Positions 1 through 64,000 of a DNA stretch of 64,000 nt are shown piece by piece. The translations under genes were made by a program, and so were the position numbers. Numbering within the stretch: position 1 is the stretch's first letter; each line of letters starts with the position of its first letter. The DNA lies in NCBI GenBank assembly GCA_001799565.1, contig MGTS01000020.1:1104-65103 (forward strand), read 5' to 3'. This DNA comes from Elusimicrobia bacterium GWA2_51_34. GTDB taxonomy: Bacteria > Elusimicrobiota > Elusimicrobia > Elusimicrobiales > UBA9959. A model generated the notes under the pieces. It did no database searches. It was not told where the DNA came from and saw nothing but the letters and a program-made list of their open reading frames with translations.

Positions 1-296
1 TCCGCGGCGTACAGGGCGTGAGCGGTTTCCTGGGCGACCCCAAACCGGTGCCAATGGAGGAAGCTGAAGTGCAGCAGATACTGGAACTTGTCAATTCCAC
101 CAGTAAGGAAAAGCCCAAGCCCGCCGTGCAGTTTGAGAAGGGCGAGAATGTGCGGATTATAGAAGGACCGTTTAAGCACTTTATGGGCGCGGTGGAGGAA
201 GTTTACGATCAAAAAGCGAAGCTGAAAGTTTCTGTTACCGTTTTTGACCGCCCCACCCCTGTAGAGCTGGATTTCCTTCAGGTGGAGAAGTGCTAG
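1..296 (+). CDS. nusG: Transcription antitermination factor NusG, C-terminal KOW part (5' end lies outside the window)
   Basis: The reading frame is open to the window edge. It has the KOW-like segment 'FEKGENVRIIEGPFKHFMGAVEEV..KLKVSVTVFDRPTPVEL'. It lies directly upstream of rplK-rplA, as in the conserved nusG-rplKA cluster. Confidence 0.85.
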   Translation, partial: RGVQGVSGFLGDPKPVPMEEAEVQQILELVNSTSKEKPKPAVQFEKGENVRIIEGPFKHFMGAVEEVYDQKAKLKVSVTVFDRPTPVELDFLQVEKC

Positions 297-320
297 GGCT
301 AGGCGGCAAAGCCGGCATTT

Positions 321-394
321 GCTGGTAGGCTAGTATGCGGGTATGCCTTATAGAGGAATTCCTTAAAAGCCTACAAGCTTACCCGCCTACCAGC
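321..394. repeat. Periodic-arm inverted repeat, GGTAGGC/AGTATGC type (nusG-rplK spacer)
   Basis: The arms are built of 8-nt units (GCTGGTAG GCTAGTAT GCGGGTAT / GCCTACAA GCTTACCC GCCTACCA). The loop contains GGAATTCC (355-362). Confidence 0.85.
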
Positions 395-423
395 GGTTCT
401 ACTCATAACTATTGCGAGGTATT

Positions 424-858
424 ATGGCCAAAGTAAAAAAAATAAAGACAATGATAAAGCTGCAGATTCCGGCAGGCGCTGCGAATCCCGCTCCGCCCGT
501 GGGCCCCGCTCTGGGCCAGCACGGAGTCAACATAATGGATTTTTGTAAGCAGTTCAACGAAAAAACCAAGAAGCTTGAACAAGGCGTGCCGATACCGGTT
601 GTTATTACGGTGTTCGAAGACAGGACTTTTATCTTCGTCACCAAAATGCCGCCGATGTCCGCGCTGGTGAAAAAAGCGGCGGGACTTGCCAAGGGGTCCG
701 GCGAGGCCAACAAGACGAAAGTCGGCAAGCTGGAACTTAAACAGGTTGAGGAAATTGCCAGGATAAAACTGCCGGACCTTAACACCAAGGATATAAAGCA
801 GGCCATGAAAATGGTGAAGGGCACCGCCCGCAGCATGGGCGTGGATGTTGCAGAGTAA
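424..858 (+). CDS. rplK: 50S ribosomal protein L11
   Basis: '[45 protein letters not shown]' is a classic L11 N-terminus. The ATG at 424 is preceded by GAGGT. The track start at 412 is probably too early. Confidence 0.95.
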
Positions 859-868
859 CAGAAGTGGT

Positions 869-917
869 CAGTAACCAGTAACCAGTAACCAGTAACCAGT
901 AACCAGTAACCAGTAAC
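869..917. repeat. Perfect tandem heptamer (CAGTAAC)x7 (rplK-rplA spacer)
   Basis: There are seven exact copies, flanked by degenerate units. No complementary arm was found. Confidence 0.95.
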
Positions 918-1004
918 TGGATACCGGAGTAAACCGGTAACCGCAGTTGAAGAGGGAGCGGACCCTCAAAAGGGCGCCGCGCTAAAACCTCAAAGGACAA
1001 TAAA

Positions 1005-1688
1005 ATGGGAAAGAGACTTGCTGCCATAAAAAAAGGACTGGAGCTTGTAAAAAAGTACAAAGTGGGTGAGGCTGTGGCGATAGTAAAAAAGAACGCCAAT
1101 GCCAAGTTCGACGAGACTGTGGAACTTCACATAAAGCTGGGAATAGATGTGAAACAGTCGGACCAGCAGGTGCGTGGTATTATAAGCCTGCCGCACGGCA
1201 CCGGCAAGACCAAAAAGGTGGCCGTCATTGCTAAGGGCGAAAAGACCCAGGAAGCTCAGGATGCCGGAGCCGACATGGTGGGCGGCGCGGAGTTGATAGA
1301 GAAAATTTTCAAGGGTTTTATGGATTTTGACGTGCTTGTAGTGACCCCCGACATGATGAAAGACGCGGCGAAACTCGGTAAAACGCTTGGCCCCCGCGGA
1401 CTTATGCCCAACCCCAAAAGCGGAACCGTAACTTTTGATATAGCTAAGACGGTCAAAGAATTGAAGGCCGGCCGCATTGAATTTAAAGCCGACCCCCAGG
1501 GTATCGTTCACGCGCCTGCCGGCAAGGCCTCGTTCCCTGAAGGCAGTCTTGTGGAAAATGTGCAGGCTATCATAGACGCCGTGCTTAAAAGCAAACCGGC
1601 TTCTTCAAAGGGCGTGTATATGCAATCCGTTTTCATAAGTTCAACTATGGGCCCGGGCTTGCCCGTTCTGGTTGAAAAAGCGGGATAA
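1005..1688 (+). CDS. rplA: 50S ribosomal protein L1
   Basis: A 227-aa ORF with L1-like '[31 protein letters not shown]' and '[15 protein letters not shown]'. It follows rplK. Confidence 0.95.
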
Positions 1689-1729
1689 AGCCAGGGGGAT
1701 ATGTAAATTTGCGTAACTGCTCAGATAGC

Positions 1730-1788
1730 CAGAATTCAGGAGTCAGGAGTCAGAAGTCGGAATTCTGAATTCTGACTCCTGATTTCTG
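1730..1788. repeat. Periodic-arm hairpin, CAGAATT/CAGGAGT type (rplA-hppA spacer)
   Basis: The units read CAGAATT CAGGAGT CAGGAGT CAGAAGT CGGAATT CTGAATT CTGACTC CTGATTT CTG, with a strict 7-nt period. The two halves are largely complementary, and the centre is GGAATTCTGA. Confidence 0.9.
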
Positions 1789-1825
1789 TTTACCGGAGTA
1801 ATAACATTTTGCGAAGGGGAATATA

Positions 1826-4234
1826 ATGCGAAAACTTAACACATTGGCGGTTTTAGCGGTTTCATCCATAATATCAGCGCCCGCCGTTTTTGCCGGAGAA
1901 GCTGATCTTATTATTCCTGATCTTTCCAGTGTTTCTTTCCTTGGAATGCCGGGCCGCGTCCTTTTGATGATGGGGCTCGCAATATGCGTGCTTGGAATGG
2001 TTTTTGGCCTCTGGCAGTCAATGCAGATAGGAAAACTGCCGGTGCACAAATCCATGCGGGATATTTCAGAGTTGATCTATGAAACCTGCAAGACCTATCT
2101 TTTTACCCAGGGCAAATTCATAGCTCTGCTCTGGGCTTTTATTGCCGTTATCGTGGTGATCTATTACAGTTTCCTGCTGCATTTTGACCCGATGAAAGTC
2201 GTCATCATAGTGCTTTTCAGTATTATAGGCATTTTAGGCAGCTATTCCGTCGCCTGGTTCGGTATACGTATAAATACCTACGCCAACTCCCGTACAGCTT
2301 TCGCGGGGTTAAAAGGCCTGCCATATCCCACTATGGCTATACCGCTTAAAGCCGGTATGAGCATAGGTATGCTGCTTATAAGCGTGGAACTGGTAATAAT
2401 GCTGTTTATTCTGCTTTTTGTGCCCGGCGATTATGCAGGACCCTGCTTTATAGGTTTTGCCATAGGCGAATCTCTGGGGGCCGCAGCGCTCCGGATTGCC
2501 GGCGGCATTTTTACCAAGATAGCCGACATAGGCTCCGACCTGATGAAGATAGTTTTCAAAATTAAAGAGGATGACGTGCGCAACCCCGGCGTAATTGCCG
2601 ACTGTACCGGCGACAACGCCGGCGACTCGGTAGGCCCCACCGCAGACGGTTTTGAAACCTACGGGGTCACGGGTGTCGCTCTTATCACTTTCATACTGCT
2701 GGCGGTGCCGGAAGCCGTTTCCCAGGTTCAGCTGCTGGTCTGGATATTTGTAATGCGTATCGGCATGATAGTCACCAGCGCCTTCTCCTACTGGGTCAAT
2801 ACCCTGATCACCCGCAGCATATACGGCGAACAGAAAAAGTTTAATTTTGAGCACCCGCTCACCATGCTTGTGTGGCTTACGTCGGCGGTTTCTATCGCCA
2901 TGACTTACTGCCTTAGCTACCTGCTGATACCCGCCCTTGGCGACGGTACTCTCTGGTGGAAACTTTCCACCATTATCTCCTGCGGCACCATCGCGGGCGC
3001 GTTGATACCAGAGCTGGTGAAGATTTTCACCTCAACCAATTCGGGCCATGTTAAAGAAATTCTGGCAGCTTCAAAGGAAGGCGGTCCTTCGCTTAATATC
3101 CTGTCCGGGCTCGTAGCCGGTAACTTCAGCGCCTACTGGATGGGCATGGCCATAATATCGCTGATGGCCGCGGCGTATATGGTTAGCGAAACTGGCATCG
3201 GCGCCCTTATGGCGTCGCCGGCAATATTCGCTTTCGGTCTGGTGGCCTTCGGGTTTCTAGGCATGGGCCCGGTTACCATAGCCGTGGATTCATACGGCCC
3301 GGTAACCGATAACGCCCAGTCAGTTTACGAACTTTCCAGCATAGAGACCATCTATGGTATAAAGGAAGATATAAAGAAAGACTTCGGCTTTGAGCCGGAT
3401 TTTGAGAACGCGAAGCGTTTTCTGGAAGAAAATGACGGCGCGGGCAATACCTTCAAAGCGACGGCCAAACCGGTGCTTATAGGCACGGCCGTGGTGGGCG
3501 CCACAACGCTTATATTCTCCATCATCCAGGTGTTGAACAAAACCTTCCCCGGCCAGGTTGAAGCCGGCCTTTCCATACTTAACCCGCTGTTCCTGCTGGG
3601 GCTTATTACAGGCGGCTCCATCATTTACTGGTTTACCGGCGCTTCCATGCAGGCTGTCACCACCGGAGCTTACAGGGCCGTTGAGTTCATAAAAAAGAAC
3701 ATCAAACTGGAAGGCGGCGGAGAAAGGGCGTCCGTGGAAGACTCAAAGAAAGTGGTTGAGATCTGCACCCTGTACGCCCAGAAAGGCATGTTTAATATCT
3801 TTATGGTGGTATTCTTTTCCACGCTCGCTTTCGCATGCGTGAATCACTTCTTCTTCATAGGTTATCTTATCTCAATCGCCATCTTCGGGCTTTACCAGGC
3901 TATCTTTATGGCCAACGCGGGCGGCGCCTGGGATAACGCCAAAAAGCTTGTTGAGACCGAGTTGAACATGAAAGGCACACCTCTGCATGACGCTACTGTG
4001 GTGGGCGATACCGTGGGAGATCCTTTCAAGGACACCTCTTCGGTGGCCATGAATCCTATTATCAAGTTTACCACGCTGTTCGGGCTGCTCGCTGTTGAAT
4101 TCGCCATAACCATTGACCCCGCCGTGAACCGGATGCTGGCCGCCATATTCTTTACCGTCAGCGTGGTGTTCGTGTGGCGTTCTTTTTACGCCATGCGTAT
4201 CAAGAGCGGCGAAGCTGAAGCTAGTGGCCAGTGA
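1826..4234 (+). CDS. hppA: Membrane-integral H+-translocating pyrophosphatase (M-PPase), probably the K+-independent subtype
   Basis: An 802-aa polytopic ORF with M-PPase signatures 'CTGDNAGDSVGPTADGFETYG', 'GGAWDNAKK' and 'VGDTVGDPFKDTSS'. 'GNTFKATAK' carries Lys at the A/K position that distinguishes K+-independent enzymes. Confidence 0.9.
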   Translation: MRKLNTLAVLAVSSIISAPAVFAGEADLIIPDLSSVSFLGMPGRVLLMMGLAICVLGMVFGLWQSMQIGKLPVHKSMRDISELIYETCKTYLFTQGKFIALLWAFIAVIVVIYYSFLLHFDPMKVVIIVLFSIIGILGSYSVAWFGIRINTYANSRTAFAGLKGLPYPTMAIPLKAGMSIGMLLISVELVIMLFILLFVPGDYAGPCFIGFAIGESLGAAALRIAGGIFTKIADIGSDLMKIVFKIKEDDVRNPGVIADCTGDNAGDSVGPTADGFETYGVTGVALITFILLAVPEAVSQVQLLVWIFVMRIGMIVTSAFSYWVNTLITRSIYGEQKKFNFEHPLTMLVWLTSAVSIAMTYCLSYLLIPALGDGTLWWKLSTIISCGTIAGALIPELVKIFTSTNSGHVKEILAASKEGGPSLNILSGLVAGNFSAYWMGMAIISLMAAAYMVSETGIGALMASPAIFAFGLVAFGFLGMGPVTIAVDSYGPVTDNAQSVYELSSIETIYGIKEDIKKDFGFEPDFENAKRFLEENDGAGNTFKATAKPVLIGTAVVGATTLIFSIIQVLNKTFPGQVEAGLSILNPLFLLGLITGGSIIYWFTGASMQAVTTGAYRAVEFIKKNIKLEGGGERASVEDSKKVVEICTLYAQKGMFNIFMVVFFSTLAFACVNHFFFIGYLISIAIFGLYQAIFMANAGGAWDNAKKLVETELNMKGTPLHDATVVGDTVGDPFKDTSSVAMNPIIKFTTLFGLLAVEFAITIDPAVNRMLAAIFFTVSVVFVWRSFYAMRIKSGEAEASGQ

Positions 4235-4256
4235 TGAGTGTTCAGTGGTCAGCGAT
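4222..4256. repeat. Heptamer array TAGTGGC CAGTGAT GAGTGTT CAGTGGT CAGCGAT overlapping the hppA stop
   Basis: It contains five 7-nt units of the CAGTGnT type. Confidence 0.8.
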
Positions 4257-4280
4257 AAACTGTCCACATTGCCGTAAAAC

Positions 4281-5033
4281 ATGTTTTTTATTAAAAAACT
4301 AATAGCTCCGTTTTTACTGCCGCCGGGTATTTTTGTGCTTGCCGCGGCCATTTGCGGCGCGCTGATATTTAAGCGTACAAGACGCGGAGCATGCGCCTGT
4401 TTTGCTTTTTCCGCTCTTATGTGGATTTGTTCAACCGCGCCCTTTTCCGATCTGGTTTTTTACGGGCTTGAAAACGCTTATGCTGTTCCGTATGATCTAA
4501 AGGCCGACGCGGTGGTTGTTTTGGGGGGAGGCGTTTTGCAAAACTTTCCGGCTGTTTCAGCCGGAGAAAGGCTTTCGCTTTCAAGTCTCGCGCGCCTTAG
4601 CGCGGCGGCGGCGGTTTACCGCAAAACCCGCCTGCCTGTGCTGGTTTCAGGCGGCGCTGTTTTCGCCAGGGACTCCGAGGCCGAGGCAGCCAAACTTTAT
4701 CTTATTGAGTCCGGCGTGCCGCCGGGGGCCGTGTTTACCGAGGAGAAGTCCCGCGATACCAGTGAAAACGCGCTTTTTTCAAAAAAAATATGCGATGAAA
4801 AAGGTTATAAAAAAATACTGCTTTTAACTTCGGCCTACCACATGCGGCGCGCGGTTTTCCTTTTCAAAAAAGCGGGTTTCGGGCAGATAGTTCCGCTTCC
4901 CGTGACGCGTGAGCAGCGGCCGGGGAGGAAATATTATTTTAAAGATTATCTGCCCGGTTCCGGCGATCCTGCCAAAGCCTTGAATGAATGGATAGGGCTT
5001 GTTTTCTACAGGTTGGTTTATTTAACGTCCTGA
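4281..5033 (+). CDS. DUF218 / YdcF-ElyC family membrane-anchored protein
   Basis: It has an N-terminal TM segment, then 'AVVVLGGGV' and 'LLLTSAYHMRRAVFLFKKAG', which are typical of the DUF218 (YdcF/SanA/ElyC) fold. Confidence 0.7.
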   Translation: MFFIKKLIAPFLLPPGIFVLAAAICGALIFKRTRRGACACFAFSALMWICSTAPFSDLVFYGLENAYAVPYDLKADAVVVLGGGVLQNFPAVSAGERLSLSSLARLSAAAAVYRKTRLPVLVSGGAVFARDSEAEAAKLYLIESGVPPGAVFTEEKSRDTSENALFSKKICDEKGYKKILLLTSAYHMRRAVFLFKKAGFGQIVPLPVTREQRPGRKYYFKDYLPGSGDPAKALNEWIGLVFYRLVYLTS

Positions 5034-5084
5034 AATGAAAAACCTCATTTCCGGCCGGCAAAAAAGGTAAAATATATCCAATCT

Positions 5085-5195
5085 GCTGGTAGGCAGGTAA
5101 GCTGGAGAGCTAGTATGCTTGTAGGCTGGTATGCTAGTATGCTTTCAGTGGAGTTCCTAAATTAGGCCTACAAGCATACTCGCCTACCAGCATAC
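5085..5195. repeat. Periodic-arm inverted repeat, GGTAGGC/AGTATGC type (upstream of infC)
   Basis: The left arm has seven 8-nt units (GCTGGTAG GCAGGTAA GCTGGAGA GCTAGTAT GCTTGTAG GCTGGTAT GCTAGTAT). The loop contains GGAGTTCC (5150-5157). The right arm is GCCTACAA GCATACTC GCCTACCA GCATAC. Confidence 0.9.
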
Positions 5196-5207
5196 AGGAG
5201 GAAAAGT

Positions 5208-5882
5208 TTGTCTTACGATAAAAGAGTCAGAGTGAATAGAAATATTACGGCCCCGCAGGTGCGTCTTATCACCAGCGACGGGACCATGGTCGGCGTTAAG
5301 CCGGTTTACGAAGCCGGCGCTATGGCCAGAGCCGCCGGCCTTGACCTGGTGGAGATATCTCCGGCTGCCAATCCGCCGGTTTGCAAGATAATGGATTTTT
5401 CCAAGTATCTTTACGAAAAAGATAAGCAGGAAAGGGAAAACCGTAAAAAGCAGAAGGCCGGGGTTTTAAAGGAAATCCGCCTGAATCCCCGCATCGCTTC
5501 CAACGACCTGAACACCAAAATAAGACACGCTGAAGTATTCCTTAAAGAGCAGAACAAAGTGCGTATTACCGTGGTGTTTCGCGGCAGGGAAAACCAGCAT
5601 CGCGACCTTGGAGAGAAAATACTGACTTCTGTAAAAGAAATGCTTTCACAAGTTGGAGCGGCTGAGGGGCGGCCCCAGCTTATGGGCAACAGAATGAGCA
5701 TAATGCTTTCCCCCGCTGTCGCCAAACCGGGAAAGCCCGCGCCGGGAGCGGTTCTAAAAGCGCCGTCTGTTCCTCCGACTGCCGCGGGGGCAAAACCAGC
5801 CCCGGGCGCGGCTCAACAGGCCGTAAAACCGGCGCCGGTTCAGCCTCCGAGGCCGCCGCAGAATCCGCCGCCCAAACCTTAA
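5208..5882 (+). CDS. infC: Translation initiation factor IF-3 with a roughly 55-aa Pro/Ala-rich C-terminal tail
   Basis: 'APQVRLITSDGTMVGV..ARAAGLDLVEISPAANPPVCKIMDFSKYLYEK' is IF-3-like. The start is TTG at 5208, 7 nt after AGGAGG, and non-AUG starts are the rule for infC. It is followed by rpmI-rplT. Confidence 0.9.
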   Translation: MSYDKRVRVNRNITAPQVRLITSDGTMVGVKPVYEAGAMARAAGLDLVEISPAANPPVCKIMDFSKYLYEKDKQERENRKKQKAGVLKEIRLNPRIASNDLNTKIRHAEVFLKEQNKVRITVVFRGRENQHRDLGEKILTSVKEMLSQVGAAEGRPQLMGNRMSIMLSPAVAKPGKPAPGAVLKAPSVPPTAAGAKPAPGAAQQAVKPAPVQPPRPPQNPPPKP

Positions 5883-5946
5883 GGGCGACTGCCTATTTCC
5901 AACGGGCTCGATTATTTATATAATATCCTAACGAGAGAGTAAAACT

Positions 5947-6150
5947 ATGCCCAAAATAAAAAGTCACAGCGGTTCCAAAAAAAGATTCAGGCGCACCGCT
6001 TCCGGCAAATGGCTGCACAGGAAATCCGGGTTGCGCCACCTGCTTACTGGAATGTCGTCCAAAAGGGGCCGCGGCCTCAGGACCGTGAAAGTGGAAGAGA
6101 AAAATTCAAGCGAGGGGAAGATCATGAGGGCATATCTTCCTTATGCCTGA
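5947..6150 (+). CDS. rpmI: 50S ribosomal protein L35
   Basis: 'MPKIKSHSGSKKRFRRTASGKWLHRKSGLRHLL' is L35-like. The infC-rpmI-rplT synteny is present. Confidence 0.9.
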   Translation: MPKIKSHSGSKKRFRRTASGKWLHRKSGLRHLLTGMSSKRGRGLRTVKVEEKNSSEGKIMRAYLPYA

Positions 6151-6193
6151 GTCAGTTGCACCCGCGCCGCGCGCGGAAAGGTGATTTAGTGTC

Positions 6194-6556
6194 ATGAGAA
6201 TAACATACAGCGTTCCAAGGCATAAAAGAAAGAAACGGCTTTTTAGACTGAGTAAAGGGTATTACAGCGATAAAGGCCACCGCCTCCGCATGGCGATACA
6301 GCAGGTTAAGAAGTCTCTTACCACTGCTTATGAGCACCGCAAAGACAAAAAAGGCGACCTTCGCCAGCTTTGGATAACCAGGATAAACGCCGCCGCGCGC
6401 GAAGAGGGTTTGTCCTACAGTCAATTCATGAACGGCCTCAAAAAGGCCGCCATTTCCATCAACAGGAAGATGCTCTCCGAAATCGCTATCAGGGACCCGC
6501 GGTCTTTCACCCAAATAGCGGAACTGGCCAAGGCCGCTCTCAAAAAGACATCATGA
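6194..6556 (+). CDS. rplT: 50S ribosomal protein L20
   Basis: 'RHKRKKRLFRLSKGYYSDKGHRLRMAIQQV..AYEHRKDKKGDLRQLWITRINAAARE' is L20-like. Confidence 0.95.
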   Translation: MRITYSVPRHKRKKRLFRLSKGYYSDKGHRLRMAIQQVKKSLTTAYEHRKDKKGDLRQLWITRINAAAREEGLSYSQFMNGLKKAAISINRKMLSEIAIRDPRSFTQIAELAKAALKKTS

Positions 6557-7602
6557 CCCCGGCGCAGTGGAAGGAAAAACTGTTCCTAGTAAGGGACAGT
6601 TTTTTTTCTTCTTTGGCCGGGATTCAAACCGGCGGTCTGGAAGCGCTTGAACTGCTTTATTTCGGCAGGAAGGGCGACTTGAGCCTGTTGCTGCGGGACC
6701 TGAAGGATTTTCCTCTGGAAGAGCGCAAGGCCCTTGGGGCGCTTGGCAACGAAGTAAAGGGCGCTATGGCCGCGAAACTCGCCGAAAAAAAAGGCGGGCC
6801 CGGCGCGGGAAAAGCGGATATTAAAACTCCCTTCTCAGACCTTACCATGGCGGGCTATCCTTTCCCGAAGGGCAGCCTGCATCCGCTTACGGTTACAATA
6901 AACCGTCTGACTGAAGCTTTCATTAAACTTGGTTTCTCAATGGCCGACGCCTCCCTGATAGAGGAGGACTATTACAATTTTGAAGCCCTTAATTTCCCGC
7001 CGGACCATCCGGCGCGGGAAATGCAGGACACCTTTTACCTGGATTTAAAAGATCCTTCCGGCAAAGATCTGCTGCTGCGCACGCATACCTCAACCGTTGA
7101 AATACACACCTTAAAGGACCGCCGGCCGCCTTTGCGCGTGTTCCACCCGGGCAGGGTGTTCCGCTGCGAGGCCGTAGACGCCAGTCACTCCTTCGCTTTC
7201 CACCAGATAGAGGGTTTTTATGTGGATAAAAACGTCAGCATGGCGGATTTGCGCTGGACTGTTGACGCTTTTATAAAAGACCTGTTCGGCTCGTCCGTTG
7301 CGGTGCGGTTCATGCCTTCCTATTTCCCATTTGTGGAGCCCGGCGCCGAGGTGGAAATGTCCTGCGTGTTCTGCAAGGGACACAGCGGCAAATGCCCGGT
7401 GTGCAAGGGCTCCGGCTGGATAGAGGTTCTGGGCGCGGGCATACTGCATCCCAATGTAATGCGCGCAACCGGCTACGAGCCCAGGCAGTGGGGCGGTTTC
7501 GCTTTCGGCGCGGGCATAGAGCGTTTTGCCATGCTGCTTTTCGGCATAAGCGATATGCGCGTATTTTACGAAAATGATCTGCGGATATTGAAACAACTGT
7601 AG
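6553..7602 (+). CDS. pheS: Phenylalanine--tRNA ligase alpha subunit
   Basis: It contains 'FPPDHPAREMQDTFY', 'LLRTHTS' and 'GFAFGAGIERFAMLLFGISDMRVFYEND'. The ATG at 6553 overlaps the rplT stop (ATGA). The track start at 6370 lies inside rplT. Confidence 0.92.
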   Translation: MTPAQWKEKLFLVRDSFFSSLAGIQTGGLEALELLYFGRKGDLSLLLRDLKDFPLEERKALGALGNEVKGAMAAKLAEKKGGPGAGKADIKTPFSDLTMAGYPFPKGSLHPLTVTINRLTEAFIKLGFSMADASLIEEDYYNFEALNFPPDHPAREMQDTFYLDLKDPSGKDLLLRTHTSTVEIHTLKDRRPPLRVFHPGRVFRCEAVDASHSFAFHQIEGFYVDKNVSMADLRWTVDAFIKDLFGSSVAVRFMPSYFPFVEPGAEVEMSCVFCKGHSGKCPVCKGSGWIEVLGAGILHPNVMRATGYEPRQWGGFAFGAGIERFAMLLFGISDMRVFYENDLRILKQL

Positions 7603-7603
7603 G

Positions 7604-7638
7604 AAATAGTGAATAGTAAAGTGTAAAGAGAAAATAGC
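7604..7638. repeat. Heptamer array AAATAGT GAATAGT AAAGTGT AAAGAGA AAATAGC (pheS-pheT spacer)
   Basis: It has a 7-nt periodicity. No clear complementary arm was found. Confidence 0.6.
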
Positions 7639-7686
7639 GCGGAGATGTTCTAAACGCTACCATCTAAGCTCTAGCTCTGTATTGAA

Positions 7687-10212
7687 ATGAAAATATTATA
7701 TTCCTGGCTTTCTGATTTTATCGCCGCGCCTTTAGCGCCGGAAGAGCTTCAGGCAAAACTTGGCCGCATAGGGCTGAAAACCGAATCCATTTCCAAAACC
7801 GGCGCCGCCTTTGAGGGCGTGACTGTGGGCCGGATTTTGAAAATTGAAAAACATCCGAACGCCGACAAGCTTTCGCTCTGCGACGTGGATTCCGGCTCAG
7901 GCGTAACGCGCGTTGTCTGCGGCGCTAAAAACATAGCCGAGGGGCAGAAAATACTTTTTGCCAGAGTGGGCGCGAAACTCGCCGGCGGTGAGCTTAAAAA
8001 GGCTAAAATACGCGGCGTGGAATCGGAAGGCATGATATGTTCGGCTCCGGAACTGGGGCTTCCGGGTGACGGGTCTGCTTCGCTTAACAACAGCTTCGCA
8101 GGTCCGCGTCCCTTCGAAGCTCCGGTCAAAAACGCCGGAGCGAAGGAGGACGGCTCTGGTATTTTAGTCCTGCCTGAAAATTCTCCTGTAGGCGCCGACG
8201 CCAAAACTCTTTTTGAAAAGCCAGACCTTCTGCTAGAAATAGAGATGCTGCCGAATCTCGCCTACTGCCTTTCCCATTACGCCGTGGCGCGAGAGCTTTG
8301 CGCTTTTTACAACCTGCCTCTTAAAAAACCTGTTATGCCGGAACTTACCCCACCACCTGCTTCGGGACCGAAAGGGCCCGACAAAGTCGGGCAAGCAGGT
8401 GGTGGGGTTAAAACCCCAGCTCCCGCGCCGGTAACCATAGAAGAGCCGGGGCTGTGCGCACGCTACTCGGGCATAGTAATAAAAAATATCCCGCCGGTTC
8501 CAACGCCGCCTCAGATGGCGGCACGCCTTGCCGCCATGGGCTCAAAGGCGAAGGGCAACCTGCTTATAGACGTTTCAAATTATGTGATGTACGAGCTTGG
8601 TCAGCCCGTTCACTGCTTTGACCTGAACAAGCTTTCCGGCCCCGAAGTAAAAGTGCGCCGGGCAAAACCCGGCGAAACCCTTAAAACTATTGACGGTAAA
8701 ACCCTGAAGCTTGACGAAGATATGCTTGTTATAGCCGACCGTGAAAAACCGGCGGCGTTGGCCGGCGTTATGGGGGGGGCGGATAGCGCGGTTTCGGACG
8801 CCACCACGGCCATACTTATAGAATCCGCCTGGTTTGAACCGTCCGCGGTGCGGCGCGCCTCAAAAAAAGCGGGTATTAAAAGCGAGTCCTCGTACCGCTT
8901 TGAGCGCGGTGTTGACCCCGAACTTCAGCTTTGCGCGGCGCTGCGCGTAGCCCAGTTGATACTTGCCGAAGTGCCTGGCGCTAGCCTTGAACAGATTTCA
9001 GATGTGAATCCGGTGAAATATGTGCCGGCTGCGGTTGAGGCCGACCCCGCGCGGATAAACGCCATTCTTGGCACGGAAATACCGGAACAGGATATTTTCG
9101 CCTGCCTTAAAGCGATCTCGCCCTCAATTAAAGATGAAAAGCCCTGGACTTTCTATCCCCCAAGCTACAGGCGCGACATTGAGTCCGCCTGGGACCTGGC
9201 CGAGGAAGTGGCGCGTTACAGCGGATATGACGTTATTCCCGTGCGCTCCAGTATGAAAATGATGAGCGCCTCCGTCACGCCCGCTTTTGAAGCTGCGGGG
9301 GAACTGCGCGCGCGTTTGTCCGCGCTGGGATTCTCTGAAGTATATAATTACGATTTCATTTCTCTTAAAGAATTGCAAAATTGCCTTTTAAACGAGGCGG
9401 CGGCGATTTCGCTTAAAAACCCTCTCTCTTCCGATTTCCAGTTCCTGCGGCCGTCGCTGGTGACGGGGCTTTTAAAAGCCCTTGATTACAATATCAACCG
9501 CGGCCGAAATTCCGCCGCCATTTTTGAGACCGGCACGGTTTATTCAAAGTCTGGTGCGCAGGGTAAGGAAGAGATATGCTGCTCCGGCCTTATGTTCGGC
9601 TCTTTTCCAGCGGAGCTGTTCTGGAAAGGCGGCGCTGACAGCGCTGATTTGTACCATCTTAAAGGCGTTATGGATTACGCATTTTCCGGTAAAAGCGGGT
9701 TCCGCTTTGAAAAACCGAAGTCAGCCCCCGCCTATTTCCAGCCGGGCGCCGTTCTTGAAATGAAACTTGGCGCGGGAACGGCGGGCTTTCTTGGCCTTCT
9801 AAACTCCACGGCTGTTGTAAACAGCGGCCTTAAGGACGTGAAAATTTATTATTTTGAAATACTGCTCTCCGCGCTCGCCCGGTCCCGGAAGGCCGACTTC
9901 TGGCAGAGAGTCTCCCAGGTGAAACCGGTGTCAGCCTACCCCGCCATCTGGCGTGATTTGTCGGTGGTTCTTGAAGACAAATACGAGTGGGCGGAACTTG
10001 AACGTGAGGTGGTAAAAACGCAGGATCTGGCCCGCGTGGAACTTATTGACGTTTATAAGGGCAAAAATATAGACGGGAACCTGCGCAGCGTCACCATCCG
10101 GTTCACTTTCTCTTCCATGGAAAAAACGCTTACCGACTCCGAAATAAACGGCCATATGGCCGCCATCCTTGAAAAGTTGTCCAAGAAATTTTCCGCCAAA
10201 CTCCGAAGTTAA
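7687..10212 (+). CDS. pheT: Phenylalanine--tRNA ligase beta subunit carrying two in-frame repeat insertions
   Basis: An 841-aa ORF after pheS. It has the N-terminal tRNA-binding domain 'KIEKHPNADKLSLCDVD..RGVESEGMICSAPELGL' and a C-terminal anticodon-binding-like end. Confidence 0.92.
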   Translation: MKILYSWLSDFIAAPLAPEELQAKLGRIGLKTESISKTGAAFEGVTVGRILKIEKHPNADKLSLCDVDSGSGVTRVVCGAKNIAEGQKILFARVGAKLAGGELKKAKIRGVESEGMICSAPELGLPGDGSASLNNSFAGPRPFEAPVKNAGAKEDGSGILVLPENSPVGADAKTLFEKPDLLLEIEMLPNLAYCLSHYAVARELCAFYNLPLKKPVMPELTPPPASGPKGPDKVGQAGGGVKTPAPAPVTIEEPGLCARYSGIVIKNIPPVPTPPQMAARLAAMGSKAKGNLLIDVSNYVMYELGQPVHCFDLNKLSGPEVKVRRAKPGETLKTIDGKTLKLDEDMLVIADREKPAALAGVMGGADSAVSDATTAILIESAWFEPSAVRRASKKAGIKSESSYRFERGVDPELQLCAALRVAQLILAEVPGASLEQISDVNPVKYVPAAVEADPARINAILGTEIPEQDIFACLKAISPSIKDEKPWTFYPPSYRRDIESAWDLAEEVARYSGYDVIPVRSSMKMMSASVTPAFEAAGELRARLSALGFSEVYNYDFISLKELQNCLLNEAAAISLKNPLSSDFQFLRPSLVTGLLKALDYNINRGRNSAAIFETGTVYSKSGAQGKEEICCSGLMFGSFPAELFWKGGADSADLYHLKGVMDYAFSGKSGFRFEKPKSAPAYFQPGAVLEMKLGAGTAGFLGLLNSTAVVNSGLKDVKIYYFEILLSALARSRKADFWQRVSQVKPVSAYPAIWRDLSVVLEDKYEWAELEREVVKTQDLARVELIDVYKGKNIDGNLRSVTIRFTFSSMEKTLTDSEINGHMAAILEKLSKKFSAKLRS
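8075..8153 (+). repeat. In-frame GC-rich palindromic element, family 1, inside pheT
   Basis: Positions 8075-8120 match recN 42410-42455 at 45 of 46 nt. The tail CGAAGGAGGACGG is also shared. The internal hairpin is CCTTCGAAGCTCCGG-TCAAAAACG-CCGGAGCGAAGG. It translates to 'ASLNNSFAGPRPFEAPVKNAGAKEDG' within the otherwise conserved 'SEGMICSAPELGL..GILVLP' region. Confidence 0.9.
8348..8407 (+). repeat. In-frame palindromic element, family 2 (60 nt), inside pheT
   Basis: CCCCACCACCTGCTT...AAGCAGGTGGTGGGG forms 15-bp terminal inverted repeats with the inner hairpin CCCGAC-AAA-GTCGGG. It translates to 'PPPASGPKGPDKVGQAGGGV'. Confidence 0.9.
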
Positions 10213-10266
10213 TCGGAAGATAATACCTGATAGGGAGCCGGCAAATTTCCCACGCGCTCCGGGACC

Positions 10267-10373
10267 GGGATGGGGAGCGGGCCAGTCATGGGATTGCCCT
10301 TGCGCCGCGTAGGAAACCGTCCGCCTAAGGCGGACGCCCGCTGAAGTAGCGGGCGGTTTCCCTCCTCCCATCC
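10267..10373. repeat. GC-rich nested-hairpin element downstream of pheT
   Basis: The outer pairing is GGATGGG/CCCATCC and the closing pairing is GGAAAC/GTTTCC. These enclose two hairpins: TCCGCC-TAA-GGCGGA (10320-10334) and CGCCCGC-TGAAGTA-GCGGGCG (10335-10355). Confidence 0.75.
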
Positions 10374-10653
10374 GCTATGCGGCTACAGAGCAAACCCATG
10401 CCCGGCCCTTAAAGGAAGTTTTTAGTATCTGAAAGGATTTGCTAAAGGTGCGCGCAGAAAATCCGCCGGCTCCCTTTTTAAACAACATTTCCCCGCCCTT
10501 AATATAGATACATTTAGAATTGATTACTAAAACGAACACCATAAGTGTCCGAGCACTTTTTGCGAATGCGTTAAGGTAGGTGGGATCCGCTGAGCCTATT
10601 ACTGGGGCTGGTCAGTGACGCTAATTTTGGGCAGGTTCGAGGCGAGGATTGTT

Positions 10654-11370
10654 TTAATCTAATAACCGGGTCGCTATACAAATAAGATTCGCACAGTTAA
10701 AAATGATATGAGATGCCGCATTTATACTTATCCGGCCATATCGTTCGAACATTAAACACATTGTGAATCCATACAGAATTGAGAAGAATACTGCGTCCGG
10801 ATGGATAAGCCCGAATAATATTGAGTTAATCCCCAGGCATATCCATAAACCGTACCTCAGCCGCAAAGTTACATAGAGCAATCTTCTGTAGAAAAGCTCT
10901 TCTGCTATCGGACCAATCAGCCCAAAGCCAATAATAGCCAGCGCAAATCTGTCATAATGCAACTGTCCGCCTGGATTTGAAAAAAGGCCGCCCAGAATTG
11001 TTGAATTATGCGAGAAAACCCGCCCATGTACGTTATAATGTTCCATCAGCAACATGAGCAAAAACATTGATGCTGCAAAGAGCAGTGCAACAAGAAGATC
11101 CTGGCCGGCATGTTGATAATATATCTGGAGTCTTTCTTCTAAATTCACACCTTGTTTTGACAAGAAGAAAAGAGAACCTAATAGCATTATGGAGCCGGTG
11201 ATAATTGTGTAATAAAACGGGAGGGAGCTGTCGGCAGGACCTGTTTTTTTTAGAAGATAAATGAACGCTCCGGCTATTACTTGAAAATAAATAAAAAGTT
11301 TTATCCAAAAACCAAGTGAAAGGCTTTTTTTAAACAGTATGTTCGGGTTCGCAGAAAAAAATGAGGCCAT
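10654..11370 (-). CDS. CPBP-family intramembrane glutamic endopeptidase (CAAX protease / Abi-like)
   Basis: A polytopic ORF with CPBP motifs 'IAEELFYRRLL', 'SILFGLIHP' and 'HIIFN'. The gene and both of its flanks are visibly AT-richer than their surroundings. Confidence 0.75.
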   Translation of the reverse strand: MASFFSANPNILFKKSLSLGFWIKLFIYFQVIAGAFIYLLKKTGPADSSLPFYYTIITGSIMLLGSLFFLSKQGVNLEERLQIYYQHAGQDLLVALLFAASMFLLMLLMEHYNVHGRVFSHNSTILGGLFSNPGGQLHYDRFALAIIGFGLIGPIAEELFYRRLLYVTLRLRYGLWICLGINSILFGLIHPDAVFFSILYGFTMCLMFERYGRISINAASHIIFNCANLICIATRLLD

Positions 11371-11741
11371 CTTCCCTCCAAGTCTTAATACTATATCATT
11401 GACCTTTTTGAAAACTTAGTCTTCAATCTCTTGGGCATTCTCCCAGCTGGCGCTACCTGATTATCTTTTTCATCCTTTGGTTAAAAGGAGTTGCAATTAG
11501 GTTCTATACTTAAAAAGTATATGCCAACCCTATTTTATCAATTACAGCTTATGGTCACTAATGCGCATTCAAATGCAATATTAAAATAAAGAGTCTGACG
11601 CCTTTCTCTATATTTCTCCGCTAGGTGGGTTATTAGGAAGTATCGTGAAAAGGGTGGGGGCAACAACCTAATAATTAACAAAGCGTTAAGAACCCGGACA
11701 AGACCCGACTGCGCACCGAGGCGCTTATTACCGCTGTTGTT

Positions 11742-12845
11742 TCAGCTTTTTTTGGCGGCGCGGAAGGTTTTCAGGGCTGTTTCAACTTTTTCCAGGAGTT
11801 CTTTTGAGTAAAGCTTGCCTACCAGGGACTGCCGGGCTTCAACCCCGGCGCATTCAAGCTCATCCATCCCCGCCGGCTCCGTAAATATCAGTTTTTTGCT
11901 TTTAAGTATCTTTACCGATTCTTCGTTATCCTTGCGGCTCTGCGCGGTAAGCGCCTTGAAATATTTTCCGCCCAGTTCCAGCATTGTTGTCTGGTCCGTT
12001 TTTGAAAGGGCGGTAAAAGCTTTTTTTGAAATTACCACGGCGCCTGCGGCGTTGGCAATGGGGGCGGCAAAAACATATTTCATGCGGGAGAACCACTGCA
12101 GGGCTATTACGGAAAGTGGGGAGCCGTAAACGCCGTTTATCATGCCGGTCTGCAATGAGGTCATAACATCCGTGATTGAAAGCGGTATGGGTTTTATTTT
12201 AAGCGCCGAGAAGGTGGCCTCCGCTATGGGGTCGCCTTCCCATATCCACATCTTAACCGCCTTCAGGTCGTCCAGTTTTGTTACCGGCGAGTTGGAAAAA
12301 ATATTCACACTGCCCACTTCCGCCCAGCCCAGCAGGATATAGCCGCGGGCCTCAAAGATCTTGCGGAAATCGCCGTCAAAAATTTTGTAAATATGGTCTA
12401 TTTCTTTCGCGTTCTTGAAAAGAAAAGGAGTGTCAAGGATGCGCGCTTCAGGGGCGATTTCGCCTATGCCCACTCCGGTAAAACCGGCGGCTTGCAGCTG
12501 GCCGAGGCGTATCTTCCTGACCACGTCTTTTTCGTCTCCGGATACGCCCCCGGGGTAAATTTTGAATTTCACGCGCCCCGCTGTTTTTGCCGTGGTTTCT
12601 TCGGTGAACTGCTTCATGGCTTTCATCCAGGTGGAACCGTCCGGCGCCAGCGTGGCGAATTTAACAACAGTCTGAGCGTGACAGAAAGGGGTTAGCGAAA
12701 TAGCGAATAGCGAAGTGGCAAGCAAGATGTCGGCGAAACGGTGGGCTGTCCAAAAACCTGGGTTTTTAATCTCAGCTTTTTTCCCAGAGCAGTCCCTAAT
12801 CGCTATTTTGCTATTCGCTATTCGCTTTCGTTTAAAAAAGATCAT
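11742..12845 (-). CDS. TRAP-type transporter periplasmic solute-binding protein (DctP family); start codon uncertain
   Basis: 'VVKFATLAPDGSTWMKAMKQFTEE..GRVKFKIYPGGVSGDEKDVVRKIRLGQLQAAGFTG' is DctP-like. The signal-peptide-like 'ILLATSLFAISLTPFCHA' is encoded by the CGAATAG repeat. The N-terminal roughly 45 codons of the track ORF run through repeat 12691-12828. Confidence 0.8.
   Translation of the reverse strand: MIFFKRKRIANSKIAIRDCSGKKAEIKNPGFWTAHRFADILLATSLFAISLTPFCHAQTVVKFATLAPDGSTWMKAMKQFTEETTAKTAGRVKFKIYPGGVSGDEKDVVRKIRLGQLQAAGFTGVGIGEIAPEARILDTPFLFKNAKEIDHIYKIFDGDFRKIFEARGYILLGWAEVGSVNIFSNSPVTKLDDLKAVKMWIWEGDPIAEATFSALKIKPIPLSITDVMTSLQTGMINGVYGSPLSVIALQWFSRMKYVFAAPIANAAGAVVISKKAFTALSKTDQTTMLELGGKYFKALTAQSRKDNEESVKILKSKKLIFTEPAGMDELECAGVEARQSLVGKLYSKELLEKVETALKTFRAAKKS
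12691..12828. repeat. CGAATAG-type periodic-arm inverted repeat lying inside the 5' end of the DctP-family ORF
   Basis: The left arm is GTTAGCGAAATAGCGAATAGCGAAG and the right arm is CTAATCGCTATTTTGCTATTCGCTATTCGCTTTC. The roughly 80-nt loop contains the mini-hairpin AAAAACCTGGGTTTTT. Confidence 0.85.
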
Positions 12846-13737
12846 CTTTTTTCTCCAGTAATTTTTTCGCTTTTATCTTTGCCACCTCGTCCGGCAGGCG
12901 GGTATTGCCGTCTTTCGGTTCCGCCGCCAGCACGTAATTCAACAGCGTGTCAAAAAGCTCCGCGTCCTGCGCCGCCACGGCGGCCATCTTCGCGTACATG
13001 AAGCGGTTCAATAAAAAATCCCCGCCTTCGCCTTTTAGCGCCAGTTCAAAGCGGGCCTTGGCCTTGTCTGGGTCCCCGCCCAGTATGCGCGGGCGTATGG
13101 AATAGTAAGCGCCCAGAATGCTTTGCGCCCCGTTGTAGTAGTAGCCGGGCTGAAGCGTCAGTATTTTTTCGGCCGCGGGTTCAATGCCGGGGAGTTCCGC
13201 CACGGCTTCGGGCTTATCCCTGTTGATATTTATGTAGGACGCCTTGCAGAAGGTCTGCCAGAAGAGCGGGGGGACATCCTTTTTTTTCGCGTTTTGGGTG
13301 GTAATCCCCTTCAGCGCGCGCGAAGCGTAAGTCTCGCCTTTAAGGTAGAAGATTGAGGCGCGCTCCGGGTTGTAGTCCTCCAGGAACATCAGGGCGTAGC
13401 CGCAGAAACCCTGCGCGGCGTTTATCAGCAGCTTGCGGTTGGCCGGGTCGTTTTGCAGCAGTATTTCCATCAACTGTAAATTGCCCGGCAGAGCCTCTTT
13501 AACATACTGCGTGTCGCTTTGGGCAAATACCGCCGGAAGGCCGCCGTCTATTATACCCGCCGTCTGGCGCACGGCCAGGCGGTTTAATGAGCACGCTGAA
13601 ATCAATGGAACGACAGCGAATAGCGAATAGCGAATAGCGAATAGCGAAGCGGCGAAGCAGCGAAGCAGCGGATGAATTCCGCTTCTGATTTTTAACCACT
13701 GACCACTGACCACTGACCACTGATTTATATTTTTCAC
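12832..13737 (-). CDS. Helical-repeat lipoprotein, probably a TatT-like (TPR-protein-associated TRAP, TPAT) accessory component
   Basis: It has the lipobox 'VVPLISAC' and is a helical 301-aa protein immediately upstream of the DctP-family gene, as in the Treponema tatT-tatP arrangement. The family assignment comes from context and memory, not from a search. The GTG start at 13737 is uncertain. Confidence 0.5.
   Translation of the reverse strand: MKNINQWSVVSGQWLKIRSGIHPLLRCFAASLFAIRYSLFAVVPLISACSLNRLAVRQTAGIIDGGLPAVFAQSDTQYVKEALPGNLQLMEILLQNDPANRKLLINAAQGFCGYALMFLEDYNPERASIFYLKGETYASRALKGITTQNAKKKDVPPLFWQTFCKASYININRDKPEAVAELPGIEPAAEKILTLQPGYYYNGAQSILGAYYSIRPRILGGDPDKAKARFELALKGEGGDFLLNRFMYAKMAAVAAQDAELFDTLLNYVLAAEPKDGNTRLPDEVAKIKAKKLLEKKDDLF
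13615..13723. repeat. Composite array (AGCGAAT)x4 + GCGAAGC units, a GAATTCC/TCTGATTTTTA core, then (CCACTGA)x4
   Basis: Two different perfect heptamer arrays flank the core, and they are not complementary to each other. The array lies in the 5' end of the TatT-like ORF. Confidence 0.9.
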
Positions 13738-15293
13738 TTTCGCTCCTCATTCACTATTGTTTTAAATTCTGACACAAGCCCGGCATGTTTTTTTAAAAAA
13801 TATTCGGCCGGGGTATTAAAACGCCAGGTCCAGTTGTGCAGGCCGAGTGTGCTTGGGGTGTTAACGCGGTCTTTAATGCCCATTATATCCTGCATGGGCA
13901 GTATAACAATGGCAGAGGCGGCTTTCAGTATTTTCTTAAGTATCTGCCGCCGCGCAACGTGGAAAGCGGGCGGCTTTGAGGTCTCTCCGGAGACCATATT
14001 CCAGAAGAGTTTTTTTTCAACATAGTCAACGGTTTCCCACCAGTCGGCCAGGGGTTCGTTGTCGTGGGTGGAGGTGGTGGCAAGCGACACGCGCGGATAG
14101 TTTTCGGGTTGCCTGTAGTTGCCGTCTTTTTCTTTTTCCCAGCGCATTACCTTGTAGCCGGGAACGCCAAGCTCGGAAAGAGACTGGTATACGAACTGCG
14201 GGATAAGACCCAGGTCTTCGGCCACCGGCAGCATGGGCGAGGCGGAAATAACGGCCTTAAGGAAACGTACGCCTCTTTCACGCTGCGCGTTTTCATCTTT
14301 AACGTCAAAATCCGCTTTAAGGGCAATGTTATGGGGTATCACCCAGGTCCTGAAAAAGCCCACCATGTGATCAATCCTGAAAAGATCGTAGAAGTCCGAG
14401 GCTTTTTTTACTTTGGAGCGCCACCAGTCAAAATTATTTTTTTCTATTTCCGGCCAGTTATAAGCCGGCAGGCCCCATTGCTGCCCCGTCTCGCTGAAAG
14501 CGTCCGGCGGGGCGCCCACTTCTTTTGAGATATCAAATTCCGCCTGTCTTGCCCACACATCCGAGCTTTCCTGGTTTACCATGAAAGGCAGATCTCCCAG
14601 TATTTTTATGCCAAGAGCGGCCGCTTTAAGCCTTGCTTTTTTCCACTGACGGTGTACGACCCACTGCAGGTATTTGAAATAAAGGATCTGGTTTTCTTCC
14701 CGTGATTCCAGTTCTTTTAGCGCCGCGCCGTCGTGGTTTTTAAGCGGAGCTTCCCAGTGCGTCCAGGAGGACCAGTCGCGCGTGTCTTTCAGGCGCCTGA
14801 AAAGGGCGTAATCGTCAAGCCAGGCCGAGTTCTCTTGCATGAAGGTGAAAAATTCTTTGGCCGCCGGCGTGTTTTTTAAAATATGGCGCTCGTGGAAACT
14901 GGTGTAAATCTTCCAGAGAAAAGAGAATTTTAGAAGGCGGACTTCTTCGTAGAGCGCGTATTTTGAACGCCGCAGGCGCCGGATTCCCTCCTGAAAACCA
15001 TGGGAGCGCATTTCACCTGTCAGGTCCGGGAAGTCCGCCAACTCCTCAATTTCGGGTATGGCGATATAAATGGGGTCTATGGCAAAAGCGCTTAATGCCG
15101 TGTACGGGCACGATACGCCGGGCGGCATTTCATTTATAGGCAGCACTTGCAGCAGGTTTATGCCCATTCCGTCTAAAGCGTCAAACCACAGGGACATGGC
15201 TGAAATATCGCCCATGCCCCAGTCGGTTTTTGAGCGCATGGAAAACAGGGGAAATAAAACCCCGGTGTGTTTCTTTTCTAAAAGTGAATGCAT
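13734..15293 (-). CDS. malQ: 4-alpha-glucanotransferase (amylomaltase, GH77)
   Basis: It contains 'GVLFPLFSMRSKTDWGMGD', 'FRIDHMVGFFRTW' and 'LPVAEDLGLIP', which are GH77 signatures. The ORF is 519 aa. Confidence 0.9.
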   Translation of the reverse strand: MHSLLEKKHTGVLFPLFSMRSKTDWGMGDISAMSLWFDALDGMGINLLQVLPINEMPPGVSCPYTALSAFAIDPIYIAIPEIEELADFPDLTGEMRSHGFQEGIRRLRRSKYALYEEVRLLKFSFLWKIYTSFHERHILKNTPAAKEFFTFMQENSAWLDDYALFRRLKDTRDWSSWTHWEAPLKNHDGAALKELESREENQILYFKYLQWVVHRQWKKARLKAAALGIKILGDLPFMVNQESSDVWARQAEFDISKEVGAPPDAFSETGQQWGLPAYNWPEIEKNNFDWWRSKVKKASDFYDLFRIDHMVGFFRTWVIPHNIALKADFDVKDENAQRERGVRFLKAVISASPMLPVAEDLGLIPQFVYQSLSELGVPGYKVMRWEKEKDGNYRQPENYPRVSLATTSTHDNEPLADWWETVDYVEKKLFWNMVSGETSKPPAFHVARRQILKKILKAASAIVILPMQDIMGIKDRVNTPSTLGLHNWTWRFNTPAEYFLKKHAGLVSEFKTIVNEERK

Positions 15294-15300
15294 AGAGGAT

Positions 15301-15398
15301 GGCGAATAGAGAATAGCGAGTAGCGAATAAAAACAGAAAAGCTATAAAGATTCTTTTTCCATCCCTATTTCGCTATTCGCTAACCCCTATTCGCTAAT
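15301..15398. repeat. CGAATAG-type periodic-arm inverted repeat (ridA-malQ spacer)
   Basis: GGCGAATAGAGAATAGCGAGTAGCGAATA ... CCCTATTTCGCTATTCGCTAACCCCTATTCGCTAAT. Confidence 0.85.
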
Positions 15399-15401
15399 GA
15401 C

Positions 15402-15782
15402 TTACCGTGCCGCTATCGCTTCTATTTCCACTAAAGCGCCTTTGGGCAGGGCTCTTACTTCCACCGCGGCCCGTGCCGGTGGAAGTTTGGCGAAAAACCG
15501 GGCGTAAACCTCATTCATTTGAGCGAATTTGGTCAGGTCGGTCATGAAAACCGTGGTTTTTACCACCGCCTCAAGCGTGAGCCCCGCTGCTTTGAGTATG
15601 GCTTGTATGTTTTTTATGGAGGCTTCCGTCTGCTTGGCCGTGTCAGCCTCCGTAAAAGTGCCGGTTTTAAGGTCTGTCGGCAGCTGACCGGAAACAAAAA
15701 CAAAGCCGTTGGCTTCCACTGCCTGGGAATAGGGGCCGATAACGGCGGGCGCGGTGTCGGTTAAGATTGTTTTTTTAGGCAT
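15402..15782 (-). CDS. ridA: RidA / YjgF family reactive-intermediate deaminase
   Basis: 'APAVIGPYSQAVEANGFVFVSGQLP' and the C-terminal 'PARAAVEVRALPKGALVEIEAIA' are typical of RidA. Confidence 0.9.
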   Translation of the reverse strand: MPKKTILTDTAPAVIGPYSQAVEANGFVFVSGQLPTDLKTGTFTEADTAKQTEASIKNIQAILKAAGLTLEAVVKTTVFMTDLTKFAQMNEVYARFFAKLPPARAAVEVRALPKGALVEIEAIAAR

Positions 15783-15984
15783 TTTTTAAATCCTTTTTGA
15801 CCGAGTCGGCGAAGTGTTTAAAAGAGCGGTCATAAGTTCTTTCCGCTTCCGGACTGAACAAACAGCCGGGTAGTTCCCCGTTCGCCCTGTGATAGGTCAC
15901 ACATTCGCAGCAAACGCCTTTTCTGGGGCAGGGGTCATAAGTGCAGGCGCAGGTTTTTAAGTTGATTTCTTTTTTGCATTCCAT
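15775..15984 (-). CDS. Small Cys-rich protein (resembles the DUF6485 family from memory)
   Basis: 'MECKKEINLKTCACTYDPCPRKGVCCECVTYHRANGELPGCLF'. The ATG at 15984 was chosen over the longer track ORF. It overlaps the ridA start by 8 nt. Confidence 0.5.
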   Translation of the reverse strand: MECKKEINLKTCACTYDPCPRKGVCCECVTYHRANGELPGCLFSPEAERTYDRSFKHFADSVKKDLKNA

Positions 15985-16318
15985 AGGAAATACGTCCCGC
16001 TTATTATAGTATAAAATTACAGTTTCACTGTAAAAGGCGATAAATTTGAATTGTTGACACACATTAAAAGAAAAACGTAGTATAAAAAATACCAAGTAGG
16101 GCGGATTACGGGGGTGACCAAAGAGGAGTTGCTTGGTTAAAGCAGGCAGTCACGAATAGGGCGCGGGCGCGCATTATATTGTTATCTGCGCAAAACAAGT
16201 ACCAGGGTAAACGGTGCGGTATTAATGAAGGAACTCAGGATAAGTTCCGGGGCCGCCTCATACCTGGCGTATAAAGGCAGGAAGATAGCAAAAGCGGAGC
16301 ATTTAAGCGTTTAAGCAA

Positions 16319-16362
16319 CGTCCCCTATGGCCGCGTCCCCTATGGCCGATCCCCTATGGCCG
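16319..16362. repeat. Tandem 14-15-mer (CGTCCCCTATGGCCG)x3
   Basis: There are two exact copies plus one 14-nt variant. It lies just downstream of the 16406-17566 gene. Confidence 0.9.
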
Positions 16363-16405
16363 AAATTGCCGGGCCTTGATAGTGTCTAAAATATTCAGAC
16401 AGGCT

Positions 16406-17566
16406 TCAGTTCCCACCTACTGCCAGCGGGGCGGTTTTTTCTTTGTCTATCCATTCGCCTGTGGAAATTTTGCTGTCGGTTCTGCGAAAGCTCCATTCAA
16501 CATAGTATTCATGCCCGGCCTCAGTGGCTTCTTTCTTGAATTCGTCCCATTTGGGGTCGGAAAGGTCCAGTAATATTTGCGGGGCGGCGCCAAGATTTAC
16601 GTCAATTTCATACACCAGCTTGTCGGGCCATAAGACTATATTCTTTAACACGCGCACACGTAATCCCAGTTTCTCTTTTATATAATACTTCGTGCGTGAA
16701 TCCCGCACATCCAATATCAGGTTTTTACCCCCGTCGGTCAGCGTCAGTGTTACCGCATCATCTTCAGGAGGCGTCAATTTAAGCTTCCGAAGTGCCGTAA
16801 CATCAAATACGGTTAAACGATTCCCGTCGGCGGTTGACCCGGCGGACGGGCGTATGTCATATTCGTAGCCGGTATCTTTGGGTTTCAGGGCCGCGGCGGC
16901 CGTGTTTCCGTAATGCAGCGCAAATAATTCTGGAGTTTCCCATGGAAGAATCGGGTAATCCGGGCGGTTGAGGAACCTTATTTTGGCGCTCTCCGGCACA
17001 TGGTTCCCGGTATATTGCTGGGAATCTATAAAGTAAAAAAGGCGGGTCCCGTCCCGTTTAGGTATGAAGAAAAAGTCCCTTTTGATATTATATTCGCGCG
17101 CTTTAAGATTGTACGTATATTCCAAGGGCGCTTCCTTTTTCCCCTGCGCGGCCTTGAAGGAGAGTTGTTCTATTGCAGGCTGCTGATAATTTATCTTGTC
17201 GCTGGGCTCGGACGAGCAGGTGGATTCGTCGGAGCGTACATAACGGAACCCGACATATGTATAAAGATCGGGGTCGGGGGAGGCGTTAAGTTTAACAGCG
17301 TCAGGCGGGCAACGCTTTATTTCCGCCTCTTTCCGCGCGATATTTCCCGGTTCCGCGTATAATTTAGCAATTTTGACCATTTGCGCGGCCGGAACCGCTG
17401 TCCCGCTTTTTGGGGACCGGGCGGCATCCAAAACATCTGAAAAATGAGCCCCTATAATTTCATCAAAGGACAATTTTTCCATATCCTGCCCCGTCGCCCC
17501 GCTTGTAGCTGGGGACGCCAGGAAGAAAACTACCGGCAAAAAAGCTGAGAATGTAGTGTGTTTCAT
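16406..17566 (-). CDS. Hypothetical secreted protein
   Basis: A 386-aa ORF with the signal-peptide-like 'MKHTTFSAFLPVVFFLASPATSGA'. Its start overlaps the upstream gene's stop by 4 nt. I recognise no family. Confidence 0.6.
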   Translation of the reverse strand: MKHTTFSAFLPVVFFLASPATSGATGQDMEKLSFDEIIGAHFSDVLDAARSPKSGTAVPAAQMVKIAKLYAEPGNIARKEAEIKRCPPDAVKLNASPDPDLYTYVGFRYVRSDESTCSSEPSDKINYQQPAIEQLSFKAAQGKKEAPLEYTYNLKAREYNIKRDFFFIPKRDGTRLFYFIDSQQYTGNHVPESAKIRFLNRPDYPILPWETPELFALHYGNTAAAALKPKDTGYEYDIRPSAGSTADGNRLTVFDVTALRKLKLTPPEDDAVTLTLTDGGKNLILDVRDSRTKYYIKEKLGLRVRVLKNIVLWPDKLVYEIDVNLGAAPQILLDLSDPKWDEFKKEATEAGHEYYVEWSFRRTDSKISTGEWIDKEKTAPLAVGGN

Positions 17567-18267
17567 TTTACATTGCCTCCATCAAAACGGTTGGAATTCG
17601 TCTGGTTAAATAACAGGTTTTTAATGATGCTCTCCGATGAGGAAACGCTTTTTGGAATGTCCGTTTCCATCAGTTTCTGCGTAATTGAATTTCTCATGGA
17701 TTTCATAGCCAGAGGATTGTTTGTCACCAATTCTTCGCCGTAAACCAGAGTAACCACCGCCACCGCTCCAAGAGGGTCCAGCGTAAAACCCGTGGCATCC
17801 ACCAGTTCGCAGGAAGAGTTAGGGTTCAAGGAGAACCCTTTTTCTTTTAATCTGGCCTCGGATATGCGCGCGACGGTGAACTTGGTTTCCGTGACTTTCT
17901 CGGAGGAAGCCGAGTCGGATCCCGACGTGGAGTCGGAATCGGACCCCGAGCCGGAGGTGCTGCAGGAGCCCGAACCGGAACAGGAGCAGGAGTCGCTGTA
18001 GTGGGCTCTTGCGTTACAGCTTGCGCGGACATCTGCCGCCGCGGAAACGAAAGCTTTGGTCTTCGCTATTCTGACTACGCTCACTACCCCGGTGTTGCCG
18101 GCGGCATCCTTCCCGCACTCAATTCTCTCAGCGCCCACCTGCTGGGTAAGGTCCAGTCGTGTAATGCGGTTCTCAAGGCTCGCGGACACGTCGGCGTCTA
18201 CGTTTACGTATGACCACGCGTTGCCGGTGAATAAAACCATCAAGCCGGTATAGAACAAATGTTTCAT
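17563..18267 (-). CDS. Hypothetical secreted protein with a Ser/Cys/Gly/Asp low-complexity tract
   Basis: It has the signal peptide 'MKHLFYTGLMVLFTGNAWS' and the tract 'SCSCSGSGSCSTSGSGSDSDSTSGSDSASS'. It appears translationally coupled to 16406-17566. Confidence 0.6.
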   Translation of the reverse strand: MKHLFYTGLMVLFTGNAWSYVNVDADVSASLENRITRLDLTQQVGAERIECGKDAAGNTGVVSVVRIAKTKAFVSAAADVRASCNARAHYSDSCSCSGSGSCSTSGSGSDSDSTSGSDSASSEKVTETKFTVARISEARLKEKGFSLNPNSSCELVDATGFTLDPLGAVAVVTLVYGEELVTNNPLAMKSMRNSITQKLMETDIPKSVSSSESIIKNLLFNQTNSNRFDGGNVK

Positions 18268-18546
18268 ACTTTTATCTCCTTTAAATTTATCAGGGCCGCT
18301 GGTATCCCAATATAGTCTAAGGGAAGAATCATGTTTTTCAAAGGGCCCTTAGCCCTGCCGCGCCGCGGGAATCCGGCCTGCATGAAAATAGGACTAAAGT
18401 CCCATGCGAATATTCCCTTGCATTCAACTTGGAAGCGCAACCAGCGGTCAAATCGCCTGAAACAGGGGTTGCGCAAAAAAACGATCCGGGCGCAGGTTGT
18501 AAAAACTCTGGCCCGGATTGTATAACGCCGTTTAATTATTTACAGG

Positions 18547-19818
18547 TTAATCTCCGCTGCCCGCCGCGTCGGGCAGCATGTTGGTTCGGGTAAGGTACGT
18601 GCCGTCGAAGATCCTGGTTTCCGTAGTGTACACGTTTCCGGAGTCGTCAACCCGCAGTGTCTGTCCCCAGCCCAGGTCAAGCCCGGATATGGGATTGTTA
18701 TTAGCGTGCACATGGCCGCCCTGCACCGTATAGAGGTTGCCGTGCGTGTCTACTGTGAAGTCGCTTACATTGCCGGTCGGCACGTTCTCTAACGGGTTGT
18801 ACCAACCGCTGCCGGCCAGCATTTTCCTGTTGCCGTTCGCGCCTTCCTCAAACACATTGCCTTTGAACTGCGTGAGTACCCTTCCGTCGGCGCTTACATT
18901 GAATTTATCCACACCGTACCTGGTTACTACCGTTTCTGTGTAGTATTCGGTATGCTCATCGCCGTCGCTGTCCGTCACGGTCCTTGAGCGCCATACCGTG
19001 TCCACATGCACTTCGGATGGCACGCGGGCGACCACCCGCGGCTTTTGGGTTGCCGGGTCCACCATCATTATGATATCTTCGGAATTTTTGGAGTACTGCG
19101 CGTACAACTTATCGTCCGCGCTGGCGCTGATCTTTATTAATGACGCATTGCTGAAGATGCTGTTACTGAACGTGGTTACATATTTGCCGTCGCGGTATAC
19201 TTTATTGGTCCAGCCTTCCTGGGTGTATAAATGGTCCTGCCCGTCCTGGCCTTTGACCACCTGCAGGTTGGAGGCGGCTTTGGTCTCTAAGACCGTTTTC
19301 CAGTCGCCCACGAATTCGCCTTTCTCGTTCCACATGTCGCCTTCCGTGTCGGGCGTGGCTTTCTGTATGGCGCGGTTGGAATCCCAGAATTTCCACCACG
19401 GAGACACTTTGGCAACGCGGTACATATTGCCGTCCGGAGAGACCACCAGGCCGTTGAGCCCTTTCTGCTTTACACCCGGTTTGTCGGACAGCAGGGACAG
19501 TAACGGAGGAGCTTTTGTCTTGGTCGCGGGGGGCTTAGCCTGTGTGGCCGCTTTAGCGGCCGGCTTGCCGGTCAAAGACATGCGCACTGCCGCGCCTTTG
19601 GCTACGCCGCCGCCGTTATGGTTGCCGTCGAAAATCCAGTCCTGCACTATTTTGTTGAATGTTGCGCCCTTATCAAGGGACAGTACTTCCACAGCATCAA
19701 TATCCGTCTTCATGGTGGCAGTGGAAACGGCTGTGGCGTTAGATCCGGCCACGAAAACTCCGGCCGCCACCATAAAACCGCACGTTCCCGAAGTGATGAT
19801 TTTCGCTATTTTTTTCAT
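18547..19818 (-). CDS. Hypothetical secreted repeat protein (possible beta-propeller)
   Basis: It has the signal peptide 'MKKIAKIITSGTCGFMVAAGVFVAG'. The 'D-G-x-hydrophobic-Y' blades recur (VSPDGNMYRV, VSADGRVLTQ, VDTHGNLYTV, VDDSGNVYTT). Confidence 0.6.
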   Translation of the reverse strand: MKKIAKIITSGTCGFMVAAGVFVAGSNATAVSTATMKTDIDAVEVLSLDKGATFNKIVQDWIFDGNHNGGGVAKGAAVRMSLTGKPAAKAATQAKPPATKTKAPPLLSLLSDKPGVKQKGLNGLVVSPDGNMYRVAKVSPWWKFWDSNRAIQKATPDTEGDMWNEKGEFVGDWKTVLETKAASNLQVVKGQDGQDHLYTQEGWTNKVYRDGKYVTTFSNSIFSNASLIKISASADDKLYAQYSKNSEDIIMMVDPATQKPRVVARVPSEVHVDTVWRSRTVTDSDGDEHTEYYTETVVTRYGVDKFNVSADGRVLTQFKGNVFEEGANGNRKMLAGSGWYNPLENVPTGNVSDFTVDTHGNLYTVQGGHVHANNNPISGLDLGWGQTLRVDDSGNVYTTETRIFDGTYLTRTNMLPDAAGSGD

Positions 19819-20112
19819 AAACAGTTTTTTCCCCTTTTACCGCCGGATTTCGCTTATATCCCTTAATAAACCGCGCTGTAACCCCCGGAGAGCTGTCCCC
19901 GGCCGCGCTTCCCGCCATTTAAAGTATAGCCCAAAAAATGCGCGGGTCACCAGAGGCGTAATGCCTATTCGCAGGTGGGAAAATGGCCCATGCGTACATA
20001 GGCCATTTGGGACTGATCTTTGTCCGCGTTGATGGACAAAGTCCTTTGACGCAACTTTTCCCTCTCCTGTCGCAAGTATTGTATTTGCTATTATTTGGGT
20101 GGAGGAGCGCGG

Positions 20113-21468
20113 ATGGAAAACACCGGCAAAATTCATTTTTCAGGCATAGGCGGGGTGGGGATGAGCGCTTTAGCCCAATTGTCGGCCATGGAGGGTAAAG
20201 CTGTTACGGGGTCCGACCGCGACTTTGACCGGGGCCGCAACCTGGAGCTTAGAACCAAACTCCAGGCCCTTGGCATTGAAATATTTCCGCAGGACGGTTC
20301 AGCTGTTTGCGCTGATACGGCTGAACTTGCGGTCTCTACCGCCATAGAGGATTCAAATCCCGAAATAACGGCGGCTAAAGCTCTTGGCGTTAAAATTTTC
20401 CATCGTTCCGAACTGCTGGCTTCCTATGTCAACCGCTTTAACACCATAGCCGTGGCCGGCACCAGCGGAAAATCAACAGTTGTGACCATGATATTTGAAA
20501 TACTTGAGTTTGCGGGCCGCCGTCCGGGTTTGATTACCGGCGGGGCGCTGATCTCGCTTATGGAGCGGGGTATGGTAGGAAACGCTTTCCGCGGCAAGTC
20601 TGATCTGCTGGTGGTGGAGGCCGACGAATCGGACGGCACCATAACCAGGTATAAGCCGAAAATCGGAGTGCTTTTAAACATCACCAAGGATCATAAAGAT
20701 CTGGAAGAATTAAAAAGTATTTTCGGCGTTTTCGCCGGCAATTGCGGGAAATTTTACGCCAATGCCGAAGATCCTTCCGCCGCCGTTCTGAACCCGAAGG
20801 CGGAACTGTTTGGCCTTAACACCGGCAAATACAAGGTTTCAGATATCAGTTTTAGCGGTTTTTCTTCTTCGTTCAGGGTGAACGGGGTTCCTTTCAAACT
20901 TCCGGCCCCGGGCCTTTATAACATAGAAAACGCTCTGGCGGCCCTTACCGTTGCCGCGGGCCTTGGGGTGGCGCTTGATAAATGCGCTTCCGCGCTTGAA
21001 AATTACAAAGGTGTGGACCGCCGTTTCCGAATAACAGGCGAAAAAAGAGGCGTAACGGTAATAGACGATTACGCGCATAACCCGGCCAAAATTTCCGCTG
21101 TATTAAAAGCCGCGCGCGCTGCCAGGGGCGGGCCTGTAATAGCCGTCTATCAGCCGCACGGCTTTACCCCGGCCAGGCATTTGAAGAATGAACTGATAGA
21201 AAGTTTTGTTTCGGGGCTGAATAAGGAAGACATTCTTGTGATGCCCGAAATTTATTATGCCGGCGGCACGGTAAGCAAAACTATTTCCTCAAAAAACCTG
21301 ACTGATGAGGTCTCCAAAAGGGGTGTAAAAGCCTTATTCTTTGAGCGCCGCGAGGATATCCCGGCCGCCCTGGTTCCGCTTGCTAAGCCGGGCGGCATAA
21401 TAATCGTAATGGGCGCCAGAGACGTCACGCTTTCTGATCTGGCGCGGGATATCTTAAAAGCGCTTTAG
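20113..21468 (+). CDS. murC: Mur ligase family protein, MurC-like (UDP-N-acetylmuramate--L-alanine ligase or an Mpl-type paralogue)
   Basis: It contains 'IHFSGIGGVGMSALAQL..VTGSD', 'AVAGTSGKSTV', 'VVEADESDGT' and 'IDDYAHNPAKI'. The ATG at 20113 follows GGAGGA. It is not inside a dcw cluster, so a paralogue is possible. Confidence 0.65.
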   Translation: MENTGKIHFSGIGGVGMSALAQLSAMEGKAVTGSDRDFDRGRNLELRTKLQALGIEIFPQDGSAVCADTAELAVSTAIEDSNPEITAAKALGVKIFHRSELLASYVNRFNTIAVAGTSGKSTVVTMIFEILEFAGRRPGLITGGALISLMERGMVGNAFRGKSDLLVVEADESDGTITRYKPKIGVLLNITKDHKDLEELKSIFGVFAGNCGKFYANAEDPSAAVLNPKAELFGLNTGKYKVSDISFSGFSSSFRVNGVPFKLPAPGLYNIENALAALTVAAGLGVALDKCASALENYKGVDRRFRITGEKRGVTVIDDYAHNPAKISAVLKAARAARGGPVIAVYQPHGFTPARHLKNELIESFVSGLNKEDILVMPEIYYAGGTVSKTISSKNLTDEVSKRGVKALFFERREDIPAALVPLAKPGGIIIVMGARDVTLSDLARDILKAL

Positions 21469-21489
21469 GGGCTGCTGAAAGCAGCCCCT
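21467..21489 (+). terminator. Stem-loop at the murC-like stop codon (no U-tract)
   Basis: AGGGGCTGC-TGAAA-GCAGCCCCT forms a 9-bp stem. No T-run follows, so terminator function is uncertain. Confidence 0.35.
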
Positions 21490-21490
21490 A

Positions 21491-21574
21491 GATTACACAG
21501 ATTGCAGGCTCAAGCGGTTCTATCGGGAAATTCTGATAAAAAATCTGTGTAATCGTTCTATAATCTGTGTAATC
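21491..21574 (+). promoter_or_regulatory. 13-bp perfect inverted repeat with a duplicated right arm bracketing a TATAAT box upstream of the MoaD-like gene
   Basis: GATTACACAGATT lies at 21491-21503. AATCTGTGTAATC lies at 21542-21554 and again at 21562-21574. TATAAT (21559-21564) sits between the two right-arm copies. The loop contains GGAAATTCTGA (21526-21536). Confidence 0.45.
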
Positions 21575-21587
21575 AAAGGTAATAAAA

Positions 21588-21866
21588 ATGGCTAAGGCGC
21601 TTGTGATGATTTACACCACGCTTAGGAAAAGGCTGGGCTTTTCAAGGGCGGAGCTTGAGGGCGCCGATGTCGGAGAGCTTATAGAAAAGCTTTGCGCCCT
21701 GAAAGAGCCCGAGGCTAGAAAAATTATTTTTGACGGCGGTGGCAGTGTGAAAAATTATTTCGTGCTTACCCTTAATTCCGAAATACTTGACAATGGCAAA
21801 GTTTCACGGGTAAAATTAAAAGACGGGGATATCCTGCATATTTTTCCGCCGGTTTCCGGAGGATAG
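21588..21866 (+). CDS. MoaD/ThiS-family ubiquitin-like sulfur-carrier protein
   Basis: A 92-aa ORF ending 'DGDILHIFPPVSGG' (C-terminal Gly-Gly), with a beta-grasp-like length. No partner E1, MoaE or ThiF gene lies nearby. Confidence 0.6.
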   Translation: MAKALVMIYTTLRKRLGFSRAELEGADVGELIEKLCALKEPEARKIIFDGGGSVKNYFVLTLNSEILDNGKVSRVKLKDGDILHIFPPVSGG

Positions 21867-21942
21867 GGGGCAGCGTATAGCGGCGAGGGTAAAAGATTAT
21901 GGAACTCCTTTCCTAACCCCTATTCTCTATCCGCTAGCCCCT
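21865..21942. repeat. Periodic-arm inverted repeat (MoaD-like / flavodiiron spacer)
   Basis: AGGGGGCAGCGTATAGCGGCGAGGGT ... AACCCCTATTCTCTATCCGCTAGCCCCT. The loop contains GGAACTCCT (21901-21909). Confidence 0.75.
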
Positions 21943-21961
21943 GTCACAAAAGGAGTTGATT

Positions 21962-23134
21962 ATGCGACCTGTCAAAATAACTGAAAATGTTTACTCCCTG
22001 CGCGTCAACCATTTCAACAGGCATCTTTTTGATTCCCTTATACCCCTGCCTGATGGCACCAGTTATAACGCTTATCTGGTAAAGGGGACCGAAAAAACAG
22101 CCCTGCTTGACAGTGTTGACCCTGAAAAGAAAGAAGTCCTTTTTGACTACCTTAAAGGCGTTGAAAAACTTGACTATATAGTCGCCCATCACGCCGAGCA
22201 GGATCATTCGGGCTCTATTTCTTTCGTGCTTGAAAAATATCCTTCAGCCAAAGTAGTGACAAACCCCAGGTGTAAAGAGTTCCTTATGAGCCACCTGGCG
22301 CTTCCCGCCGATAAATTTATAGAGGTTAAGGATGGTGAAATCCTTTCCCTCGGCGGCAAAACGCTTGAATTTGTTTACCTGCCATGGGTGCATTGGCCCG
22401 AGACTATGGGCACCTATCTGCGCGAAGACAAAATTCTGTTTTCCTGCGATTTTTTCGGGTCGCACCTGGCCGCGGGCGGGTTGTTTTCGGATGAACGGAC
22501 GGTTTACGCGCCTATGAAACGTTACTATGCCGAGATAATGATGCCGTTCCGCTCAAACATAAAGGCGCACCTTGAGAAACTGTCCAAATATGAGATTAAT
22601 GTTATCGCCCCCAGTCACGGTCCGGTGCACAAAAATGTAAAGTTCGTGCAGAGTATCTATAGTGATTGGGCCGTTGGAGAGCCGAAAAATAAGGCGCTTG
22701 TGGCCTATGTGTCAATGCACGGCAGCACTTATATCCTGGTTAACCGTCTGGTGAGCGCCCTTGAAGAGGCCGGGGTGAATGTGGAAAAGCTGAACCTGGA
22801 GCAGTTTGACGAGGGGCGCGTAGCTATGGCTCTGGTGGACGCGGCCACTGTGATTGTCGGCACGCCCACGGTGCTAGCGGGGCCGCACCCCAAGGCGGTT
22901 TACGGGGCCTGTCTTATGAACGCGCTCAGGCCTAAAGTGAAATTTATCTCCATCATCGGTTCTTACGGCTGGGGCGGCAAGGCGGTTGAAACACTGGCGG
23001 GCATGCTGACCAATATAAAGGCGGAAATAATTCCACCCGTACTGGTAAAAGGCCTGCCGAAAGAAGAGGACCTGAAGAAAATTGACGAGTTAGCTTCCAT
23101 CATAGCGCTCAGGCATAAAGGATTGGAGCTTTAA
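21962..23134 (+). CDS. Flavodiiron protein (FprA / rubredoxin:oxygen oxidoreductase family)
   Basis: It has a metallo-beta-lactamase-like N-domain with the diiron motif 'HHAEQDHSG' and a flavodoxin-like C-domain ('ALVAYVSMHGSTY'). The ATG at 21962 lies 6 nt after AGGAG. Confidence 0.8.
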   Translation: MRPVKITENVYSLRVNHFNRHLFDSLIPLPDGTSYNAYLVKGTEKTALLDSVDPEKKEVLFDYLKGVEKLDYIVAHHAEQDHSGSISFVLEKYPSAKVVTNPRCKEFLMSHLALPADKFIEVKDGEILSLGGKTLEFVYLPWVHWPETMGTYLREDKILFSCDFFGSHLAAGGLFSDERTVYAPMKRYYAEIMMPFRSNIKAHLEKLSKYEINVIAPSHGPVHKNVKFVQSIYSDWAVGEPKNKALVAYVSMHGSTYILVNRLVSALEEAGVNVEKLNLEQFDEGRVAMALVDAATVIVGTPTVLAGPHPKAVYGACLMNALRPKVKFISIIGSYGWGGKAVETLAGMLTNIKAEIIPPVLVKGLPKEEDLKKIDELASIIALRHKGLEL

Positions 23135-23160
23135 GAATTGAAGGTTCAGGATTCCGGATA

Positions 23161-23184
23161 AAAAAGCGCTTATGGCGCTTTTTT
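23161..23184 (+). terminator. Rho-independent terminator after the flavodiiron gene
   Basis: AAAAAGCGC-TTATG-GCGCTTTTTT forms a 9-bp stem followed by a T-run. Confidence 0.75.
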
Positions 23185-23194
23185 GATTTGGGCC

Positions 23195-23223
23195 TTGAAA
23201 AAAAGTGTTTCCTCTGCTAGACT
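23195..23223 (+). promoter_or_regulatory. Candidate sigma70-type promoter of the P1-P5 cluster
   Basis: TTGAAA (23195-23200), a 17-nt spacer, then TAGACT (23218-23223). It lies just after the upstream terminator and about 150 nt before the P1 ATG. Confidence 0.4.
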
Positions 23224-23369
23224 GTAATCGCGGGATATCCCTTAGCTTTCAGTTTCCGGCGCCCCGCCCTTTTGCCGACAGAGTTAAACGGAATAGGGCA
23301 AAAGAGCGGGGCGGGAGAGGTGAAAGTAAGGCATTTTTCGTTTGTGCTGTTTTCGGGGGGGAAACTGAT

Positions 23370-24644
23370 ATGGCCGAAAATGATGAGGGCAGGCAGGATG
23401 ACAACGCCAGCGGCCACCGGCACTCCGGAGGCAGAAAAAAAGCGCTTATAGTTTCTGTGCTGCTCTTCCTTCTTTTTGGCGGCGGGATTTTCCTGTTTTT
23501 CGTGATTCAGGGCGCCGACGATTTAAAAGATAATAAAACGCGGAATTTTTCCTACGGTTCCGAGGCCAGGGCCGGAGTGAGCGCTTTTATGAAGTATCTT
23601 AGTTTTACCTCGGATGAGGTCGAATTTTCGGAGGCCGCCCGGGGAAGAAACGCGGCAAGGAGGCTGGATTCTTCCGCGGCCGGCCCGACTGCGGATATTT
23701 CCGACTGGATGGATAAGGGCGGCGCGGGCACTGGTTCTTCCGGCGGTTCGGCCGCTCCCGGCTCAAGGGGCTTCGGCGTTTCCATTCCCAGAATGGCGGC
23801 GAAAGGCGCGGGCCTTGGTTCCGCCGGCGGCGCGGGCACTAAATCTTCAGCCGGGCTTTCCAGATTCGGTTCAGGCGGAGACTCCGGTAATGTTGCTGTT
23901 TCAAAAGCCGGCGATCTTGGCGCCAGGGGCCCTGGCTCTAAAAACGCCGCGCTTTCGTCATTGCGCAATTCTCAGGCCTACCTGGGCGACGCGCTTAAAA
24001 GTTCTTCCGCCATGGAGGCTAAGGCCAAATGGGGGCAAAGTTTCGGCATGGGTGATAAGGGGGGAGGGGAGGCGCTTGCCTATAGCAAGAGCAGTTTGGC
24101 TAAACTTGATGCCATAAAAAGCGGGGAAATAACCAACCTTAAAACCAATGATCTTAAATCCCTTAAAATACCAGATGTCGGCGCCCCTGAAAAAGTCAAA
24201 TCAAGCGAGGCAGAAAATGCCGCACTCGACAAAATGAAGGAGGACGCCAAGGCGGGATTGACTAATCCGATGTTCGGTTCCATGGCCGGCGCTTTAGGCG
24301 CGAATAAAGGCGGAACCGGCGCGGGTAGAAATTCCACCCCTCCGCCGGAGATCACGCAGCTTGGAAATCTTCCCAAACCTGAGGGGCAATACTGTCCAAC
24401 GGCGGAAGGATGCCGTTTGGTCCCTGACAATGGAAGCGTATTCAAGGACAATGCGCCTACCTTCCAGCAGAACCCTGCCGGCGGCTGGCAGGCCACTTAT
24501 GAGGGGCAGCAGACGGGCCCTGACGGCCGCGTTACATACTATAAGGATATCGTTCCTCTTAATCCGGGCGGTAATCCGCAGTTCGGTCCTCCTATCTCAT
24601 TTGAGGGGGCCAGTTCAAACGGCCTCATGCGGGTTGCACAGTAA
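23370..24644 (+). CDS. Cluster protein P1: N-terminally anchored Gly/Ser/Ala-rich low-complexity protein, unknown family
   Basis: 'MAENDEGRQDD..GGRKKALIVSVLLFLLFGGGIFLFFVIQG' gives a charged N-terminus followed by one TM. About 300 aa of G/S/A-rich sequence follows, then a roughly 90-aa C-terminal region with 2 Cys ('CPTAEGCRLVPDNG..'). The ATG at 23370 follows a G6 run. Confidence 0.7.
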   Translation: MAENDEGRQDDNASGHRHSGGRKKALIVSVLLFLLFGGGIFLFFVIQGADDLKDNKTRNFSYGSEARAGVSAFMKYLSFTSDEVEFSEAARGRNAARRLDSSAAGPTADISDWMDKGGAGTGSSGGSAAPGSRGFGVSIPRMAAKGAGLGSAGGAGTKSSAGLSRFGSGGDSGNVAVSKAGDLGARGPGSKNAALSSLRNSQAYLGDALKSSSAMEAKAKWGQSFGMGDKGGGEALAYSKSSLAKLDAIKSGEITNLKTNDLKSLKIPDVGAPEKVKSSEAENAALDKMKEDAKAGLTNPMFGSMAGALGANKGGTGAGRNSTPPPEITQLGNLPKPEGQYCPTAEGCRLVPDNGSVFKDNAPTFQQNPAGGWQATYEGQQTGPDGRVTYYKDIVPLNPGGNPQFGPPISFEGASSNGLMRVAQ

Positions 24645-24661
24645 AGGAAGGCGGTCTATAG

Positions 24662-24723
24662 CCCGGTGTTTAATACCCCGGTGTTTAATACCCCTTGACA
24701 AGTCAAGTGTTTTCTGCTATACC
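24662..24723 (+). promoter_or_regulatory. Tandem 15-mers plus a TTGACA-containing palindrome upstream of P2
   Basis: (CCCGGTGTTTAATAC)x2 lies at 24662-24691. The palindrome CTTGACAAGTCAAG (24693-24706) contains TTGACA, and a weak -10 TATACC follows after 17 nt. Confidence 0.3.
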
Positions 24724-24833
24724 ATAAGTGCGGTCGGTAACTTTGCCTTGAACATTTAAGTAAACTGTGTCAAGGAAAGTTTAGTGGTATTTATGCCTGC
24801 CGGGTTTAGAAGGGCCGTAAAAAGAGGGGGGTT

Positions 24834-34400: not shown

Positions 34401-35333
34401 CAAGGCAAACCCAAATGGGCCGCCTTCCCCTCAGGCAATAGTGTCAGCGCTTTGCGTGCGGCAGCCGAGAAAGAATGGAACAAGCTGCAGTCTTGTCTGG
34501 CCGCGGCCGAGCCATTGCATAACACAACGAATGCCGCCACGGAAAATACCCGCAAGGAAGCGCTGACGGCCCTGGAAACATTAAGGACGAAGGCTGAAGC
34601 CGCTGAACTGGCGCTGAAAAAATTGAATGATGCCTTTGAGGCTGCCGGTAAAATATCCGATAAATGCTGGGAGCGCGCCGAAGGCTGCCGCACGCTCAGC
34701 AACTTCTATATGCACAAGAACTGGAAGGTGCGTAAGCAGAAGCTTACCGCCGGATCAGCCTACGCCGAAGCCGACGGCGCTGAAGGGCAGGCTTGGGACT
34801 GGGCCTACGCGAACCGCCCCGGTGTTTATTCAAGCTGGGGACAGGATGACAGAGAGAGTGTCTGCAGGGATGCGTGGGCCAGTGTGCCCTGGTGGAGGTA
34901 TGCGCTTAACTTCCGCCTCAGCGCTGCTGTTGAGGATTGCAAGGCTAAATGGTTTATCCCCGTGTTCGGGATACAGCATCGTTCTGAACCGGTGGAAAGC
35001 AGAGGCGTCTTTACGTCATTTACGCTTGCAAGGACAGTGAACGGTAAGACCAGTAAGACATATGAAGGCGAGGCCCAGAAGAGTGAGTTCACCGGTAAGC
35101 TTAAAGTCCTTTGCGGCAGGTCCGACGGGGCCTGGAGGACCACGTCTGTTTCTTTCCTGGTGCACAAGCCTATTACTCAAACCTACCCCGAAGGAATCAG
35201 CATCAGCGCGGGGCAATCGTTCTTCAAAATGGGCTCTGCTGTGACCAATGGTGCGGGCACTACCGTGCATTTCGGAGAGTGGCAGGCGCTGACCAGAATG
35301 CACGGCGTGAACTGCGGAGGCGACGCGGATTAA
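31476..35333 (+). CDS. Cluster protein P6: 1285-aa N-terminally anchored giant protein, unknown family
   Basis: The ATG at 31476 follows GAGGGAGGG. It begins 'MKLNDNEEKKDGLPP', has the TM 'MAFVGIGLGVLVMAPVAEYMM' and a G/S/A-rich stretch. Cys clusters follow ('QFCWQPAVCDDGDCREA', 'KRCICGEG'), then a long Ala/Lys/Glu helical region and 'PENPANPVNPSNPVNPDPN'. The C-terminal domain is Trp/Cys-containing. A strong terminator follows at 35357-35391. Confidence 0.75.
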   Translation: MKLNDNEEKKDGLPPILSSSFKKTVSFGRTSGFLKSTGNIMKRLKNLSKKDMAFVGIGLGVLVMAPVAEYMMSGPPADNLLAPGFGGREQGSASGIFEPGINGLSQGSADGSGEVITPLSARDPLSLILGSQSSAPPMPAAAAPRVDLRDAMKDAGRSAFSAAAKSAGAPTPIPKMQGALRSVGSFFSGGESSRSADNLSGDKILQDARNASGKSAARSMLGPVAAAGYKGVASALNSSSKDAFEKLRAKAGRSAGNFSGESAISSLDKAAADALNAGQGTGGAGAGGSGEKTKDPSNSTNKNEHSWNKGEKSLSELAAEARQKAALDWEFYKKYEIPKQIITALMENVVTGGLIKPLGDMVNGTVNSMLGNYPPTQFCWQPAVCDDGDCREAVTENNVTAPVDLCVKFGAIGFKMEKAGKESTGNFQVKRCICGEGNAPTNGAPYIPGGTTPEDSPDATPGNAQPQVPDAFGKVFADYDTVLQDMVNQTVAAESNASDPAMVEASAKSVAGGFKNINIKVNDVVFPLLNSAKTKAGADLDGYSGRVGETQAKFTATQVKYQAFIPQVAALEKDLAEKKLKMKVHDGMEVIADEGTLTRVRAAIDLWKGQGPVYLNNADGLLASHRKKMTDYASQLSLVEGGIDSIRKKQSAANDAAESIISGEDGWPLKLKKMTGRGQDAVSADKGTEAVPPVKQVATGLRALDWDTLWAAEHKFDSSRVAAEEKQAWGDWQKKITVSLGQPDNFVSNLLRSGEIQQAIVGALPDFSNVEGMLSDTETSMGKTKRTVTGSGVDSCYFADGGCGAVPENPANPVNPSNPVNPDPNTGGGAQAGLTSSANALYSTYSGKLSAAQSAYANLPPKNMIDPKSQAEYGPLLAQAGKNMDELRVAVKELEGIKAALATPNLPPAKVAELKAKLAAAQPKLEKASTAVDAGVKAAADFARLHPLSPAGGLTLQGIKSEGTKAFNKIITAYGQGKPKWAAFPSGNSVSALRAAAEKEWNKLQSCLAAAEPLHNTTNAATENTRKEALTALETLRTKAEAAELALKKLNDAFEAAGKISDKCWERAEGCRTLSNFYMHKNWKVRKQKLTAGSAYAEADGAEGQAWDWAYANRPGVYSSWGQDDRESVCRDAWASVPWWRYALNFRLSAAVEDCKAKWFIPVFGIQHRSEPVESRGVFTSFTLARTVNGKTSKTYEGEAQKSEFTGKLKVLCGRSDGAWRTTSVSFLVHKPITQTYPEGISISAGQSFFKMGSAVTNGAGTTVHFGEWQALTRMHGVNCGGDAD

Positions 35334-35356
35334 TCAATCGGTATTTTAAGCGGTTT

Positions 35357-35391
35357 AAAACCCCGTCCGCCTTAGGCGGACGGGGTTTTTT
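35357..35391 (+). terminator. Rho-independent terminator after the giant gene P6
   Basis: AAAACCCCGTCCGCC-TTA-GGCGGACGGGGTTTTTT forms an 11-bp GC-rich stem (15 bp with the A/T extension) followed by T6. Confidence 0.85.
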
Positions 35392-35516
35392 GTGTTATTG
35401 CCGGGGCCGGAAAATCGTATAATGTAAATGAGATTGGATAAACAGCCACAAGACACAAGCGGGAGTTCCTGCGGCTGAATGTCGTTTCGCAAAGCACATG
35501 CGCGTAGGGGAGAAAA

Positions 35517-36368
35517 ATGAAAAAAATAATATTAGCGGCGGTTGCATGTACGGTTTTAGGTCTTAACGCGGCGGCCTATTTCAGCGGGGGGGCTAGTTCT
35601 GTTTCCGGCCCCGATGGTTATCACGGAACGAACCTTAATCTGGTTATAGGCTCCGGCAACCTGGCCATAGAGCCCTCGCTGGCCGCCTATACCTGGGACA
35701 CGCTGGACGATACATTTCACACATATACGCTTCGCGGAGCCTGGGAAGCGGAAAAGTACACCGTGGCCGGACTGGTCGGTTCCACCCCTGAAGTCAACGG
35801 CTATTCCAATAAGTTTTTCGGCGGCGATATAACTGTTTCTCTTACTCCCGGAGAAGGCGGGAAGTCCCGTCTTACCGGCCCCGGTTCGCGCGGCGGCGCG
35901 CGCGGTGGACAGGGCGTAACCCGCATTGATGTTGGCGCTGGCCTTAAGCAAACCATGCATACTCAGGCCGTTGGGACAACCGATAATGAAACCTCCCAGA
36001 CCGAAGGCTCGCTGTTTGCCGGGGCTAAAATACTGATGGTGAACCTTTCCGCCTCTTATACCGGTTATAAGTATGGCGACGAAGACGCGGCTCCGCTGGG
36101 TTTTGTTCCCGGTCTTAGCTTCGCCTTCGGGGCTTTTCCCAAGTCCAGTGTCAACGTGAAATTGGACCTGCCCGGTTTCCCCATGGTGACTCCGTTCGTT
36201 TCATACACCGGCACCAAGTATAAGGGAGGCCGTGACGACAGTTCCGCTTACCTGTTCGGCGCTTACCTTGACTTGAGTATGGTAACGGCAAATGTCGGCT
36301 ACCAGATGTTTGACAACGGTTCCACTAAGGACAATTACCTGTCGGTCGGAGCGGGAATAAAGTTCTAG
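35517..36368 (+). CDS. Putative outer-membrane beta-barrel protein (P7)
   Basis: It has the signal peptide 'MKKIILAAVACTVLGLNAAA', alternating-hydrophobicity strands rich in Gly/Tyr/Thr, and the C-terminal 'YLSVGAGIKF' (terminal Phe, an OMP beta-signal). Confidence 0.6.
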   Translation: MKKIILAAVACTVLGLNAAAYFSGGASSVSGPDGYHGTNLNLVIGSGNLAIEPSLAAYTWDTLDDTFHTYTLRGAWEAEKYTVAGLVGSTPEVNGYSNKFFGGDITVSLTPGEGGKSRLTGPGSRGGARGGQGVTRIDVGAGLKQTMHTQAVGTTDNETSQTEGSLFAGAKILMVNLSASYTGYKYGDEDAAPLGFVPGLSFAFGAFPKSSVNVKLDLPGFPMVTPFVSYTGTKYKGGRDDSSAYLFGAYLDLSMVTANVGYQMFDNGSTKDNYLSVGAGIKF

Positions 36369-36371
36369 AAA

Positions 36372-36454
36372 GCCAGCTAGTAGGCTATAGGCTAGTATGC
36401 GAGTAGGCTTTATGAAGGAATTTCTGAAGCTTACCAGCCTACCAGCCTACTAGC
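36372..36454. repeat. Periodic-arm inverted repeat, GGTAGGC/AGTATGC type (upstream of dnaX)
   Basis: GCCAGCTAGTAGGCTATAGGCTAGTATGCGAGTAGGC ... GCTTACCAGCCTACCAGCCTACTAGC. The loop contains GGAATTTCTGA (36417-36427). Confidence 0.9.
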
Positions 36455-36478
36455 GGTAGTTAAGATGTTTCAAAAGAT

Positions 36479-38362
36479 ATGCCTTACGAAAATCTTGCTT
36501 CCAAATACCGGCCCAAAAATCTTAATGAGGTTCTGGGTCAGGAAACTGTAAAGCGTACCCTGACCAATGCCGTTAAACTTGGCCGCATAGCCCCCTCTTA
36601 TGTTTTTTACGGGCCGCGTGGAACCGGCAAAACCACTATCGCCCGCATACTTGCCAAAACTTTAAACTGCCATAACCCGGCGGGCGCCGTGCCCTGCGAC
36701 AAGTGTGCCTCCTGCTTAGAAATAGCCGGGAGCAAATCCCTTGATGTGATAGAAATAGACGCCGCTTCCAATACGCAGGTGGATAAAGTGCGCAATGTGA
36801 TAATTGAGAATGTGGCTTTCGCTCCTTCCCGTGATAAATATAAGGTTTACATTCTGGACGAAGTGCACATGCTTACCACCCAGGCCTTCAACGCGCTTTT
36901 AAAGACTGTGGAAGAGCCGCCGGCTCATGTGGTATTTATAATGGCCACCACTGAACAGCATAAGGTGCCTGTTACCATACTTTCTCGTTCGCAGTGCTTC
37001 CGTTTCAGGCCGCTTTCGGAAGAAATAATGTTTGAGAGGCTGAAGGCAGTGGCTGAAAAGGAAAAAATAAAATCCGAGCCGGAAGCTCTTGCAATGATCG
37101 CCAGAGCCTCCTGCGGCTCTATGCGCGATGCTATGACGCTTCTTGACCGGGCAATTTCCTTCGGCAGGGGCGAGGTAAAGACGGAGGTTTTAAACGAACT
37201 TCTGGGCCATGCCGGTGAGGATATTATAAACTCACTCGCGCTCGCGCTCGTCAACAGGGACAGCGCCGCCCTTCACGCCGCTTTTGACAAGCTCAACTCC
37301 GAGGGCTACGACACTCTTACGGCGCTTCGCGACCTTCGCGATCTTTTAGCCGGAACTTTTTTTTATCTCCAGAAATTTTCCAGCGCTTCCACCGCTTTGG
37401 CCCGAGCCCTGCCGAAAGATCTGTCGGCTTCGGCACTCGCCAAGTTGTCTAGAAAAGTTAATTTAGCCGTTGAGGAAGTGAAATTTTCCGATTCTCTGGC
37501 CATAGCGGCGGAGATGGCGCTATTTACCCTTGTGGACACGCCGCAGGACATTGACGCTTTGGTCAGGCGGCTTGAGGGACTTGAACTGCGTCTCGCCCCA
37601 CCACCCGCTTCGGGACCGGCAGTGCCCGCCTCCGCCAAACAACTCGGCGGATCCGCCTCAGTCGGAAAAGTCGGGCAAGCAGGTGGTGGGGTCGGCGGAC
37701 AGGGCCGGCCTCCGGTCATAGAGCCTTGCGCCGCGCTTCCTCCCGTGCAAAAAAAAAATGATATTTTAGAGACACAGCCGGGAAAATCAGGGCCAGACGC
37801 CGGTGGTCAGAGGTTACAGGAAGAAGATTCAGGTATTTCTCTGCCTGTCACCTGCCACCTGCCGCCTGTCACCTCTGGTGCGGTCGCGCAAACCCCTCCT
37901 TCCGCTCTCTGGAAAAAACTGCTTGTACACATAGCGTCTAAAAAGCCGATGGTCTACAATATGCTGCTTTCCGTAAAAATTACTTTTGACAGTGAGACGA
38001 AGTGGCGCCTTAGTTTGCCGAATAAATTTGAAGCGGGTATGATAGAGAAGGCCCGGCCTGAGCTTGAGGAGGCTATGCAAAACCTCTCCGGCAGAAAAAT
38101 AGAGTTTGTTATAGAACATCCGGTTGCCGTTAAATCAGCCGTTCCTGTGCTTGAAGATTTATCCGCTCCACAGGTTTCTTCGGATGTTGAGCCGGAGGCA
38201 GAAGTACTAACCGGTCCCCAGGAGCCGGAAGGCCGCTGGGAAGACCTGCCGGAAGCCGGCGTTTCAGATATTGAACCTGAACTTAAAAAACTTTCAAAAG
38301 TGTTTCACGGCAGCAAGATAACAAAAGTAAGTAAAAAAACCGTGCAAGGGAAAAGCGAATAG
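36479..38362 (+). CDS. dnaX: DNA polymerase III subunit tau (gamma possibly produced from the A10 site)
   Basis: It contains 'YRPKNLNEVLGQE', the Walker A 'GPRGTGKTT', the Zn module 'CHNPAGAVPCDKCASC' and 'YILDEVHMLT'. The ORF is 627 aa. Confidence 0.92.
   Translation: MPYENLASKYRPKNLNEVLGQETVKRTLTNAVKLGRIAPSYVFYGPRGTGKTTIARILAKTLNCHNPAGAVPCDKCASCLEIAGSKSLDVIEIDAASNTQVDKVRNVIIENVAFAPSRDKYKVYILDEVHMLTTQAFNALLKTVEEPPAHVVFIMATTEQHKVPVTILSRSQCFRFRPLSEEIMFERLKAVAEKEKIKSEPEALAMIARASCGSMRDAMTLLDRAISFGRGEVKTEVLNELLGHAGEDIINSLALALVNRDSAALHAAFDKLNSEGYDTLTALRDLRDLLAGTFFYLQKFSSASTALARALPKDLSASALAKLSRKVNLAVEEVKFSDSLAIAAEMALFTLVDTPQDIDALVRRLEGLELRLAPPPASGPAVPASAKQLGGSASVGKVGQAGGGVGGQGRPPVIEPCAALPPVQKKNDILETQPGKSGPDAGGQRLQEEDSGISLPVTCHLPPVTSGAVAQTPPSALWKKLLVHIASKKPMVYNMLLSVKITFDSETKWRLSLPNKFEAGMIEKARPELEEAMQNLSGRKIEFVIEHPVAVKSAVPVLEDLSAPQVSSDVEPEAEVLTGPQEPEGRWEDLPEAGVSDIEPELKKLSKVFHGSKITKVSKKTVQGKSE
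37596..37691 (+). repeat. In-frame palindromic element, family 2 (96 nt), inside dnaX
   Basis: CCCCACCACCCGCTTCGGGACC...GTCGGGCAAGCAGGTGGTGGGG has the same termini as 8348-8407 with a longer interior. It translates to 'PPPASGPAVPASAKQLGGSASVGKVGQAGGGV'. Confidence 0.9.
37749..37758 (+). promoter_or_regulatory. A10 slippery run inside dnaX (candidate tau/gamma recoding site)
   Basis: The sequence is gtg caa aaa aaa aat gat at codons 423-427. The -1 frame reads AAA TGA (stop). The +1 frame reads ATG ATA TTT TAG (stop). Confidence 0.5.
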
Positions 38363-38420
38363 CGAATAGTGGCGGAAACTCTGATTGTGTTGGTTTTCCT
38401 GTGCTATTTCGCTATTCGCT
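38354..38420. repeat. CGAATAG-type hairpin spanning the dnaX stop to just before the recR start
   Basis: AGCGAATAGCGAATAGTG pairs with TGCTATTTCGCTATTCGCT (13 perfect bp plus more). The loop contains GGAAACTCTGA (38374-38384). Confidence 0.9.
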
Positions 38421-38427
38421 AACTCAT

Positions 38428-39021
38428 ATGAAATCCCTGGACAAGCTTATCTCCCTTTTTCGCCGCTTTCCGGGCGTTGGCCCCAAGCAGGCGGAACGCT
38501 TCGCTATTTACACAGTAAAGGCTGCCGAGGGGGAAGTTGAGGATTTGGTGGAGGCTTTGCGCGCGGTTAAAAGCCTGGTAAAATATTGCGCTGAATGCTG
38601 GAATTATTCCGAAGGCGGGCGCTGCTCTGTTTGCTCCGACACGGCCAGGGACCGCTCTATTATTTGTGTGGTTGAACATCCGCAGGATGTTGCCGCCATA
38701 GAAAAAACAAAGACTTTCGCTGGGGTGTATCATGTCCTGCACGGCGCCATTTCACCTACGGAGGGAATAACTCCCGGCGCGATAAAACTGAAAGAACTCT
38801 CCGACAGGGTAAAAGCCTCAAACGGAATATTAAAAGAACTGATCATCGCCACCAACCCCGACGCGGAAGGGGAGGCAATGGCCATTTATCTTACCCGGCT
38901 TCTAAGCAAGTATGTGCCTAAAATTACCCGTATAGCTTACGGCGTGCCCCTTGGGGGGGATATAGATTATCTGGATGAAATAACGCTCGGCTATGCCCTT
39001 AAGGGCCGAGTGAAAATATAA
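38428..39021 (+). CDS. recR: Recombination protein RecR
   Basis: It contains 'LISLFRRFPGVGPKQAERFA' (HhH), the Zn finger 'CAECWNYSEGGRCSVCSD' and Toprim 'ICVVEHPQDV'. The ATG at 38428 was preferred because the track start at 38401 lies inside a repeat arm. Confidence 0.9.
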   Translation: MKSLDKLISLFRRFPGVGPKQAERFAIYTVKAAEGEVEDLVEALRAVKSLVKYCAECWNYSEGGRCSVCSDTARDRSIICVVEHPQDVAAIEKTKTFAGVYHVLHGAISPTEGITPGAIKLKELSDRVKASNGILKELIIATNPDAEGEAMAIYLTRLLSKYVPKITRIAYGVPLGGDIDYLDEITLGYALKGRVKI

Positions 39022-39022
39022 C

Positions 39023-39157
39023 AAGTGATTAAGTGATGAGTGATTTAGTGATTAAGTCGGTGATGATTCATTTTTTGTTTACAGCCTTGTCTCAGCCCTG
39101 AAGGCATCCGGCTTGTTTTATCCGGTTTCAATTAACTCAATCACTTAATCACTGACT
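39023..39157. repeat. AGTGATT-type periodic-arm inverted repeat (recR-comEC spacer)
   Basis: AAGTGATTAAGTGATGAGTGATTTAGTGATTAAGTCGG ... AATTAACTCAATCACTTAATCACTGACTC, with a 61-nt loop. Confidence 0.9.
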
Positions 39158-39158
39158 C

Positions 39159-41144
39159 ATGCTTTTTTCCTATTACAAAAGGCCGCTTTTCATTTTAACC
39201 GTCCTCTACGCCCTGATCATTATCGCTTTTCGCCCCTGGTTCGAGCGCCGGGCCTCCGGAGACGCTTTGACGCTGCCCCTTTACGGGGCGGAAGTGGAAG
39301 GCGTAATAAAAGAATATCCAATAAAATATTACGGCCTTTGGCGCCTGGAACTGGAAACAGCAAGCGTAGACAGCCGTCCGCTAAAAGCCGGAGTTATGGC
39401 GTATACCGGCGATTTGGGCGGAGCTTCCCTGGGCGACACGGTAATTTTTAACGGCGACTTAAAAAAACCATTCAGTAATGTGGTGCCGGGTAATCTGGAT
39501 TGGCCGCGCTATCTGGCGGCGCGCGGCATAAACGCGGAAGCCCGTGCGCCGTGCCTGAGCGTAAAACGCAAGGCATTTTTACCGCTTCGTGGAGCGGCCG
39601 CCTTCAGGCGGACGGCGTTGTCCGTTTTTGACACAAAGCTCAGCTCTGAGGCCGCTTCGGTGGCCGGCGGGGTAGTTATCGGTGAAAAAAAGAATATTTC
39701 TCCTGAGCTTAAAACCGCTTTTCAGGATTCGGGGTCAATGCACCTGCTTGTGGCTTCCGGCTCAAATGTCGGTTTTGTTGTGATTGTCACTTATTTTATT
39801 TGCGCCAGCCTCGGGATGAAGAAAAAATATTCCTGGCCGCTGGCGCTTGTGGCCGCCGGTTTTTATGTGACCGCCGCGGGTTTTGACCCGCCGCTTACCA
39901 GGGCATATTTTATGTTCGGTTCGGGCCTTGCGGCTTTGCTTATTGAGCGCCGTCCGGGTGTTTTCCAGGGCCTCATAATCGCCTGCCTGCTCATTCTGGC
40001 TTTTGAGCCTTTGGCCCTGTTTGACGCCGGATTCCAAATGTCTTTCGCGGCCGCTTACGGTTTGAGCATGGGGATGACGCTTTGGGGGGAGCGCCTGCGT
40101 TTCAAGGGTCTTGCAGGTATTTTAACCGGACTGTTTGCCGTAAGTTTTTTCGCGCAGGCGGGGCTATATCCGCTGATGGCTTTCTATTTTCATAAAATAT
40201 CGCTTATGGCGCTGGTTTCAAACATACTGCTTGTGCCGGCATCGGGCGTTATAATGGGTCTTGGTTTTTTGCTGGTTTTTTCTTCAAAAATATCTGTTTT
40301 GTACGGTTTTTTTTCTTTTTTCACTCAACGGGCGCTGGATTTGTTTATACTGGTTGTCAGGTTTTTCGCGGGTTTCAGCTTTTCAGCCGTACGCGTAAGC
40401 GAGCCTTCAGCCTGGTCCGCGGCCGCGTTCTTCGTGCTGGTTTTTATTTTTCTGCACGCTCCGCTTTTTAATTTCAAAAAAAAGCCTGTTTGGGCGATGT
40501 TTGCCTTGGCACTGCTTCTGTTCGGTTGCGGTAAATTTTTCCCCCCGCGTTCAGGCGCGTCCTTGTTTTCAGACGGAAAAAGCGCGGGCTTTCTTCTTAG
40601 AGCCGGTAATGGCGGGCTTTTTCTGGTTGGCGCGGGCTTAAACGGAGCCAAGCTTTCCAACGCCGTTCTGGCCGCCGGAGCGCGGGAGTTAAAGGCTATT
40701 CTTCTGCCGTCGCTTGACGAAAAAGATTCAAGCGGGCTTCATGAGCTTTCAGGTCTGGTCAGGGTGCGGCGTTTATTATTGCCCTACGGCCCTCTGCCGG
40801 ACGGTCTTAACTGCGAAGTCAAAAAACTCTCCCGGGAAGGAACTGATATTATAAGGTTTTGGCCCGGAGACGGCGTGGTTCTTGACGGGGTAAAAGTTTC
40901 AGCGCAGTGGCCCTGCTACGCGCGCGGAGGCAAAAAGACGGACGGCGCGCCGGGCTATACCGGACGCATAGAGGAAAGCCGTATGTCTTTTGTTTTTAAT
41001 TTACGCGGTATTCAAGCTGAAGTTTGCGCGGGAGGAGGACAGGTCTTTCTGAAAAACCCCGCTTTTGAGGCCGGAGGGCGGTTTCTGGAGGCGCAGCGCG
41101 GCGCTTCTATTGAAATACCTTTTGTTGTGAAACGGTTCTTTTAA
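39159..41144 (+). CDS. comEC: ComEC/Rec2 family DNA internalisation channel protein
   Basis: A 661-aa polytopic ORF with the competence-domain signature 'DSGSMHLLVASGSNVGFV'. The C-terminal region is only weakly lactamase-like. Confidence 0.75.
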   Translation: MLFSYYKRPLFILTVLYALIIIAFRPWFERRASGDALTLPLYGAEVEGVIKEYPIKYYGLWRLELETASVDSRPLKAGVMAYTGDLGGASLGDTVIFNGDLKKPFSNVVPGNLDWPRYLAARGINAEARAPCLSVKRKAFLPLRGAAAFRRTALSVFDTKLSSEAASVAGGVVIGEKKNISPELKTAFQDSGSMHLLVASGSNVGFVVIVTYFICASLGMKKKYSWPLALVAAGFYVTAAGFDPPLTRAYFMFGSGLAALLIERRPGVFQGLIIACLLILAFEPLALFDAGFQMSFAAAYGLSMGMTLWGERLRFKGLAGILTGLFAVSFFAQAGLYPLMAFYFHKISLMALVSNILLVPASGVIMGLGFLLVFSSKISVLYGFFSFFTQRALDLFILVVRFFAGFSFSAVRVSEPSAWSAAAFFVLVFIFLHAPLFNFKKKPVWAMFALALLLFGCGKFFPPRSGASLFSDGKSAGFLLRAGNGGLFLVGAGLNGAKLSNAVLAAGARELKAILLPSLDEKDSSGLHELSGLVRVRRLLLPYGPLPDGLNCEVKKLSREGTDIIRFWPGDGVVLDGVKVSAQWPCYARGGKKTDGAPGYTGRIEESRMSFVFNLRGIQAEVCAGGGQVFLKNPAFEAGGRFLEAQRGASIEIPFVVKRFF

Positions 41145-41163
41145 AAGTTGTATTATATCGTTT

Positions 41164-42006
41164 ATGAAACAGATAAAAAGTGTTGCGCTTTTTTACAACT
41201 CCAAGAGGAAAAAAGCCATTACTTTCGCGGCCGGTATTGAAAAGAGGCTGTCCGCCGCGGGCGTGCCGGTTTATAAAATTTGCGTTAATGATGTTTTTTA
41301 TGAGTTAAAGGCCGTGGATGCCGCCATAGCAGTAGGAGGCGACGGCACCGTTCTTTACGCCGCCCGCCACCTTATAAAGCGACCTGTGCCCACGCTTGGC
41401 ATAAACGCCGGGGGGCTCGGGTTTTTAAGCGGCATGGAAAACACGGAATTCCTTTTAAGGATCAGGGAATTTATGGCGGGGAGATTTAAGAAAATAAAGC
41501 GCAGCCTGCTTTCGGCTGAGGTGATGCGCGGATCCAAAAAAGTGTTCGGCCCTTTTCCCGCCTTAAATGACTGCGTGATAAGAAGCACGGAAGCACGGGC
41601 TTTCAATCTTAATGTGTCGTACGGCAGTCAGTTCCTCTCAAATTACTTTGGAGACGGGCTGATAGTGTGCACCCCGACAGGCTCCACCGCGTACAATCTT
41701 GCTGCTTTGGGGCCGATAGCCATGCCGGAACTTGAAGTGGCGCTGCTTTCCCCTATATGTCCGCATACCCTTACACACCGCCCTCTGGTGCTCTCGGCCC
41801 GGGAAGATATAAAAATAAAAGTGCTTTCAGCCCGGCACAGGCCTCATAAGGTTATTTTATCCATTGACGGCCAGGAAAATTTTGAGCTGAAAGGCCATGA
41901 CGAAATAATTATAAAAAAGCATCCCAGTATATTTGAAATGCTGGTTCCGGAAAACTTTTCTTACTTTGATGTTTTAAGAAAAAAGCTCAGGTGGGGGAAG
42001 AGATAG
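41164..42006 (+). CDS. nadK: NAD kinase
   Basis: 'AVGGDGTVLYAAR', 'NDCVI' and 'GDGLIVCTPTGSTAYNLAALGPI' are NAD kinase motifs. Confidence 0.9.
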   Translation: MKQIKSVALFYNSKRKKAITFAAGIEKRLSAAGVPVYKICVNDVFYELKAVDAAIAVGGDGTVLYAARHLIKRPVPTLGINAGGLGFLSGMENTEFLLRIREFMAGRFKKIKRSLLSAEVMRGSKKVFGPFPALNDCVIRSTEARAFNLNVSYGSQFLSNYFGDGLIVCTPTGSTAYNLAALGPIAMPELEVALLSPICPHTLTHRPLVLSAREDIKIKVLSARHRPHKVILSIDGQENFELKGHDEIIIKKHPSIFEMLVPENFSYFDVLRKKLRWGKR

Positions 42007-42089
42007 TCTCAGAGTCTCAGGGTCTGGGAGTCTAAGAGTCTGTGAAGCGGTGAGATGCTTCTCAGACTCTTAGGCTCTTGGACTCCTGA
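42005..42089 (+). repeat. AGTCTCAG-type periodic-arm hairpin (nadK-recN spacer)
   Basis: It is built of 8-nt units. Positions 42017-42047 pair with 42058-42089 through 25 Watson-Crick pairs, 4 G.U pairs, 1 mismatch and 1 bulge on the + strand. Confidence 0.9.
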
Positions 42090-42108
42090 ACTGCCTGCTT
42101 ACAGTGCT

Positions 42109-43878
42109 ATGCTGAAAAAACTTACTGTTAAAAATTTTGCGCTTATAGAAAAACTGGAGCTTGAGCCGGGGCCGGGGCTTAATGTGTTCACCGGAGAAAC
42201 AGGGGCCGGCAAGTCCATAATTATCTCCGCCCTCGGTTTTCTTTTGGGGGAGAGAGCGGGATCAGATGTGGTGCGCCCGGGGGCAGCAATGGCTGAGGTT
42301 TACGGCGAATTTTCCTCCGCCGGACTTAACCGCGAACTGCTTGAAAGTTTCGGTCTTGCGGGCGGGTCAGTCGTGGACAGCGCCATAGGCCCACGACAGG
42401 CCAGTGTCACTGCTTCGCTTAACAACAGCTTCGCAGGACCGCGTCCCTTCGAAGCCTTGGCGAAGGAGGACGGTTTTATTACGCTTAAGCGGCAGACTGA
42501 CTCTAATGGGCGTACAAGGTCTTTTATTAACGCCAGGCAGGTTCCGCTTTCCCGTGTTTCAGCTCTGGGTTCGGCGCTGGTGGATTTTCACGGGCAGAAT
42601 GAGCATCAGAGCCTGCTTAAAATGGAAGTGCAGCGCGCTCTTCTTGACCGCTATGGCCGCCTTGAAAAACAGGCTGATGCCGTGCGTGAGGCTTTCCTGG
42701 AAGCGCAGATACTGCGCGGCCGTCTTGAAGCGGTTTCAATGTCGGAACAGGAACGGGAGCGCCTGTTTGATCTTTACCGCTTCCAGCTTAAAGAAATAGA
42801 GGAAGCCGCGCTAAAACCCGGCCAGGAGGCCGAGCTTGAGGCGCTGTATCCCAGGTTGAAAAACGCCGAAAAGCTTTTCACTCTTTCAAACGCCGCCCAT
42901 GAGCTAGCGGCCGGGTCCGAGTGCGCAGCCAAGACTAACCTTGAAAAGGCTCTTGAAAAACTAAAGGCATTGGGCGAGCTCGACGAAGGCGCTCCGGCGC
43001 TTGCCGCCAGGCTTGAAAACACGCTTATTGAATTAGGCGATATTTCCGAGGAGCTTTATAAATACTCAAAAGGGCTTGATACCGACCCGGCCAGGCTTGA
43101 TGCCTGCCTCTCCCGGCTTGAACAGATATCCCTGCTTAAGAAAAAATACGGTCCAGATGAAAATTCCGTTATTGCCAAAGGGGCGGAACTTAAAAATAAA
43201 ATAGCCGGGCTTGAAGACCTCAGCCTTAACCGTGCCGACGCGGGCAAAGCTCTTGAAAAAAGCGAAGCGCTCCTTCTTAAGCTCGCGCGCTCGCTGCATA
43301 CCGCGCGGCGCGGCGCCGCGGTAAAGCTGTCCGCCCGTACAAAAGACGAAGCGGCGGAACTCGGATTTAAAGAGTTGCGTTTTGAGGTGGCAGTGGAAGC
43401 GGAGGAGGATAATATATCCTCATCCGGTTGTGATGCCGTGGAATATCTTTTTTCGGCTAACCCGGGTTATCCGCTGCGCCCTTTAAGATACACGGCTTCC
43501 GGCGGTGAAATGTCCCGTGTAATGCTTGCCCTTAAAACAGTGCTCGCCGCCGCCGACAGAATAGGGATACTTGTCTTTGACGAGGTGGATACGGGGGTAG
43601 GCGCGGTAACAGGGCGGCTGGTAGGACAAAAGCTTTGCCGGCTTTCCACTGGAAAACAGATCTTCTGCATAACCCATCTGCCGCAGGTGGCCGCTTTCGC
43701 GGAAAAGCATTTCATCGTTGAAAAGACTTCGCTTAATAAATCTTCCACCGTCATGACACACGCGCTTTCCGCCGCGGATAGAACCGCTGAAATAGCCCGT
43801 ATGCTTGGCGGGAAAAAGCAATTCACGGACCTCGGCCTCAAGCATGCCCGCGAGCTGCTGGCTGAATCCGGAATATAG
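42109..43878 (+). CDS. recN: DNA repair protein RecN carrying an in-frame repeat insertion
   Basis: It contains 'MLKKLTVKNFALIEKLELEPGPGLNVFTGETGAGKSI' (Walker A), an SMC-like coiled coil, the signature 'ASGGEMSRVMLALK' and 'LVFDEVDTGVG'. The ATG at 42109 was preferred because the track start at 42055 lies in a repeat loop. Confidence 0.9.
   Translation: MLKKLTVKNFALIEKLELEPGPGLNVFTGETGAGKSIIISALGFLLGERAGSDVVRPGAAMAEVYGEFSSAGLNRELLESFGLAGGSVVDSAIGPRQASVTASLNNSFAGPRPFEALAKEDGFITLKRQTDSNGRTRSFINARQVPLSRVSALGSALVDFHGQNEHQSLLKMEVQRALLDRYGRLEKQADAVREAFLEAQILRGRLEAVSMSEQERERLFDLYRFQLKEIEEAALKPGQEAELEALYPRLKNAEKLFTLSNAAHELAAGSECAAKTNLEKALEKLKALGELDEGAPALAARLENTLIELGDISEELYKYSKGLDTDPARLDACLSRLEQISLLKKKYGPDENSVIAKGAELKNKIAGLEDLSLNRADAGKALEKSEALLLKLARSLHTARRGAAVKLSARTKDEAAELGFKELRFEVAVEAEEDNISSSGCDAVEYLFSANPGYPLRPLRYTASGGEMSRVMLALKTVLAAADRIGILVFDEVDTGVGAVTGRLVGQKLCRLSTGKQIFCITHLPQVAAFAEKHFIVEKTSLNKSSTVMTHALSAADRTAEIARMLGGKKQFTDLGLKHARELLAESGI
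42397..42473 (+). repeat. In-frame GC-rich palindromic element, family 1 (short form), inside recN
   Basis: It shares the 46-mer and tail with pheT, and the inner hairpin is replaced by CTTGG. Its first 16 nt, CAGGCCAGTGTCACTG, are identical to noncoding 30985-31000. It translates to 'ASVTASLNNSFAGPRPFEALAKEDG'. Confidence 0.9.
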
Positions 43879-43897
43879 CGCAAGGAGACCTTACACC

Positions 43898-45337
43898 ATG
43901 GAAGTGAGAACCAGATTCGCGCCCAGTCCGACCGGGTATATGCATATCGGCAACCTCCGGACTGCTCTTTATTCGTACCTGCATGCGAGGAAGAACAAAG
44001 GTAAGTTTATATTGCGGATAGAGGATACCGACCAGGCCCGGCTTGTGGCGGACAGCATCAGGGTGATCTATGACAGTCTCGCGGTTACCGGCCTGGAGCA
44101 TGATGAGGGGCCGGACAAAGGCGGTCCGGTCGGGCCTTACGTGCAAAGCGAGCGGCGCGCGATCTACAAGGAGTATGCCGAAAGGTTGCTGAGCGAGGGA
44201 CATGCCTACCGGTGTTTCTGCGAAAAGGACGAGAAGACGGAAAAACAGCCGGATGAGGAACAGGAAGGCCCTCTGCTCGGCTACGACGGGCGGTGCAACA
44301 GGCTGTCCGAGGCCGAGGTTAAGGAGAACCTGGCCAAGGGCAGGCCTTACGTCATCCGGCAGAAGATAGACCGGGAAGGGCAGACCTCTTTCAACGATTT
44401 CGTTTACGGCCTGATAACCGTGGATCATAAGCAGCTGGACGACCAGATACTGCTCAAGCGTGATGGCTACCCCACCTATAATTTCGCGAACGTAGTGGAC
44501 GATCACCTGATGGGGATAACCCACGTCATGAGGGGCTGTGAGTATATTTCTTCGACTCCGAAATATATCCTGCTTTACCGCGCTTTCGGTTGGAGTATTC
44601 CGGAGCACATCCATTTGCCGCATATCCTGAACGAGGCCGGGCGCAAGCTTTCAAAGCGCGAAGGCAGTGTTGCGCTTTCTGATTTCCTGGAGAAAGGCTA
44701 TCTGCCGGAGGCCATACTGAACTACATAGCCCTACTGGGGTGGAACCCCGGGACCGAGCAGGAGTACTTCACTAAGGCCGGCCTGGTGGAAAAATTCGAT
44801 ATCGCCAGGATAGGCCGGTCCCCGGCTATCTTCGATGAGAAAAAGCTTTCCTGGCTAAACGGACAACACCTGAAGGCCATGAAGCCCGAAGACGCACATA
44901 AGCTTTTTCTGAAGTTCTACCCCGAGAAGATAGTAACAGCGCTTGACGTCAGGAAGCTTTCAGGCCTTATACAGAGCAAGGTTGAGAAGCCCGCCGACAT
45001 CCTGGGGATGGTGTCTTTCCTGTCGGAGTTGGATGAATATCCCATGGAGCTGTTCGTCAACAAGAAGAACAAAACCACCCCTGAAAGCAGCCGTGCCGTA
45101 TTGACTGACCTCAAGAGCATTCTTTCAGGACTGACCTCTTGGGAATATGCCGTAATTTATGCCGCCGTCAATTCTTGCGCTGAAGCTAAAGGTTCTAAGA
45201 TAGGCCCGATAATGTGGCCGTTGAGGATAGCCCTTTCGGGTTTGGCCGTAACTCCGACCGGCGCCATTGAAATAGCTGAACTGCTGGGCAAGGACGAAAC
45301 CCTGCGCAGGATCTCGGTTGGCATCGGGAAATTATAG
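43898..45337 (+). CDS. gltX: Glutamate--tRNA ligase
   Basis: It contains 'MEVRTRFAPSPTGYMHIGNLRTALY' (HIGH) and 'KLSKREG' (KMSKS). The ATG at 43898 was preferred over the track start at 43805, which overlaps recN. Confidence 0.92.
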   Translation: MEVRTRFAPSPTGYMHIGNLRTALYSYLHARKNKGKFILRIEDTDQARLVADSIRVIYDSLAVTGLEHDEGPDKGGPVGPYVQSERRAIYKEYAERLLSEGHAYRCFCEKDEKTEKQPDEEQEGPLLGYDGRCNRLSEAEVKENLAKGRPYVIRQKIDREGQTSFNDFVYGLITVDHKQLDDQILLKRDGYPTYNFANVVDDHLMGITHVMRGCEYISSTPKYILLYRAFGWSIPEHIHLPHILNEAGRKLSKREGSVALSDFLEKGYLPEAILNYIALLGWNPGTEQEYFTKAGLVEKFDIARIGRSPAIFDEKKLSWLNGQHLKAMKPEDAHKLFLKFYPEKIVTALDVRKLSGLIQSKVEKPADILGMVSFLSELDEYPMELFVNKKNKTTPESSRAVLTDLKSILSGLTSWEYAVIYAAVNSCAEAKGSKIGPIMWPLRIALSGLAVTPTGAIEIAELLGKDETLRRISVGIGKL

Positions 45338-45442
45338 CTTGATATTCCGTGCCATACCTTCCGGGTTTGCTGTAACAATTTAGCCATATCTTTGTCTTAA
45401 ATTCCAAACACCCTCTTTGTAGAATTATATTGTGGATAATTG

Positions 45443-45521
45443 CTTAGGCAGATAGGCTGTAAGCTATTAGGCTGTTACTCAAATCTGATTTTTACCTAAT
45501 AGTCTAACAGCCTGCAGCCTG
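45443..45521. repeat. TAGGCTG-type periodic-arm inverted repeat (upstream of the GYF gene)
   Basis: CTTAGGCAGATAGGCTGTAAGCTATTAGGCTGT ... CCTAATAGTCTAACAGCCTGCAGCCTG. The loop contains AAATCTGATT (45481-45490). Confidence 0.9.
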
Positions 45522-45546
45522 AACGACCTTAGCAGTTACAAACTCT

Positions 45547-48219
45547 ATGAAATACTGGTTCTATTCCGAAGGCAATATTCTTGGCCCCTACGCCCCCGGC
45601 GAACTGCTTACTCTGCCGGCTTTCGCGCAGGACAGCCTTGTTTGCCTTGAAACTTCCACCGGAGATAAACCGGATGACTGGAAGCCGGCTTCCCAAGCGG
45701 AGGAAATAGAGGAAGCTTTAAGTGTGGGAGCCGGTAAATCAATTTCTTCAGGCTATGGCGGCATTGGGGATCTTTACGCGCTTGAAACCGGTTTTTCACA
45801 AGTGTCAACACCCGTCTATGAAAGCGCCTTTGAACAGGGCTATGCCTGTGAAAATCTGCTGGGCACAATAGACGATATTCTTAAGACCGGGGACGGCGGT
45901 TCTGCCGGCGAGCCTGAGATATCGGCCTATTCCGCTTCAGGTGGCCTGTCCGCAACTGAGTGGAAAAGTTCTTTTGACTATGACCAGATGGATAAATTTG
46001 ATGTTCCTCTCTCAAAAATACAGGAGGATCTGGAATTGGCCCGCTGGGAAAAAGACCTTTTGCAGGAAAAAGTAAGACTGAAGGACCTGGAGGACAGGAA
46101 ACAGCGTGATCGTATAGAGGAATTGGAAGTCAGGCTGAAGACGGTGCTGGACCAGGGCGGCGCCATGGAAAAAGAATTTGAGCAGTTGCGCCAATCCTCA
46201 GGAGGTTCCGTCCCAGAGGCCGCTGGCCCACAAAACGGCCGTCTGGAGGATTTAACGGAACAGGCCGAAACCGTAAGAAAGACGGAAGAAATTAACAAAG
46301 ATAATTCAGCTGAACTCTCGTGCGCTTCTTCGGCCGGGCCGAAAAATACGATTAACGAAAAAGACATTAGAGTTTTAAAGAACCTGAGGGTTTCCGATGA
46401 GGTAAAACTTGAAAGGCTTGGTGACAGCGATGACGCCGCGCAAGCTGGAAATAGCATTACCAGCCGCAGGCTGAAAAGCCTGGGCGGAAGCGCTAAAAGC
46501 CAGGAAGGCCCCGGCTTATTGGCGGAGGATGAGGCGACATCCAGCCAAACCGGGGGAGGGGCGCCCAGTATTGAACCGCCGCCGCTTGCAACTCCGGAGC
46601 CAAAGCCTGAGACATTGTCCGCATTAAACGGCGGAGCCCTTTCCGTGGATTTGCCGCAGGGGGACGCCGCACAGCGGCCTCCCTTGCTGCCGGCCACTAC
46701 CGGTAATTTGGAGTCTTTGCCTAAGTCGGACGGGGTGATTCAGGACTTTACAGCTGAAACTCCAAAAAGCGAAGAGCCTTTTAAAAAGACGCAGATCAAT
46801 TCAGGGTTGCCTGGCCATGGCGGATTTCCTGATCATGCAGGTTCCGTTTCCCAATCCTTTGGAGGTGCCGTCCCAGAGGCCTTTGGCCCACAAAACGGCC
46901 AATCCTTTGGAGGTGCCGTCCCAGAGGCCGCTGGCCCACAAAACGGCCAATCCTTTGGAGGAGGGGAAACCGCATTTGCGGTGTCCCCTCAGTCGCGGAC
47001 GACGCCAGGCCGGATGACAGCGCCGGAGGCCACCGGCACGCCAGAGTCAGAGGCCCGCGACAGGTCAGAGCCACAGCCGGTGGGAAAGGGTGTCCCAGAG
47101 GCCTCAGCCGCGGAGGCTATTCAGGATCAGGCACAAAAAGCGCCTGACTCCACCCCTGTCAAACAGCAGCCGGTTTCCGTTCCGGATAAAATGGCGCGCA
47201 TAACAATATCCGGCAATGGGCTGAAAACGGAGGTTGAATCCCAGGTCAAACCGGCCAGAAAAGGCGGAAGACTGGCATTTATCGCTATCATCATAATTTT
47301 TGGCGCCATAGCTGCGGGAGGGCTTGGTTTCTTCTTTCTTGGCGATGGCCTCAGCTTTTCAGAATTTTCAATGCTTGATTTCAATTCTTTAAAACGCGCC
47401 CAAAAAAGCATCATGCCTTCTCAGCTTGAACCGCAGGTTAGCGATAAAAACGCTGGCCAATCCACCGAAGTTGCCGTCGCGGGGGCCTCAGATGCGGACA
47501 GCGCCAGTGTCCCGCAACAGGTCAGCGTCTCCGGTCAGCAAAACGGTCTGCCGGCAGCGGAGAACGCGGTAAAAAGCGTTCCTGAAAACCAGTCCGGAGG
47601 GGCTCAAAGCCCTGCCACAGCTGCGGAGCAGTCGCCTGAAAAAACTTCCGCGCCGCTTGCCGTAAATGAGGGAGTTAAAACCGCGATTGAGACAGTTAAA
47701 AACTACAAATTATCCGGAGGCAGGGGCGCTATCGGCGGCTGGTTTGCCAATTCTTTTCTTTCTGGTTCTTCCGGCGCCGCGTCCGAAGAGTGGTCGGCAA
47801 CTCCGCTTCACGGAGATATTCTTGTTGTGCAGTATCGCCTGATAAGGCAAAAGCAGGACCCGCTTATTTATCAATTTGAAGTGGACGGCGCAAAAAACGA
47901 CATAATCCGCGGTATCAACAATAATGCCATAGAACTGCTGGATTTCTCCTCCGGAAAAACAGAACAGTCCGCGGTTTACGCTCCTAAACCGGAAGGTCGG
48001 GTAAGAAAAATATCGGCAAAAAAACTTTCCGCCAAAGCTAAACTGGTGAGAAAGCCAGGCAAGTCTAAAGGAGTCCCTTTACTCCCGCTGCCGGACGCGC
48101 CGGCGGCTGGCCTTAACAACGAAGATGAGGATTCAGCCGGTTTTGAAGATGCTCAATCGGATAACGGGGAAAAGGTGGAATACATAAAAGCTCAGGAATC
48201 CGACGAGGAGTTGTTCTAG
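45547..48219 (+). CDS. GYF_2 (DUF4339)-domain protein with coiled coil, internal repeats, one TM and a C-terminal domain
   Basis: The N-terminus 'MKYWFYSEGNILGPYAPGELLTLPAF' is GYF_2-like. It also has a coiled-coil 'LQEKVRLKDLEDRKQRDRIEELEVRLK', 'SFGGAVPEA(F/A)GPQNGQ' repeats and the TM 'LAFIAIIIIFGAIAAGGLGFFFLG'. It lies directly upstream of pilB. Confidence 0.65.
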   Translation: MKYWFYSEGNILGPYAPGELLTLPAFAQDSLVCLETSTGDKPDDWKPASQAEEIEEALSVGAGKSISSGYGGIGDLYALETGFSQVSTPVYESAFEQGYACENLLGTIDDILKTGDGGSAGEPEISAYSASGGLSATEWKSSFDYDQMDKFDVPLSKIQEDLELARWEKDLLQEKVRLKDLEDRKQRDRIEELEVRLKTVLDQGGAMEKEFEQLRQSSGGSVPEAAGPQNGRLEDLTEQAETVRKTEEINKDNSAELSCASSAGPKNTINEKDIRVLKNLRVSDEVKLERLGDSDDAAQAGNSITSRRLKSLGGSAKSQEGPGLLAEDEATSSQTGGGAPSIEPPPLATPEPKPETLSALNGGALSVDLPQGDAAQRPPLLPATTGNLESLPKSDGVIQDFTAETPKSEEPFKKTQINSGLPGHGGFPDHAGSVSQSFGGAVPEAFGPQNGQSFGGAVPEAAGPQNGQSFGGGETAFAVSPQSRTTPGRMTAPEATGTPESEARDRSEPQPVGKGVPEASAAEAIQDQAQKAPDSTPVKQQPVSVPDKMARITISGNGLKTEVESQVKPARKGGRLAFIAIIIIFGAIAAGGLGFFFLGDGLSFSEFSMLDFNSLKRAQKSIMPSQLEPQVSDKNAGQSTEVAVAGASDADSASVPQQVSVSGQQNGLPAAENAVKSVPENQSGGAQSPATAAEQSPEKTSAPLAVNEGVKTAIETVKNYKLSGGRGAIGGWFANSFLSGSSGAASEEWSATPLHGDILVVQYRLIRQKQDPLIYQFEVDGAKNDIIRGINNNAIELLDFSSGKTEQSAVYAPKPEGRVRKISAKKLSAKAKLVRKPGKSKGVPLLPLPDAPAAGLNNEDEDSAGFEDAQSDNGEKVEYIKAQESDEELF
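46853..46962 (+). repeat. 48-nt tandem repeat (2.3 copies) inside the GYF-domain gene, with dispersed copies at 46201-46250 and about 47085-47110
   Basis: The unit is AATCCTTTGGAGGTGCCGTCCCAGAGGCC(TTT/GCT)GGCCCACAAAACGGCC. It contains the small palindromes CCAGAGGCCTTTGG and TTGGCC..GGCCAA. The CAAAACGGCC module also occurs in noncoding 31005-31016. Confidence 0.9.
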
Positions 48220-48277
48220 CACGAAAATTGCCTGTAACCTCCAGAATTCCAACTGGGGAATTCGGACTAACAGAGCC

Positions 48278-48427
48278 GTGAGTGGCCAGTTGCTAATGGT
48301 CAGTCGCGGCATTCTTTTTTGATGCATTCGGTATATATGTGGTAACATATTGTGAAAGATTTGAGTCTTCGTCGTTCCAATATTTTTCTTAGACTGGACA
48401 CTGACCACCGGGCACTGGCCACTTTCC
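48278..48427. repeat. CAGTGGC-type inverted repeat bracketing the pilB upstream region
   Basis: GAGTGGCCAGTTGCTAATGGTCAGT ... ACTGACCACCGGGCACTGGCCACTT (blocks of 10 and 8 perfect bp). The spacer is an 83-nt AT-rich stretch. GAATTC-containing motifs lie at 48244 and 48259. Confidence 0.8.
48319..48348 (+). promoter_or_regulatory. Candidate pilB promoter in the AT-rich loop of inverted repeat 48278-48427
   Basis: TTGATG, an 18-nt spacer, then TAACAT. This is the only AT-rich stretch in the GYF-pilB spacer. Confidence 0.3.
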
Positions 48428-48433
48428 GTTATT

Positions 48434-50203
48434 ATGGCTGAAAAAGGCATATTCATAAATATTTCAAAAAAGCTGGGGGAGATGCTTGTCTCCTCAGGCC
48501 TTATTACCGCTGTCCAGCTGGCGGAGGCGCTGGACCTGCAGAAGGCCGGCGGCGGCAAGCTCGGACACCTTCTGGTACATAAGGGCTACATAGAAGAAAA
48601 GCAACTGCTTTCATTCCTTAGCAAACAATTCGGCATAGAATTCGTAGATATGGCCGCTATGGAGATCCCGGACTCCGCCTTGAAAATTATTCCGGAAAAT
48701 ATCGCCCGCCGCTATAGTCTTATCGCTATCGGGAAAAAAGAGAACACTCTTAAAGTAGCCATGGAGGACCCGCTTAACATTGTAATCCTTGACGATCTTA
48801 AAATGATGACCGGCTACGACATAAAACCGGTTTTTGGTTCGGAAACCGATATCGCTTCGGCCATAAATAAATATTACGGCACCAAGTCCTCAAAGGAAGC
48901 CTTAGACGACATTCTGCGCAAGACCACCGGCGGCGTTACGGATATTTCACTGGTAAATACAGATGAGGGCGCTGGTACGGCGGACGACTTTCTTTCCCTG
49001 GAAGCGAAAGGCGAGGCCGCTCCCATAGTGCAGATGGTAAACCTTATTATTTCTTCGGCCATCAGGGCCCACGCCTCGGACATCCATATAGAGCCCGGCT
49101 ACAAAGATACCCGCGTGCGTTTTCGCATAGACGGCGTTCTGCATAACCAGCCCTCGCCTCCCAAAAAATTTCATAATGCCATTATCAGCCGTCTTAAAAT
49201 AATGTCCACCCTGGATATCTCTGAGCGCCGCCTCCCGCAGGACGGTCGCAGCAAATTAAAAATTGATGACCGAGAAATAGATCTGCGCGTTTCCATTCTG
49301 CCCTGCGGCCCCGGGGAAAAAGTCGTAATGAGAATACTTGACTCCTCAGGCCTGAAGCTTAAGCTTGAGGATCTGGGTTTTGAGCCGGAGAACCTGGCTA
49401 TTTTTTCCAAGTGCCTGAAGGCGCCGCACGGCATTAATCTGGTGACCGGGCCTACAGGATCTGGCAAATCCACCACGCTTTATTCGGCGCTGGCCACCAT
49501 GAATGAGCCGGATGTAAACATTGTCACCATAGAGGATCCCATTGAATACAACCTGGAAGGCATAAACCAGGTTATGGTGAATACTGATGTGGGGCTTACT
49601 TTCGCTTCGGGCCTGCGGTCTTTTCTGCGACAGGACCCCGACATTATAATGGTGGGGGAAATTCGCGACTTTGAAACTATGGCCACCGCTATCAATGCGG
49701 CCATGACCGGGCATCTTGTGTTTTCAACGCTTCACACAAACGACGCTCCCGGCGCCATCACGCGTATAGGCATGATGGGGGTGGAGCCGTTTCTGACTTC
49801 CTCCACGCTTTTAATGGTTGTGGCCCAGCGCCTTGTGCGGTCCATCTGTAAAAATTGCCAGGAAACCTACGAGATAAAACCGGAGATGATGATAAGCCTC
49901 GGTGTGTCAAAGGCTTTCCTTGATAACAATGCCAAAAATGGTAAAATAATTCTGTCAAGAGGCAAAGGTTGCGACATTTGCGCCCGAACCGGCTACAAGG
50001 GCCGGGTAGGTATTCACGAAATACTTGAGGTTAACGATGTAATCAGGGGGCTCATTATAGAGAAAGCCCATGTCGCAAAGATTAAGGACGCGGCCCGCAA
50101 GAACGGCATGATAACCTTGCGTGAATCGGCGATAAGGAAGCTTTTTGCCGGGCTGACCACGGTGGAAGAAGTGTTAAGGGTTACCAGCTCGGATGTGGAT
50201 TAA
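48434..50203 (+). CDS. pilB: Type IV pilus assembly ATPase PilB (GspE family)
   Basis: It has an N-terminal T2SSE_N/MshEN-like domain ('LGEMLVSSGLITAVQLAEALDLQ'), the Walker A 'GPTGSGKSTT', 'IMVGEIRDFET' and the tetracysteine 'CKNC..CDIC'. Confidence 0.9.
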   Translation: MAEKGIFINISKKLGEMLVSSGLITAVQLAEALDLQKAGGGKLGHLLVHKGYIEEKQLLSFLSKQFGIEFVDMAAMEIPDSALKIIPENIARRYSLIAIGKKENTLKVAMEDPLNIVILDDLKMMTGYDIKPVFGSETDIASAINKYYGTKSSKEALDDILRKTTGGVTDISLVNTDEGAGTADDFLSLEAKGEAAPIVQMVNLIISSAIRAHASDIHIEPGYKDTRVRFRIDGVLHNQPSPPKKFHNAIISRLKIMSTLDISERRLPQDGRSKLKIDDREIDLRVSILPCGPGEKVVMRILDSSGLKLKLEDLGFEPENLAIFSKCLKAPHGINLVTGPTGSGKSTTLYSALATMNEPDVNIVTIEDPIEYNLEGINQVMVNTDVGLTFASGLRSFLRQDPDIIMVGEIRDFETMATAINAAMTGHLVFSTLHTNDAPGAITRIGMMGVEPFLTSSTLLMVVAQRLVRSICKNCQETYEIKPEMMISLGVSKAFLDNNAKNGKIILSRGKGCDICARTGYKGRVGIHEILEVNDVIRGLIIEKAHVAKIKDAARKNGMITLRESAIRKLFAGLTTVEEVLRVTSSDVD

Positions 50204-50206
50204 CAA

Positions 50207-50295
50207 GGCCATAAGCCATAGGCCTTAGGCCATAAAAGGGAAGTGCTTTCTGCCTATGGCGTATGGCGGGCACGGTGCCCTTATGGCTTATGGCA
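50207..50295. repeat. GCCATAAG-type periodic-arm inverted repeat (pilB-pilT spacer)
   Basis: GGCCATAAGCCATAGGCCTTAGGCCATAAAA ... GCCTATGGCGTATGGCGGGCACGGTGCCCTTATGGCTTATGGCAG. Confidence 0.9.
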
Positions 50296-50318
50296 GACGG
50301 TTTTTTTAGGAGTTACTT

Positions 50319-51395
50319 ATGGTTACAATGAGCGATTTGTTTATATTGATGCATGAAAAAAATGCTTCCGATATACATATAACCGCCGGCGCTCCGCCCA
50401 TGCTTAGACTTGACGGCGAACTGCTGCCGACGCCATTTGAAAAGCTTAACCCGGACATGGTCCAGACTCTGGTGTTCTCGCTTATGACCGATGCCCAACG
50501 CCAGCGTTTTGAAGCCGTCAACGAGTTGGATTTCGCATTCGGCATAAAAGGCATGGGCCGCCTTAGAATGAACGCGTACCGCCAGCGTGGGGTGATAGGC
50601 GCGGCCATCCGCTCCATCCCGAGCAAGTTCAAGACCTTTGATGAACTGAATCTGCCGCCGATTGTTTACGAAATAATGAAGCTTACCAAGGGGCTTATAC
50701 TTGTAACCGGCCCCACAGGCTCCGGCAAATCCACCACGCTCGCCTCAATGATAGACTACTTAAATGAGCACCGGAACTACCACATAATCACCGTGGAAGA
50801 TCCCATTGAGTATGTGCATACCCACAAAAAAAGCATTGTCAACCAGCGTGAGGTGGGTTCCGATACCGAAACCTTCGGCGCGGCGCTTAGGCATGTGCTC
50901 AGGCAGGACCCCAATGTGATACTTATCGGCGAAATGCGCGACCTTGAAACCATAAGCGCGGCCTTAAATATCGCGGAAACCGGCCATCTGGTGTTTGCCA
51001 CGCTGCATACCTCGGACGCCGCGCAGACCATAAACCGCATTATAGACGTGTTTCCGCCGCATCAGCAGGCCCAGATCAGGGTGCAGTTGTCCTTTGTTTT
51101 GCAGGGTGTTATGGCGCAGCAGCTTCTGTCCTCCGCTTCCGGTACGGGCCGTGTTCTGGCCAGTGAGGTTTTAATGGCCAACTCCGCGGTAAGAAACCTT
51201 ATCCGGGAACAGAAGATTGAGCAGATAAATACCATTATCCAGACTGGCGGCAAGTACGGCATGGTTACCATGAACCAGGCTCTGGTGGACCTCTACAAGA
51301 AGCAGAAAATTACCTACCAGGAAGCCATCACCAGGTCCTCGGACCCTGAAGATTTGAAAAAACTGCTGCAGAAAACATTGTCGGTGCAGAGTTGA
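50319..51395 (+). CDS. pilT: Type IV pilus retraction ATPase PilT
   Basis: It contains 'ASDIHITAGAPPMLRLDGEL', 'GPTGSGKSTTLASMIDYLN', 'LRQDPNVILIGEMRDLETI' and 'GHLVFATLHT'. The ORF is 358 aa. Confidence 0.9.
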   Translation: MVTMSDLFILMHEKNASDIHITAGAPPMLRLDGELLPTPFEKLNPDMVQTLVFSLMTDAQRQRFEAVNELDFAFGIKGMGRLRMNAYRQRGVIGAAIRSIPSKFKTFDELNLPPIVYEIMKLTKGLILVTGPTGSGKSTTLASMIDYLNEHRNYHIITVEDPIEYVHTHKKSIVNQREVGSDTETFGAALRHVLRQDPNVILIGEMRDLETISAALNIAETGHLVFATLHTSDAAQTINRIIDVFPPHQQAQIRVQLSFVLQGVMAQQLLSSASGTGRVLASEVLMANSAVRNLIREQKIEQINTIIQTGGKYGMVTMNQALVDLYKKQKITYQEAITRSSDPEDLKKLLQKTLSVQS

Positions 51396-51485
51396 AGGCT
51401 GAGGAATAGGCTGAAGGCTATTAGGCTGTTAGTTAAATCTGATTCTTATCTACAGCCTACTCTTCCTTCAGCCTAATAGCCTTTC
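51394..51485. repeat. TAGGCTG-type periodic-arm inverted repeat (pilT-pilC spacer)
   Basis: GAAGGCTGAGGAATAGGCTGAAGGCTATTAGGCTGT ... ACAGCCTACTCTTCCTTCAGCCTAATAGCCTTTC. The loop contains AAATCTGATT (51435-51444), identical to the core at 45481. Confidence 0.9.
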
Positions 51486-51498
51486 TTGTTTAATAATT

Positions 51499-52698
51499 AT
51501 GCAATTTTCATACAAGGCAAGGGGAGCCGGCGGCAAAACTGTTGAAGGCGTGGTGGAAGCCGCCGACCAGAAAGCGGCTTTCGCCCGTTTGCGCGAGCAG
51601 AAACTTGCGGTTCTTGAGGTAAAGCAGAGAGTCGTTAAAAAAAAGTTTTTCAAACCTAAAATCCACAATAGTGACATTGTCATCTTTTCCCGCCAGCTGT
51701 CCACATTGGTGTCCGCCGGAGTGCCCATAGTGCAGGGCCTGAATATTCTTGAAGAACAGGCGGAAAACCCTGCGTTTAAAAGCGTGGTGACCGTTCTGCG
51801 CGGCGATATAGAAGCAGGCCTTTCCATAGCGGACGCCATGCGCAAGCATCCCACCGCTTTTACCGAGCTTTATGTTTCTATGGTAAGAGCGGGCGAGGTT
51901 GGCGGCATACTTGACACCATTCTTGAACGTCTGTCCGCTTACCTGGAAGCCTCGGAAGTCCTGAGGGCAAAGGTAAAAAGCGCCATGATGTATCCCCTGG
52001 TTGTCTCCACGGTGGCGGCGCTCATTACCGTTTTCCTTATCATGTTCGTAATACCCATATTCAAAGACATATTTTCAAGCTTCGGTGGCCAACTGCCCTT
52101 TATCACCCGGGTTATAGTCGGACTGTCGGATTTCCTGCGTCAGAAGTTTGTGTATTTTATCGTGGGCATAGGCGCTATTTACTGGGGAGTCGGGAAATAT
52201 GTCAAAACCGAGAAGGGGCAGGAAAAAATTGACGACTTGTCGCTGAAGCTGCCGGTGTTCGGCATACTGCTTAAAAAAGTGGCTATCGCCAAATTCACAA
52301 GAACTCTGGGCACGCTTATAAAGTCCGGCGTGCCCATACTGCAGGGGCTTGAAACCGTGGCAAAAACCTCCGGCAATAAAATTATAGAGAGGGCTATTAA
52401 CTCGAGCCGCGACTCCATAAAGGAAGGCGGGCGCATCTCCGACCCGCTAAAGAGAGCCAATATCTTCCCGCCCATGGTGATACAGATGATAAGCGTCGGA
52501 GAAGAGACCGGCGGACTGGATAATATGCTTAACAAAATAGCCGATTTTTACGACCAGGAAGTGGATACGGCGGTTAAAGGCCTTACCTCAATGATAGAGC
52601 CGCTTATCATGGTGGTGCTTGGCGCGGTGATAGGCACGATAGTGATAGCCATGTTCATGCCGATGTTAAGCCTCGGCGACATGGTAAGCGGCGGCTGA
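51499..52698 (+). CDS. pilC: Type IV pilus platform protein PilC (GspF family)
   Basis: A 399-aa ORF with two T2SSF repeats ('FSRQLSTLVSAGVPIVQGL', 'FTRTLGTLIKSGVPILQGL') and three TM segments. A terminator follows at 52719-52750. Confidence 0.9.
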   Translation: MQFSYKARGAGGKTVEGVVEAADQKAAFARLREQKLAVLEVKQRVVKKKFFKPKIHNSDIVIFSRQLSTLVSAGVPIVQGLNILEEQAENPAFKSVVTVLRGDIEAGLSIADAMRKHPTAFTELYVSMVRAGEVGGILDTILERLSAYLEASEVLRAKVKSAMMYPLVVSTVAALITVFLIMFVIPIFKDIFSSFGGQLPFITRVIVGLSDFLRQKFVYFIVGIGAIYWGVGKYVKTEKGQEKIDDLSLKLPVFGILLKKVAIAKFTRTLGTLIKSGVPILQGLETVAKTSGNKIIERAINSSRDSIKEGGRISDPLKRANIFPPMVIQMISVGEETGGLDNMLNKIADFYDQEVDTAVKGLTSMIEPLIMVVLGAVIGTIVIAMFMPMLSLGDMVSGG

Positions 52699-52718
52699 TA
52701 TTTTTTAGCGTGTGGTGC

Positions 52719-52750
52719 AACCCGGGGCCAATCCGCCCCGGGTTTTTTTA
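52719..52750 (+). terminator. Rho-independent terminator after pilC
   Basis: AACCCGGGGC-CAATCC-GCCCCGGGTTTTTTTATT forms a 10-bp stem followed by T7. Confidence 0.8.
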
Positions 52751-52840
52751 TTGGTGTATTCACGCGGTACCCCGTAGTTTTGTGGGATATAGTAAACAAT
52801 GTGTTTGTTTTATCATGATAAAGTAAAGTATAATTTCCCC

Positions 52841-53983
52841 ATGTACCAACGTATTCAAAAACTTGAGCTGTCAAAAACCGAAACCTGTTTTTTGCTTGGT
52901 CCGCGCCAGACCGGTAAAAGCACTCTTCTAAAAAAGCTTTTCCCGGAGTCAAAGTATTATGACCTTTTGCTTTCCGAAGAGTTTGAGCGTTTCAGCAAAA
53001 AGCCAGCCCTCCTGCGCGAAGAACTGCTGGCCACACCGCCCAAAGCGCCGGTGTTGATAGACGAGATACAGCTTGTGCCAGCCCTGCTTAACGAAGTTCA
53101 GTGGCTCATCGTAAATAAAAATATCCGGTTCATCCTGTGCGGTTCCAGCGCCAGGAAACTTAGGCGGGCCGGGGCCAATCTTTTAGGCGGCCGCGCCGTT
53201 CATTATGAGCTTTTCCCGCTGGTTTCAAGCGAGATACGGGAGTTCGATCTTCATAAGGCTTTGAACAACGGCCTGCTTCCAAGGCATTATTCGGCGGCCA
53301 GGGCAGGAAAACTTATCCACGCCTATATAGGGGATTACCTTAAAGAGGAAATCTCGGCGGAAGCCGTTTCCCGGAATGTCCCTGTTTTTTCGCGCTTTTT
53401 GGAGGCGGCGGCTTTCAGCAACGGCGAGATGGTCAATTACAACAATATTGCCTCGGATTGCGGGGTTAGTGGCCCTACCATTAAAAATTATTTCCAGATT
53501 CTTTCCGACACGCTGCTGGGGCGGTTTGTGCCGTCTTTCAGAAAAAAACCCAAGCGGCGCGTTATTTTAGCCCCGAAATTCTATTTTTTTGATCTTTCGC
53601 TTCCCAATTTCCTGCTGAAGCGGACAGAAGTAGTTCCGGGCAATGAAGTATTCGGCAAGGCCTTTGAACATTTCATCTTCCAGGAAATAAAAGCGCACAG
53701 TCATTATTCCGGCCTTGAGTATGAAACGGCCTACTGGCGCACCGCATCGCAACTAGAGGTGGATTTCGTGCTGGGCGGAGGGGAGGTTGCCCTTGAAGTA
53801 AAGGGCGTTAAAGAAGTTTTCCCCGGACATCTTAAGGGGCTTCGGGCTTTCGGAGAGGAATATTCTCCACGGCGGCGGATAGCGGTTTCACTGGATACCA
53901 GTCCGCGTTTGGTTGGCGGTATAGAAATTCTACCCTGGAAGATATTCCTGGAAAAGCTATGGTCCGGGAAAATAATCCGCTAA
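52841..53983 (+). CDS. AAA-family ATPase (AAA_14 + DUF4143 type)
   Basis: It has the Walker A 'LLGPRQTGKSTLL' and Walker B 'VLIDEIQLVP', with a C-terminal DUF4143-like part ending in a nuclease-fold-like 'EVDFVLG..EVALEVKG'. The ATG at 52841 was preferred. Confidence 0.7.
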   Translation: MYQRIQKLELSKTETCFLLGPRQTGKSTLLKKLFPESKYYDLLLSEEFERFSKKPALLREELLATPPKAPVLIDEIQLVPALLNEVQWLIVNKNIRFILCGSSARKLRRAGANLLGGRAVHYELFPLVSSEIREFDLHKALNNGLLPRHYSAARAGKLIHAYIGDYLKEEISAEAVSRNVPVFSRFLEAAAFSNGEMVNYNNIASDCGVSGPTIKNYFQILSDTLLGRFVPSFRKKPKRRVILAPKFYFFDLSLPNFLLKRTEVVPGNEVFGKAFEHFIFQEIKAHSHYSGLEYETAYWRTASQLEVDFVLGGGEVALEVKGVKEVFPGHLKGLRAFGEEYSPRRRIAVSLDTSPRLVGGIEILPWKIFLEKLWSGKIIR

Positions 53984-54020
53984 TCTATTGAAATCGCAAC
54001 TTGACAGGGGGAGTGCTCAA

Positions 54021-55472
54021 ATGACAAAGATAATTATTTTCATACTGCTTATCGCTCCGGCATTTACGACGGCAGCTCCCACTGCCAAAAATAAGGCCGA
54101 TATTTACCAGACAATCGCGGGGGAACTCCTGAAAGACTGCACAGGTGCGGGTAAAGCGGTAGCCGTGGCCGGCTTTTCCTATTCCGACGGCCGGGATTCC
54201 CGTGACGGCGGCGTAGTAGCCGAAAGAATAACCACCGAACTGGTAAAATCAAAAAAATTCAAGGTAATTGAAAGAAAAGAAATAGAAAAAGTTTTTGAAG
54301 AATTAAAACTCCAAAGGTCCGGCGCCATAAACCCCGATTCCGCCAAAGAAATAGGCCAAATGCTAGGCGCCGACTGGGTAGTAGTAGGAACCCTAACCGA
54401 ACTCCCCGACAAACAATTAGAACTAAACACCCGCCTGGTATCAGTAGAATCCGGAGAAATAATAAACGCCGCCAAGACCCAAATAAAAAAAGACTGGCTG
54501 GACCAATACAAGAAACTCCTTGAAGAGCAAAACAAAGTTATTAAGAAAAACTCAAAGGACGCACAAGCATTTTACGAGAGGGGCACAATGTATGCTGATT
54601 TGGGGCAATATGATAATGCGATAGGAAGCTTCGGCATAGCGATTAGTATTGATCCGACCCATCTGATGGCTTATTTCGGTAGAGGAAATGTTTATTATGC
54701 AAAGAGGGATTTTGATAAAGTGATAGAAGATTTTTCCAAAGCTATAGCAATTGATCCGAAGTTTACTGGCGCGTATTACGAGCGTGGATTGGCATATAAC
54801 GAGAAGGGTGAGTATAACAAGGGAATAGAAGATTTTTTAAGGGTAATATTGGATGTTCCGAAGAATGCGGGGGCCCATAGTGCTCTTGGGAGTATCTATG
54901 CTAGTAAAAGAGAGTATGATAAGGCAATTAAAGAACATTCCGTGGCGTTAGAAATTGATCCAAAGGATGCGGGGGAATATTCCAATCGTGGGGGTGCTTA
55001 TGTGCAGAATGGTGAGCTTGATAAGGGCATTGAAGATTTTTCTAAGGCAATAGAGATTGACCCAAGAGAAGCGACAATATATACGAACCGAGGGATTGCG
55101 TATTCACAGAAGAGGGAATGGGCCGAAGCAATAGAAGACTTTTCTATGGCCATCTTAATCAACCCAAAGGATGCGTATTCGTATGCGTTCCGGGGCCATA
55201 TGTATCAAGGCAAAGGCGAATGCTCCAAAGCATTAGATGACGTTAACAAGGCCATAGCAATTAATCCCAATCTGGCTGAAGCATACATGTATCGTGGAAG
55301 AAATAGTTTATGTGGAAAAGGTGTCGGGAGCATACTTGAACGAGCGGAAGTTGTTAAGGCAATAGAGGATTTTAACACAGCAGTAAAATTAGATTCGAAG
55401 CTCTATACAGAGTTACAAGCTTTAGTTGATGCACTAAAGTGGCCAGGTTTATCCAAACCAACATCAAAGTGA
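54021..55472 (+). CDS. Secreted/lipoprotein-like TPR repeat protein with an N-terminal FlgO/CsgG/LpoB-like domain
   Basis: It has the signal peptide 'MTKIIIFILLIAPAFTTAAP' and 'VAVAGFSYSDGRDS..VIERKEIEKVFEELKLQRSG..IGQMLGADWVVVGTL', typical of the CsgG/FlgO-type small domain. About 9 TPR units follow ('AYYERGLAYNEKGEYNKGIEDF'...). Confidence 0.7.
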   Translation: MTKIIIFILLIAPAFTTAAPTAKNKADIYQTIAGELLKDCTGAGKAVAVAGFSYSDGRDSRDGGVVAERITTELVKSKKFKVIERKEIEKVFEELKLQRSGAINPDSAKEIGQMLGADWVVVGTLTELPDKQLELNTRLVSVESGEIINAAKTQIKKDWLDQYKKLLEEQNKVIKKNSKDAQAFYERGTMYADLGQYDNAIGSFGIAISIDPTHLMAYFGRGNVYYAKRDFDKVIEDFSKAIAIDPKFTGAYYERGLAYNEKGEYNKGIEDFLRVILDVPKNAGAHSALGSIYASKREYDKAIKEHSVALEIDPKDAGEYSNRGGAYVQNGELDKGIEDFSKAIEIDPREATIYTNRGIAYSQKREWAEAIEDFSMAILINPKDAYSYAFRGHMYQGKGECSKALDDVNKAIAINPNLAEAYMYRGRNSLCGKGVGSILERAEVVKAIEDFNTAVKLDSKLYTELQALVDALKWPGLSKPTSK

Positions 55473-55589
55473 AATTTTCTGCCCTCTCCTGAAACTTAGT
55501 CGGTTTGGAAAAGGTAATAATAATCAGTCTTTTTTTACTAACGATAGAGTATAAATTAAAAATTGTTGATCCTGACTCACGGGGAGTAA

Positions 55590-56129
55590 ATGTCAAATTC
55601 TAAAATAAATGATTTTACGGAAGTGCTAAATGAATCTATAAAACGAGTAAATAATAATTATTTTATTCTTCCCGTGTCCGCTGGTTTGCCTATATCCAGA
55701 GAGCGAGTATTCTGTTACGAACTATATCATCAAATCCGATGTAAAATTATGGTTGATGGAATTGATATGACAATTCATGCTGAGGTGGATAAAAGCGGCG
55801 GTGCCATAATAAAAACTAAAAGAAAGCCAGATTTTATCTGGCATGTTTCTGGAACAAATAGGAACCATGTCGTTATGGAAGTGAAGTCTGCTGTAAAACT
55901 GAGGAAGGACCAGTTGAAAAAAGATATTGAAACATTAAACGAATTTATTACGAAGTGGCAATATAAGGCAGGGATCCTTCTTGTTTTTTCTGACAAAAAT
56001 ACAGAAGCGATAAAAAATGATATAGAAAGAAAAGTTTCTTGGGATTTGATTAATTCAAAAATTGGTGTGTACCTTGGGTTACAAACTGGGATTCAATCCA
56101 TAAAAAGACAAAACCAATTGGGTGGGTAA
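55590..56129 (+). CDS. Hypothetical protein with a PD-(D/E)xK nuclease-like motif
   Basis: A 179-aa, AT-rich gene. 'ERVFCYELYHQIR' .. 'KPDFIWHVSG' .. 'VVMEVKSA' gives an E...PD...ExK arrangement. I recognise no family. Confidence 0.45.
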   Translation: MSNSKINDFTEVLNESIKRVNNNYFILPVSAGLPISRERVFCYELYHQIRCKIMVDGIDMTIHAEVDKSGGAIIKTKRKPDFIWHVSGTNRNHVVMEVKSAVKLRKDQLKKDIETLNEFITKWQYKAGILLVFSDKNTEAIKNDIERKVSWDLINSKIGVYLGLQTGIQSIKRQNQLGG

Positions 56130-56185
56130 ATCGGACGTATCAAAAAAAGGGTGGGGACACCTATATATTAAATTTAGGAATGTAA

Positions 56186-56314
56186 GAAAGAGCCGGCAGG
56201 TTTGTTTGCGGAGGTTTCCGGAGGCCGACTTGGGCTTGCAGTCAGGGGAGGTCGAGGATAAGGGCGGCCGCGCTGGCCGACCCGGCCTCCGCGGGCAAAC
56301 CTGCCGGCTCTTTC
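56186..56314. repeat. 129-bp GC-rich element with 19-bp perfect terminal inverted repeats (MITE-like)
   Basis: GAAAGAGCCGGCAGGTTTG (56186-56204) pairs with CAAACCTGCCGGCTCTTTC (56296-56314). The inverted repeat extends to about 29 bp with 3 mismatches. It sits in an otherwise AT-rich region. Confidence 0.85.
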
Positions 56315-56338
56315 ATCCGAATTGACAAGATGTAAACT

Positions 56339-56352
56339 ATAGTGTACACTAT
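56339..56352. promoter_or_regulatory. 14-bp perfect palindrome, candidate operator of the orphan antitoxin
   Basis: ATAGTGTACACTAT lies 45 nt upstream of the ATG at 56397 and is flanked by direct GTAAAC repeats. Confidence 0.4.
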
Positions 56353-56396
56353 TTATAACACGTAAACGATCCATTATCTATAAAGCGGAGCAGCGT

Positions 56397-56687
56397 ATGA
56401 GAACCTATCGAAGCCATGATGATTATTTGGACAAAGTGTTGAAAGATCCCAAAGAAGCCGCCCGTTATCTGAACGCGGCTGCGGAAGAGAACGACCAGGC
56501 GCTCATACTTGCCGCGCTCGCCCAGGTTGCCAAAGCGCATGGGCTTTCAAAAACGGCTAAAATGGCGTCGCTGTCGCGGATGGGCCTATATAAGACGCTT
56601 TCAAAAAAAGGGAATCCGGAATTTAAGACGTTCCTGGGTGTGTTGAACGCCTCGGGCCTGCAAATGTCGTTTAGGCCAATAGTTTAA
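56397..56687 (+). CDS. Addiction-module antidote protein (HigA-like HTH antitoxin); no cognate toxin gene present
   Basis: 'YLDKVLKDPKEAARYLNAAAEENDQALILAALAQVAKAHGLSKTAKMASLSRMGLYKTLSKKGNPEFKTFLGVLNASGL' matches my memory of the 'putative addiction module antidote' family that normally follows a RelE-like killer gene. Confidence 0.7.
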   Translation: MRTYRSHDDYLDKVLKDPKEAARYLNAAAEENDQALILAALAQVAKAHGLSKTAKMASLSRMGLYKTLSKKGNPEFKTFLGVLNASGLQMSFRPIV

Positions 56688-56821
56688 AACTTTCCGTCCT
56701 TATCCGCCAAAATTCAGTCCCGGAGCGCACGGATAATCCGCCGGCTCTTCCTTAAGTAACAAAAGGCAGCCCATATATTGGTATGGTATAAAAGCCATAT
56801 ATCGTGTATACTATATCAGAC

Positions 56822-57106
56822 ATGCTACATTTTGAGTGGGATGAAAGGAAGGATGGGGAAAATCAGTCAAAACATGACGTATCCTTTAGGCTTGCTCAAT
56901 ATGCATTCTCCGATCTTAAACGCATCATCGCCGAAGATCTGGAGCATAGCAGGGAGGAAAAGCGGTTCTTTTGCTTTGGCAGGGTAAGAGAAGGAATCCT
57001 GACCGTCCGATTCACGTTTAGGAAGAATACGATTCGGATTATCGGGGCGGGATACTGGAGAAAAGGGAGGACAATTTATGAAGAAGAAAATAAAGTACAC
57101 GGATGA
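56822..57106 (+). CDS. brnT: BrnT-family (DUF497) type II toxin
   Basis: 'MLHFEWDERKDGENQSKHDVSFRLAQYAFSD..RFFCFGRV.EGILTVRFTFRKNTIRIIGAGYW' is the BrnT pattern. Confidence 0.8.
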   Translation: MLHFEWDERKDGENQSKHDVSFRLAQYAFSDLKRIIAEDLEHSREEKRFFCFGRVREGILTVRFTFRKNTIRIIGAGYWRKGRTIYEEENKVHG

Positions 57107-57314
57107 GCCGCTCGGACAGCTACAGGTAATCAAAGACTTCCTACCTCCTCCGGAGGAACTGGTTTTTAAAGAGGATGGCGTTAAAGTCACTATGACATTG
57201 AGCAAGTCCAGTGTAGAGTTCTTTAAGAGAGCGGCTCATAAGTACCACACTCCGTATCAAAAGATGATTCGGAAATTGATTGATGTTTACGCAACTCATT
57301 TCCCATTACTTTAA
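57078..57314 (+). CDS. brnA: BrnA-family antitoxin
   Basis: A 78-aa ORF overlapping the brnT 3' end by 29 nt. It contains 'IKDFLPPPEELVFKEDGVKVTMTLSKSSVEFFKRAA' (RHH/CopG-like). Confidence 0.75.
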   Translation: MKKKIKYTDEPLGQLQVIKDFLPPPEELVFKEDGVKVTMTLSKSSVEFFKRAAHKYHTPYQKMIRKLIDVYATHFPLL

Positions 57315-57491
57315 CCATCCGCTTCACCCCGTTCATTTTCTGTTAAAAAAGTTTATGGTATAAAATTACCATGTTTATGGTAAAACAATATAAAAGCTTG
57401 TAAATACCGCCATAGGGGCAATTTTCGGGTTTATGGACCCCCGACAACAAATATCGGGGGTGACAACGTTTCTGATTATAAACTGTTACGG

Positions 57492-57794
57492 TTAAAAACC
57501 TGCGGCGTTTTCTTTTCGTAGCAGGCGGCGTTTTGATGCCAGACCGCCTGGGGCGGAGAAGCCGCCTAGGGTGCCGTCCGATTTTATCACCCTGTGGCAG
57601 GGGACTATGGGGGCGAAAGGGTTTTTACCGAGAGCCGAGCCTACCGCCCTCATCGCGCCTGGTTTGTCTATCTGTTTCGCTATCCATTTATAACTGCGTG
57701 TCTGGCCTTTTGGAATTTTCATACAGGCGCGCCAGACCGCCTGCTGAAAAGGCGTGTAGGATTTCATTTTTAATAGAACTTGTTGTTTTGTCAT
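57492..57794 (-). CDS. MGMT-family single-domain methylated-DNA--protein-cysteine methyltransferase
   Basis: 'FQQAVWRACMKIPKGQTRSYKWIA..AVGSALGKNPFAPIVPCHRVI' retains the active-site PCHRV. It is only 100 aa, with no N-terminal domain. Confidence 0.8.
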   Translation of the reverse strand: MTKQQVLLKMKSYTPFQQAVWRACMKIPKGQTRSYKWIAKQIDKPGAMRAVGSALGKNPFAPIVPCHRVIKSDGTLGGFSAPGGLASKRRLLRKENAAGF

Positions 57795-57809
57795 GAAGTA
57801 ATTTGTTCA

Positions 57810-57898
57810 GATGCAAAGATGCAAGGATGTAAAGACGCAAGGAGGGTTGAAAAAAGAGATCCCCCTAGACTGCTTTGCGTCCAAATTGCTACCCCTCC
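57810..57898. repeat. GATGCAAA-type octamer array with a partial complementary arm (uvrC-MGMT spacer)
   Basis: GATGCAAA GATGCAAG GATGTAAA GACGCAAG GAGGG ... CTGCTTTGCGTCCAAATTGCTACCCCTCC. Confidence 0.7.
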
Positions 57899-59193
57899 AA
57901 TTCTGCCTTGCCGCGCAGTAGCCGGTGGTAACGTACGGCGAAGCGGTGGGCTTCGTTCCGCAGGGCCTCCAGCAGCAACAGGCCGGGGTGCGCCCGGTCA
58001 AGGATCAGCGGGAAAGCCCGGCCCGGCATGTAAATTTCCTCAAGGCGCTTCGCGAGCCCTATAACCGGTATCTTCATTTCAGCCGCGCGCAGCGCCTTCA
58101 TCGCCGCCGCAAGCTGCCCCGGCCCTCCGTCAATAACCAGCAGATCCGGCGGAGGCTCGCCGCTCTTCTTTACCTGTGCAAGCCGCCTGCCGACAATTTC
58201 CTCCATCATCGCAAAATCATTGCCGCCTTCCGGAACATTGCGGAAATTTACCCGGTATCTGCGGTAGTGCGCCGTGTTCTTCTCGCCGTTGATAACACAA
58301 ACCGAGGACCCGACCGCCTGCTTCCCGAAGAGGCTTGAGGTGTCAAAAGCCTCTATGTGGGCGGGGGGCCGCGCCAGGGCCAGCGCCGTTTTAAGCGCCG
58401 TCACTGCCCCTGTGCGCCCGGTTGCCAGCTCCATGAAATTTTCCGGCAGACGGTTGACAAAAACCCGCTCCCGCATATGGTCAAAGGCGGACAAAAAATC
58501 ACGGTACTGAGCGGCTTCCTCGTACGCGAGTTTTTTTACGGAGAGCGCCATTTTAAGGCGGAAGGCGCCGCGCAGCTTTCCCAAATCCCCTTTAAGAAAA
58601 TCCGCCACACGCCCGGTCAAAGCGGCGTAAGCGGTTTTTGATATTTTCCCGGCGCAGGGGGCGGGGCATTGGCCGGTATGGTAGTAAAGACAGGCGTTTA
58701 TTTTGCGCGCATTAAGCGGTTTCGCAAGTGAAAAATCCCAGCGGCAGCGGCGCAGATTTATAAATTTTATGCGCCACAAATAACCGAAAAGTTTTTTGAG
58801 CGGTTCCATTTTAGGGTAAGGGCCGAAATAGGCCGCGCCGTCGCGCGGTTTGGCGCGCGTGAAAAAAACGCGGGGGAAATCTTCGCGCGTTATTTTCACG
58901 TACGGATAGGACTTGGAGTCCTTCCACATCTCGTTAAAAAAGGGCTGATAACGATGGATAAGCGTGCGTTCGGTTAACAGCGCCTCCCGTTCGCTTGCGG
59001 AAGCTACATAATCTATGGAGCGGATAAGCGCCGTCAGGCTGGGAATCTTGCGCCTGCCGTCGGAGGGGTTCTTTTTAAAATACTGCGCCACCCTTTTTTT
59101 CAGGTCCTTCGCCTTGCCGATATAGATTATGGCGCCTGAAACGTCGCGCATCAGGTAAACGCCGGGAGAAGCGGGAAGGTGGGTGAGGTCCAT
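57889..59193 (-). CDS. uvrC: UvrC-like excinuclease subunit lacking the C-terminal (HhH)2 domain
   Basis: It has GIY-YIG 'GVYLMRDVSGAIIYIGKAKDLKKRVAQYF', the UVR motif 'YEEAAQYRDFLSAFDHM' and an RNase H-like 'IEAFDTSSLFG..LLVIDGGPGQL..IGLAKRLEEIY'. It ends right after 'NEAHRFAVRYHRLLR' at 434 aa. Confidence 0.8.
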   Translation of the reverse strand: MDLTHLPASPGVYLMRDVSGAIIYIGKAKDLKKRVAQYFKKNPSDGRRKIPSLTALIRSIDYVASASEREALLTERTLIHRYQPFFNEMWKDSKSYPYVKITREDFPRVFFTRAKPRDGAAYFGPYPKMEPLKKLFGYLWRIKFINLRRCRWDFSLAKPLNARKINACLYYHTGQCPAPCAGKISKTAYAALTGRVADFLKGDLGKLRGAFRLKMALSVKKLAYEEAAQYRDFLSAFDHMRERVFVNRLPENFMELATGRTGAVTALKTALALARPPAHIEAFDTSSLFGKQAVGSSVCVINGEKNTAHYRRYRVNFRNVPEGGNDFAMMEEIVGRRLAQVKKSGEPPPDLLVIDGGPGQLAAAMKALRAAEMKIPVIGLAKRLEEIYMPGRAFPLILDRAHPGLLLLEALRNEAHRFAVRYHRLLRGKAELEG

Positions 59194-59210
59194 ATTTAAG
59201 AAACTTCATT

Positions 59211-59362
59211 TGCCTTAAGCCATAAGGGCGCCGCGCCCGCTATAAGCCGTAAATTTTAGATATGGCTATTGCCTTAGGCCATAAGCCGTAAGCCATATGT
59301 CAGTAAGAAACTCCTTAAAAGCTTATGTAGTCTTTCTGCTTATGGCTTACGGCTTATGGCAG
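59211..59362. repeat. GCCATAAG-type composite periodic element (murJ-uvrC spacer)
   Basis: GCCTTAGGCCATAAGCCGTAAGCCATATG ... GCTTATGGCTTACGGCTTATGGCAGCC. The loop contains GAAACTCCT (59307-59315). A second partial copy lies at 59211-59270. Confidence 0.85.
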
Positions 59363-59366
59363 CCGG

Positions 59367-64000: not shown

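What the first reader, a model, noticed from the sequence alone, without database searches (positions are those of the whole stretch)
8068..8157. Near-identical GC-rich palindromic element inserted in frame in two unrelated essential genes (pheT and recN)
Seen: pheT 8075-8120 and recN 42410-42455 are identical at 45 of 46 nt and share the tail CGAAGGAGGACGG. Both are read in the same frame, giving 'ASLNNSFAGPRPFEA'. In pheT the element interrupts the conserved tRNA-binding-domain segment 'SEGMICSAPELGL[..insert..]GILVLP'. The element folds as a hairpin (CCTTCGAAGCTCCGG/CCGGAGCGAAGG). The recN copy lacks the inner hairpin and carries an extra 5' module. Established precedent: Rickettsia palindromic elements (RPE) insert in frame into protein genes and are tolerated as surface loops. 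Inference: an RPE-like selfish or structured repeat family is active, or was recently active, in this genome.
Basis: partly seen in the sequence, partly recalled or inferred. Interest (0 to 1): 0.75.

Follow-up and report, generated by a model that had tools for sequence, protein, structure and literature searches.

The report
In-frame mini-transposons in essential Elusimicrobia genes
A groundwater Elusimicrobia bacterium carries several families of tiny (60-105 nt) palindromic mobile DNA elements inserted in frame into essential genes such as pheT, recN and dnaX, apparently read through as extra protein loops, much as Rickettsia palindromic elements are, but in an unrelated free-living phylum.

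Summary
Window 8075-8120 and 42410-42455 match at 45 of 46 nt (0 expected by chance), share the tail GCGAAGGAGGACGG, and are read in the same frame in pheT and recN.

The window is Elusimicrobia bacterium GWC2_51_8. The same PheT is encoded on 14 independently assembled contigs, so it is not a chimera. Orthologues 88% identical in DNA have empty sites, which gives exact boundaries.

- Element B begins GTCTGCTTCGC and ends GCGAAGGAGGA. These are imperfect terminal inverted repeats.
- It is 78 nt in pheT and 105 nt in recN, where it is fused to a second module, A.
- It is flanked by a 3-nt target-site duplication, CGG/CGG.
- Six more B copies in other metagenomes lie in an IspE-like kinase, ribosomal protein L19, a VWA/TPR protein, a beta-helix protein and a membrane protein. 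They use three reading frames and both orientations, and their duplications track the target (CAG/CAG, CGC/CGC).

A second family, P, has perfect 15-nt inverted ends and duplications TTA and TCG. It sits in frame in pheT (8348-8407) and dnaX (37596-37691). Module A has at least 11 copies in related genomes.

Best reading: stop-free non-autonomous transposons (MITE-like) that behave like RPEs. The transposase is unidentified. This is a new member of a known kind.

The parts
8073..8150 (+). Element B, long form (78 nt), inserted in frame in pheT. It adds PheT residues about 129-155 (SASLNNSFAGPRPFEAPVKNAGAKED).
   Evidence: Filled site versus empty site in relative L007. Aligned with 7 other B copies. 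Folds end to end as single-stranded DNA, dG -17.8 kcal/mol, z -2.5.
8070..8072 (+). Left copy of the 3-nt target-site duplication (CGG) of the pheT B element.
   Evidence: CGG is repeated at 8151-8153. In other B copies the flanking triplet changes together on both sides: CAG/CAG in L011 and CGC/CGC in L015.
8151..8153 (+). Right copy of the 3-nt target-site duplication (CGG) of the pheT B element.
   Evidence: Same as for the left copy.
8073..8083 (+). 5' terminal inverted repeat of B (GTCTGCTTCGC).
   Evidence: Pairs with 8140-8150 (GCGAAGGAGGA): 8/11 ungapped, or 10/12 with one gap if the C at 8151 is included. Conserved in the six B copies that are not fused to module A.
8140..8150 (+). 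3' terminal inverted repeat of B (GCGAAGGAGGA).
8121..8139 (+). Inner hairpin (TCCGG-TCAAAAACG-CCGGA) that distinguishes long B from short B, which has a 4-nt loop (CTTG, CTCG or CCTG) here.
   Evidence: Present in the pheT copy and in the L011 (IspE-like kinase) copy. Absent from recN, L012, L013, L014 and L015.
42366..42470 (+). Composite element A+B (105 nt) inserted in frame in recN. With its duplicated CGG it makes up the 36 extra residues GSVVDSAIGPRQASVTASLNNSFAGPRPFEALAKED.
   Evidence: The empty site GCGGGCGG|TTTTTT in relatives L008 and L010 corresponds to GCGGGCGG|GTCAG...GGAGGACGG|TTTTAT here. See also the protein alignment.
42363..42365 (+). Left copy of the target-site duplication (CGG) of the recN insertion.
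   Evidence: The right copy is at 42471-42473.
42471..42473 (+). Right copy of the target-site duplication (CGG) of the recN insertion.
42367..42410 (+). Module A core (TCAGTCGTGG-ACAGCGCCATAGGC-CCACGAC-AGGCCAGTGTCAC): a hairpin with a 7-bp stem.
   Evidence: 42/45 identical to the copy in PheT of relative L007. 10 copies in Elusimicrobia UBA9634 and 1 in bin-1076. The stem shows two compensatory pair changes among copies.
42411..42470 (+). Short-form B part of the recN composite, with loop CTTG instead of the inner hairpin.
8348..8407 (+). Family P palindromic element (60 nt, perfect 15-nt terminal inverted repeats CCCCACCACCTGCTT/AAGCAGGTGGTGGGG). This is a second in-frame insertion in pheT; with its duplicated TTA it adds TPPPASGPKGPDKVGQAGGGV. 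The target-site duplication TTA lies at 8345-8347 and 8408-8410.
   Evidence: Absent from relatives. TIR/TSD scan. Fold z -6.85.
37596..37691 (+). Family P element, long form (96 nt), in frame in dnaX (ORF 36479-38362). The target-site duplication TCG lies at 37593-37595 and 37692-37694.
   Evidence: The host is DnaX by Pfam.
30915..31030 (+). Intergenic copy of module A. It is interrupted by a nested 12-bp-stem hairpin (30949-30985) flanked by a repeated CAGGCC, and it continues into a CAAAACGGCC module.
46190..47544 (+). Stretch of the 890-aa ORF that has no Pfam match. It carries diverged in-frame copies of related modules at 46190-46240, 46851-46961 (48 nt x 2.3), 47007-47063 and 47456-47544.

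Best explanation
The 46-mer is part of a short, GC-rich, non-autonomous DNA transposon of the MITE type, called B here.

**Anatomy of B**
- It has imperfect terminal inverted repeats: GTCTGCTTCGC at the 5' end and GCGAAGGAGGA at the 3' end.
- The whole element can fold back on itself.
- Its length is a multiple of three: 63 nt (short), 78 nt (with an inner hairpin), or 105 nt (fused to module A).
- Insertion duplicates 3 nt of the target, so an insertion never shifts the reading frame.
- Four of the six frames of B have no stop codon.

**Consequence.** Many insertions into genes are therefore survivable. The ones we see sit in indel-tolerant loops of housekeeping proteins, where they are presumably translated as 21-36 extra, probably disordered, residues.

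**Other families.** At least two further families behave the same way in this clade:
- P has perfect 15-nt inverted repeats and a 3-nt duplication.
- A is a conserved 45-nt hairpin module.
Modules nest or abut to form composites.

**Shown:** element boundaries, inverted ends, target duplication, empty and filled sites, multiple hosts, frames and orientations, and presence in several related species.

**Inferred:** mobilisation in trans by a transposase that makes 3-nt staggered cuts, translation of the inserts, and near-neutral 'selfish' status.
For: - **Real repeat.** 45/46 nt identity, with 0 matches in shuffles.
- **Empty versus filled sites.** Relatives about 88% identical in DNA have empty sites at recN and at both pheT positions.
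- **Target duplication tracks the target.** The flanking triplets are CGG/CGG (pheT, recN, L013, L014), CAG/CAG (L011) and CGC/CGC (L015), so 6/6 are perfect. Family P has TTA/TTA and TCG/TCG next to perfect 15-nt inverted repeats.
- **The ends pair.** In the minimum-free-energy folds z is -2.5 to -3.1 for B and -6.85 for P.
- **Independent insertions.** Eight B copies lie in seven genes: PheT, RecN, a GHMP kinase (IspE-like), L19 (tandem pair), a VWA/TPR protein, a beta-helix protein and a 262-aa membrane protein. They use forward frames a and b and a reverse frame, which gives unrelated peptides.
- **Module A is widespread and conserved.** It is found in intergenic DNA and in LepB, MltA and PheT of relatives. 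It is about 93% conserved against UBA9634, whose syntenic genes are only 71-75% identical to the window.
- **Inserts look like loops.** They are the lowest-confidence coil segments of the AF2 models, flanked by confident strands: PheT 126-157 and 222-246, RecN 86-120 in P0121 numbering. Relatives carry other indels at or close to the RecN site and the third PheT site.
- **Not an artefact.** 14 contigs and several MAGs carry the same protein.
Against: - No transposase with matching ends was found. None of the larger window ORFs has a transposase domain. No pair of B ends lies 0.5-3 kb apart in the roughly 200 kb held.
- The inverted repeats of B are short and imperfect (8/11).
- At 60-78 nt the elements are at the very bottom of the published MITE size range of 50-800 bp (PMC11602168).
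- Only two B copies are known in this genome itself, and the whole genome could not be scanned.
- The exact 23-specified-base core of B is absent from 185,579 GTDB species representatives.
- Translation is untested.
- The left flank resembles the element's own 3' end (GAC in 3 of 6 cases). This could reflect target preference, or some homology-dependent process.
Confidence: 0.62

Rival explanations
1. The elements are REP- or PATE-like single-strand hairpin elements. A Y1/HUH transposase (RAYT or IS200/IS605 TnpA) would move them by recognising the hairpins, not the inverted ends.
For: - The modules are small GC-rich hairpins.
- Module A keeps its 7-bp stem through two compensatory pair changes: GTCGCGG/CCGCGAC, GTCGTGG/CCACGAC and GCCGCGG/CCGCGGC.
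- Modules cluster and nest like BIMEs.
- Many modules share GTC...GAC ends.
Against: - B and P are flanked by 3-nt duplications that differ from site to site and match the empty target. By my own knowledge, Y1 transposition makes no duplication and inserts 3' of a fixed tetra- or pentanucleotide.
- There is no conserved GT(A/G)G head.
- The elements are mostly inside genes.
- No Y1_Tnp domain was found among the window ORFs. The rest of the genome was not seen.
Confidence: 0.14
2. There is no dedicated transposition. The palindromes spread by template switching, microhomology-mediated repair or gene conversion between existing copies. The short direct repeats would then be junction microhomologies.
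For: - The left flank often resembles the element's 3' end beyond 3 nt (GACGG/GACGG in pheT and L014, GACGC/GACGC in L015).
- The two window copies share the species-specific variant AACAGC although they are of different subtypes. This suggests homogenisation within the genome.
- There is a tandem duplicate in L19.
Against: - In L011 and L015 the terminal triplet departs from the family consensus and matches the local target. This is what target duplication predicts, not copying from a donor.
- The same 3-nt rule holds for the unrelated family P, which has perfect 15-nt inverted ends.
- Boundaries are identical in six independent B insertions.
Confidence: 0.1
3. The shared sequence is kept because it is useful. 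It could be a peptide module (for example an interaction or localisation tag), or an mRNA or DNA structure with a regulatory role that was recruited into several genes.
For: - Module A is far better conserved between genera than the host genes: about 93% against 71-75%.
- The inserts are fixed in all MAGs of the species.
Against: - The same DNA is read in three frames and both orientations, giving unrelated peptides.
- Copies also lie in intergenic DNA.
- AF2 gives no structure for the inserts.
- A full HMMER scan of 1.84 billion representative proteins found no such peptide family, only chance TPR_12 look-alikes.
- No Rfam family matches.
- Close relatives function without the inserts.
Confidence: 0.08
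4. The finding is an assembly or binning artefact: a repeat wrongly spliced into two genes.
For: The source is a metagenome-assembled genome, and repeats are hard for assemblers.
Against: - The identical 841-aa PheT is encoded on 14 contigs from different assemblers and samples.
- Several MAGs carry both inserts.
- The insertions are exactly in frame, with clean target duplications.
Confidence: 0.01

Closest known systems
Rickettsia palindromic elements (RPEs; Ogata et al. 2000, as summarised in PMC10969869 and PMC3184786)
   Same: - Both are palindromic repeats that come in several families.
- Both insert in frame into unrelated housekeeping genes.
- Both are read through as extra peptide segments that seem compatible with the host fold.
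- Copies also occur between genes.
   Different: - There is no evidence of homology; RPE sequences were not compared here.
- RPEs are about 105-150 bp and belong to obligate intracellular Alphaproteobacteria. These elements are 60-105 nt and sit in free-living groundwater Elusimicrobia.
- These elements show clear terminal inverted repeats and a 3-nt target duplication.
- The same element is used in three reading frames.
Prokaryotic MITEs (for example Nezha, Correia, ERIC/RU, Coxiella QMITE1 and QMITE2; PMC3184786, PMC5896051, PMC10969869, PMC11602168)
   Same: - They have terminal inverted repeats, short target-site duplications and no transposase gene.
- They fold into stem-loops and occur as dispersed copies.
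- Empty and filled sites are seen among close relatives.
- QMITE1 also has 2-3-nt direct repeats of variable sequence.
- Occasional in-frame fusions are known.
   Different: - These elements are much shorter than most MITEs.
- About 90% of conserved bacterial MITEs are intergenic (PMC11602168), whereas all 8 B copies and at least 2 of the 3 P copies found are inside genes (the third lies at the gltX start).
- Element length is a multiple of three, which together with the 3-nt duplication makes every insertion frame-neutral.
- The parent IS is unknown.
REP/BIME elements with RAYT transposases
   Same: - Both are short GC-rich imperfect palindromes.
- Both are clustered and mosaic in arrangement.
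- Stems are kept by compensatory changes.
   Different: - REPs are extragenic, carry a conserved GTAG-type head and give no target duplication (my own knowledge).
- B and P have target duplications and lie within genes.

Membership tests
MITE (non-autonomous DNA transposon) | Terminal inverted repeats | tested here: met
   Family P has perfect 15/15 repeats, CCCCACCACCTGCTT/AAGCAGGTGGTGGGG. B has GTCTGCTTCGC against the reverse complement of GCGAAGGAGGA, 8/11 ungapped, or 10/12 with one gap if the next C is counted. The ends pair in the folds.
MITE (non-autonomous DNA transposon) | Target-site duplication flanking the element, variable between copies | tested here: met
   B has CGG, CAG or CGC on both sides in 6/6 insertions. 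The empty recN site in L008 and L010 holds a single CGG. P has TTA/TTA and TCG/TCG, and TCA/CCA in L008.
MITE (non-autonomous DNA transposon) | Small, with no transposase gene | tested here: met
   The elements are 60-105 nt. The published prokaryotic range is 50-800 bp (PMC11602168).
MITE (non-autonomous DNA transposon) | Multiple dispersed copies; empty and filled sites in close relatives | tested here: met
   8 B copies lie in 7 genes, there are 3 P copies, and module A has at least 13 copies across at least 3 genomes. Empty sites are seen. The copy number within this genome is unknown.
MITE (non-autonomous DNA transposon) | A related autonomous IS or transposase with matching ends | tested here: inconclusive
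   No transposase domain was found in the window ORFs. No paired ends lie at IS-like spacing in the held loci.
Rickettsia palindromic elements (RPE) | In-frame insertion of a palindromic repeat into unrelated protein genes | tested here: met
   Hosts include PheT (three sites in two species), RecN, DnaX, L19, an IspE-like kinase, LepB and MltA.
Rickettsia palindromic elements (RPE) | Sequence homology to an RPE family, size about 105-150 bp, Rickettsia host | tested here: not met
   The host is Elusimicrobia and the size is 60-105 nt. Direct sequence comparison with RPEs was not done. This is therefore an analogue and not a member.
Rickettsia palindromic elements (RPE) | Insert falls in a surface loop compatible with the host fold | tested here: inconclusive
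   The inserts are low-confidence coil between confident strands in AF2 models of only moderate quality (mean pLDDT 65). The sites have no counterpart in solved PheRS and RecN structures. No experimental structure exists.
REP/BIME mobilised by RAYT | Extragenic 20-40-nt palindrome with a conserved GT(A/G)G head and no target duplication | tested here: not met
   B and P lie within genes, start with GTCT or CCCC, and have 3-nt duplications.
REP/BIME mobilised by RAYT | A RAYT (Y1 transposase) gene flanked by the repeats | not testable with these tools
   Only the 64-kb window and short loci were available. None was seen in the window.

The most novel reading that the evidence does not exclude
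These could be a previously undescribed superfamily of ultra-small, nestable hairpin transposons specific to a clade of groundwater Elusimicrobia.

- Their design makes them adapted to live inside coding sequence: length 3n, a 3-nt target duplication and stop-free frames.
- They would be mobilised by a transposase not yet linked to any MITE.
- They would be a steady source of new loops in essential proteins.
- The cross-genus conservation of module A (about 93% against about 73% for host genes) would then reflect either a conserved recognition site for that enzyme or a domesticated function.
Probability: 0.3. Interest if true: 0.7.

Novelty: new member of a known kind. Interest (0 to 1): 0.56.

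Why it matters
In-frame 'selfish' palindromes in essential genes have been regarded mainly as a curiosity of Rickettsia.

Finding the same behaviour in a free-living, uncultivated phylum has several consequences.
- With clean inverted ends and target duplications, it suggests a general route by which tiny transposons persist in gene-dense genomes and add new peptide loops to conserved proteins.
- It offers a tractable data set for asking which protein positions tolerate about 20-35-residue insertions: many MAGs, empty and filled sites, several families.
- It has a practical side for annotation. RecN of this species is labelled 'hypothetical protein' at NCBI, and gene callers may misplace starts near such elements, as at the gltX start in L008.

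Tried and rejected
- **Peptide search, 5.8-billion-protein index.** No candidate shared enough 5-residue words with the 42-aa recN insert, so the search gave nothing.
- **Full HMMER scan of 1.84 billion representatives with the same peptide.** It returned three proteins; the two I inspected are TPR_12-type repeat proteins (ALGPxHPDVATSLNNLA). I judge these chance look-alikes because the match spans the junction of two independent DNA modules.
- **Scan of GTDB genomes for the B core.** 0 hits, so this genome is not among the species representatives and B is rare.
- **Viral contig scans for B, A and P.** 0 hits, so there is no sign of a phage origin.
- **Rfam on the whole window.** No known RNA family.
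- **Search for an autonomous IS.** No B ends at IS-like spacing and no transposase domains in the window.
- **Composite around module A in UBA9634 (L019, L027, L030).** It looked like a possible IS end, but the similarity extends only about 120-130 nt.
- **Y1/IS200-type insertion.** Considered and set aside, because the terminal triplet varies together with the target.
- **A conserved ancestral loop.** Considered and set aside, because relatives have empty sites.
- **Is the element better conserved than its host genes?** Not shown for the nearest relative: 42/45 in module A against 88% in genes. It is clear only against the more distant UBA9634.
Full report

Yes. The 46-mer CTGCTTCGCTTAACAACAGCTTCGCAGGTCCGCGTCCCTTCGAAGC occurs at 8075-8120 and, with one mismatch (T to A), at 42410-42455. 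It occurs nowhere else in the window, and none of 100 dinucleotide-preserving shuffles gave a match. The tail GCGAAGGAGGACGG is found exactly twice, at 8140-8153 and 42460-42473.

The two sites lie in ORF 7687-10212 and ORF 42055-43878. Pfam shows the first has the full PheT domain set and the second is a RecN/SMC head protein. Both are read in the frame that gives SASLNNSFAGPRPFEA. The pheT copy has an extra inner hairpin (TCCGG...CCGGA, 8121-8139). The recN copy has an extra 5' module.

**2. Source, and the possibility of an artefact**

The PheT protein is 100% identical to that of 'Elusimicrobia bacterium GWC2_51_8'. The same 841-aa sequence is encoded on 14 contigs from NCBI and ENA assemblies of different samples. 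Proteins from several MAGs of the species (GWC2_51_8, GWA2_51_34, GWF2_52_66 and TPA reassemblies) carry both inserts. An assembly chimera is excluded for practical purposes.

**3. Insertion or ancestral sequence?**

*PheT.* Solved PheRS beta chains have nothing opposite PheT residues 126-152. In P. aeruginosa 4p71 the alignment runs from ...ELQI straight to SEENAGLLELP. The three closest orthologues (86-91% aligned identity) read ELGLEG-DSSGILVLP, as do all more distant Elusimicrobia.

*RecN.* The D. radiodurans structure has about 15 residues where the window protein has about 62. Orthologues at 88% identity read GLAG-GFFTLKRQ.

*DNA boundaries.*
- recN: relatives L008 and L010 have GCGGGCGG|TTTTTT. 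The window has GCGGGCGG|GTCAGTCG...GGAGGACGG|TTTTAT, an insertion of 108 nt.
- pheT: relative L007 has GAGGGCGACAGCTCGGGC. The window has GGTGACGG|GTCTGCTTCGC...GGAGGACGG|CTCTGG, an insertion of 81 nt.

Host genes of these relatives are about 88% identical to the window in DNA. Both insertions therefore postdate a fairly recent split.

**4. Anatomy of element B**

A scan of JGI metagenomes for the core GCTTCGCAGGNCCGCGTCCCTTCG returned five loci with six more copies. Aligned with the window copies, six of the eight start with GTCTGCTT(C/T)GC; the two fused to module-A sequence (recN, L012) begin differently. All eight end with GCGAAG(G/A)AGGA. These ends are imperfect inverted repeats: 8/11 ungapped, or 10/12 with one gap. 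They pair in the minimum-free-energy folds of the whole element, with z from -2.5 to -3.1.

The three nucleotides after the element repeat the three before it:

| Host | Flanking triplets |
|---|---|
| pheT, recN, L013, L014 | CGG/CGG |
| L011 | CAG/CAG |
| L015 | CGC/CGC |

The triplet departs from the majority exactly where the local flank does, and the empty recN site holds a single CGG. This is a genuine 3-nt target-site duplication.

Element lengths are 63 nt (short), 78 nt (with the inner hairpin; pheT and L011) and 105 nt (A+B; recN). Length plus duplication is always a multiple of three. Four of the six reading frames of B are free of stops.

**5. Hosts and reading frames**

| Locus | Host | Frame used |
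|---|---|---|
| L011 | GHMP kinase, IspE-like | reverse strand: SSFAPALSPGPSKGRGPAKLLLSKAD |
| L012 | 262-aa membrane protein | forward frame b: SLLRLTTASQDRVPSKPWRRRT |
| L013 | VWA/TPR protein | forward frame b |
| L014 | ribosomal protein L19, two tandem 66-nt units in a C-terminal extension | forward frame a |
| L015 | 1712-aa beta-helix protein | forward frame a |

One DNA element thus gives three unrelated peptides. This argues for a DNA-level mobile element and against a selected peptide module.

**6. More families in the same window**

*Family P.*
- PheT has a second lineage-specific insert of 21 residues (TPPPASGPKGPDKVGQAGGGV), absent from relatives.
- Its DNA (8348-8407) is a 60-nt palindrome with perfect 15-nt inverted ends, fold z -6.85, flanked by TTA/TTA.
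- A 96-nt version sits in frame in dnaX (37596-37691), flanked by TCG/TCG.
- A third copy lies, inverted, at the very start of gltX in relative L008.

*Module A.* This is the 5' part of the recN insert.
- It recurs in intergenic DNA at about 30915-31000. There it is interrupted by a nested hairpin flanked by a repeated CAGGCC.
- It is present, 42/45 identical, inside a different PheT site of relative L007.
- An exact-pattern scan of GTDB genomes gave 10 copies in Elusimicrobia UBA9634 and one in a second Elusimicrobia MAG, plus 7 scattered hits in unrelated phyla, about what chance predicts.
- The UBA9634 copies are partly intergenic and partly inside genes, including signal peptidase LepB and MltA.
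- The 7-bp stem of A shows two compensatory pair changes and one uncompensated change among copies.
- UBA9634 is only 71-75% identical to the window in syntenic genes, yet A is about 93% conserved. That points to constraint on the DNA sequence, or to recent spread.

*The 890-aa ORF.* The ORF at 45547-48219 has no Pfam match and carries several diverged in-frame copies of related modules.

**7. Where in the proteins?**

- AF2 models built from the orthologue alignments are of moderate quality (mean pLDDT about 65).
- The inserts are their lowest-confidence coil segments, lying between confident strands: PheT 126-157 and 222-246, and RecN 86-120 in P0121 numbering.
- Relatives carry unrelated indels at or close to the RecN site and the third PheT site, so these are indel-tolerant loops.
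- This fits the idea of a tolerated surface loop, but it does not prove it.

**8. Mechanism**

*Best reading.* The signatures are those by which prokaryotic MITEs are defined and shown to have been mobile (PMC3184786):
- terminal inverted repeats;
- a short target duplication that varies with the site;
- no coding capacity;
- dispersed copies;
- empty and filled sites.

Coxiella QMITE1 likewise has 2-3-nt direct repeats of variable sequence (PMC5896051). I therefore read B and P as non-autonomous DNA transposons moved in trans by a transposase that makes 3-nt staggered cuts.

*The enzyme is unknown.* By my own knowledge, 3-bp duplications occur in IS3, some IS5 subgroups and IS30, but I could not test this. 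No transposase domain was found among the larger window ORFs, and no IS-sized pair of B ends was found in the sequence held.

*Rivals.*
- A Y1/HUH (RAYT or IS200-type) mechanism would suit the hairpins. It does not explain target duplications that change together with the flank.
- Template switching or gene conversion could explain the flank similarity beyond 3 nt, and the window-specific variant shared by the two B subtypes. It does not explain why the terminal triplet follows the target.
- A functional peptide or RNA is unlikely. The reasons are multi-frame use, intergenic copies, no Rfam hit and no such peptide family among 1.84 billion representative proteins.

**9. Comparison with what is known**

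In behaviour this is the RPE phenomenon. The MITE review (PMC10969869) describes ten RPE families with 44 insertions in R. conorii, nearly half of them in frame in ORFs. Membership in the RPE families is not supported: the phylum differs, the size is 60-105 nt against about 105-150, and no homology was shown. The elements meet the structural definition of MITEs except for the unidentified parent IS.

They are unusual in four ways:
- they sit at the bottom of the size range (50-800 bp; PMC11602168);
- they are almost always found inside genes, whereas about 90% of conserved bacterial MITEs are intergenic (PMC11602168);
- they are frame-neutral by construction (3n length plus a 3-nt duplication);
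- they are modular and can nest.

Full-text searches found no description of such elements in Elusimicrobia. Absence from that library is not proof of novelty.

**10. Verdict**

- It is a new member, in fact several families, of a known kind.
- Interest is moderate to good. It broadens a phenomenon thought to be nearly specific to Rickettsia, and it gives clean transposition signatures. No new mechanism is demonstrated.

Three limits remain: the per-genome copy number, the transposase and translation of the inserts are all untested.

Noticed in passing
window 869-917, 1736-1788, 5084-5195, 12796-12830, 13615-13723, 15302-15396, 38350-38421, 42005-42073, 50208-50294, 59278-59360, 60951-61063: Many intergenic spacers hold tandem arrays of degenerate heptamers or octamers: CAGTAAC x7, GAATTCT, GCTAGTAT, AGCGAAT, ACCACTG, AGTCTCAG, GCCATAA and others. 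They are often arranged as inverted pairs that form long hairpins, for example a 20-bp stem at 59278-59360. Similar heptamers flank module A in UBA9634 and bin-1076 (L016, L022, L026). They recall the cyanobacterial STRR heptamer repeats (my own knowledge). Their role (terminators, other mobile repeats) is unknown.
   Followed up: partly
window 37596-37691 (dnaX ORF 36479-38362): A 96-nt family P palindrome lies in frame in the DnaX linker, adding about 33 residues (APPPASGPAVPASAKQLGGSASVGKVGQAGGGV). It is flanked by TCG/TCG and carries a further internal hairpin compared with the 60-nt pheT copy.
   Followed up: partly
L008 3495-3555 (relative of the window species; start of gltX): A family P element lies in inverted orientation directly after a possible ATG of gltX. 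It would give a 21-residue N-terminal extension (APPPACPTLAGPFGPEAGGGV). The gene caller placed the start after the element. The window's gltX lacks it.
   Followed up: partly
window 45547-48219: An 890-aa ORF has no Pfam match. It is low in complexity, has one predicted membrane segment, and is packed with repeated 48-51-nt modules (QSFGGAVPEAAGPQNG, 46190-46240 and 46851-46961) and diverged module A copies (47007-47063, 47456-47544). It may be a heavily colonised, non-essential gene.
   Followed up: partly
window 23205-36365: Seven consecutive large ORFs (283-1290 aa) have no Pfam hit at E<=1e-5. Several are Gly/Ala/Ser-rich with an N-terminal hydrophobic segment. Type IV pilus/T2SS genes (PilB-, PilT- and PilC-like, 48434-52698) lie about 12 kb further downstream in the window.
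   Followed up: no
window 35357-35389 and 10317-10336; L008 1244-1264; L012 3340-3356; L013 3037-3055: A terminator-like hairpin CCGTCCGCC-NNN-GGCGGACGG recurs at several loci and species. In L012 it lies directly against a B element. It shares the GTC...GAC stem ends of modules A and B.
   Followed up: no
L014 1520-1651 (ribosomal protein L19 gene of a related population): Two perfect tandem 66-nt B units sit in the C-terminal extension of L19. Either the element inserted into its own duplicated target (GACGG) or the unit was duplicated by slippage.
   Followed up: no
PheT relatives P0020, P0086, P0008 and RecN relative P0126 (alignments A1, A2): Other Elusimicrobia orthologues carry their own lineage-specific inserts. 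Examples are VGETACAVSTCGLIPRKGC at the same PheT site as L007's module A insert, and PGEDLTLPKEGKN close to the RecN insertion site. Their DNA was not examined for palindromes.
   Followed up: no
recN, window 42055-43878: NCBI annotates this RecN as 'hypothetical protein' in all MAGs of the species, while insert-free relatives are named RecN. The insert may push the protein below naming thresholds.
   Followed up: no
junction of modules A and B in RecN (window 42385-42440): The peptide AIGPRQASVTASLNNSFA resembles the TPR_12 consensus ALGPxHPDVATSLNNLA. This produced the only hits in the 1.84-billion-protein scan. I judge it coincidental.
   Followed up: yes

Follow-up and report, generated by a model that had tools for sequence, protein, structure and literature searches.

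Tethers of the Thermotoga Omp-alpha/Omp-beta and OmpM type combine a helical rod anchored in one membrane with a neighboring gene for a beta-barrel outer-membrane protein (OMP), and are thought to space the envelope. A cluster in Elusimicrobia bacterium GWA2_51_34, which we analyzed within a 64,000-nucleotide stretch of its DNA (the window), likewise encodes a long helical protein (P6) beside a likely barrel (P7). Here, however, P6 is predicted to be anchored in the inner membrane by an N-terminal transmembrane (TM) helix, five further membrane proteins (P1-P5) accompany it, and P7 is not genetically coupled to it; no SLH domain was matched in P1-P7 (Pfam). With TolA and TonB the cluster shares an N-in membrane anchor, the absence of an enzymatic domain and a long periplasmic part that is extended or of low complexity, and P4 carries a TolA-like Ala/Glu/Arg helical repeat, but P1-P6 have neither TolA domain III nor the TonB C-terminal domain. 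P4 scored 20.2 bits against TolA (TIGR02794; cut-off 59.45) through its Ala/Glu repeat only (residues 136-176), which lies in a variable region and not in the conserved part of the protein. TolQ/TolR or ExbB/ExbD (MotA/ExbB and ExbD families) were not recorded among the genes of the loci examined.

A row of bitopic inner-membrane proteins with short conserved cytoplasmic N-terminal peptides also recalls PilM/N/O/P and GspL/M. The cluster nevertheless includes no actin-like PilM or secretin, its proteins are Gly-rich and of far greater size, and it relocates independently of pilB/T/C, which in this genome lie 13 kb away beyond seven unrelated genes. PilN (PF05137), PilO (PF04350), PilP and GspL/M were unmatched in P1-P7 at E ≤ 1 (Pfam-A, NCBIfam). 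Curli (csgBAC/DEFG) and Pseudomonas fapA-F resemble the locus as multi-gene operons of Gly/Ser/Ala/Asn-rich paralogous proteins with a barrel gene nearby, but the anchors of P1-P6 are predicted to be uncleaved, P3-P5 are anchored at both ends, and the barrel gene here is a separate, unlinked unit. CsgA/B, FapB/C, CsgG and FapF were unmatched in P1-P7 (Pfam, NCBIfam), and the only internal imperfect repeats in these proteins were two short variable ones. Elsewhere in the window, 18 kb from the cluster, there is a gene for a CsgG/LpoB-like lipoprotein. Like HlyD and EmrA, P6 combines an N-terminal TM anchor with very long (about 10 nm) antiparallel helices that would point toward the periplasm, but it is without lipoyl or beta-barrel domains and has no pump or TolC partner; the HlyD family was unmatched in P1-P7 (Pfam), and the P6 model gave no Foldseek match at E ≤ 0.001. 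VirB6/TrbL, VirB8 and VirB10/TrbI were unmatched in P1-P7 (Pfam, NCBIfam), and no VirB4/D4 or other ATPase gene lay inside the cluster in the loci examined.

All seven proteins were searched by hmmscan against Pfam-A and NCBIfam at E ≤ 1, and P1-P7 gave zero family matches in Pfam, NCBIfam, PHROGs and PADLOC. These same four collections revealed no enzyme or NTPase signature in P1-P6. Profiles of P4-P7 were unmatched among PDB sequences, the AlphaFold model of P6 resembled no fold in PDB or BFVD (Foldseek, E ≤ 0.001 for PDB/known folds), and that of P5 matched no solved or viral fold. An earlier note, made from the sequence, had described the cluster as having no recognizable family, and the profile searches together with the P5 and P6 structure searches agree; several members matching a characterized machinery, the outcome that would have counted against this description, was looked for in these searches and not seen.

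Table 1. Features of the cluster and its surroundings; positions are counted from the first nucleotide of the window.
Feature	Position	Strand	Description
Hairpin + T-run	23160..23185	+	AAAAAAGCGC-TTATG-GCGCTTTTTT; direct sequence reading; 3' of flavodiiron-protein gene
Promoter candidate for P1-P5	23195..23223	+	sigma-70-like; TTGAAA-17 nt-TAGACT, TG before second hexamer; consensus match only
P1 leader	23225..23369	+	long predicted hairpin; MFE -58 kcal/mol, z = -3.8, 0/200 shuffles equal
P1	23370..24644	+	424 aa; predicted N-terminal TM helix 27-45, N-terminus inside; residues 140-260 conserved Gly/Ser-rich region; C-terminus variable
P2	24834..25862	+	342 aa; predicted N-terminal TM helix 15-33, conserved predicted periplasmic region, Met/Ile-rich amphipathic C-terminal segment
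P3	25928..27463	+	511 aa; Lys-rich N-terminus (predicted cytoplasmic), TM1 about 49-72, conserved, putatively periplasmic region about 265 aa
P3 C-terminal TM helices	26942-27277		residues about 339-450; 3-4 Ala/Gly-rich helices; conserved GQKxxGxxY loop
P4	27539..29023	+	494 aa; P3 paralogue; TM1 about 64-85
P4 C-terminal TM helices	28634-28948		residues about 366-470
P5	29205..30731	+	508 aa; predicted N-terminal TM helix, conserved 1-340, Cys-rich hairpin, C-terminal TM hairpin
P5 Cys-rich hairpin	30240-30554		residues about 346-450; modeled helical hairpin, pLDDT 89-98, 8 conserved Cys
P5 C-terminal TM hairpin	30567-30716		residues 455-504
Putative regulatory stretch 5' of P6	31264..31405	+	conserved; nhmmer + alignment, about 36 loci
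P6	31476..35333	+	1285 aa; residues 1-52 predicted cytoplasmic, TM helix 53-73
P6 Gly/Ser/Ala-rich module	31476-32510		residues 74-345 highly conserved, with GEVITPLSxRDPxSLILG
P6 helical bundle	32898-34310		residues about 475-945; modeled, about 470 residues
P6 C-terminal part	34311-35330		residues 946-1285; variable
Terminator after P6	35357..35389	+	strong, intrinsic; 15-bp stem, 10 G-C pairs, then T-run
P7	35517..36368	+	283 aa; signal-peptide-like N-terminus, alternating-hydrophobicity stretches, C-terminal ...GAGIKF
CsgG/LpoB-like lipoprotein gene	53988-55472

The seven co-directional genes and the Shine-Dalgarno sites claimed for them were both recovered: an ORF check of the window returned all seven at the exact coordinates, independent gene calling gave the same genes in each of three public assemblies, and a GGAGG/GGGGG-type ribosome-binding site precedes every start. 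The hairpin upstream of the cluster likely marks the end of the preceding (flavodiiron-protein) transcription unit, judging from its sequence; it was omitted by the terminator scan because its T-run belongs to the stem. The promoter proposed in the earlier note is present 3' of this hairpin and scores 9/12 against the consensus, but the region holds 7 such promoter-like sites where 8.8 are expected by chance (shuffled sequence), so the candidate by itself is not significant. Regions upstream of P1 in relatives also tend toward structure (median z -1.95, n = 25), with no conserved structure demonstrated. Upstream of P6, relatives have a terminator-like hairpin after P5, then the palindrome GGGCC-AAAG-GGCCC, then a -35/-10-like pair (..TGACACTTGGC.. 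/ TATAAT). Of 25 occurrences of the strict palindrome across loci, 21 lie upstream of P6; in this window the palindrome is degenerate. The strong terminator expected after P6 is in place. P1-P5 and P6 appear to be separate transcription units, and the region is read as holding at least three.

Each cluster gene has orthologues in dozens of genomes (E 1e-60 to 1e-200), an exhaustive search for P6 returned 489 representative clusters, and every named homologue comes from Elusimicrobia/Elusimicrobiota, as the claim of a lineage-specific system had it. Gene order in relatives, a check set at the outset, was syntenic: about 95 Elusimicrobia loci from genomes and metagenomes have P1-P6 in one and the same order, and a different order was found in none. 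Of 47 genome loci about 31 have the complete set in order, as do about 19 of the 48 from metagenomes; in the remainder P1 is missing or a contig end cuts the cluster. P1, which is missing in L026, L041, L088 and L007, is an accessory member. P2, P3 and P4 are closely spaced, with gaps of 15-45 nt in the majority of loci; insertions fall after P6 or into the P4-P5 gap and never split this trio. Almost every locus is collinear over murC-FDP-P1...P6-P7-dnaX-recR-comEC, and most of the synteny derives from one order-level group in which this whole region is collinear; independent support therefore comes from three relocated loci and a second arrangement. In three lineages (L006, L007 and L110), P2-P6 or P1-P6 are kept together with other flanking genes. 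The P5+P6 pair, moreover, recurs without P1-P4 in a second operon type, where its partners are a putatively secreted protein of about 1000 aa and a protein of 2400-2900 aa.

P1-P6 had been taken for six paralogues, a view that stands for P2, P3 and P4. Profile-profile comparison aligned P3 with P4 over their full length (100% probability, E 1e-39) and P2 with P3/P4 (96%, E 7e-10 and 2e-9, with E 2e-9 against a merged P3+P4 profile), whereas the best of 30 column-shuffled control profiles reached E 0.023; P2 is accordingly a predicted short paralogue of P3/P4. P5, whose profile matched no other cluster member, is unrelated, and P1 and the N-terminal part of P6 share motifs only (hhalign, 80% probability, E 1.5e-5, 58 columns), with xPR(M)Q and LKxND common to P1, P3 and P6. 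The recurring motifs reported earlier (SSLDMF in P3 and P4, NDPSLNS in P2 and P3, KKEKKG-type N-termini) are all present. So is the shared N-terminal hydrophobic helix, a single one in each of P1-P6 by sequence-based prediction, with extra C-terminal TM helices in P3 and P4. The N-terminal peptide of P4, LPEIxFKEKKxKKxGxLxW (predicted cytoplasmic), is close to invariant, and TM1 is followed by a YVPAILRSQ...SSLDMF motif, a variable EEAARR repeat and a conserved Gly/Phe/Lys-rich region, in that order. In P1, P2, P5 and P6, Lys/Arg residues are more numerous on the N-terminal side of TM1 than on its C-terminal side; the charges flanking TM1 of P3 and P4 are uninformative for orientation, and we infer by analogy that these two also face the periplasm.

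Low complexity, as first ascribed to these proteins, describes their composition (Gly+Ala+Ser 32-42% in P1-P6) but not their evolution, since the sequence is positionally conserved and these are the best-conserved parts. The notion of a disordered spacer is not supported for the Gly/Ser/Ala-rich stretches, even though AlphaFold predicts disorder there. Across P6 residues 86-335 the majority residue is common to 60-76% of sequences, and P5 region 1-340 is conserved (invariant W101, GFSW, TYDGN) but disordered in its model. The pLDDT of the conserved Gly/Ser/Ala regions of P5 and P6 is below 50, which may reflect shallow alignments (50-110 sequences) rather than true disorder. Cys-rich modules were correctly seen in P5 and P6, which have 8 and 15 Cys, of which 8 and 4 are conserved, every one post-TM. 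In its model, the Cys-rich helical hairpin of P5 adjoins the predicted membrane segment. After its Gly/Ser/Ala module P6 has a helix that is conserved (LEWEFFKKYEIPKQII), then a small module with 4 Cys; model residues 390-860 have pLDDT above 90, with helices up to 77 aa and almost no strands. Long helical bundles being a generic fold, this one is no proof of a stalk.

With no known family or fold and a fixed order in about a hundred loci, the six genes probably build an undescribed cell-envelope structure, and membrane anchoring together with the conserved Cys modules would fit an extracytoplasmic structural role. As a tentative but preferred reading, we propose that P1-P6 (core P2-P6) form a hetero-oligomeric, Elusimicrobiota-specific envelope scaffold on the periplasmic side of the inner membrane, in which it would be anchored. 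P3 and P4, which both have a TM helix at the N-terminus and 3-4 more at the C-terminus, would make up its membrane-embedded base, joined by P2, and by P1 where present, as truncated paralogues. The Gly/Ser/Ala-rich stretches would bear short linear motifs (SSLDMF-type, xP[KR][LM]Q, LKxNDPSL) and fold or dock only upon assembly, mutually or with a partner, which would account for strong conservation alongside modeled disorder in isolation. P5 and P6 could form a disulfide-stabilized stalk whose helices, about 10-11 nm long, reach into the periplasm, its variable C-terminal end touching a partner that differs between lineages (the wall, the outer membrane or some further protein), while a common cytoplasmic partner might dock on the Lys-rich peptides conserved at the N-termini of P3, P4 and P6. 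Such a system would be structural or organizing, not catalytic, without a motor or enzyme of its own, and P6 may be regulated apart from the rest through its own putative promoter and operator. A more specific version is possible though doubtful: P2-P6 would be parts of an undescribed, Elusimicrobiota-only envelope machine in which P5+P6 serve as a universal inner-membrane-anchored, disulfide-braced stalk with alternative partner sets (P1-P4, or the roughly 1000 aa secreted and 2400-2900 aa proteins), and the conserved Gly/Ser/Ala/Phe-rich sequences as a functional periplasmic meshwork or assembly-dependent fold. If true, this meshwork or fold would be of a kind unknown from any other bacterial envelope system.

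The same proteins could instead be a lineage-specific stand-in for divisome or elongasome scaffolds (FtsQ/L/B/N, ZipA, RodZ, MreC-like), that is, bitopic proteins whose N-terminal peptides bind a cytoskeletal protein and whose periplasmic parts organize wall synthesis. Their bitopic N-in architecture, the nearly invariant, predicted cytoplasmic N-terminal peptides of P4, P3 and P6, a core-genome site beside a MurC-type ligase (MurJ is also in the window), phylum-wide conservation, and the absence of an enzymatic domain, as in many divisome adaptors, are consistent with this. It is nevertheless unlikely, given that FtsQ/POTRA, DivIC, SPOR, MreC and RodZ domains were unmatched at E ≤ 1 (Pfam, NCBIfam), that P1-P6 are far larger and Gly-richer than known adaptors, and that the murC linkage is lost where the cluster has relocated. 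Unlikely, too, are secreted or surface polymer subunits (a fibril, functional amyloid or S-layer-like coat), with the N-terminal helices as signal anchors and the Gly/Ser/Ala/Asn-rich sequence as the polymer. A composition akin to curli and Fap subunits, paralogous subunits in one operon, an adjoining likely barrel gene in this genome and the variable distal end of P6 would suit a polymer, but the 45-65 residues before the TM helix are conserved in the manner of cytoplasmic peptides and include nothing like a signal-peptidase site, and P3, P4 and P5 have further C-terminal TM helices, so both their ends are membrane-held. Imperfect repeats of the curli/Fap type are missing, Csg/Fap families were unmatched (Pfam, NCBIfam), and P7 is unlinked to the cluster.

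PilB, PilT and PilC genes lie downstream, with ComEC, RecR and RecN in between, and this, together with the bitopic architecture and a P4 N-terminus (KKGLLPWLKSR) that we take to be faintly reminiscent of the PilN INLLPWR peptide, could point to the type IV pilus or competence machinery, of which the cluster would be an accessory or alignment module, PilN/O/P- or FimV-like but highly diverged. We regard such a module as improbable: the Pil and Gsp families above and secretin were unmatched in Pfam/NCBIfam, P1-P6 exceed PilN/O 2-6-fold in size, the cluster and pilB have several housekeeping genes between them, and no type IV pilus domain was on record for the called genes on either side of the relocated clusters in L006, L007 and L110. 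At least 7 loci have B12-binding radical SAM genes inserted between P4 and P5, and in L109 and L111 a radical SAM, ACP and ketoacyl-synthase set stands immediately 5' of a P5-like gene, which might suggest an envelope-biogenesis factor for unusual membrane lipids or outer-membrane assembly that scaffolds lipid-modifying radical SAM enzymes. The two radical SAM groups, however, are about 25% identical and thus not orthologues, L022 has the same radical SAM gene elsewhere, most loci, including this window, have none, and enzymes of this type are abundant in anaerobe genomes; we give this reading very little weight. Just as little goes to the view that there is no system, only unrelated lineage-specific membrane proteins left adjacent by rare rearrangement of the region. 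Collinearity from murC to comEC in nearly all loci and the three or more transcription units would allow it, but P2-P6 relocate jointly into other contexts, P5+P6 remain paired in the second arrangement, P2/P3/P4 are paralogous and have motifs in common with P1 and P6, and P2-P3-P4 are never split by insertions.

The scaffold we favor leaves out P7, which the earlier note had included as the outer-membrane end of a chain of anchor, spacer and OMP. Its signal-peptide-like N-terminus, several alternating stretches and terminal Phe (...GAGIKF), read from sequence alone, fit the barrel it was said to be, and P7 likely belongs to an undescribed family of outer-membrane beta-barrels: none of 28 orthologues matched any Pfam family at E ≤ 0.1, and OmpA_membrane, OMP_b-brl, porin, Omp85 and FadL-type profiles were unmatched in the same set. 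The link to the cluster, in contrast, is weak, and the chain was not borne out, as P7 is a separate transcription unit tied to dnaX. P7 is probably outside the system because the terminator and inserted genes part it from P6, it adjoins dnaX, and it is missing where the cluster has moved. Near the cluster it is absent in L006, L007, L041 and L110, and in many relatives 0.9-7.4 kb of unrelated genes lie between P6 and P7, which always stays within about 180 nt upstream of dnaX.

The seven genes of the window (P1–P7) were recovered at exactly the coordinates of an earlier, sequence-only note and by independent gene callers in public records; all seven starts are preceded by GGAGG-like ribosome-binding sites, and the short motifs quoted in that note are present in the proteins. 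We consider it very probable that P1–P6 constitute a real, conserved and uncharacterised envelope gene set. The set is phylum-restricted, order-conserved and membrane-anchored, with no enzyme, NTPase or known relatives. Elusimicrobiota, the phylum in question, is widespread in groundwater, sediment and gut and has very few cultured members, and to our knowledge almost no cell biology has been done in it.

Features of the P1–P6 cluster, of the window around it and of related genome and metagenome loci (L handles)
Locus	Feature	Position	Strand	Length or note
Window	Intergenic tandem repeats	869-917; 13614-13723; 16319-16363; 24658-24694
Window	Three secreted-protein genes	16406-19818	-	386, 234, 423 aa
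Window	Hairpin and T-run	23160-23185
Window	Promoter-like site	23195-23223
Window	P1 leader	23225-23369
Window	P1	23370-24644	+	424 aa
Window	P2	24834-25862	+	342 aa
Window	P3	25928-27463	+	511 aa
Window	P4	27539-29023	+	494 aa
Window	P4 tandem repeat	27944-28060		24/54-nt unit
Window	P5	29205-30731	+	508 aa
Window	P5 tandem repeat	30174-30220		9-nt unit, x5
Window	P5–P6 spacer	30732-31475 (core about 31264-31405)		counterparts in L009-L054
Window	P6	31476-35333	+	1285 aa
Window	Terminator	35357-35389
Window	P7	35517-36368	+	283 aa
Window	Type IV pilus motor block	45547-52698
Window	Tandem repeat, gene before PilB	46851-46961		48-nt unit
Window	PilB	48434-50203
Window	PilT	50319-51395
Window	PilC	51499-52698
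Window	AAA_14/DUF4143 ATPase	52799-53983
Window	CsgG/LpoB/FlgO-like, TPR	53988-55472		494 aa
L009	Sel1-repeat gene	13704-14657		~320 aa
L050	Sel1-repeat gene	14064-15017		~320 aa
L057	Sel1-repeat gene	14678-15652		~320 aa
L058	Sel1-repeat gene	14001-14954		~320 aa
L050	Second P1 paralogue	15302-16768	-	488 aa
L058	Second P1 paralogue	15234-16700	-	488 aa
L108	Second arrangement	8680-22733
L109	Second arrangement	8601-22865
L111	Second arrangement	8398-22763
L112	Second arrangement	2-10888
L009	Radical SAM near P5	6234-7601
L011	Radical SAM near P5	6523-7881
L018, L035, L077, L079, L081, L082	Radical SAM near P5
L109	Radical SAM near P5-like	371-8493
L111	Radical SAM near P5-like	2865-8361

Searches of P1–P7 against Pfam-A, NCBIfam, PHROGs and PADLOC returned compositional noise only, in agreement with the first reading that no family could be recognised; the best such match, P4 to TolA, reached 20 of the 59 bits required and was confined to the Ala/Glu repeat. 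Pfam detected no domain in 28 P7 orthologues or in 10 distant P6 relatives, and PDB sequence-profile searches with the P4, P5, P6 and P7 family profiles gave no related sequence, the P6 profile drawing only generic coiled-coil proteins (dynactin, EnvC, apolipoproteins, SMC). At E ≤ 0.001 Foldseek matched the P6 model to nothing in PDB or BFVD and the P5 model to nothing in PDB, Rfam had no match over the whole window, and the literature searched contained no description of such a gene cluster in Elusimicrobia. In its sequences, folds and gene content the cluster falls outside every system with which it was compared. A mobile or defence island was rejected because of the core-genome location and the lack of any PADLOC or PHROG match or mobility gene. 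Conserved operons of such 'dark' genes are frequent in phyla that have received little study.

An identical P6 protein is present in 13 public contigs (e.g. MGUJ01000065.1 of GCA_001799915.1, in whose study the named relatives are groundwater Elusimicrobia MAGs). Word-indexed searches yielded 109, 53 and 128 clusters at 90% identity for P6, P5 and P4, the named members of which are all 'hypothetical protein' from Elusimicrobia/Elusimicrobiota. When the P6 profile was run exhaustively with HMMER against 1.84 billion representatives, 489 matched at E ≤ 1e-3, 265 of them reaching E ≤ 1e-30; the only named distant representative is also from Elusimicrobia. Scanning one genome per species gave 47 loci, titled Elusimicrobia, Elusimicrobiales, Elusimicrobiaceae or plain 'bacterium', and a metagenome scan with the P5 profile gave 48 more. 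Median orthologue identity to the window proteins is 38% for P1, 54% for P2, 49% for P3, 48% for P4, 42% for P5, 34% for P6 and 62% for P7. The cluster is also present in loci from uncultured Elusimicrobium MAGs and, since this genus includes a cultured species, the question could be approached experimentally.

Synteny in relatives, a check named in the earlier note, bore out the cluster: the order P1-P2-P3-P4-P5-P6 was found in every sufficiently long genome or metagenome locus, and no alternative order occurred among them. Most of these loci are not independent evidence, because throughout this first group the whole stretch from murC and a flavodiiron protein through P1–P6 and P7 to dnaX, recR and comEC is collinear. 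Independent evidence comes from lineages with different flanks: in L007, P2–P6 lie between ftsH and a TPR gene with ksgA; in L110, P1–P6 lie between an S41 protease gene and a 292-aa, TPR and ksgA series; and in L006, P2, P3, P4, an extra gene, P5 and P6 adjoin glycosyltransferases. P1 is absent from some loci (L026, L041, L088, L007) and additional P3/P4 copies occur in others (L006, L024, L059). Insertions are confined to the P4–P5 gap (a B12-binding radical SAM gene) or lie downstream of P6; none fell within P2-P3-P4 in the loci examined, where the spacers are 15–45 nt in most. The Sel1-repeat gene of L009 and of the Elusimicrobium-like loci L050, L057 and L058 follows P6 directly, except for one small gene between them in L057; the window has no such gene. 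In L050 and L058 a second, divergently oriented P1 paralogue lies between P6 and P7, and the cluster P1 carries an N-terminal extension of ~250 aa, which in L058 repeats P1-like segments internally.

P7, with its signal peptide, alternating strands and terminal Phe, looks like a candidate outer-membrane barrel of an undescribed family, and it had been read as the part of the system that sits in the outer membrane. Gene order in relatives speaks against this role. P7 is always upstream of dnaX, within about 180 nt; in many relatives a gap of 0.9–7.4 kb containing unrelated genes (deoxyhypusine-synthase-like, FGE-sulfatase, thioredoxin-like, Sel1-repeat) separates it from P6; and it is missing in L041 and near relocated clusters. 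We therefore treat P7 as a neighbour and not a member.

The description of P1–P6 as six paralogues held for three of them. Pairwise BLAST detected almost no similarity, and profile-profile comparison joined P3 with P4 over their full length (100% probability, E 1e-39) and P2 with P3 (96.5%, E 7e-10). P2 matched a merged P3+P4 profile at 96% and E 2e-9 over 305 columns, where the best of 30 column-shuffled profiles was no better than E 0.023. By these profiles P2, P3 and P4 form one family. P1 (P1–P6 80%, E 1.5e-5 over 58 columns; P1–P3 52%) may be distantly related to it, as may the N-terminal module of P6; P5 matched no other cluster profile and is separate. The aligned segments after the N-terminal hydrophobic helix (TM1) have linear motifs in common in the same order: an SSLDMF-type juxtamembrane motif, xP(K/R)(M/L)Q, a Gly-rich run, LKxNDPSL(N) and a hydrophobic segment.

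Each of P1–P6 has a single N-terminal hydrophobic helix; P3 and P4 have additional Ala/Gly-rich TM helices, and P5 a hydrophobic hairpin, at the C-terminus. In P1, P2, P5 and P6 the 20 residues before TM1 contain 3.7–5.1 Lys/Arg against about 2 after it, a pattern compatible with a cytoplasmic N-terminus; the TM1-flanking charges of P3 and P4 are uninformative and their extreme N-termini are Lys-rich. All eight Cys of P5 (each column kept in 77–100% of sequences) and four conserved Cys among the 15 of P6 (379, 390, 432, 434) are post-TM, which would fit disulfide-bonded extracytoplasmic domains.

We then examined the Gly/Ser/Ala-rich regions, which had been called low-complexity. Their composition is indeed simple (Gly+Ala+Ser = 32–42% of residues in P1–P6), but they are the best-conserved parts of the proteins: in P6, residues 86–335 have a majority residue common to 60–76% of 110 sequences, compared with about 25% in the helical bundle and under 15%, at low occupancy, in the C-terminal 340 residues, and in P2–P5 such regions are likewise the conserved parts. 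The lengths of P6 homologues span 805–1413 aa. The AlphaFold2 model of P6 (residues 86–1285, 110 sequences) predicts an all-helical bundle with pLDDT above 90 at model residues 390–860 (P6 ~475–945), the longest helices reaching 77 residues, ~11 nm by estimate; outside it pLDDT is below 50. The P5 model (51 sequences) is confident only at a helical hairpin at ~350–450 and the TM hairpin after it, and in both proteins the conserved Gly/Ser/Ala-rich regions model at pLDDT below 50. The cluster is also a clean example of simple composition and predicted disorder, yet conservation like that of globular domains, and a useful case on which to test how sequences of this kind function beyond the cytoplasm. 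The in-frame tandem repeats of P4 (encoding EEAARRAE repeats) and P5 (GPSGPSGPS) are likely length-variable spacers, because both lie in poorly conserved linkers of their families.

Distant P6 relatives of 910–956 aa occur in a second arrangement at four loci of other Elusimicrobia lineages (L108, L109 of GCA_016218545.1, L111, L112), preceded by a P5-like gene of 430–500 aa and followed by a secreted protein of 900–1100 aa. The next gene encodes a 2400–2900-aa protein with a signal peptide and TM-rich middle in L108, L109 and L111; in L112 a further large gene there runs off the contig end. P1–P4 are absent from all four loci, so P5+P6 is the most widely conserved unit, pairing with alternative partners. 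No Pfam domain was found in these genes, and the secreted partners are mutual homologues (22–25% identity), with no counterparts in the first group. In L108 and L111 the P5/P6-like pair has a Ser/Thr kinase gene beside it. Genes for B12-binding radical SAM proteins are found repeatedly near P5: several Elusimicrobiales genomes have one between P4 and P5, and in the second arrangement a radical SAM/DUF4070, ACP and ketoacyl-synthase set is upstream of the P5-like gene. The two radical SAM groups are only ~25% identical and not orthologous, so the linkage may be due to chance and was set aside as a strong clue.

The promoter-like site expected before P1 was found, preceded by a hairpin and T-run, and the strong terminator expected after P6 is present. 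Some 36 relatives have a common layout upstream of P6: a terminator-like hairpin after P5, the palindrome GGGCC-AAAG-GGCCC, a -35/-10-like pair ending in TATAAT and a ribosome-binding site. Together with the terminator after P6, this layout suggests three putative transcription units, P1–P5, P6 and P7. The palindrome is likely the operator of a dedicated P6 regulator, since in its strict form it is nearly exclusive to this position (21 of 25 occurrences across the loci lie upstream of P6); in the window it is degenerate. The P5–P6 spacer measures 745 bp in the window versus about 330 bp in relatives. A sigma-54 promoter before P6 was rejected (TGGCAC-N5-TTTT is a poor match, and relatives show a -35/-10 pair instead), as was a conserved small ORF between P5 and P6, because the conserved DNA element accounts for the similarity there. 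The P1 leader forms a single long hairpin (MFE -58 kcal/mol, z = -3.8, 0/200 shuffles as stable); in 25 relatives the corresponding regions also exceed shuffled sequence in structure (median z about -2), and no conserved structure emerged among them. The P1–P5 spacers, said to lack periodic-arm repeats, are not entirely repeat-free, as the P1–P2 spacer has 2.5 copies of a 15-nt repeat. Intergenic repeats elsewhere include perfect heptamers (CAGTAAC x7, AGCGAAT x5, ACCACTG x4) and 14–15-nt units.

Five to six membrane-protein genes form a module that is conserved phylum-wide and in which no domain, fold, motor or enzyme is recognisable; it points to a way of building or organising the envelope that is absent from model organisms. 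As a tentative model, to which we give somewhat less than even chances, P1–P6 could form an inner-membrane-anchored, periplasm-facing scaffold. P3/P4, together with P2 and P1, would provide its base, and P5/P6 would make up a helical stalk, braced by disulfides and variable at its distal end. Contacts that depend on assembly might be made by the conserved Gly/Ser/Ala motifs, and the conserved cytoplasmic N-terminal peptides might serve as docking sites. Less probably, the same genes could encode a substitute for the divisome or elongasome, the subunits of a polymer, an accessory module of the pilus or a lipid-linked factor, or their association could be mere collinearity, a reading that the shared flanks of the first group would allow and the lineages with different flanks speak against. 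If the cluster replaces a 'universal' envelope system (such as tethering, division scaffolds or a pilus platform), it would bear on diderm envelope diversification.

Several other genes of the window were noted. An 890-aa protein encoded before PilB has no Pfam match; inspected by eye, it shows an N-terminus resembling GYF, extended stretches of low complexity and one central TM helix. Each of the three adjacent secreted proteins has a signal peptide, none belongs to a Pfam family, and a Ser/Gly/Asp/Cys-rich run is present in the middle one. Just downstream of the AAA_14/DUF4143 ATPase gene lies a gene for a 494-aa protein that has both an N-terminal lipoprotein domain of CsgG/LpoB/FlgO type and numerous TPR repeats, and GC content falls to 0.41 at 54–56 kb.

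What the first reader, a model, noticed from the sequence alone, without database searches (positions are those of the whole stretch)
37596..37691. Second in-frame palindromic element family, with CCCCACCACCYGCTT / AAGCAGGTGGTGGGG termini, in dnaX and pheT
Seen: the 60-nt copy in pheT (8348-8407) and the 96-nt copy in dnaX (37596-37691) share 15-bp terminal inverted repeats and the inner GTCGGG arm. Both lengths are multiples of 3, and both are read in the same frame ('PPPASGP...VGQAGGGV'). In dnaX the element sits in the linker about 20 codons upstream of the A10 run. pheT therefore carries two different element families. Inference: this is the same biology as family 1. Selection has retained only frame-preserving insertions that encode a Pro/Gly-rich flexible loop.
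Basis: partly seen in the sequence, partly recalled or inferred. Interest (0 to 1): 0.7.

Follow-up and report, generated by a model that had tools for sequence, protein, structure and literature searches.

The report
In-frame mobile palindromic element (MITE)
Two essential genes (dnaX and pheT) of an uncultured Elusimicrobia bacterium each carry a small transposon-like palindromic insert that is translated as a floppy loop; the same element family occurs in four bacterial phyla, so this is a new example of a known oddity first seen in Rickettsia.

Summary
[quoted passage not shown] Both have the 15-nt terminal inverted repeats CCCCACCACCYGCTT / AAGCAGGTGGTGGGG. Each is flanked by a perfect 3-bp target-site duplication (TTA; TCG). 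Close orthologues lack both inserts, and the pheT empty site matches to the base. The dnaX allele recurs in 18 contigs from several independent assemblies.

A TIR-pair scan found about 60 more copies in Elusimicrobia, Omnitrophota, Planctomycetia and Auribacterota MAGs:
- 50 of 64 copies have perfect 3-bp duplications, and 44 of those are TNA. This is the signature reported for IS5-family IS1031-group transposases.
- Copies inside real genes all have lengths divisible by three.
- About half of the other copies sit exactly on a gene's stop codon.

For the window's own subfamily, 14 of 14 loci read in the PPPA...AGGG frame. Strand is biased (11:3) but not fixed. AlphaFold gives pLDDT below 50 only at the inserts and two short loops.

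No autonomous partner element was found. This is a new MITE family that behaves like Rickettsia palindromic elements, so it is a new member of a known kind.

The parts
37593..37595 (+). left target-site duplication (TCG) of the dnaX copy
   Evidence: Identical TCG on both sides of the element. Removing the element plus one TCG gives CTCGGCGGACAGGGC, the same length as the empty site CTCGCCGAACAGGGC in orthologue P0004/L057.
37596..37610 (+). left terminal inverted repeat CCCCACCACCCGCTT (dnaX copy)
   Evidence: I25, 93% complementary to the right arm.
37611..37676 (+). 66-nt interior of the dnaX copy, made of hairpin modules; it holds 36 nt that the pheT copy lacks
   Evidence: Alignment. The 96-nt form recurs almost unchanged in L180, and a 123-nt form in L185, so it is a true length variant and not a nested insert. 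Folds.
37677..37691 (+). right terminal inverted repeat AAGCAGGTGGTGGGG (dnaX copy)
37692..37694 (+). right target-site duplication (TCG) of the dnaX copy
8345..8347 (+). left target-site duplication (TTA) of the pheT copy
   Evidence: The empty site in orthologue P0122/L179 is GAAATTAAAACC.
8348..8362 (+). left terminal inverted repeat CCCCACCACCTGCTT (pheT copy)
   Evidence: I15, 100% complementary.
8363..8392 (+). 30-nt interior of the pheT copy, including the hairpin GCCCGAC-AAA-GTCGGGC
   Evidence: MFE -26.3 kcal/mol, z = -7.0 for the whole element.
8393..8407 (+). right terminal inverted repeat AAGCAGGTGGTGGGG (pheT copy)
8408..8410 (+). right target-site duplication (TTA) of the pheT copy
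36479..38362 (+). host gene dnaX (DNA polymerase III tau/gamma, 627 aa). The insert is aa 373-405, in the variable linker after domain III
   Evidence: The identical protein is found on 18 contigs from several assemblies.
7687..10212 (+). host gene pheT (PheRS beta subunit, 841 aa). The insert is aa 221-241, between the tRNA-binding/B2 part and the B3_4 domain
   Evidence: In the AlphaFold model pLDDT is below 50 at 226-242, at 135-156 and at two short segments (522-528, 643-648); mean pLDDT is 84.9.

Best explanation
The two segments are copies of a non-autonomous DNA transposon (a MITE).

Anatomy: 15-16 nt terminal inverted repeats YCCCACCACCYGCTT enclose one to three short GC-rich hairpin modules. 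Total length is 45-124 nt, with no coding capacity of its own.

Mobilisation (inferred): a transposase supplied in trans cuts the target with a 3-nt stagger, preferably at TNA. This leaves a 3-bp duplication.

Which insertions survive: the element lands anywhere, but only harmless insertions persist.
- Insertions exactly on a stop codon (TGA or TAA) survive because the duplication regenerates the stop.
- Insertions inside genes survive when element plus duplication is a multiple of three, the reading frame has no stop, and the encoded peptide is innocuous.

The window's subfamily: the 60-, 96- and 123-nt forms are all 3n in length. They are read in the phase that turns the TIRs into PPPA...AGGG and the interior into a small, uncharged Pro/Gly/Ala/Ser/Lys peptide. 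In dnaX and pheT this peptide is translated as an extra disordered loop in a variable linker, and the enzymes stay functional.

Shown: TIRs, duplications, empty sites, dispersal, the 3n rule, the frame rule, the disordered prediction.

Inferred: translation of the insert, neutrality of the insert, and the identity of the transposase (IS5-family, IS1031-group-like).
For: TIRs and far-above-chance recurrence.

Perfect 3-bp flanking duplications at both window copies, and at 50 of 64 copies overall. Of those 50, 44 are TNA: TCA 17, TGA 15, TTA 7, TAA 5.

Empty sites:
- All PheT orthologues lack exactly 21 aa, and L179 has the uninterrupted target.
- DnaX orthologue P0004 is empty. P0003 keeps a 12-13 nt remnant of the left TIR, CCCCATCACCCGC.

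Dispersal: 53 loci in more than 20 MAG species labelled as four phyla, with several copies per genome, for example 7 loci in JACOVU01.

The 3n rule:
- 3n copies interrupt or separate Pfam domains in real proteins. Examples are MiaB-like, HI0933-like, GT4, GvpL/F, MBL-fold, ComB, MurJ, CCA-adding enzyme and RimP.
- Non-3n copies do not (Fisher p = 2e-14).

Stop-codon copies: 20 copies abut the stop codon of an ORF of at least 100 codons, against 3.4% of control TNA sites (p = 2.5e-14). Pfam confirms 19 of the 20 as genuine genes, and in several of them (PheT, FabH, CorC) the last domain runs to the last codon.

Frame: 14 of 14 subfamily loci are in the PPPA...AGGG phase (p about 6e-7). That frame has 0-1 bulky or Cys residues, against 1-11 in the other frames.

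Structure: in the AlphaFold PheT model, pLDDT is below 50 at the two inserts (135-156 and 226-242) and at two short loops.

Not an artefact: the identical insert-bearing DnaX is found on 18 contigs from independent assemblies.

The TNA 3-bp duplication is the reported hallmark of the IS1031 group of the IS5 family (PMC12016507).
Against: No autonomous element carrying these TIRs and a transposase was found in about 0.5 Mb of fetched loci or in viral contigs.

The one IS1031-group TIR I could read, ISLrh GAACCTGTCTAGTATCT, is unlike this one. The transposase assignment therefore rests on the duplication signature alone.

Neither public DNA collection scanned for the element holds the source genome, so its own copy number is unknown beyond 2 copies in 64 kb.

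Translation of the insert is inferred from the frame and length constraints, not observed.

The dnaX duplication (TCG) is not TNA.

Interiors differ greatly between lineages while the TIRs are identical. A simple recent-burst MITE model does not predict this.
Confidence: 0.85

Rival explanations
1. The segments are native low-complexity Pro/Gly linkers of DnaX and PheT. They look alike by convergence or composition and are not insertions.
For: Both lie in regions that vary in length and sequence among orthologues. The DnaX linker is Pro/Ala/Gly-rich in many relatives.
Against: Two unrelated genes share nucleotide-level identity over 15-nt ends plus the adjacent interior, with sharp boundaries. 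Orthologues at 83-84% identity lack exactly the insert, and the DNA empty site is exact. Both copies have flanking 3-bp duplications. The same sequence occurs in more than 10 unrelated proteins and in intergenic DNA.
Confidence: 0.01
2. It is a REP/REPIN-type extragenic palindrome spread by a RAYT (IS200/IS605-like Y1 transposase). That enzyme recognises hairpins and inserts without duplicating the target.
For: The elements are hairpin-rich. Many sit just after genes, as REPs do. Hairpin stems vary in sequence while staying complementary, which suggests recognition of structure.
Against: 50 of 64 copies carry a perfect 3-bp target duplication with a TNA consensus. Y1 transposition does not produce this (general knowledge of IS200/IS605). 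The ends are true terminal inverted repeats. There is no conserved GTAG-type motif. REP families are normally specific to a species, whereas these TIRs are identical across four phyla.
Confidence: 0.05
3. The inserts are not translated. They would be removed or skipped, as an intron-like RNA, an intein, or a translational-bypass element like the GC-rich palindromic 'byps' of yeast mitochondria or the T4 gene 60 gap.
For: They are GC-rich hairpin elements inside essential genes. Identical triplets flank them, which could in principle act as take-off and landing sites.
Against: Removal or bypass would not require a length of 3n or a stop-free frame. Yet every genic copy is 3n and open, and one phase is used in 14 of 14 loci. 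At 20-41 aa the inserts are far too short for an intein. There is no Rfam hit at gathering score, and only chance-level matches (E about 0.5-0.7) at the element.
Confidence: 0.03
4. The element is a domesticated structural module, not merely tolerated selfish DNA. It would act as an mRNA 3'-end hairpin (stabiliser or terminator) at stop codons, or as a useful flexible linker in proteins, and be kept by selection for that function.
For: Half of the non-genic copies sit exactly at stop codons. Hairpin stems covary, with 10 of 25 pairs showing double changes in the 78-81 nt class. This holds even between copies at the same site of orthologous ComB genes. The same sites were hit or retained repeatedly in RimP and ComB.
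Against: Enrichment at stop codons can also arise from a TNA target preference plus purifying selection in compact genomes. Hairpin covariation may reflect requirements of transposition. The inserts are absent from close orthologues that function without them. No T-run follows the hairpins. Element orientation relative to the gene is not fixed: L023 and L031 are opposite.
Confidence: 0.15
5. It is an assembly or binning artefact of a metagenome-assembled genome, for example a palindrome-induced chimera.
For: The source is a MAG, and palindromes can confuse assemblers.
Against: The exact 627-aa insert-bearing DnaX occurs on 18 contigs from at least six separately assembled samples and assemblers. 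PheT P0121 occurs on 7 contigs. Both inserts keep the reading frame and have target duplications.
Confidence: 0.01

Closest known systems
Rickettsia palindromic elements (RPE; Ogata et al. 2000, as summarised in PMC2229807 and PMC10969869)
   Same: Both are short palindromic mobile repeats found in intergenic DNA and, in frame, inside conserved housekeeping genes. Both encode a conserved peptide read in one frame. Both are placed where the protein fold tolerates an extra loop. Both can be absent from orthologues.
   Different: The hosts differ: Elusimicrobiota, Omnitrophota, Planctomycetota and Auribacterota rather than Rickettsia. The element here is shorter (45-124 nt against 105-150 nt). 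It has a clear 3-bp TNA target duplication, whereas the RPE entry for duplications is '?' in Delihas's table. Its 15-nt TIRs are identical across phyla while the interior varies greatly. It is strongly associated with stop codons. I did not test sequence similarity to RPEs.
Other bacterial MITEs found fused in frame (107-bp Correia/NEMIS of Neisseria, 127-bp ERIC, YPAL; Delihas 2007/2008, PMC2229807)
   Same: All have TIRs, target duplications and a stem-loop fold, and some length variants are stop-free and occur inside ORFs. The link between a length variant's open frames and its genic or intergenic location was also seen for the 107- and 155-bp Correia forms.
   Different: Those elements duplicate TA and belong to Proteobacteria. 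The duplication here is the 3-bp TNA, and the family spans several phyla.
IS5 family, IS1031 group insertion sequences
   Same: They prefer TNA targets and produce an exclusive 3-bp direct repeat (PMC12016507). This matches 44 of the 50 perfect duplications here.
   Different: Those are autonomous elements of 850-1050 bp that carry a DDE transposase. No such partner with these TIRs was found, and the one IS1031-group TIR I could read is unrelated in sequence. The link is a hypothesis about the mobilising enzyme, not a membership claim.
REP / BIME / REPIN elements with RAYT transposases
   Same: Both are GC-rich hairpins clustered at the 3' ends of genes, with conserved arms and variable loops.
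   Different: REPs make no target duplication, are extragenic and are specific to a species. This family makes TNA duplications, enters genes and is shared across phyla.

Membership tests
MITE (prokaryotic miniature inverted-repeat transposable element) | Terminal inverted repeats | tested here: met
   The 15-nt TIRs are 100% (pheT) and 93% (dnaX) complementary. They are conserved in all 64 copies, and the two variable TIR positions covary between the arms.
MITE (prokaryotic miniature inverted-repeat transposable element) | Target-site duplication flanking the element | tested here: met
   TTA/TTA and TCG/TCG in the window. Overall 50 of 64 copies are perfect, and 44 of those are TNA.
MITE (prokaryotic miniature inverted-repeat transposable element) | Small size with no transposase gene | tested here: met
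   The elements are 45-124 nt, and the interior consists of hairpins only.
MITE (prokaryotic miniature inverted-repeat transposable element) | Multiple dispersed copies at unrelated loci | tested here: met
   There are 2 copies in the window, 53 genome loci and 5 metagenome loci, with up to 7 loci in one MAG.
MITE (prokaryotic miniature inverted-repeat transposable element) | Presence/absence polymorphism with an intact empty site | tested here: met
   The pheT empty site in L179 is exact. The dnaX site in L057 is empty, and L054 keeps a TIR remnant.
MITE (prokaryotic miniature inverted-repeat transposable element) | An autonomous partner element with matching TIRs that encodes the transposase | tested here: inconclusive
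   None was found in the fetched loci or in viral contigs. Whole genomes could not be scanned.
IS5 family / IS1031-group derivative | 3-bp direct repeat at a TNA target | tested here: met
   44 of 50 perfect duplications are TNA. The family property is taken from PMC12016507.
IS5 family / IS1031-group derivative | TIRs shared with an IS1031-group IS, or a DDE transposase of that group in the host genomes | not testable with these tools
   No ISfinder access and no whole-genome access. The ISLrh TIR is dissimilar.
Rickettsia palindromic elements (RPE) | In-frame insertion in conserved genes, encoding a conserved peptide in one frame | tested here: met
   14 of 14 subfamily loci are in one phase.
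Rickettsia palindromic elements (RPE) | Sequence homology to RPE-1 to RPE-10 and a Rickettsia host | not tested
   The host is Elusimicrobia. No RPE sequence was available for comparison. The element is therefore filed as working like an RPE, not as an RPE.
REP/REPIN-RAYT | No target duplication; insertion by a Y1 transposase next to a conserved tetranucleotide | tested here: not met
   A 3-bp duplication is present in 50 of 64 copies.
Integron attC recombination site | R''/R' core sites (RYYYAAC ... GTTRRRY) at the ends of an imperfect palindrome downstream of a cassette ORF | tested here: not met
   The ends are CCCCACCACC.../...GGTGGTGGGG, read directly. Copies lie inside housekeeping genes.
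Known structured RNA families (Rfam 15) | Match at the gathering score | tested here: not met
   There are 0 matches in the whole window. At the element only chance-level hits appear, with E about 0.5-0.7.

The most novel reading that the evidence does not exclude
This MITE lineage may be specialised for two safe havens in compact genomes: stop codons and permissive protein loops. Its transposase would preferentially hit TNA, including TGA and TAA stop codons, which the duplication regenerates. Some sublineages (60, 96 and 123 nt) would have evolved to be 3n long, stop-free and benign when translated, and so live almost only inside genes. The hairpin modules would be under direct structural selection, since they covary even inside coding sequence. 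The identical TIRs in four phyla would point to a still unidentified, horizontally moving transposase. On this reading the family would be a widespread, ongoing source of new loops in essential proteins well beyond Rickettsia.
Probability: 0.25. Interest if true: 0.7.

Novelty: new member of a known kind. Interest (0 to 1): 0.55.

Why it matters
In-frame colonisation of essential genes by selfish palindromic DNA has been documented mainly in Rickettsia. A 2024 review only speculates that it happens elsewhere (PMC10969869).

This family shows the same behaviour in free-living, uncultured groundwater phyla. It has unusually clean hallmarks (TIRs, TNA duplications, exact empty sites) and a simple survival rule: a 3n length inside genes, or placement on a stop codon.

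It matters in three ways:
- It gives a tractable system for asking how transposons add loops to proteins.
- It warns annotators that 20-40 aa 'linkers' in MAG proteins may be transposon-derived.
- It offers a 15-nt marker for tracing horizontal exchange among Elusimicrobiota, Omnitrophota, Planctomycetota and Auribacterota.

Tried and rejected
- Viral contigs. The paired-TIR scan gave 0 hits. A single 14-mer scan gave 120 single, chance-level hits (L059-L178), which I ignored.
- Autonomous IS. I looked for TIR-like pairs 0.4-3.5 kb apart. I also looked for any 14+ nt inverted repeats 0.6-3 kb apart with a 3-bp duplication. Only neighbouring MITEs or chance matches turned up.
- Source-genome census. 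Neither the genome collection nor the metagenome collection holds the source contig, because the window copies were not returned. The copy number in Elusimicrobia GWC2_51_8 remains unknown.
- Solo left-end matches. L181, L184, L187 and L182 have no right end. L181, L184 and L187 are near-identical high-GC sequences from different samples, left unresolved as old remnants or chance.
- Degenerate hits in the window. The sites near 6033 and 58309-58323 have no partner arm and are not elements.
- Rfam. Nothing was found.
- Six-frame peptide query. Only 10 proteins passed E <= 10, because short low-complexity matches score poorly. This is a small sample, not a census.
- 'One strand only'. Rejected: three loci carry the reverse orientation, PPPAC...PEAGGG.
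- 'Always a Pro/Gly loop'. Rejected for the wider family: the 81-nt class reads PTTRLSRLKAG...SGWW.
- The hairpin as a dnaX frameshift stimulator. Rejected: it lies 57 nt upstream of the A10 run, not downstream.
Full report
**1. The observation**

The window comes from Elusimicrobia bacterium GWC2_51_8. Its DnaX and PheT proteins match that MAG's proteins at 100%.

The two segments are exactly as described:
- 8348-8407: CCCCACCACCTGCTT-30 nt-AAGCAGGTGGTGGGG, 60 nt.
- 37596-37691: CCCCACCACCCGCTT-66 nt-AAGCAGGTGGTGGGG, 96 nt.

The terminal 15-mer occurs four times without mismatch, as the two ends of each copy. Shuffles expect 0.28 matches at up to 2 mismatches. The paired pattern gives 2 matches against 0.00 expected.

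The dnaX copy is the pheT copy plus 36 internal nucleotides, and similarity ends abruptly at the repeats. Both fold into strong hairpins, with z of -4 to -7.5.

Both lie in long ORFs with full Pfam architectures: dnaX 36479-38362 and pheT 7687-10212. Both read PPPASGP...VGQAGGGV.

These are TTA at 8345-8347 and 8408-8410, and TCG at 37593-37595 and 37692-37694.

**2. They are insertions**

PheT:
- All 12 PheT orthologues aligned lack exactly the 21 residues TPPPASGPKGPDKVGQAGGGV. Three of them are 82-84% identical.
- At DNA level, orthologue L179 reads GAAATTAAAACC where the window reads GAACTTA[element]TTAAAACC. This is a textbook empty site.

DnaX:
- Relatives with 92-94% identity over the conserved N-terminal 372 aligned positions (78% overall) lack the 32-33 aa segment.
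- P0004 (L057) reads CTCGCCGAACAGGGC. This has the same length as the window sequence once the element and one TCG are removed.
- P0003 (L054) retains CCCCATCACCCGC, a 12-of-13 match to the left repeat. An element was therefore once there and was mostly deleted.

The insert-bearing DnaX is reproduced exactly on 18 contigs from several independently assembled samples. An assembly artefact is excluded.

**3. Census**

A scan of one genome per species for the paired repeats (13 + 13 nt, 21-81 nt apart) returned 53 loci. They come from MAGs labelled Elusimicrobia, Omnitrophota, Planctomycetia and Auribacterota. Further copies lie nearby in the same loci. The viral collection had none.

With the metagenome hits I analysed 64 elements of 54-124 nt (a diverged 45-nt relative in L186 was left out):
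- The 15-16 nt ends are essentially invariant. Their two variable positions covary between the arms.
- The interior varies greatly but is always built from one to three short GC-rich hairpins.
- 50 of 64 copies have a perfect 3-bp duplication: TCA 17, TGA 15, TTA 7, TAA 5 and six others. The consensus is TNA.

A 3-bp repeat at TNA is the reported signature of the IS1031 group of the IS5 family (PMC12016507).

**4. Where copies survive**

Copies with length divisible by three (27 of 64):
- Nearly all lie inside long ORFs that are real genes.
- Pfam domains flank or are split by the insert in MiaB-like, HI0933-like, GT4 glycosyltransferase, GvpL/F, metallo-beta-lactamase, ComB-like (two cases), MurJ, NuoA, CCA-adding enzyme, RimP and TPR proteins.

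Copies of other lengths (37 of 64):
- These are not inside verified genes.
- The few long ORFs that span them have no Pfam hit, and a genuine gene ends beside them.
- 3n length against genic location gives Fisher p = 2e-14.

Stop codons:
- 20 elements sit exactly on the stop codon of an ORF of at least 100 codons. In these cases the duplicated triplet is the stop codon itself.
- Only 3.4% of control TNA sites in the same loci are such stop codons (p = 2.5e-14).
- Pfam confirms 19 of the 20 as genuine genes, and in several (PheT FDX-ACB, FabH, CorC) the last domain ends at the last codon; others include TIM, GatC, NusB, TyrRS, argininosuccinate lyase and NuoN.
- I cannot tell whether this reflects target preference or only purifying selection in compact genomes. 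A rough neutral estimate of 10% is exceeded (19 of 37, p = 3e-10).

**5. Frame and strand**

A metagenome scan for the window's own subfamily (left end plus CGGGAC) found five more complete copies of 60, 96 and 123 nt. All are genic, and all read TPPPASGP...KVGQAGGGV.

A protein search with all six frames concatenated found ten proteins. Seven are in that reading and three are in the reverse orientation of the same phase, TPPPAC...PEAGGGV.

After removing overlaps, 14 of 14 loci use the PPPA...AGGG phase (p about 6e-7). Orientation is 11:3 (p = 0.06).

All six frames of the pheT copy, and of L188, are open; the other copies have up to four frames closed by stops. The frame used is the one with 0-1 bulky, aromatic or Cys residues and little charge; the others are Arg-, Trp-, Cys- or Leu-rich. 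This supports selection on the peptide.

Other subfamilies use other phases. The 78-81 nt class reads PTTRLSRLKAG...SGWW in 5 of 5 genic copies, and its PPPA phase contains a stop. The Pro/Gly loop is therefore a property of this subfamily and not of the whole family.

**6. Effect on the hosts**

In DnaX the insert lies after domain III, in the length-variable linker, 19 codons before the A10 run. In PheT it lies between the N-terminal tRNA-binding part and the B3_4 domain.

An AlphaFold model of PheT has mean pLDDT 84.9. Confidence drops below 50 at 135-156 (the other family's insert), at 226-242 (this insert) and at two short loops. This is consistent with tolerated surface loops.

The 3n constraint and the stop-free frame argue that the inserts are translated, not spliced or bypassed. 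Rfam finds no known RNA.

**7. Mechanism and comparison**

The best explanation is a MITE mobilised in trans by a transposase that makes a 3-nt staggered cut at TNA. Selection then leaves only copies at stop codons, in intergenic DNA, or in frame in permissive loops.

I could not find the autonomous partner. The IS5/IS1031-type assignment is therefore an inference from the duplication alone.

The behaviour is that of Rickettsia palindromic elements and of the intragenic Correia and ERIC variants (PMC2229807, PMC10969869). The family itself, its hosts, its TNA duplication, its TIR identity across phyla and its stop-codon habit are not described in the literature I could search.

I rate it a new member of a known kind, of moderate interest.

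Noticed in passing
window 37749-37758: The A10 run in dnaX lies inside the conserved QKKN(D) motif. Adding one A gives CAA AAA AAA AAA TGA. Losing one A gives ...ATG ATA TTT TAG. Either slip therefore ends the protein at once, as at the tau/gamma slippage sites of other dnaX genes. The run is conserved in L055 and L058, interrupted in L054 and absent in L057.
   Followed up: partly
window ~8067-8147 (pheT aa ~127-153); also 42366-42470, 30915-31011, 47006-47063, 47487-47544, 23382-23435: pheT carries a second in-frame insert of 81 nt (27 aa) that is absent from all orthologues. Its core, 8075-8120, is 98% identical to 42410-42455 and belongs to a larger repeat family in the window. AlphaFold gives pLDDT below 50 at 135-156.
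   Followed up: partly
L179 (PheT orthologue P0122), protein alignment columns 632-660: This close orthologue lacks both window inserts. It has its own 29-aa insert, GEGKTGCGVPSVVDNARGPRQASVTSVGK, at a different site. In-frame inserts therefore seem common in this lineage.
   Followed up: no
L037:1766-1846 and L047:4180-4257: Copies of 81 and 78 nt occupy the identical site of orthologous ComB-like genes in two species. In one species both flanking triplets are CAA, and in the other both are TAA. The first hairpin has entirely different but perfectly complementary stems. This could be recurrent insertion at a hot spot or compensated divergence.
   Followed up: partly
L185:6823-6945 and protein P0242: RimP carries this subfamily at the same junction (...GGGVTLDDCG) in two organisms. 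One has a 123-nt forward copy and the other a 60-nt reverse copy. This suggests re-insertion or in-situ inversion between the terminal repeats.
   Followed up: no
L001-L053 (64 elements): Among copies whose length is not 3n, 29 have length mod 3 = 2 and only 8 have mod 3 = 1. Several non-genic length classes are exactly 1 nt shorter than genic ones (59/60, 77/78, 95/96, 110/111). This is unexplained.
   Followed up: no
window 869-917, 1713-1805, 12699-12822, 13599-13650, 59207-59365, 60948-61066 and others: Intergenic regions are full of tandem heptamer repeats arranged as palindromes (CAGTAAC, GAATTCAGAAGTCAG, AATAGCG, GCTTATG). This looks like a separate and unusual repeat system.
   Followed up: no
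window 56186-56314 and 10232-10475: Two further palindromic elements have 29-nt arms (GAAAGAGCCGGCAGG... and AGGGAGCCGGCAAA...) separated by 71 and 186 nt. They may belong to another MITE family.
   Followed up: no
L054:~2060-2075 (DnaX orthologue P0003): A 12-13 nt remnant of the left terminal repeat, CCCCATCACCCGC, sits at the exact dnaX insertion site and adds four residues (PSPA). Old elements therefore decay by in-frame deletion and leave short Pro-rich footprints in proteins.
   Followed up: yes
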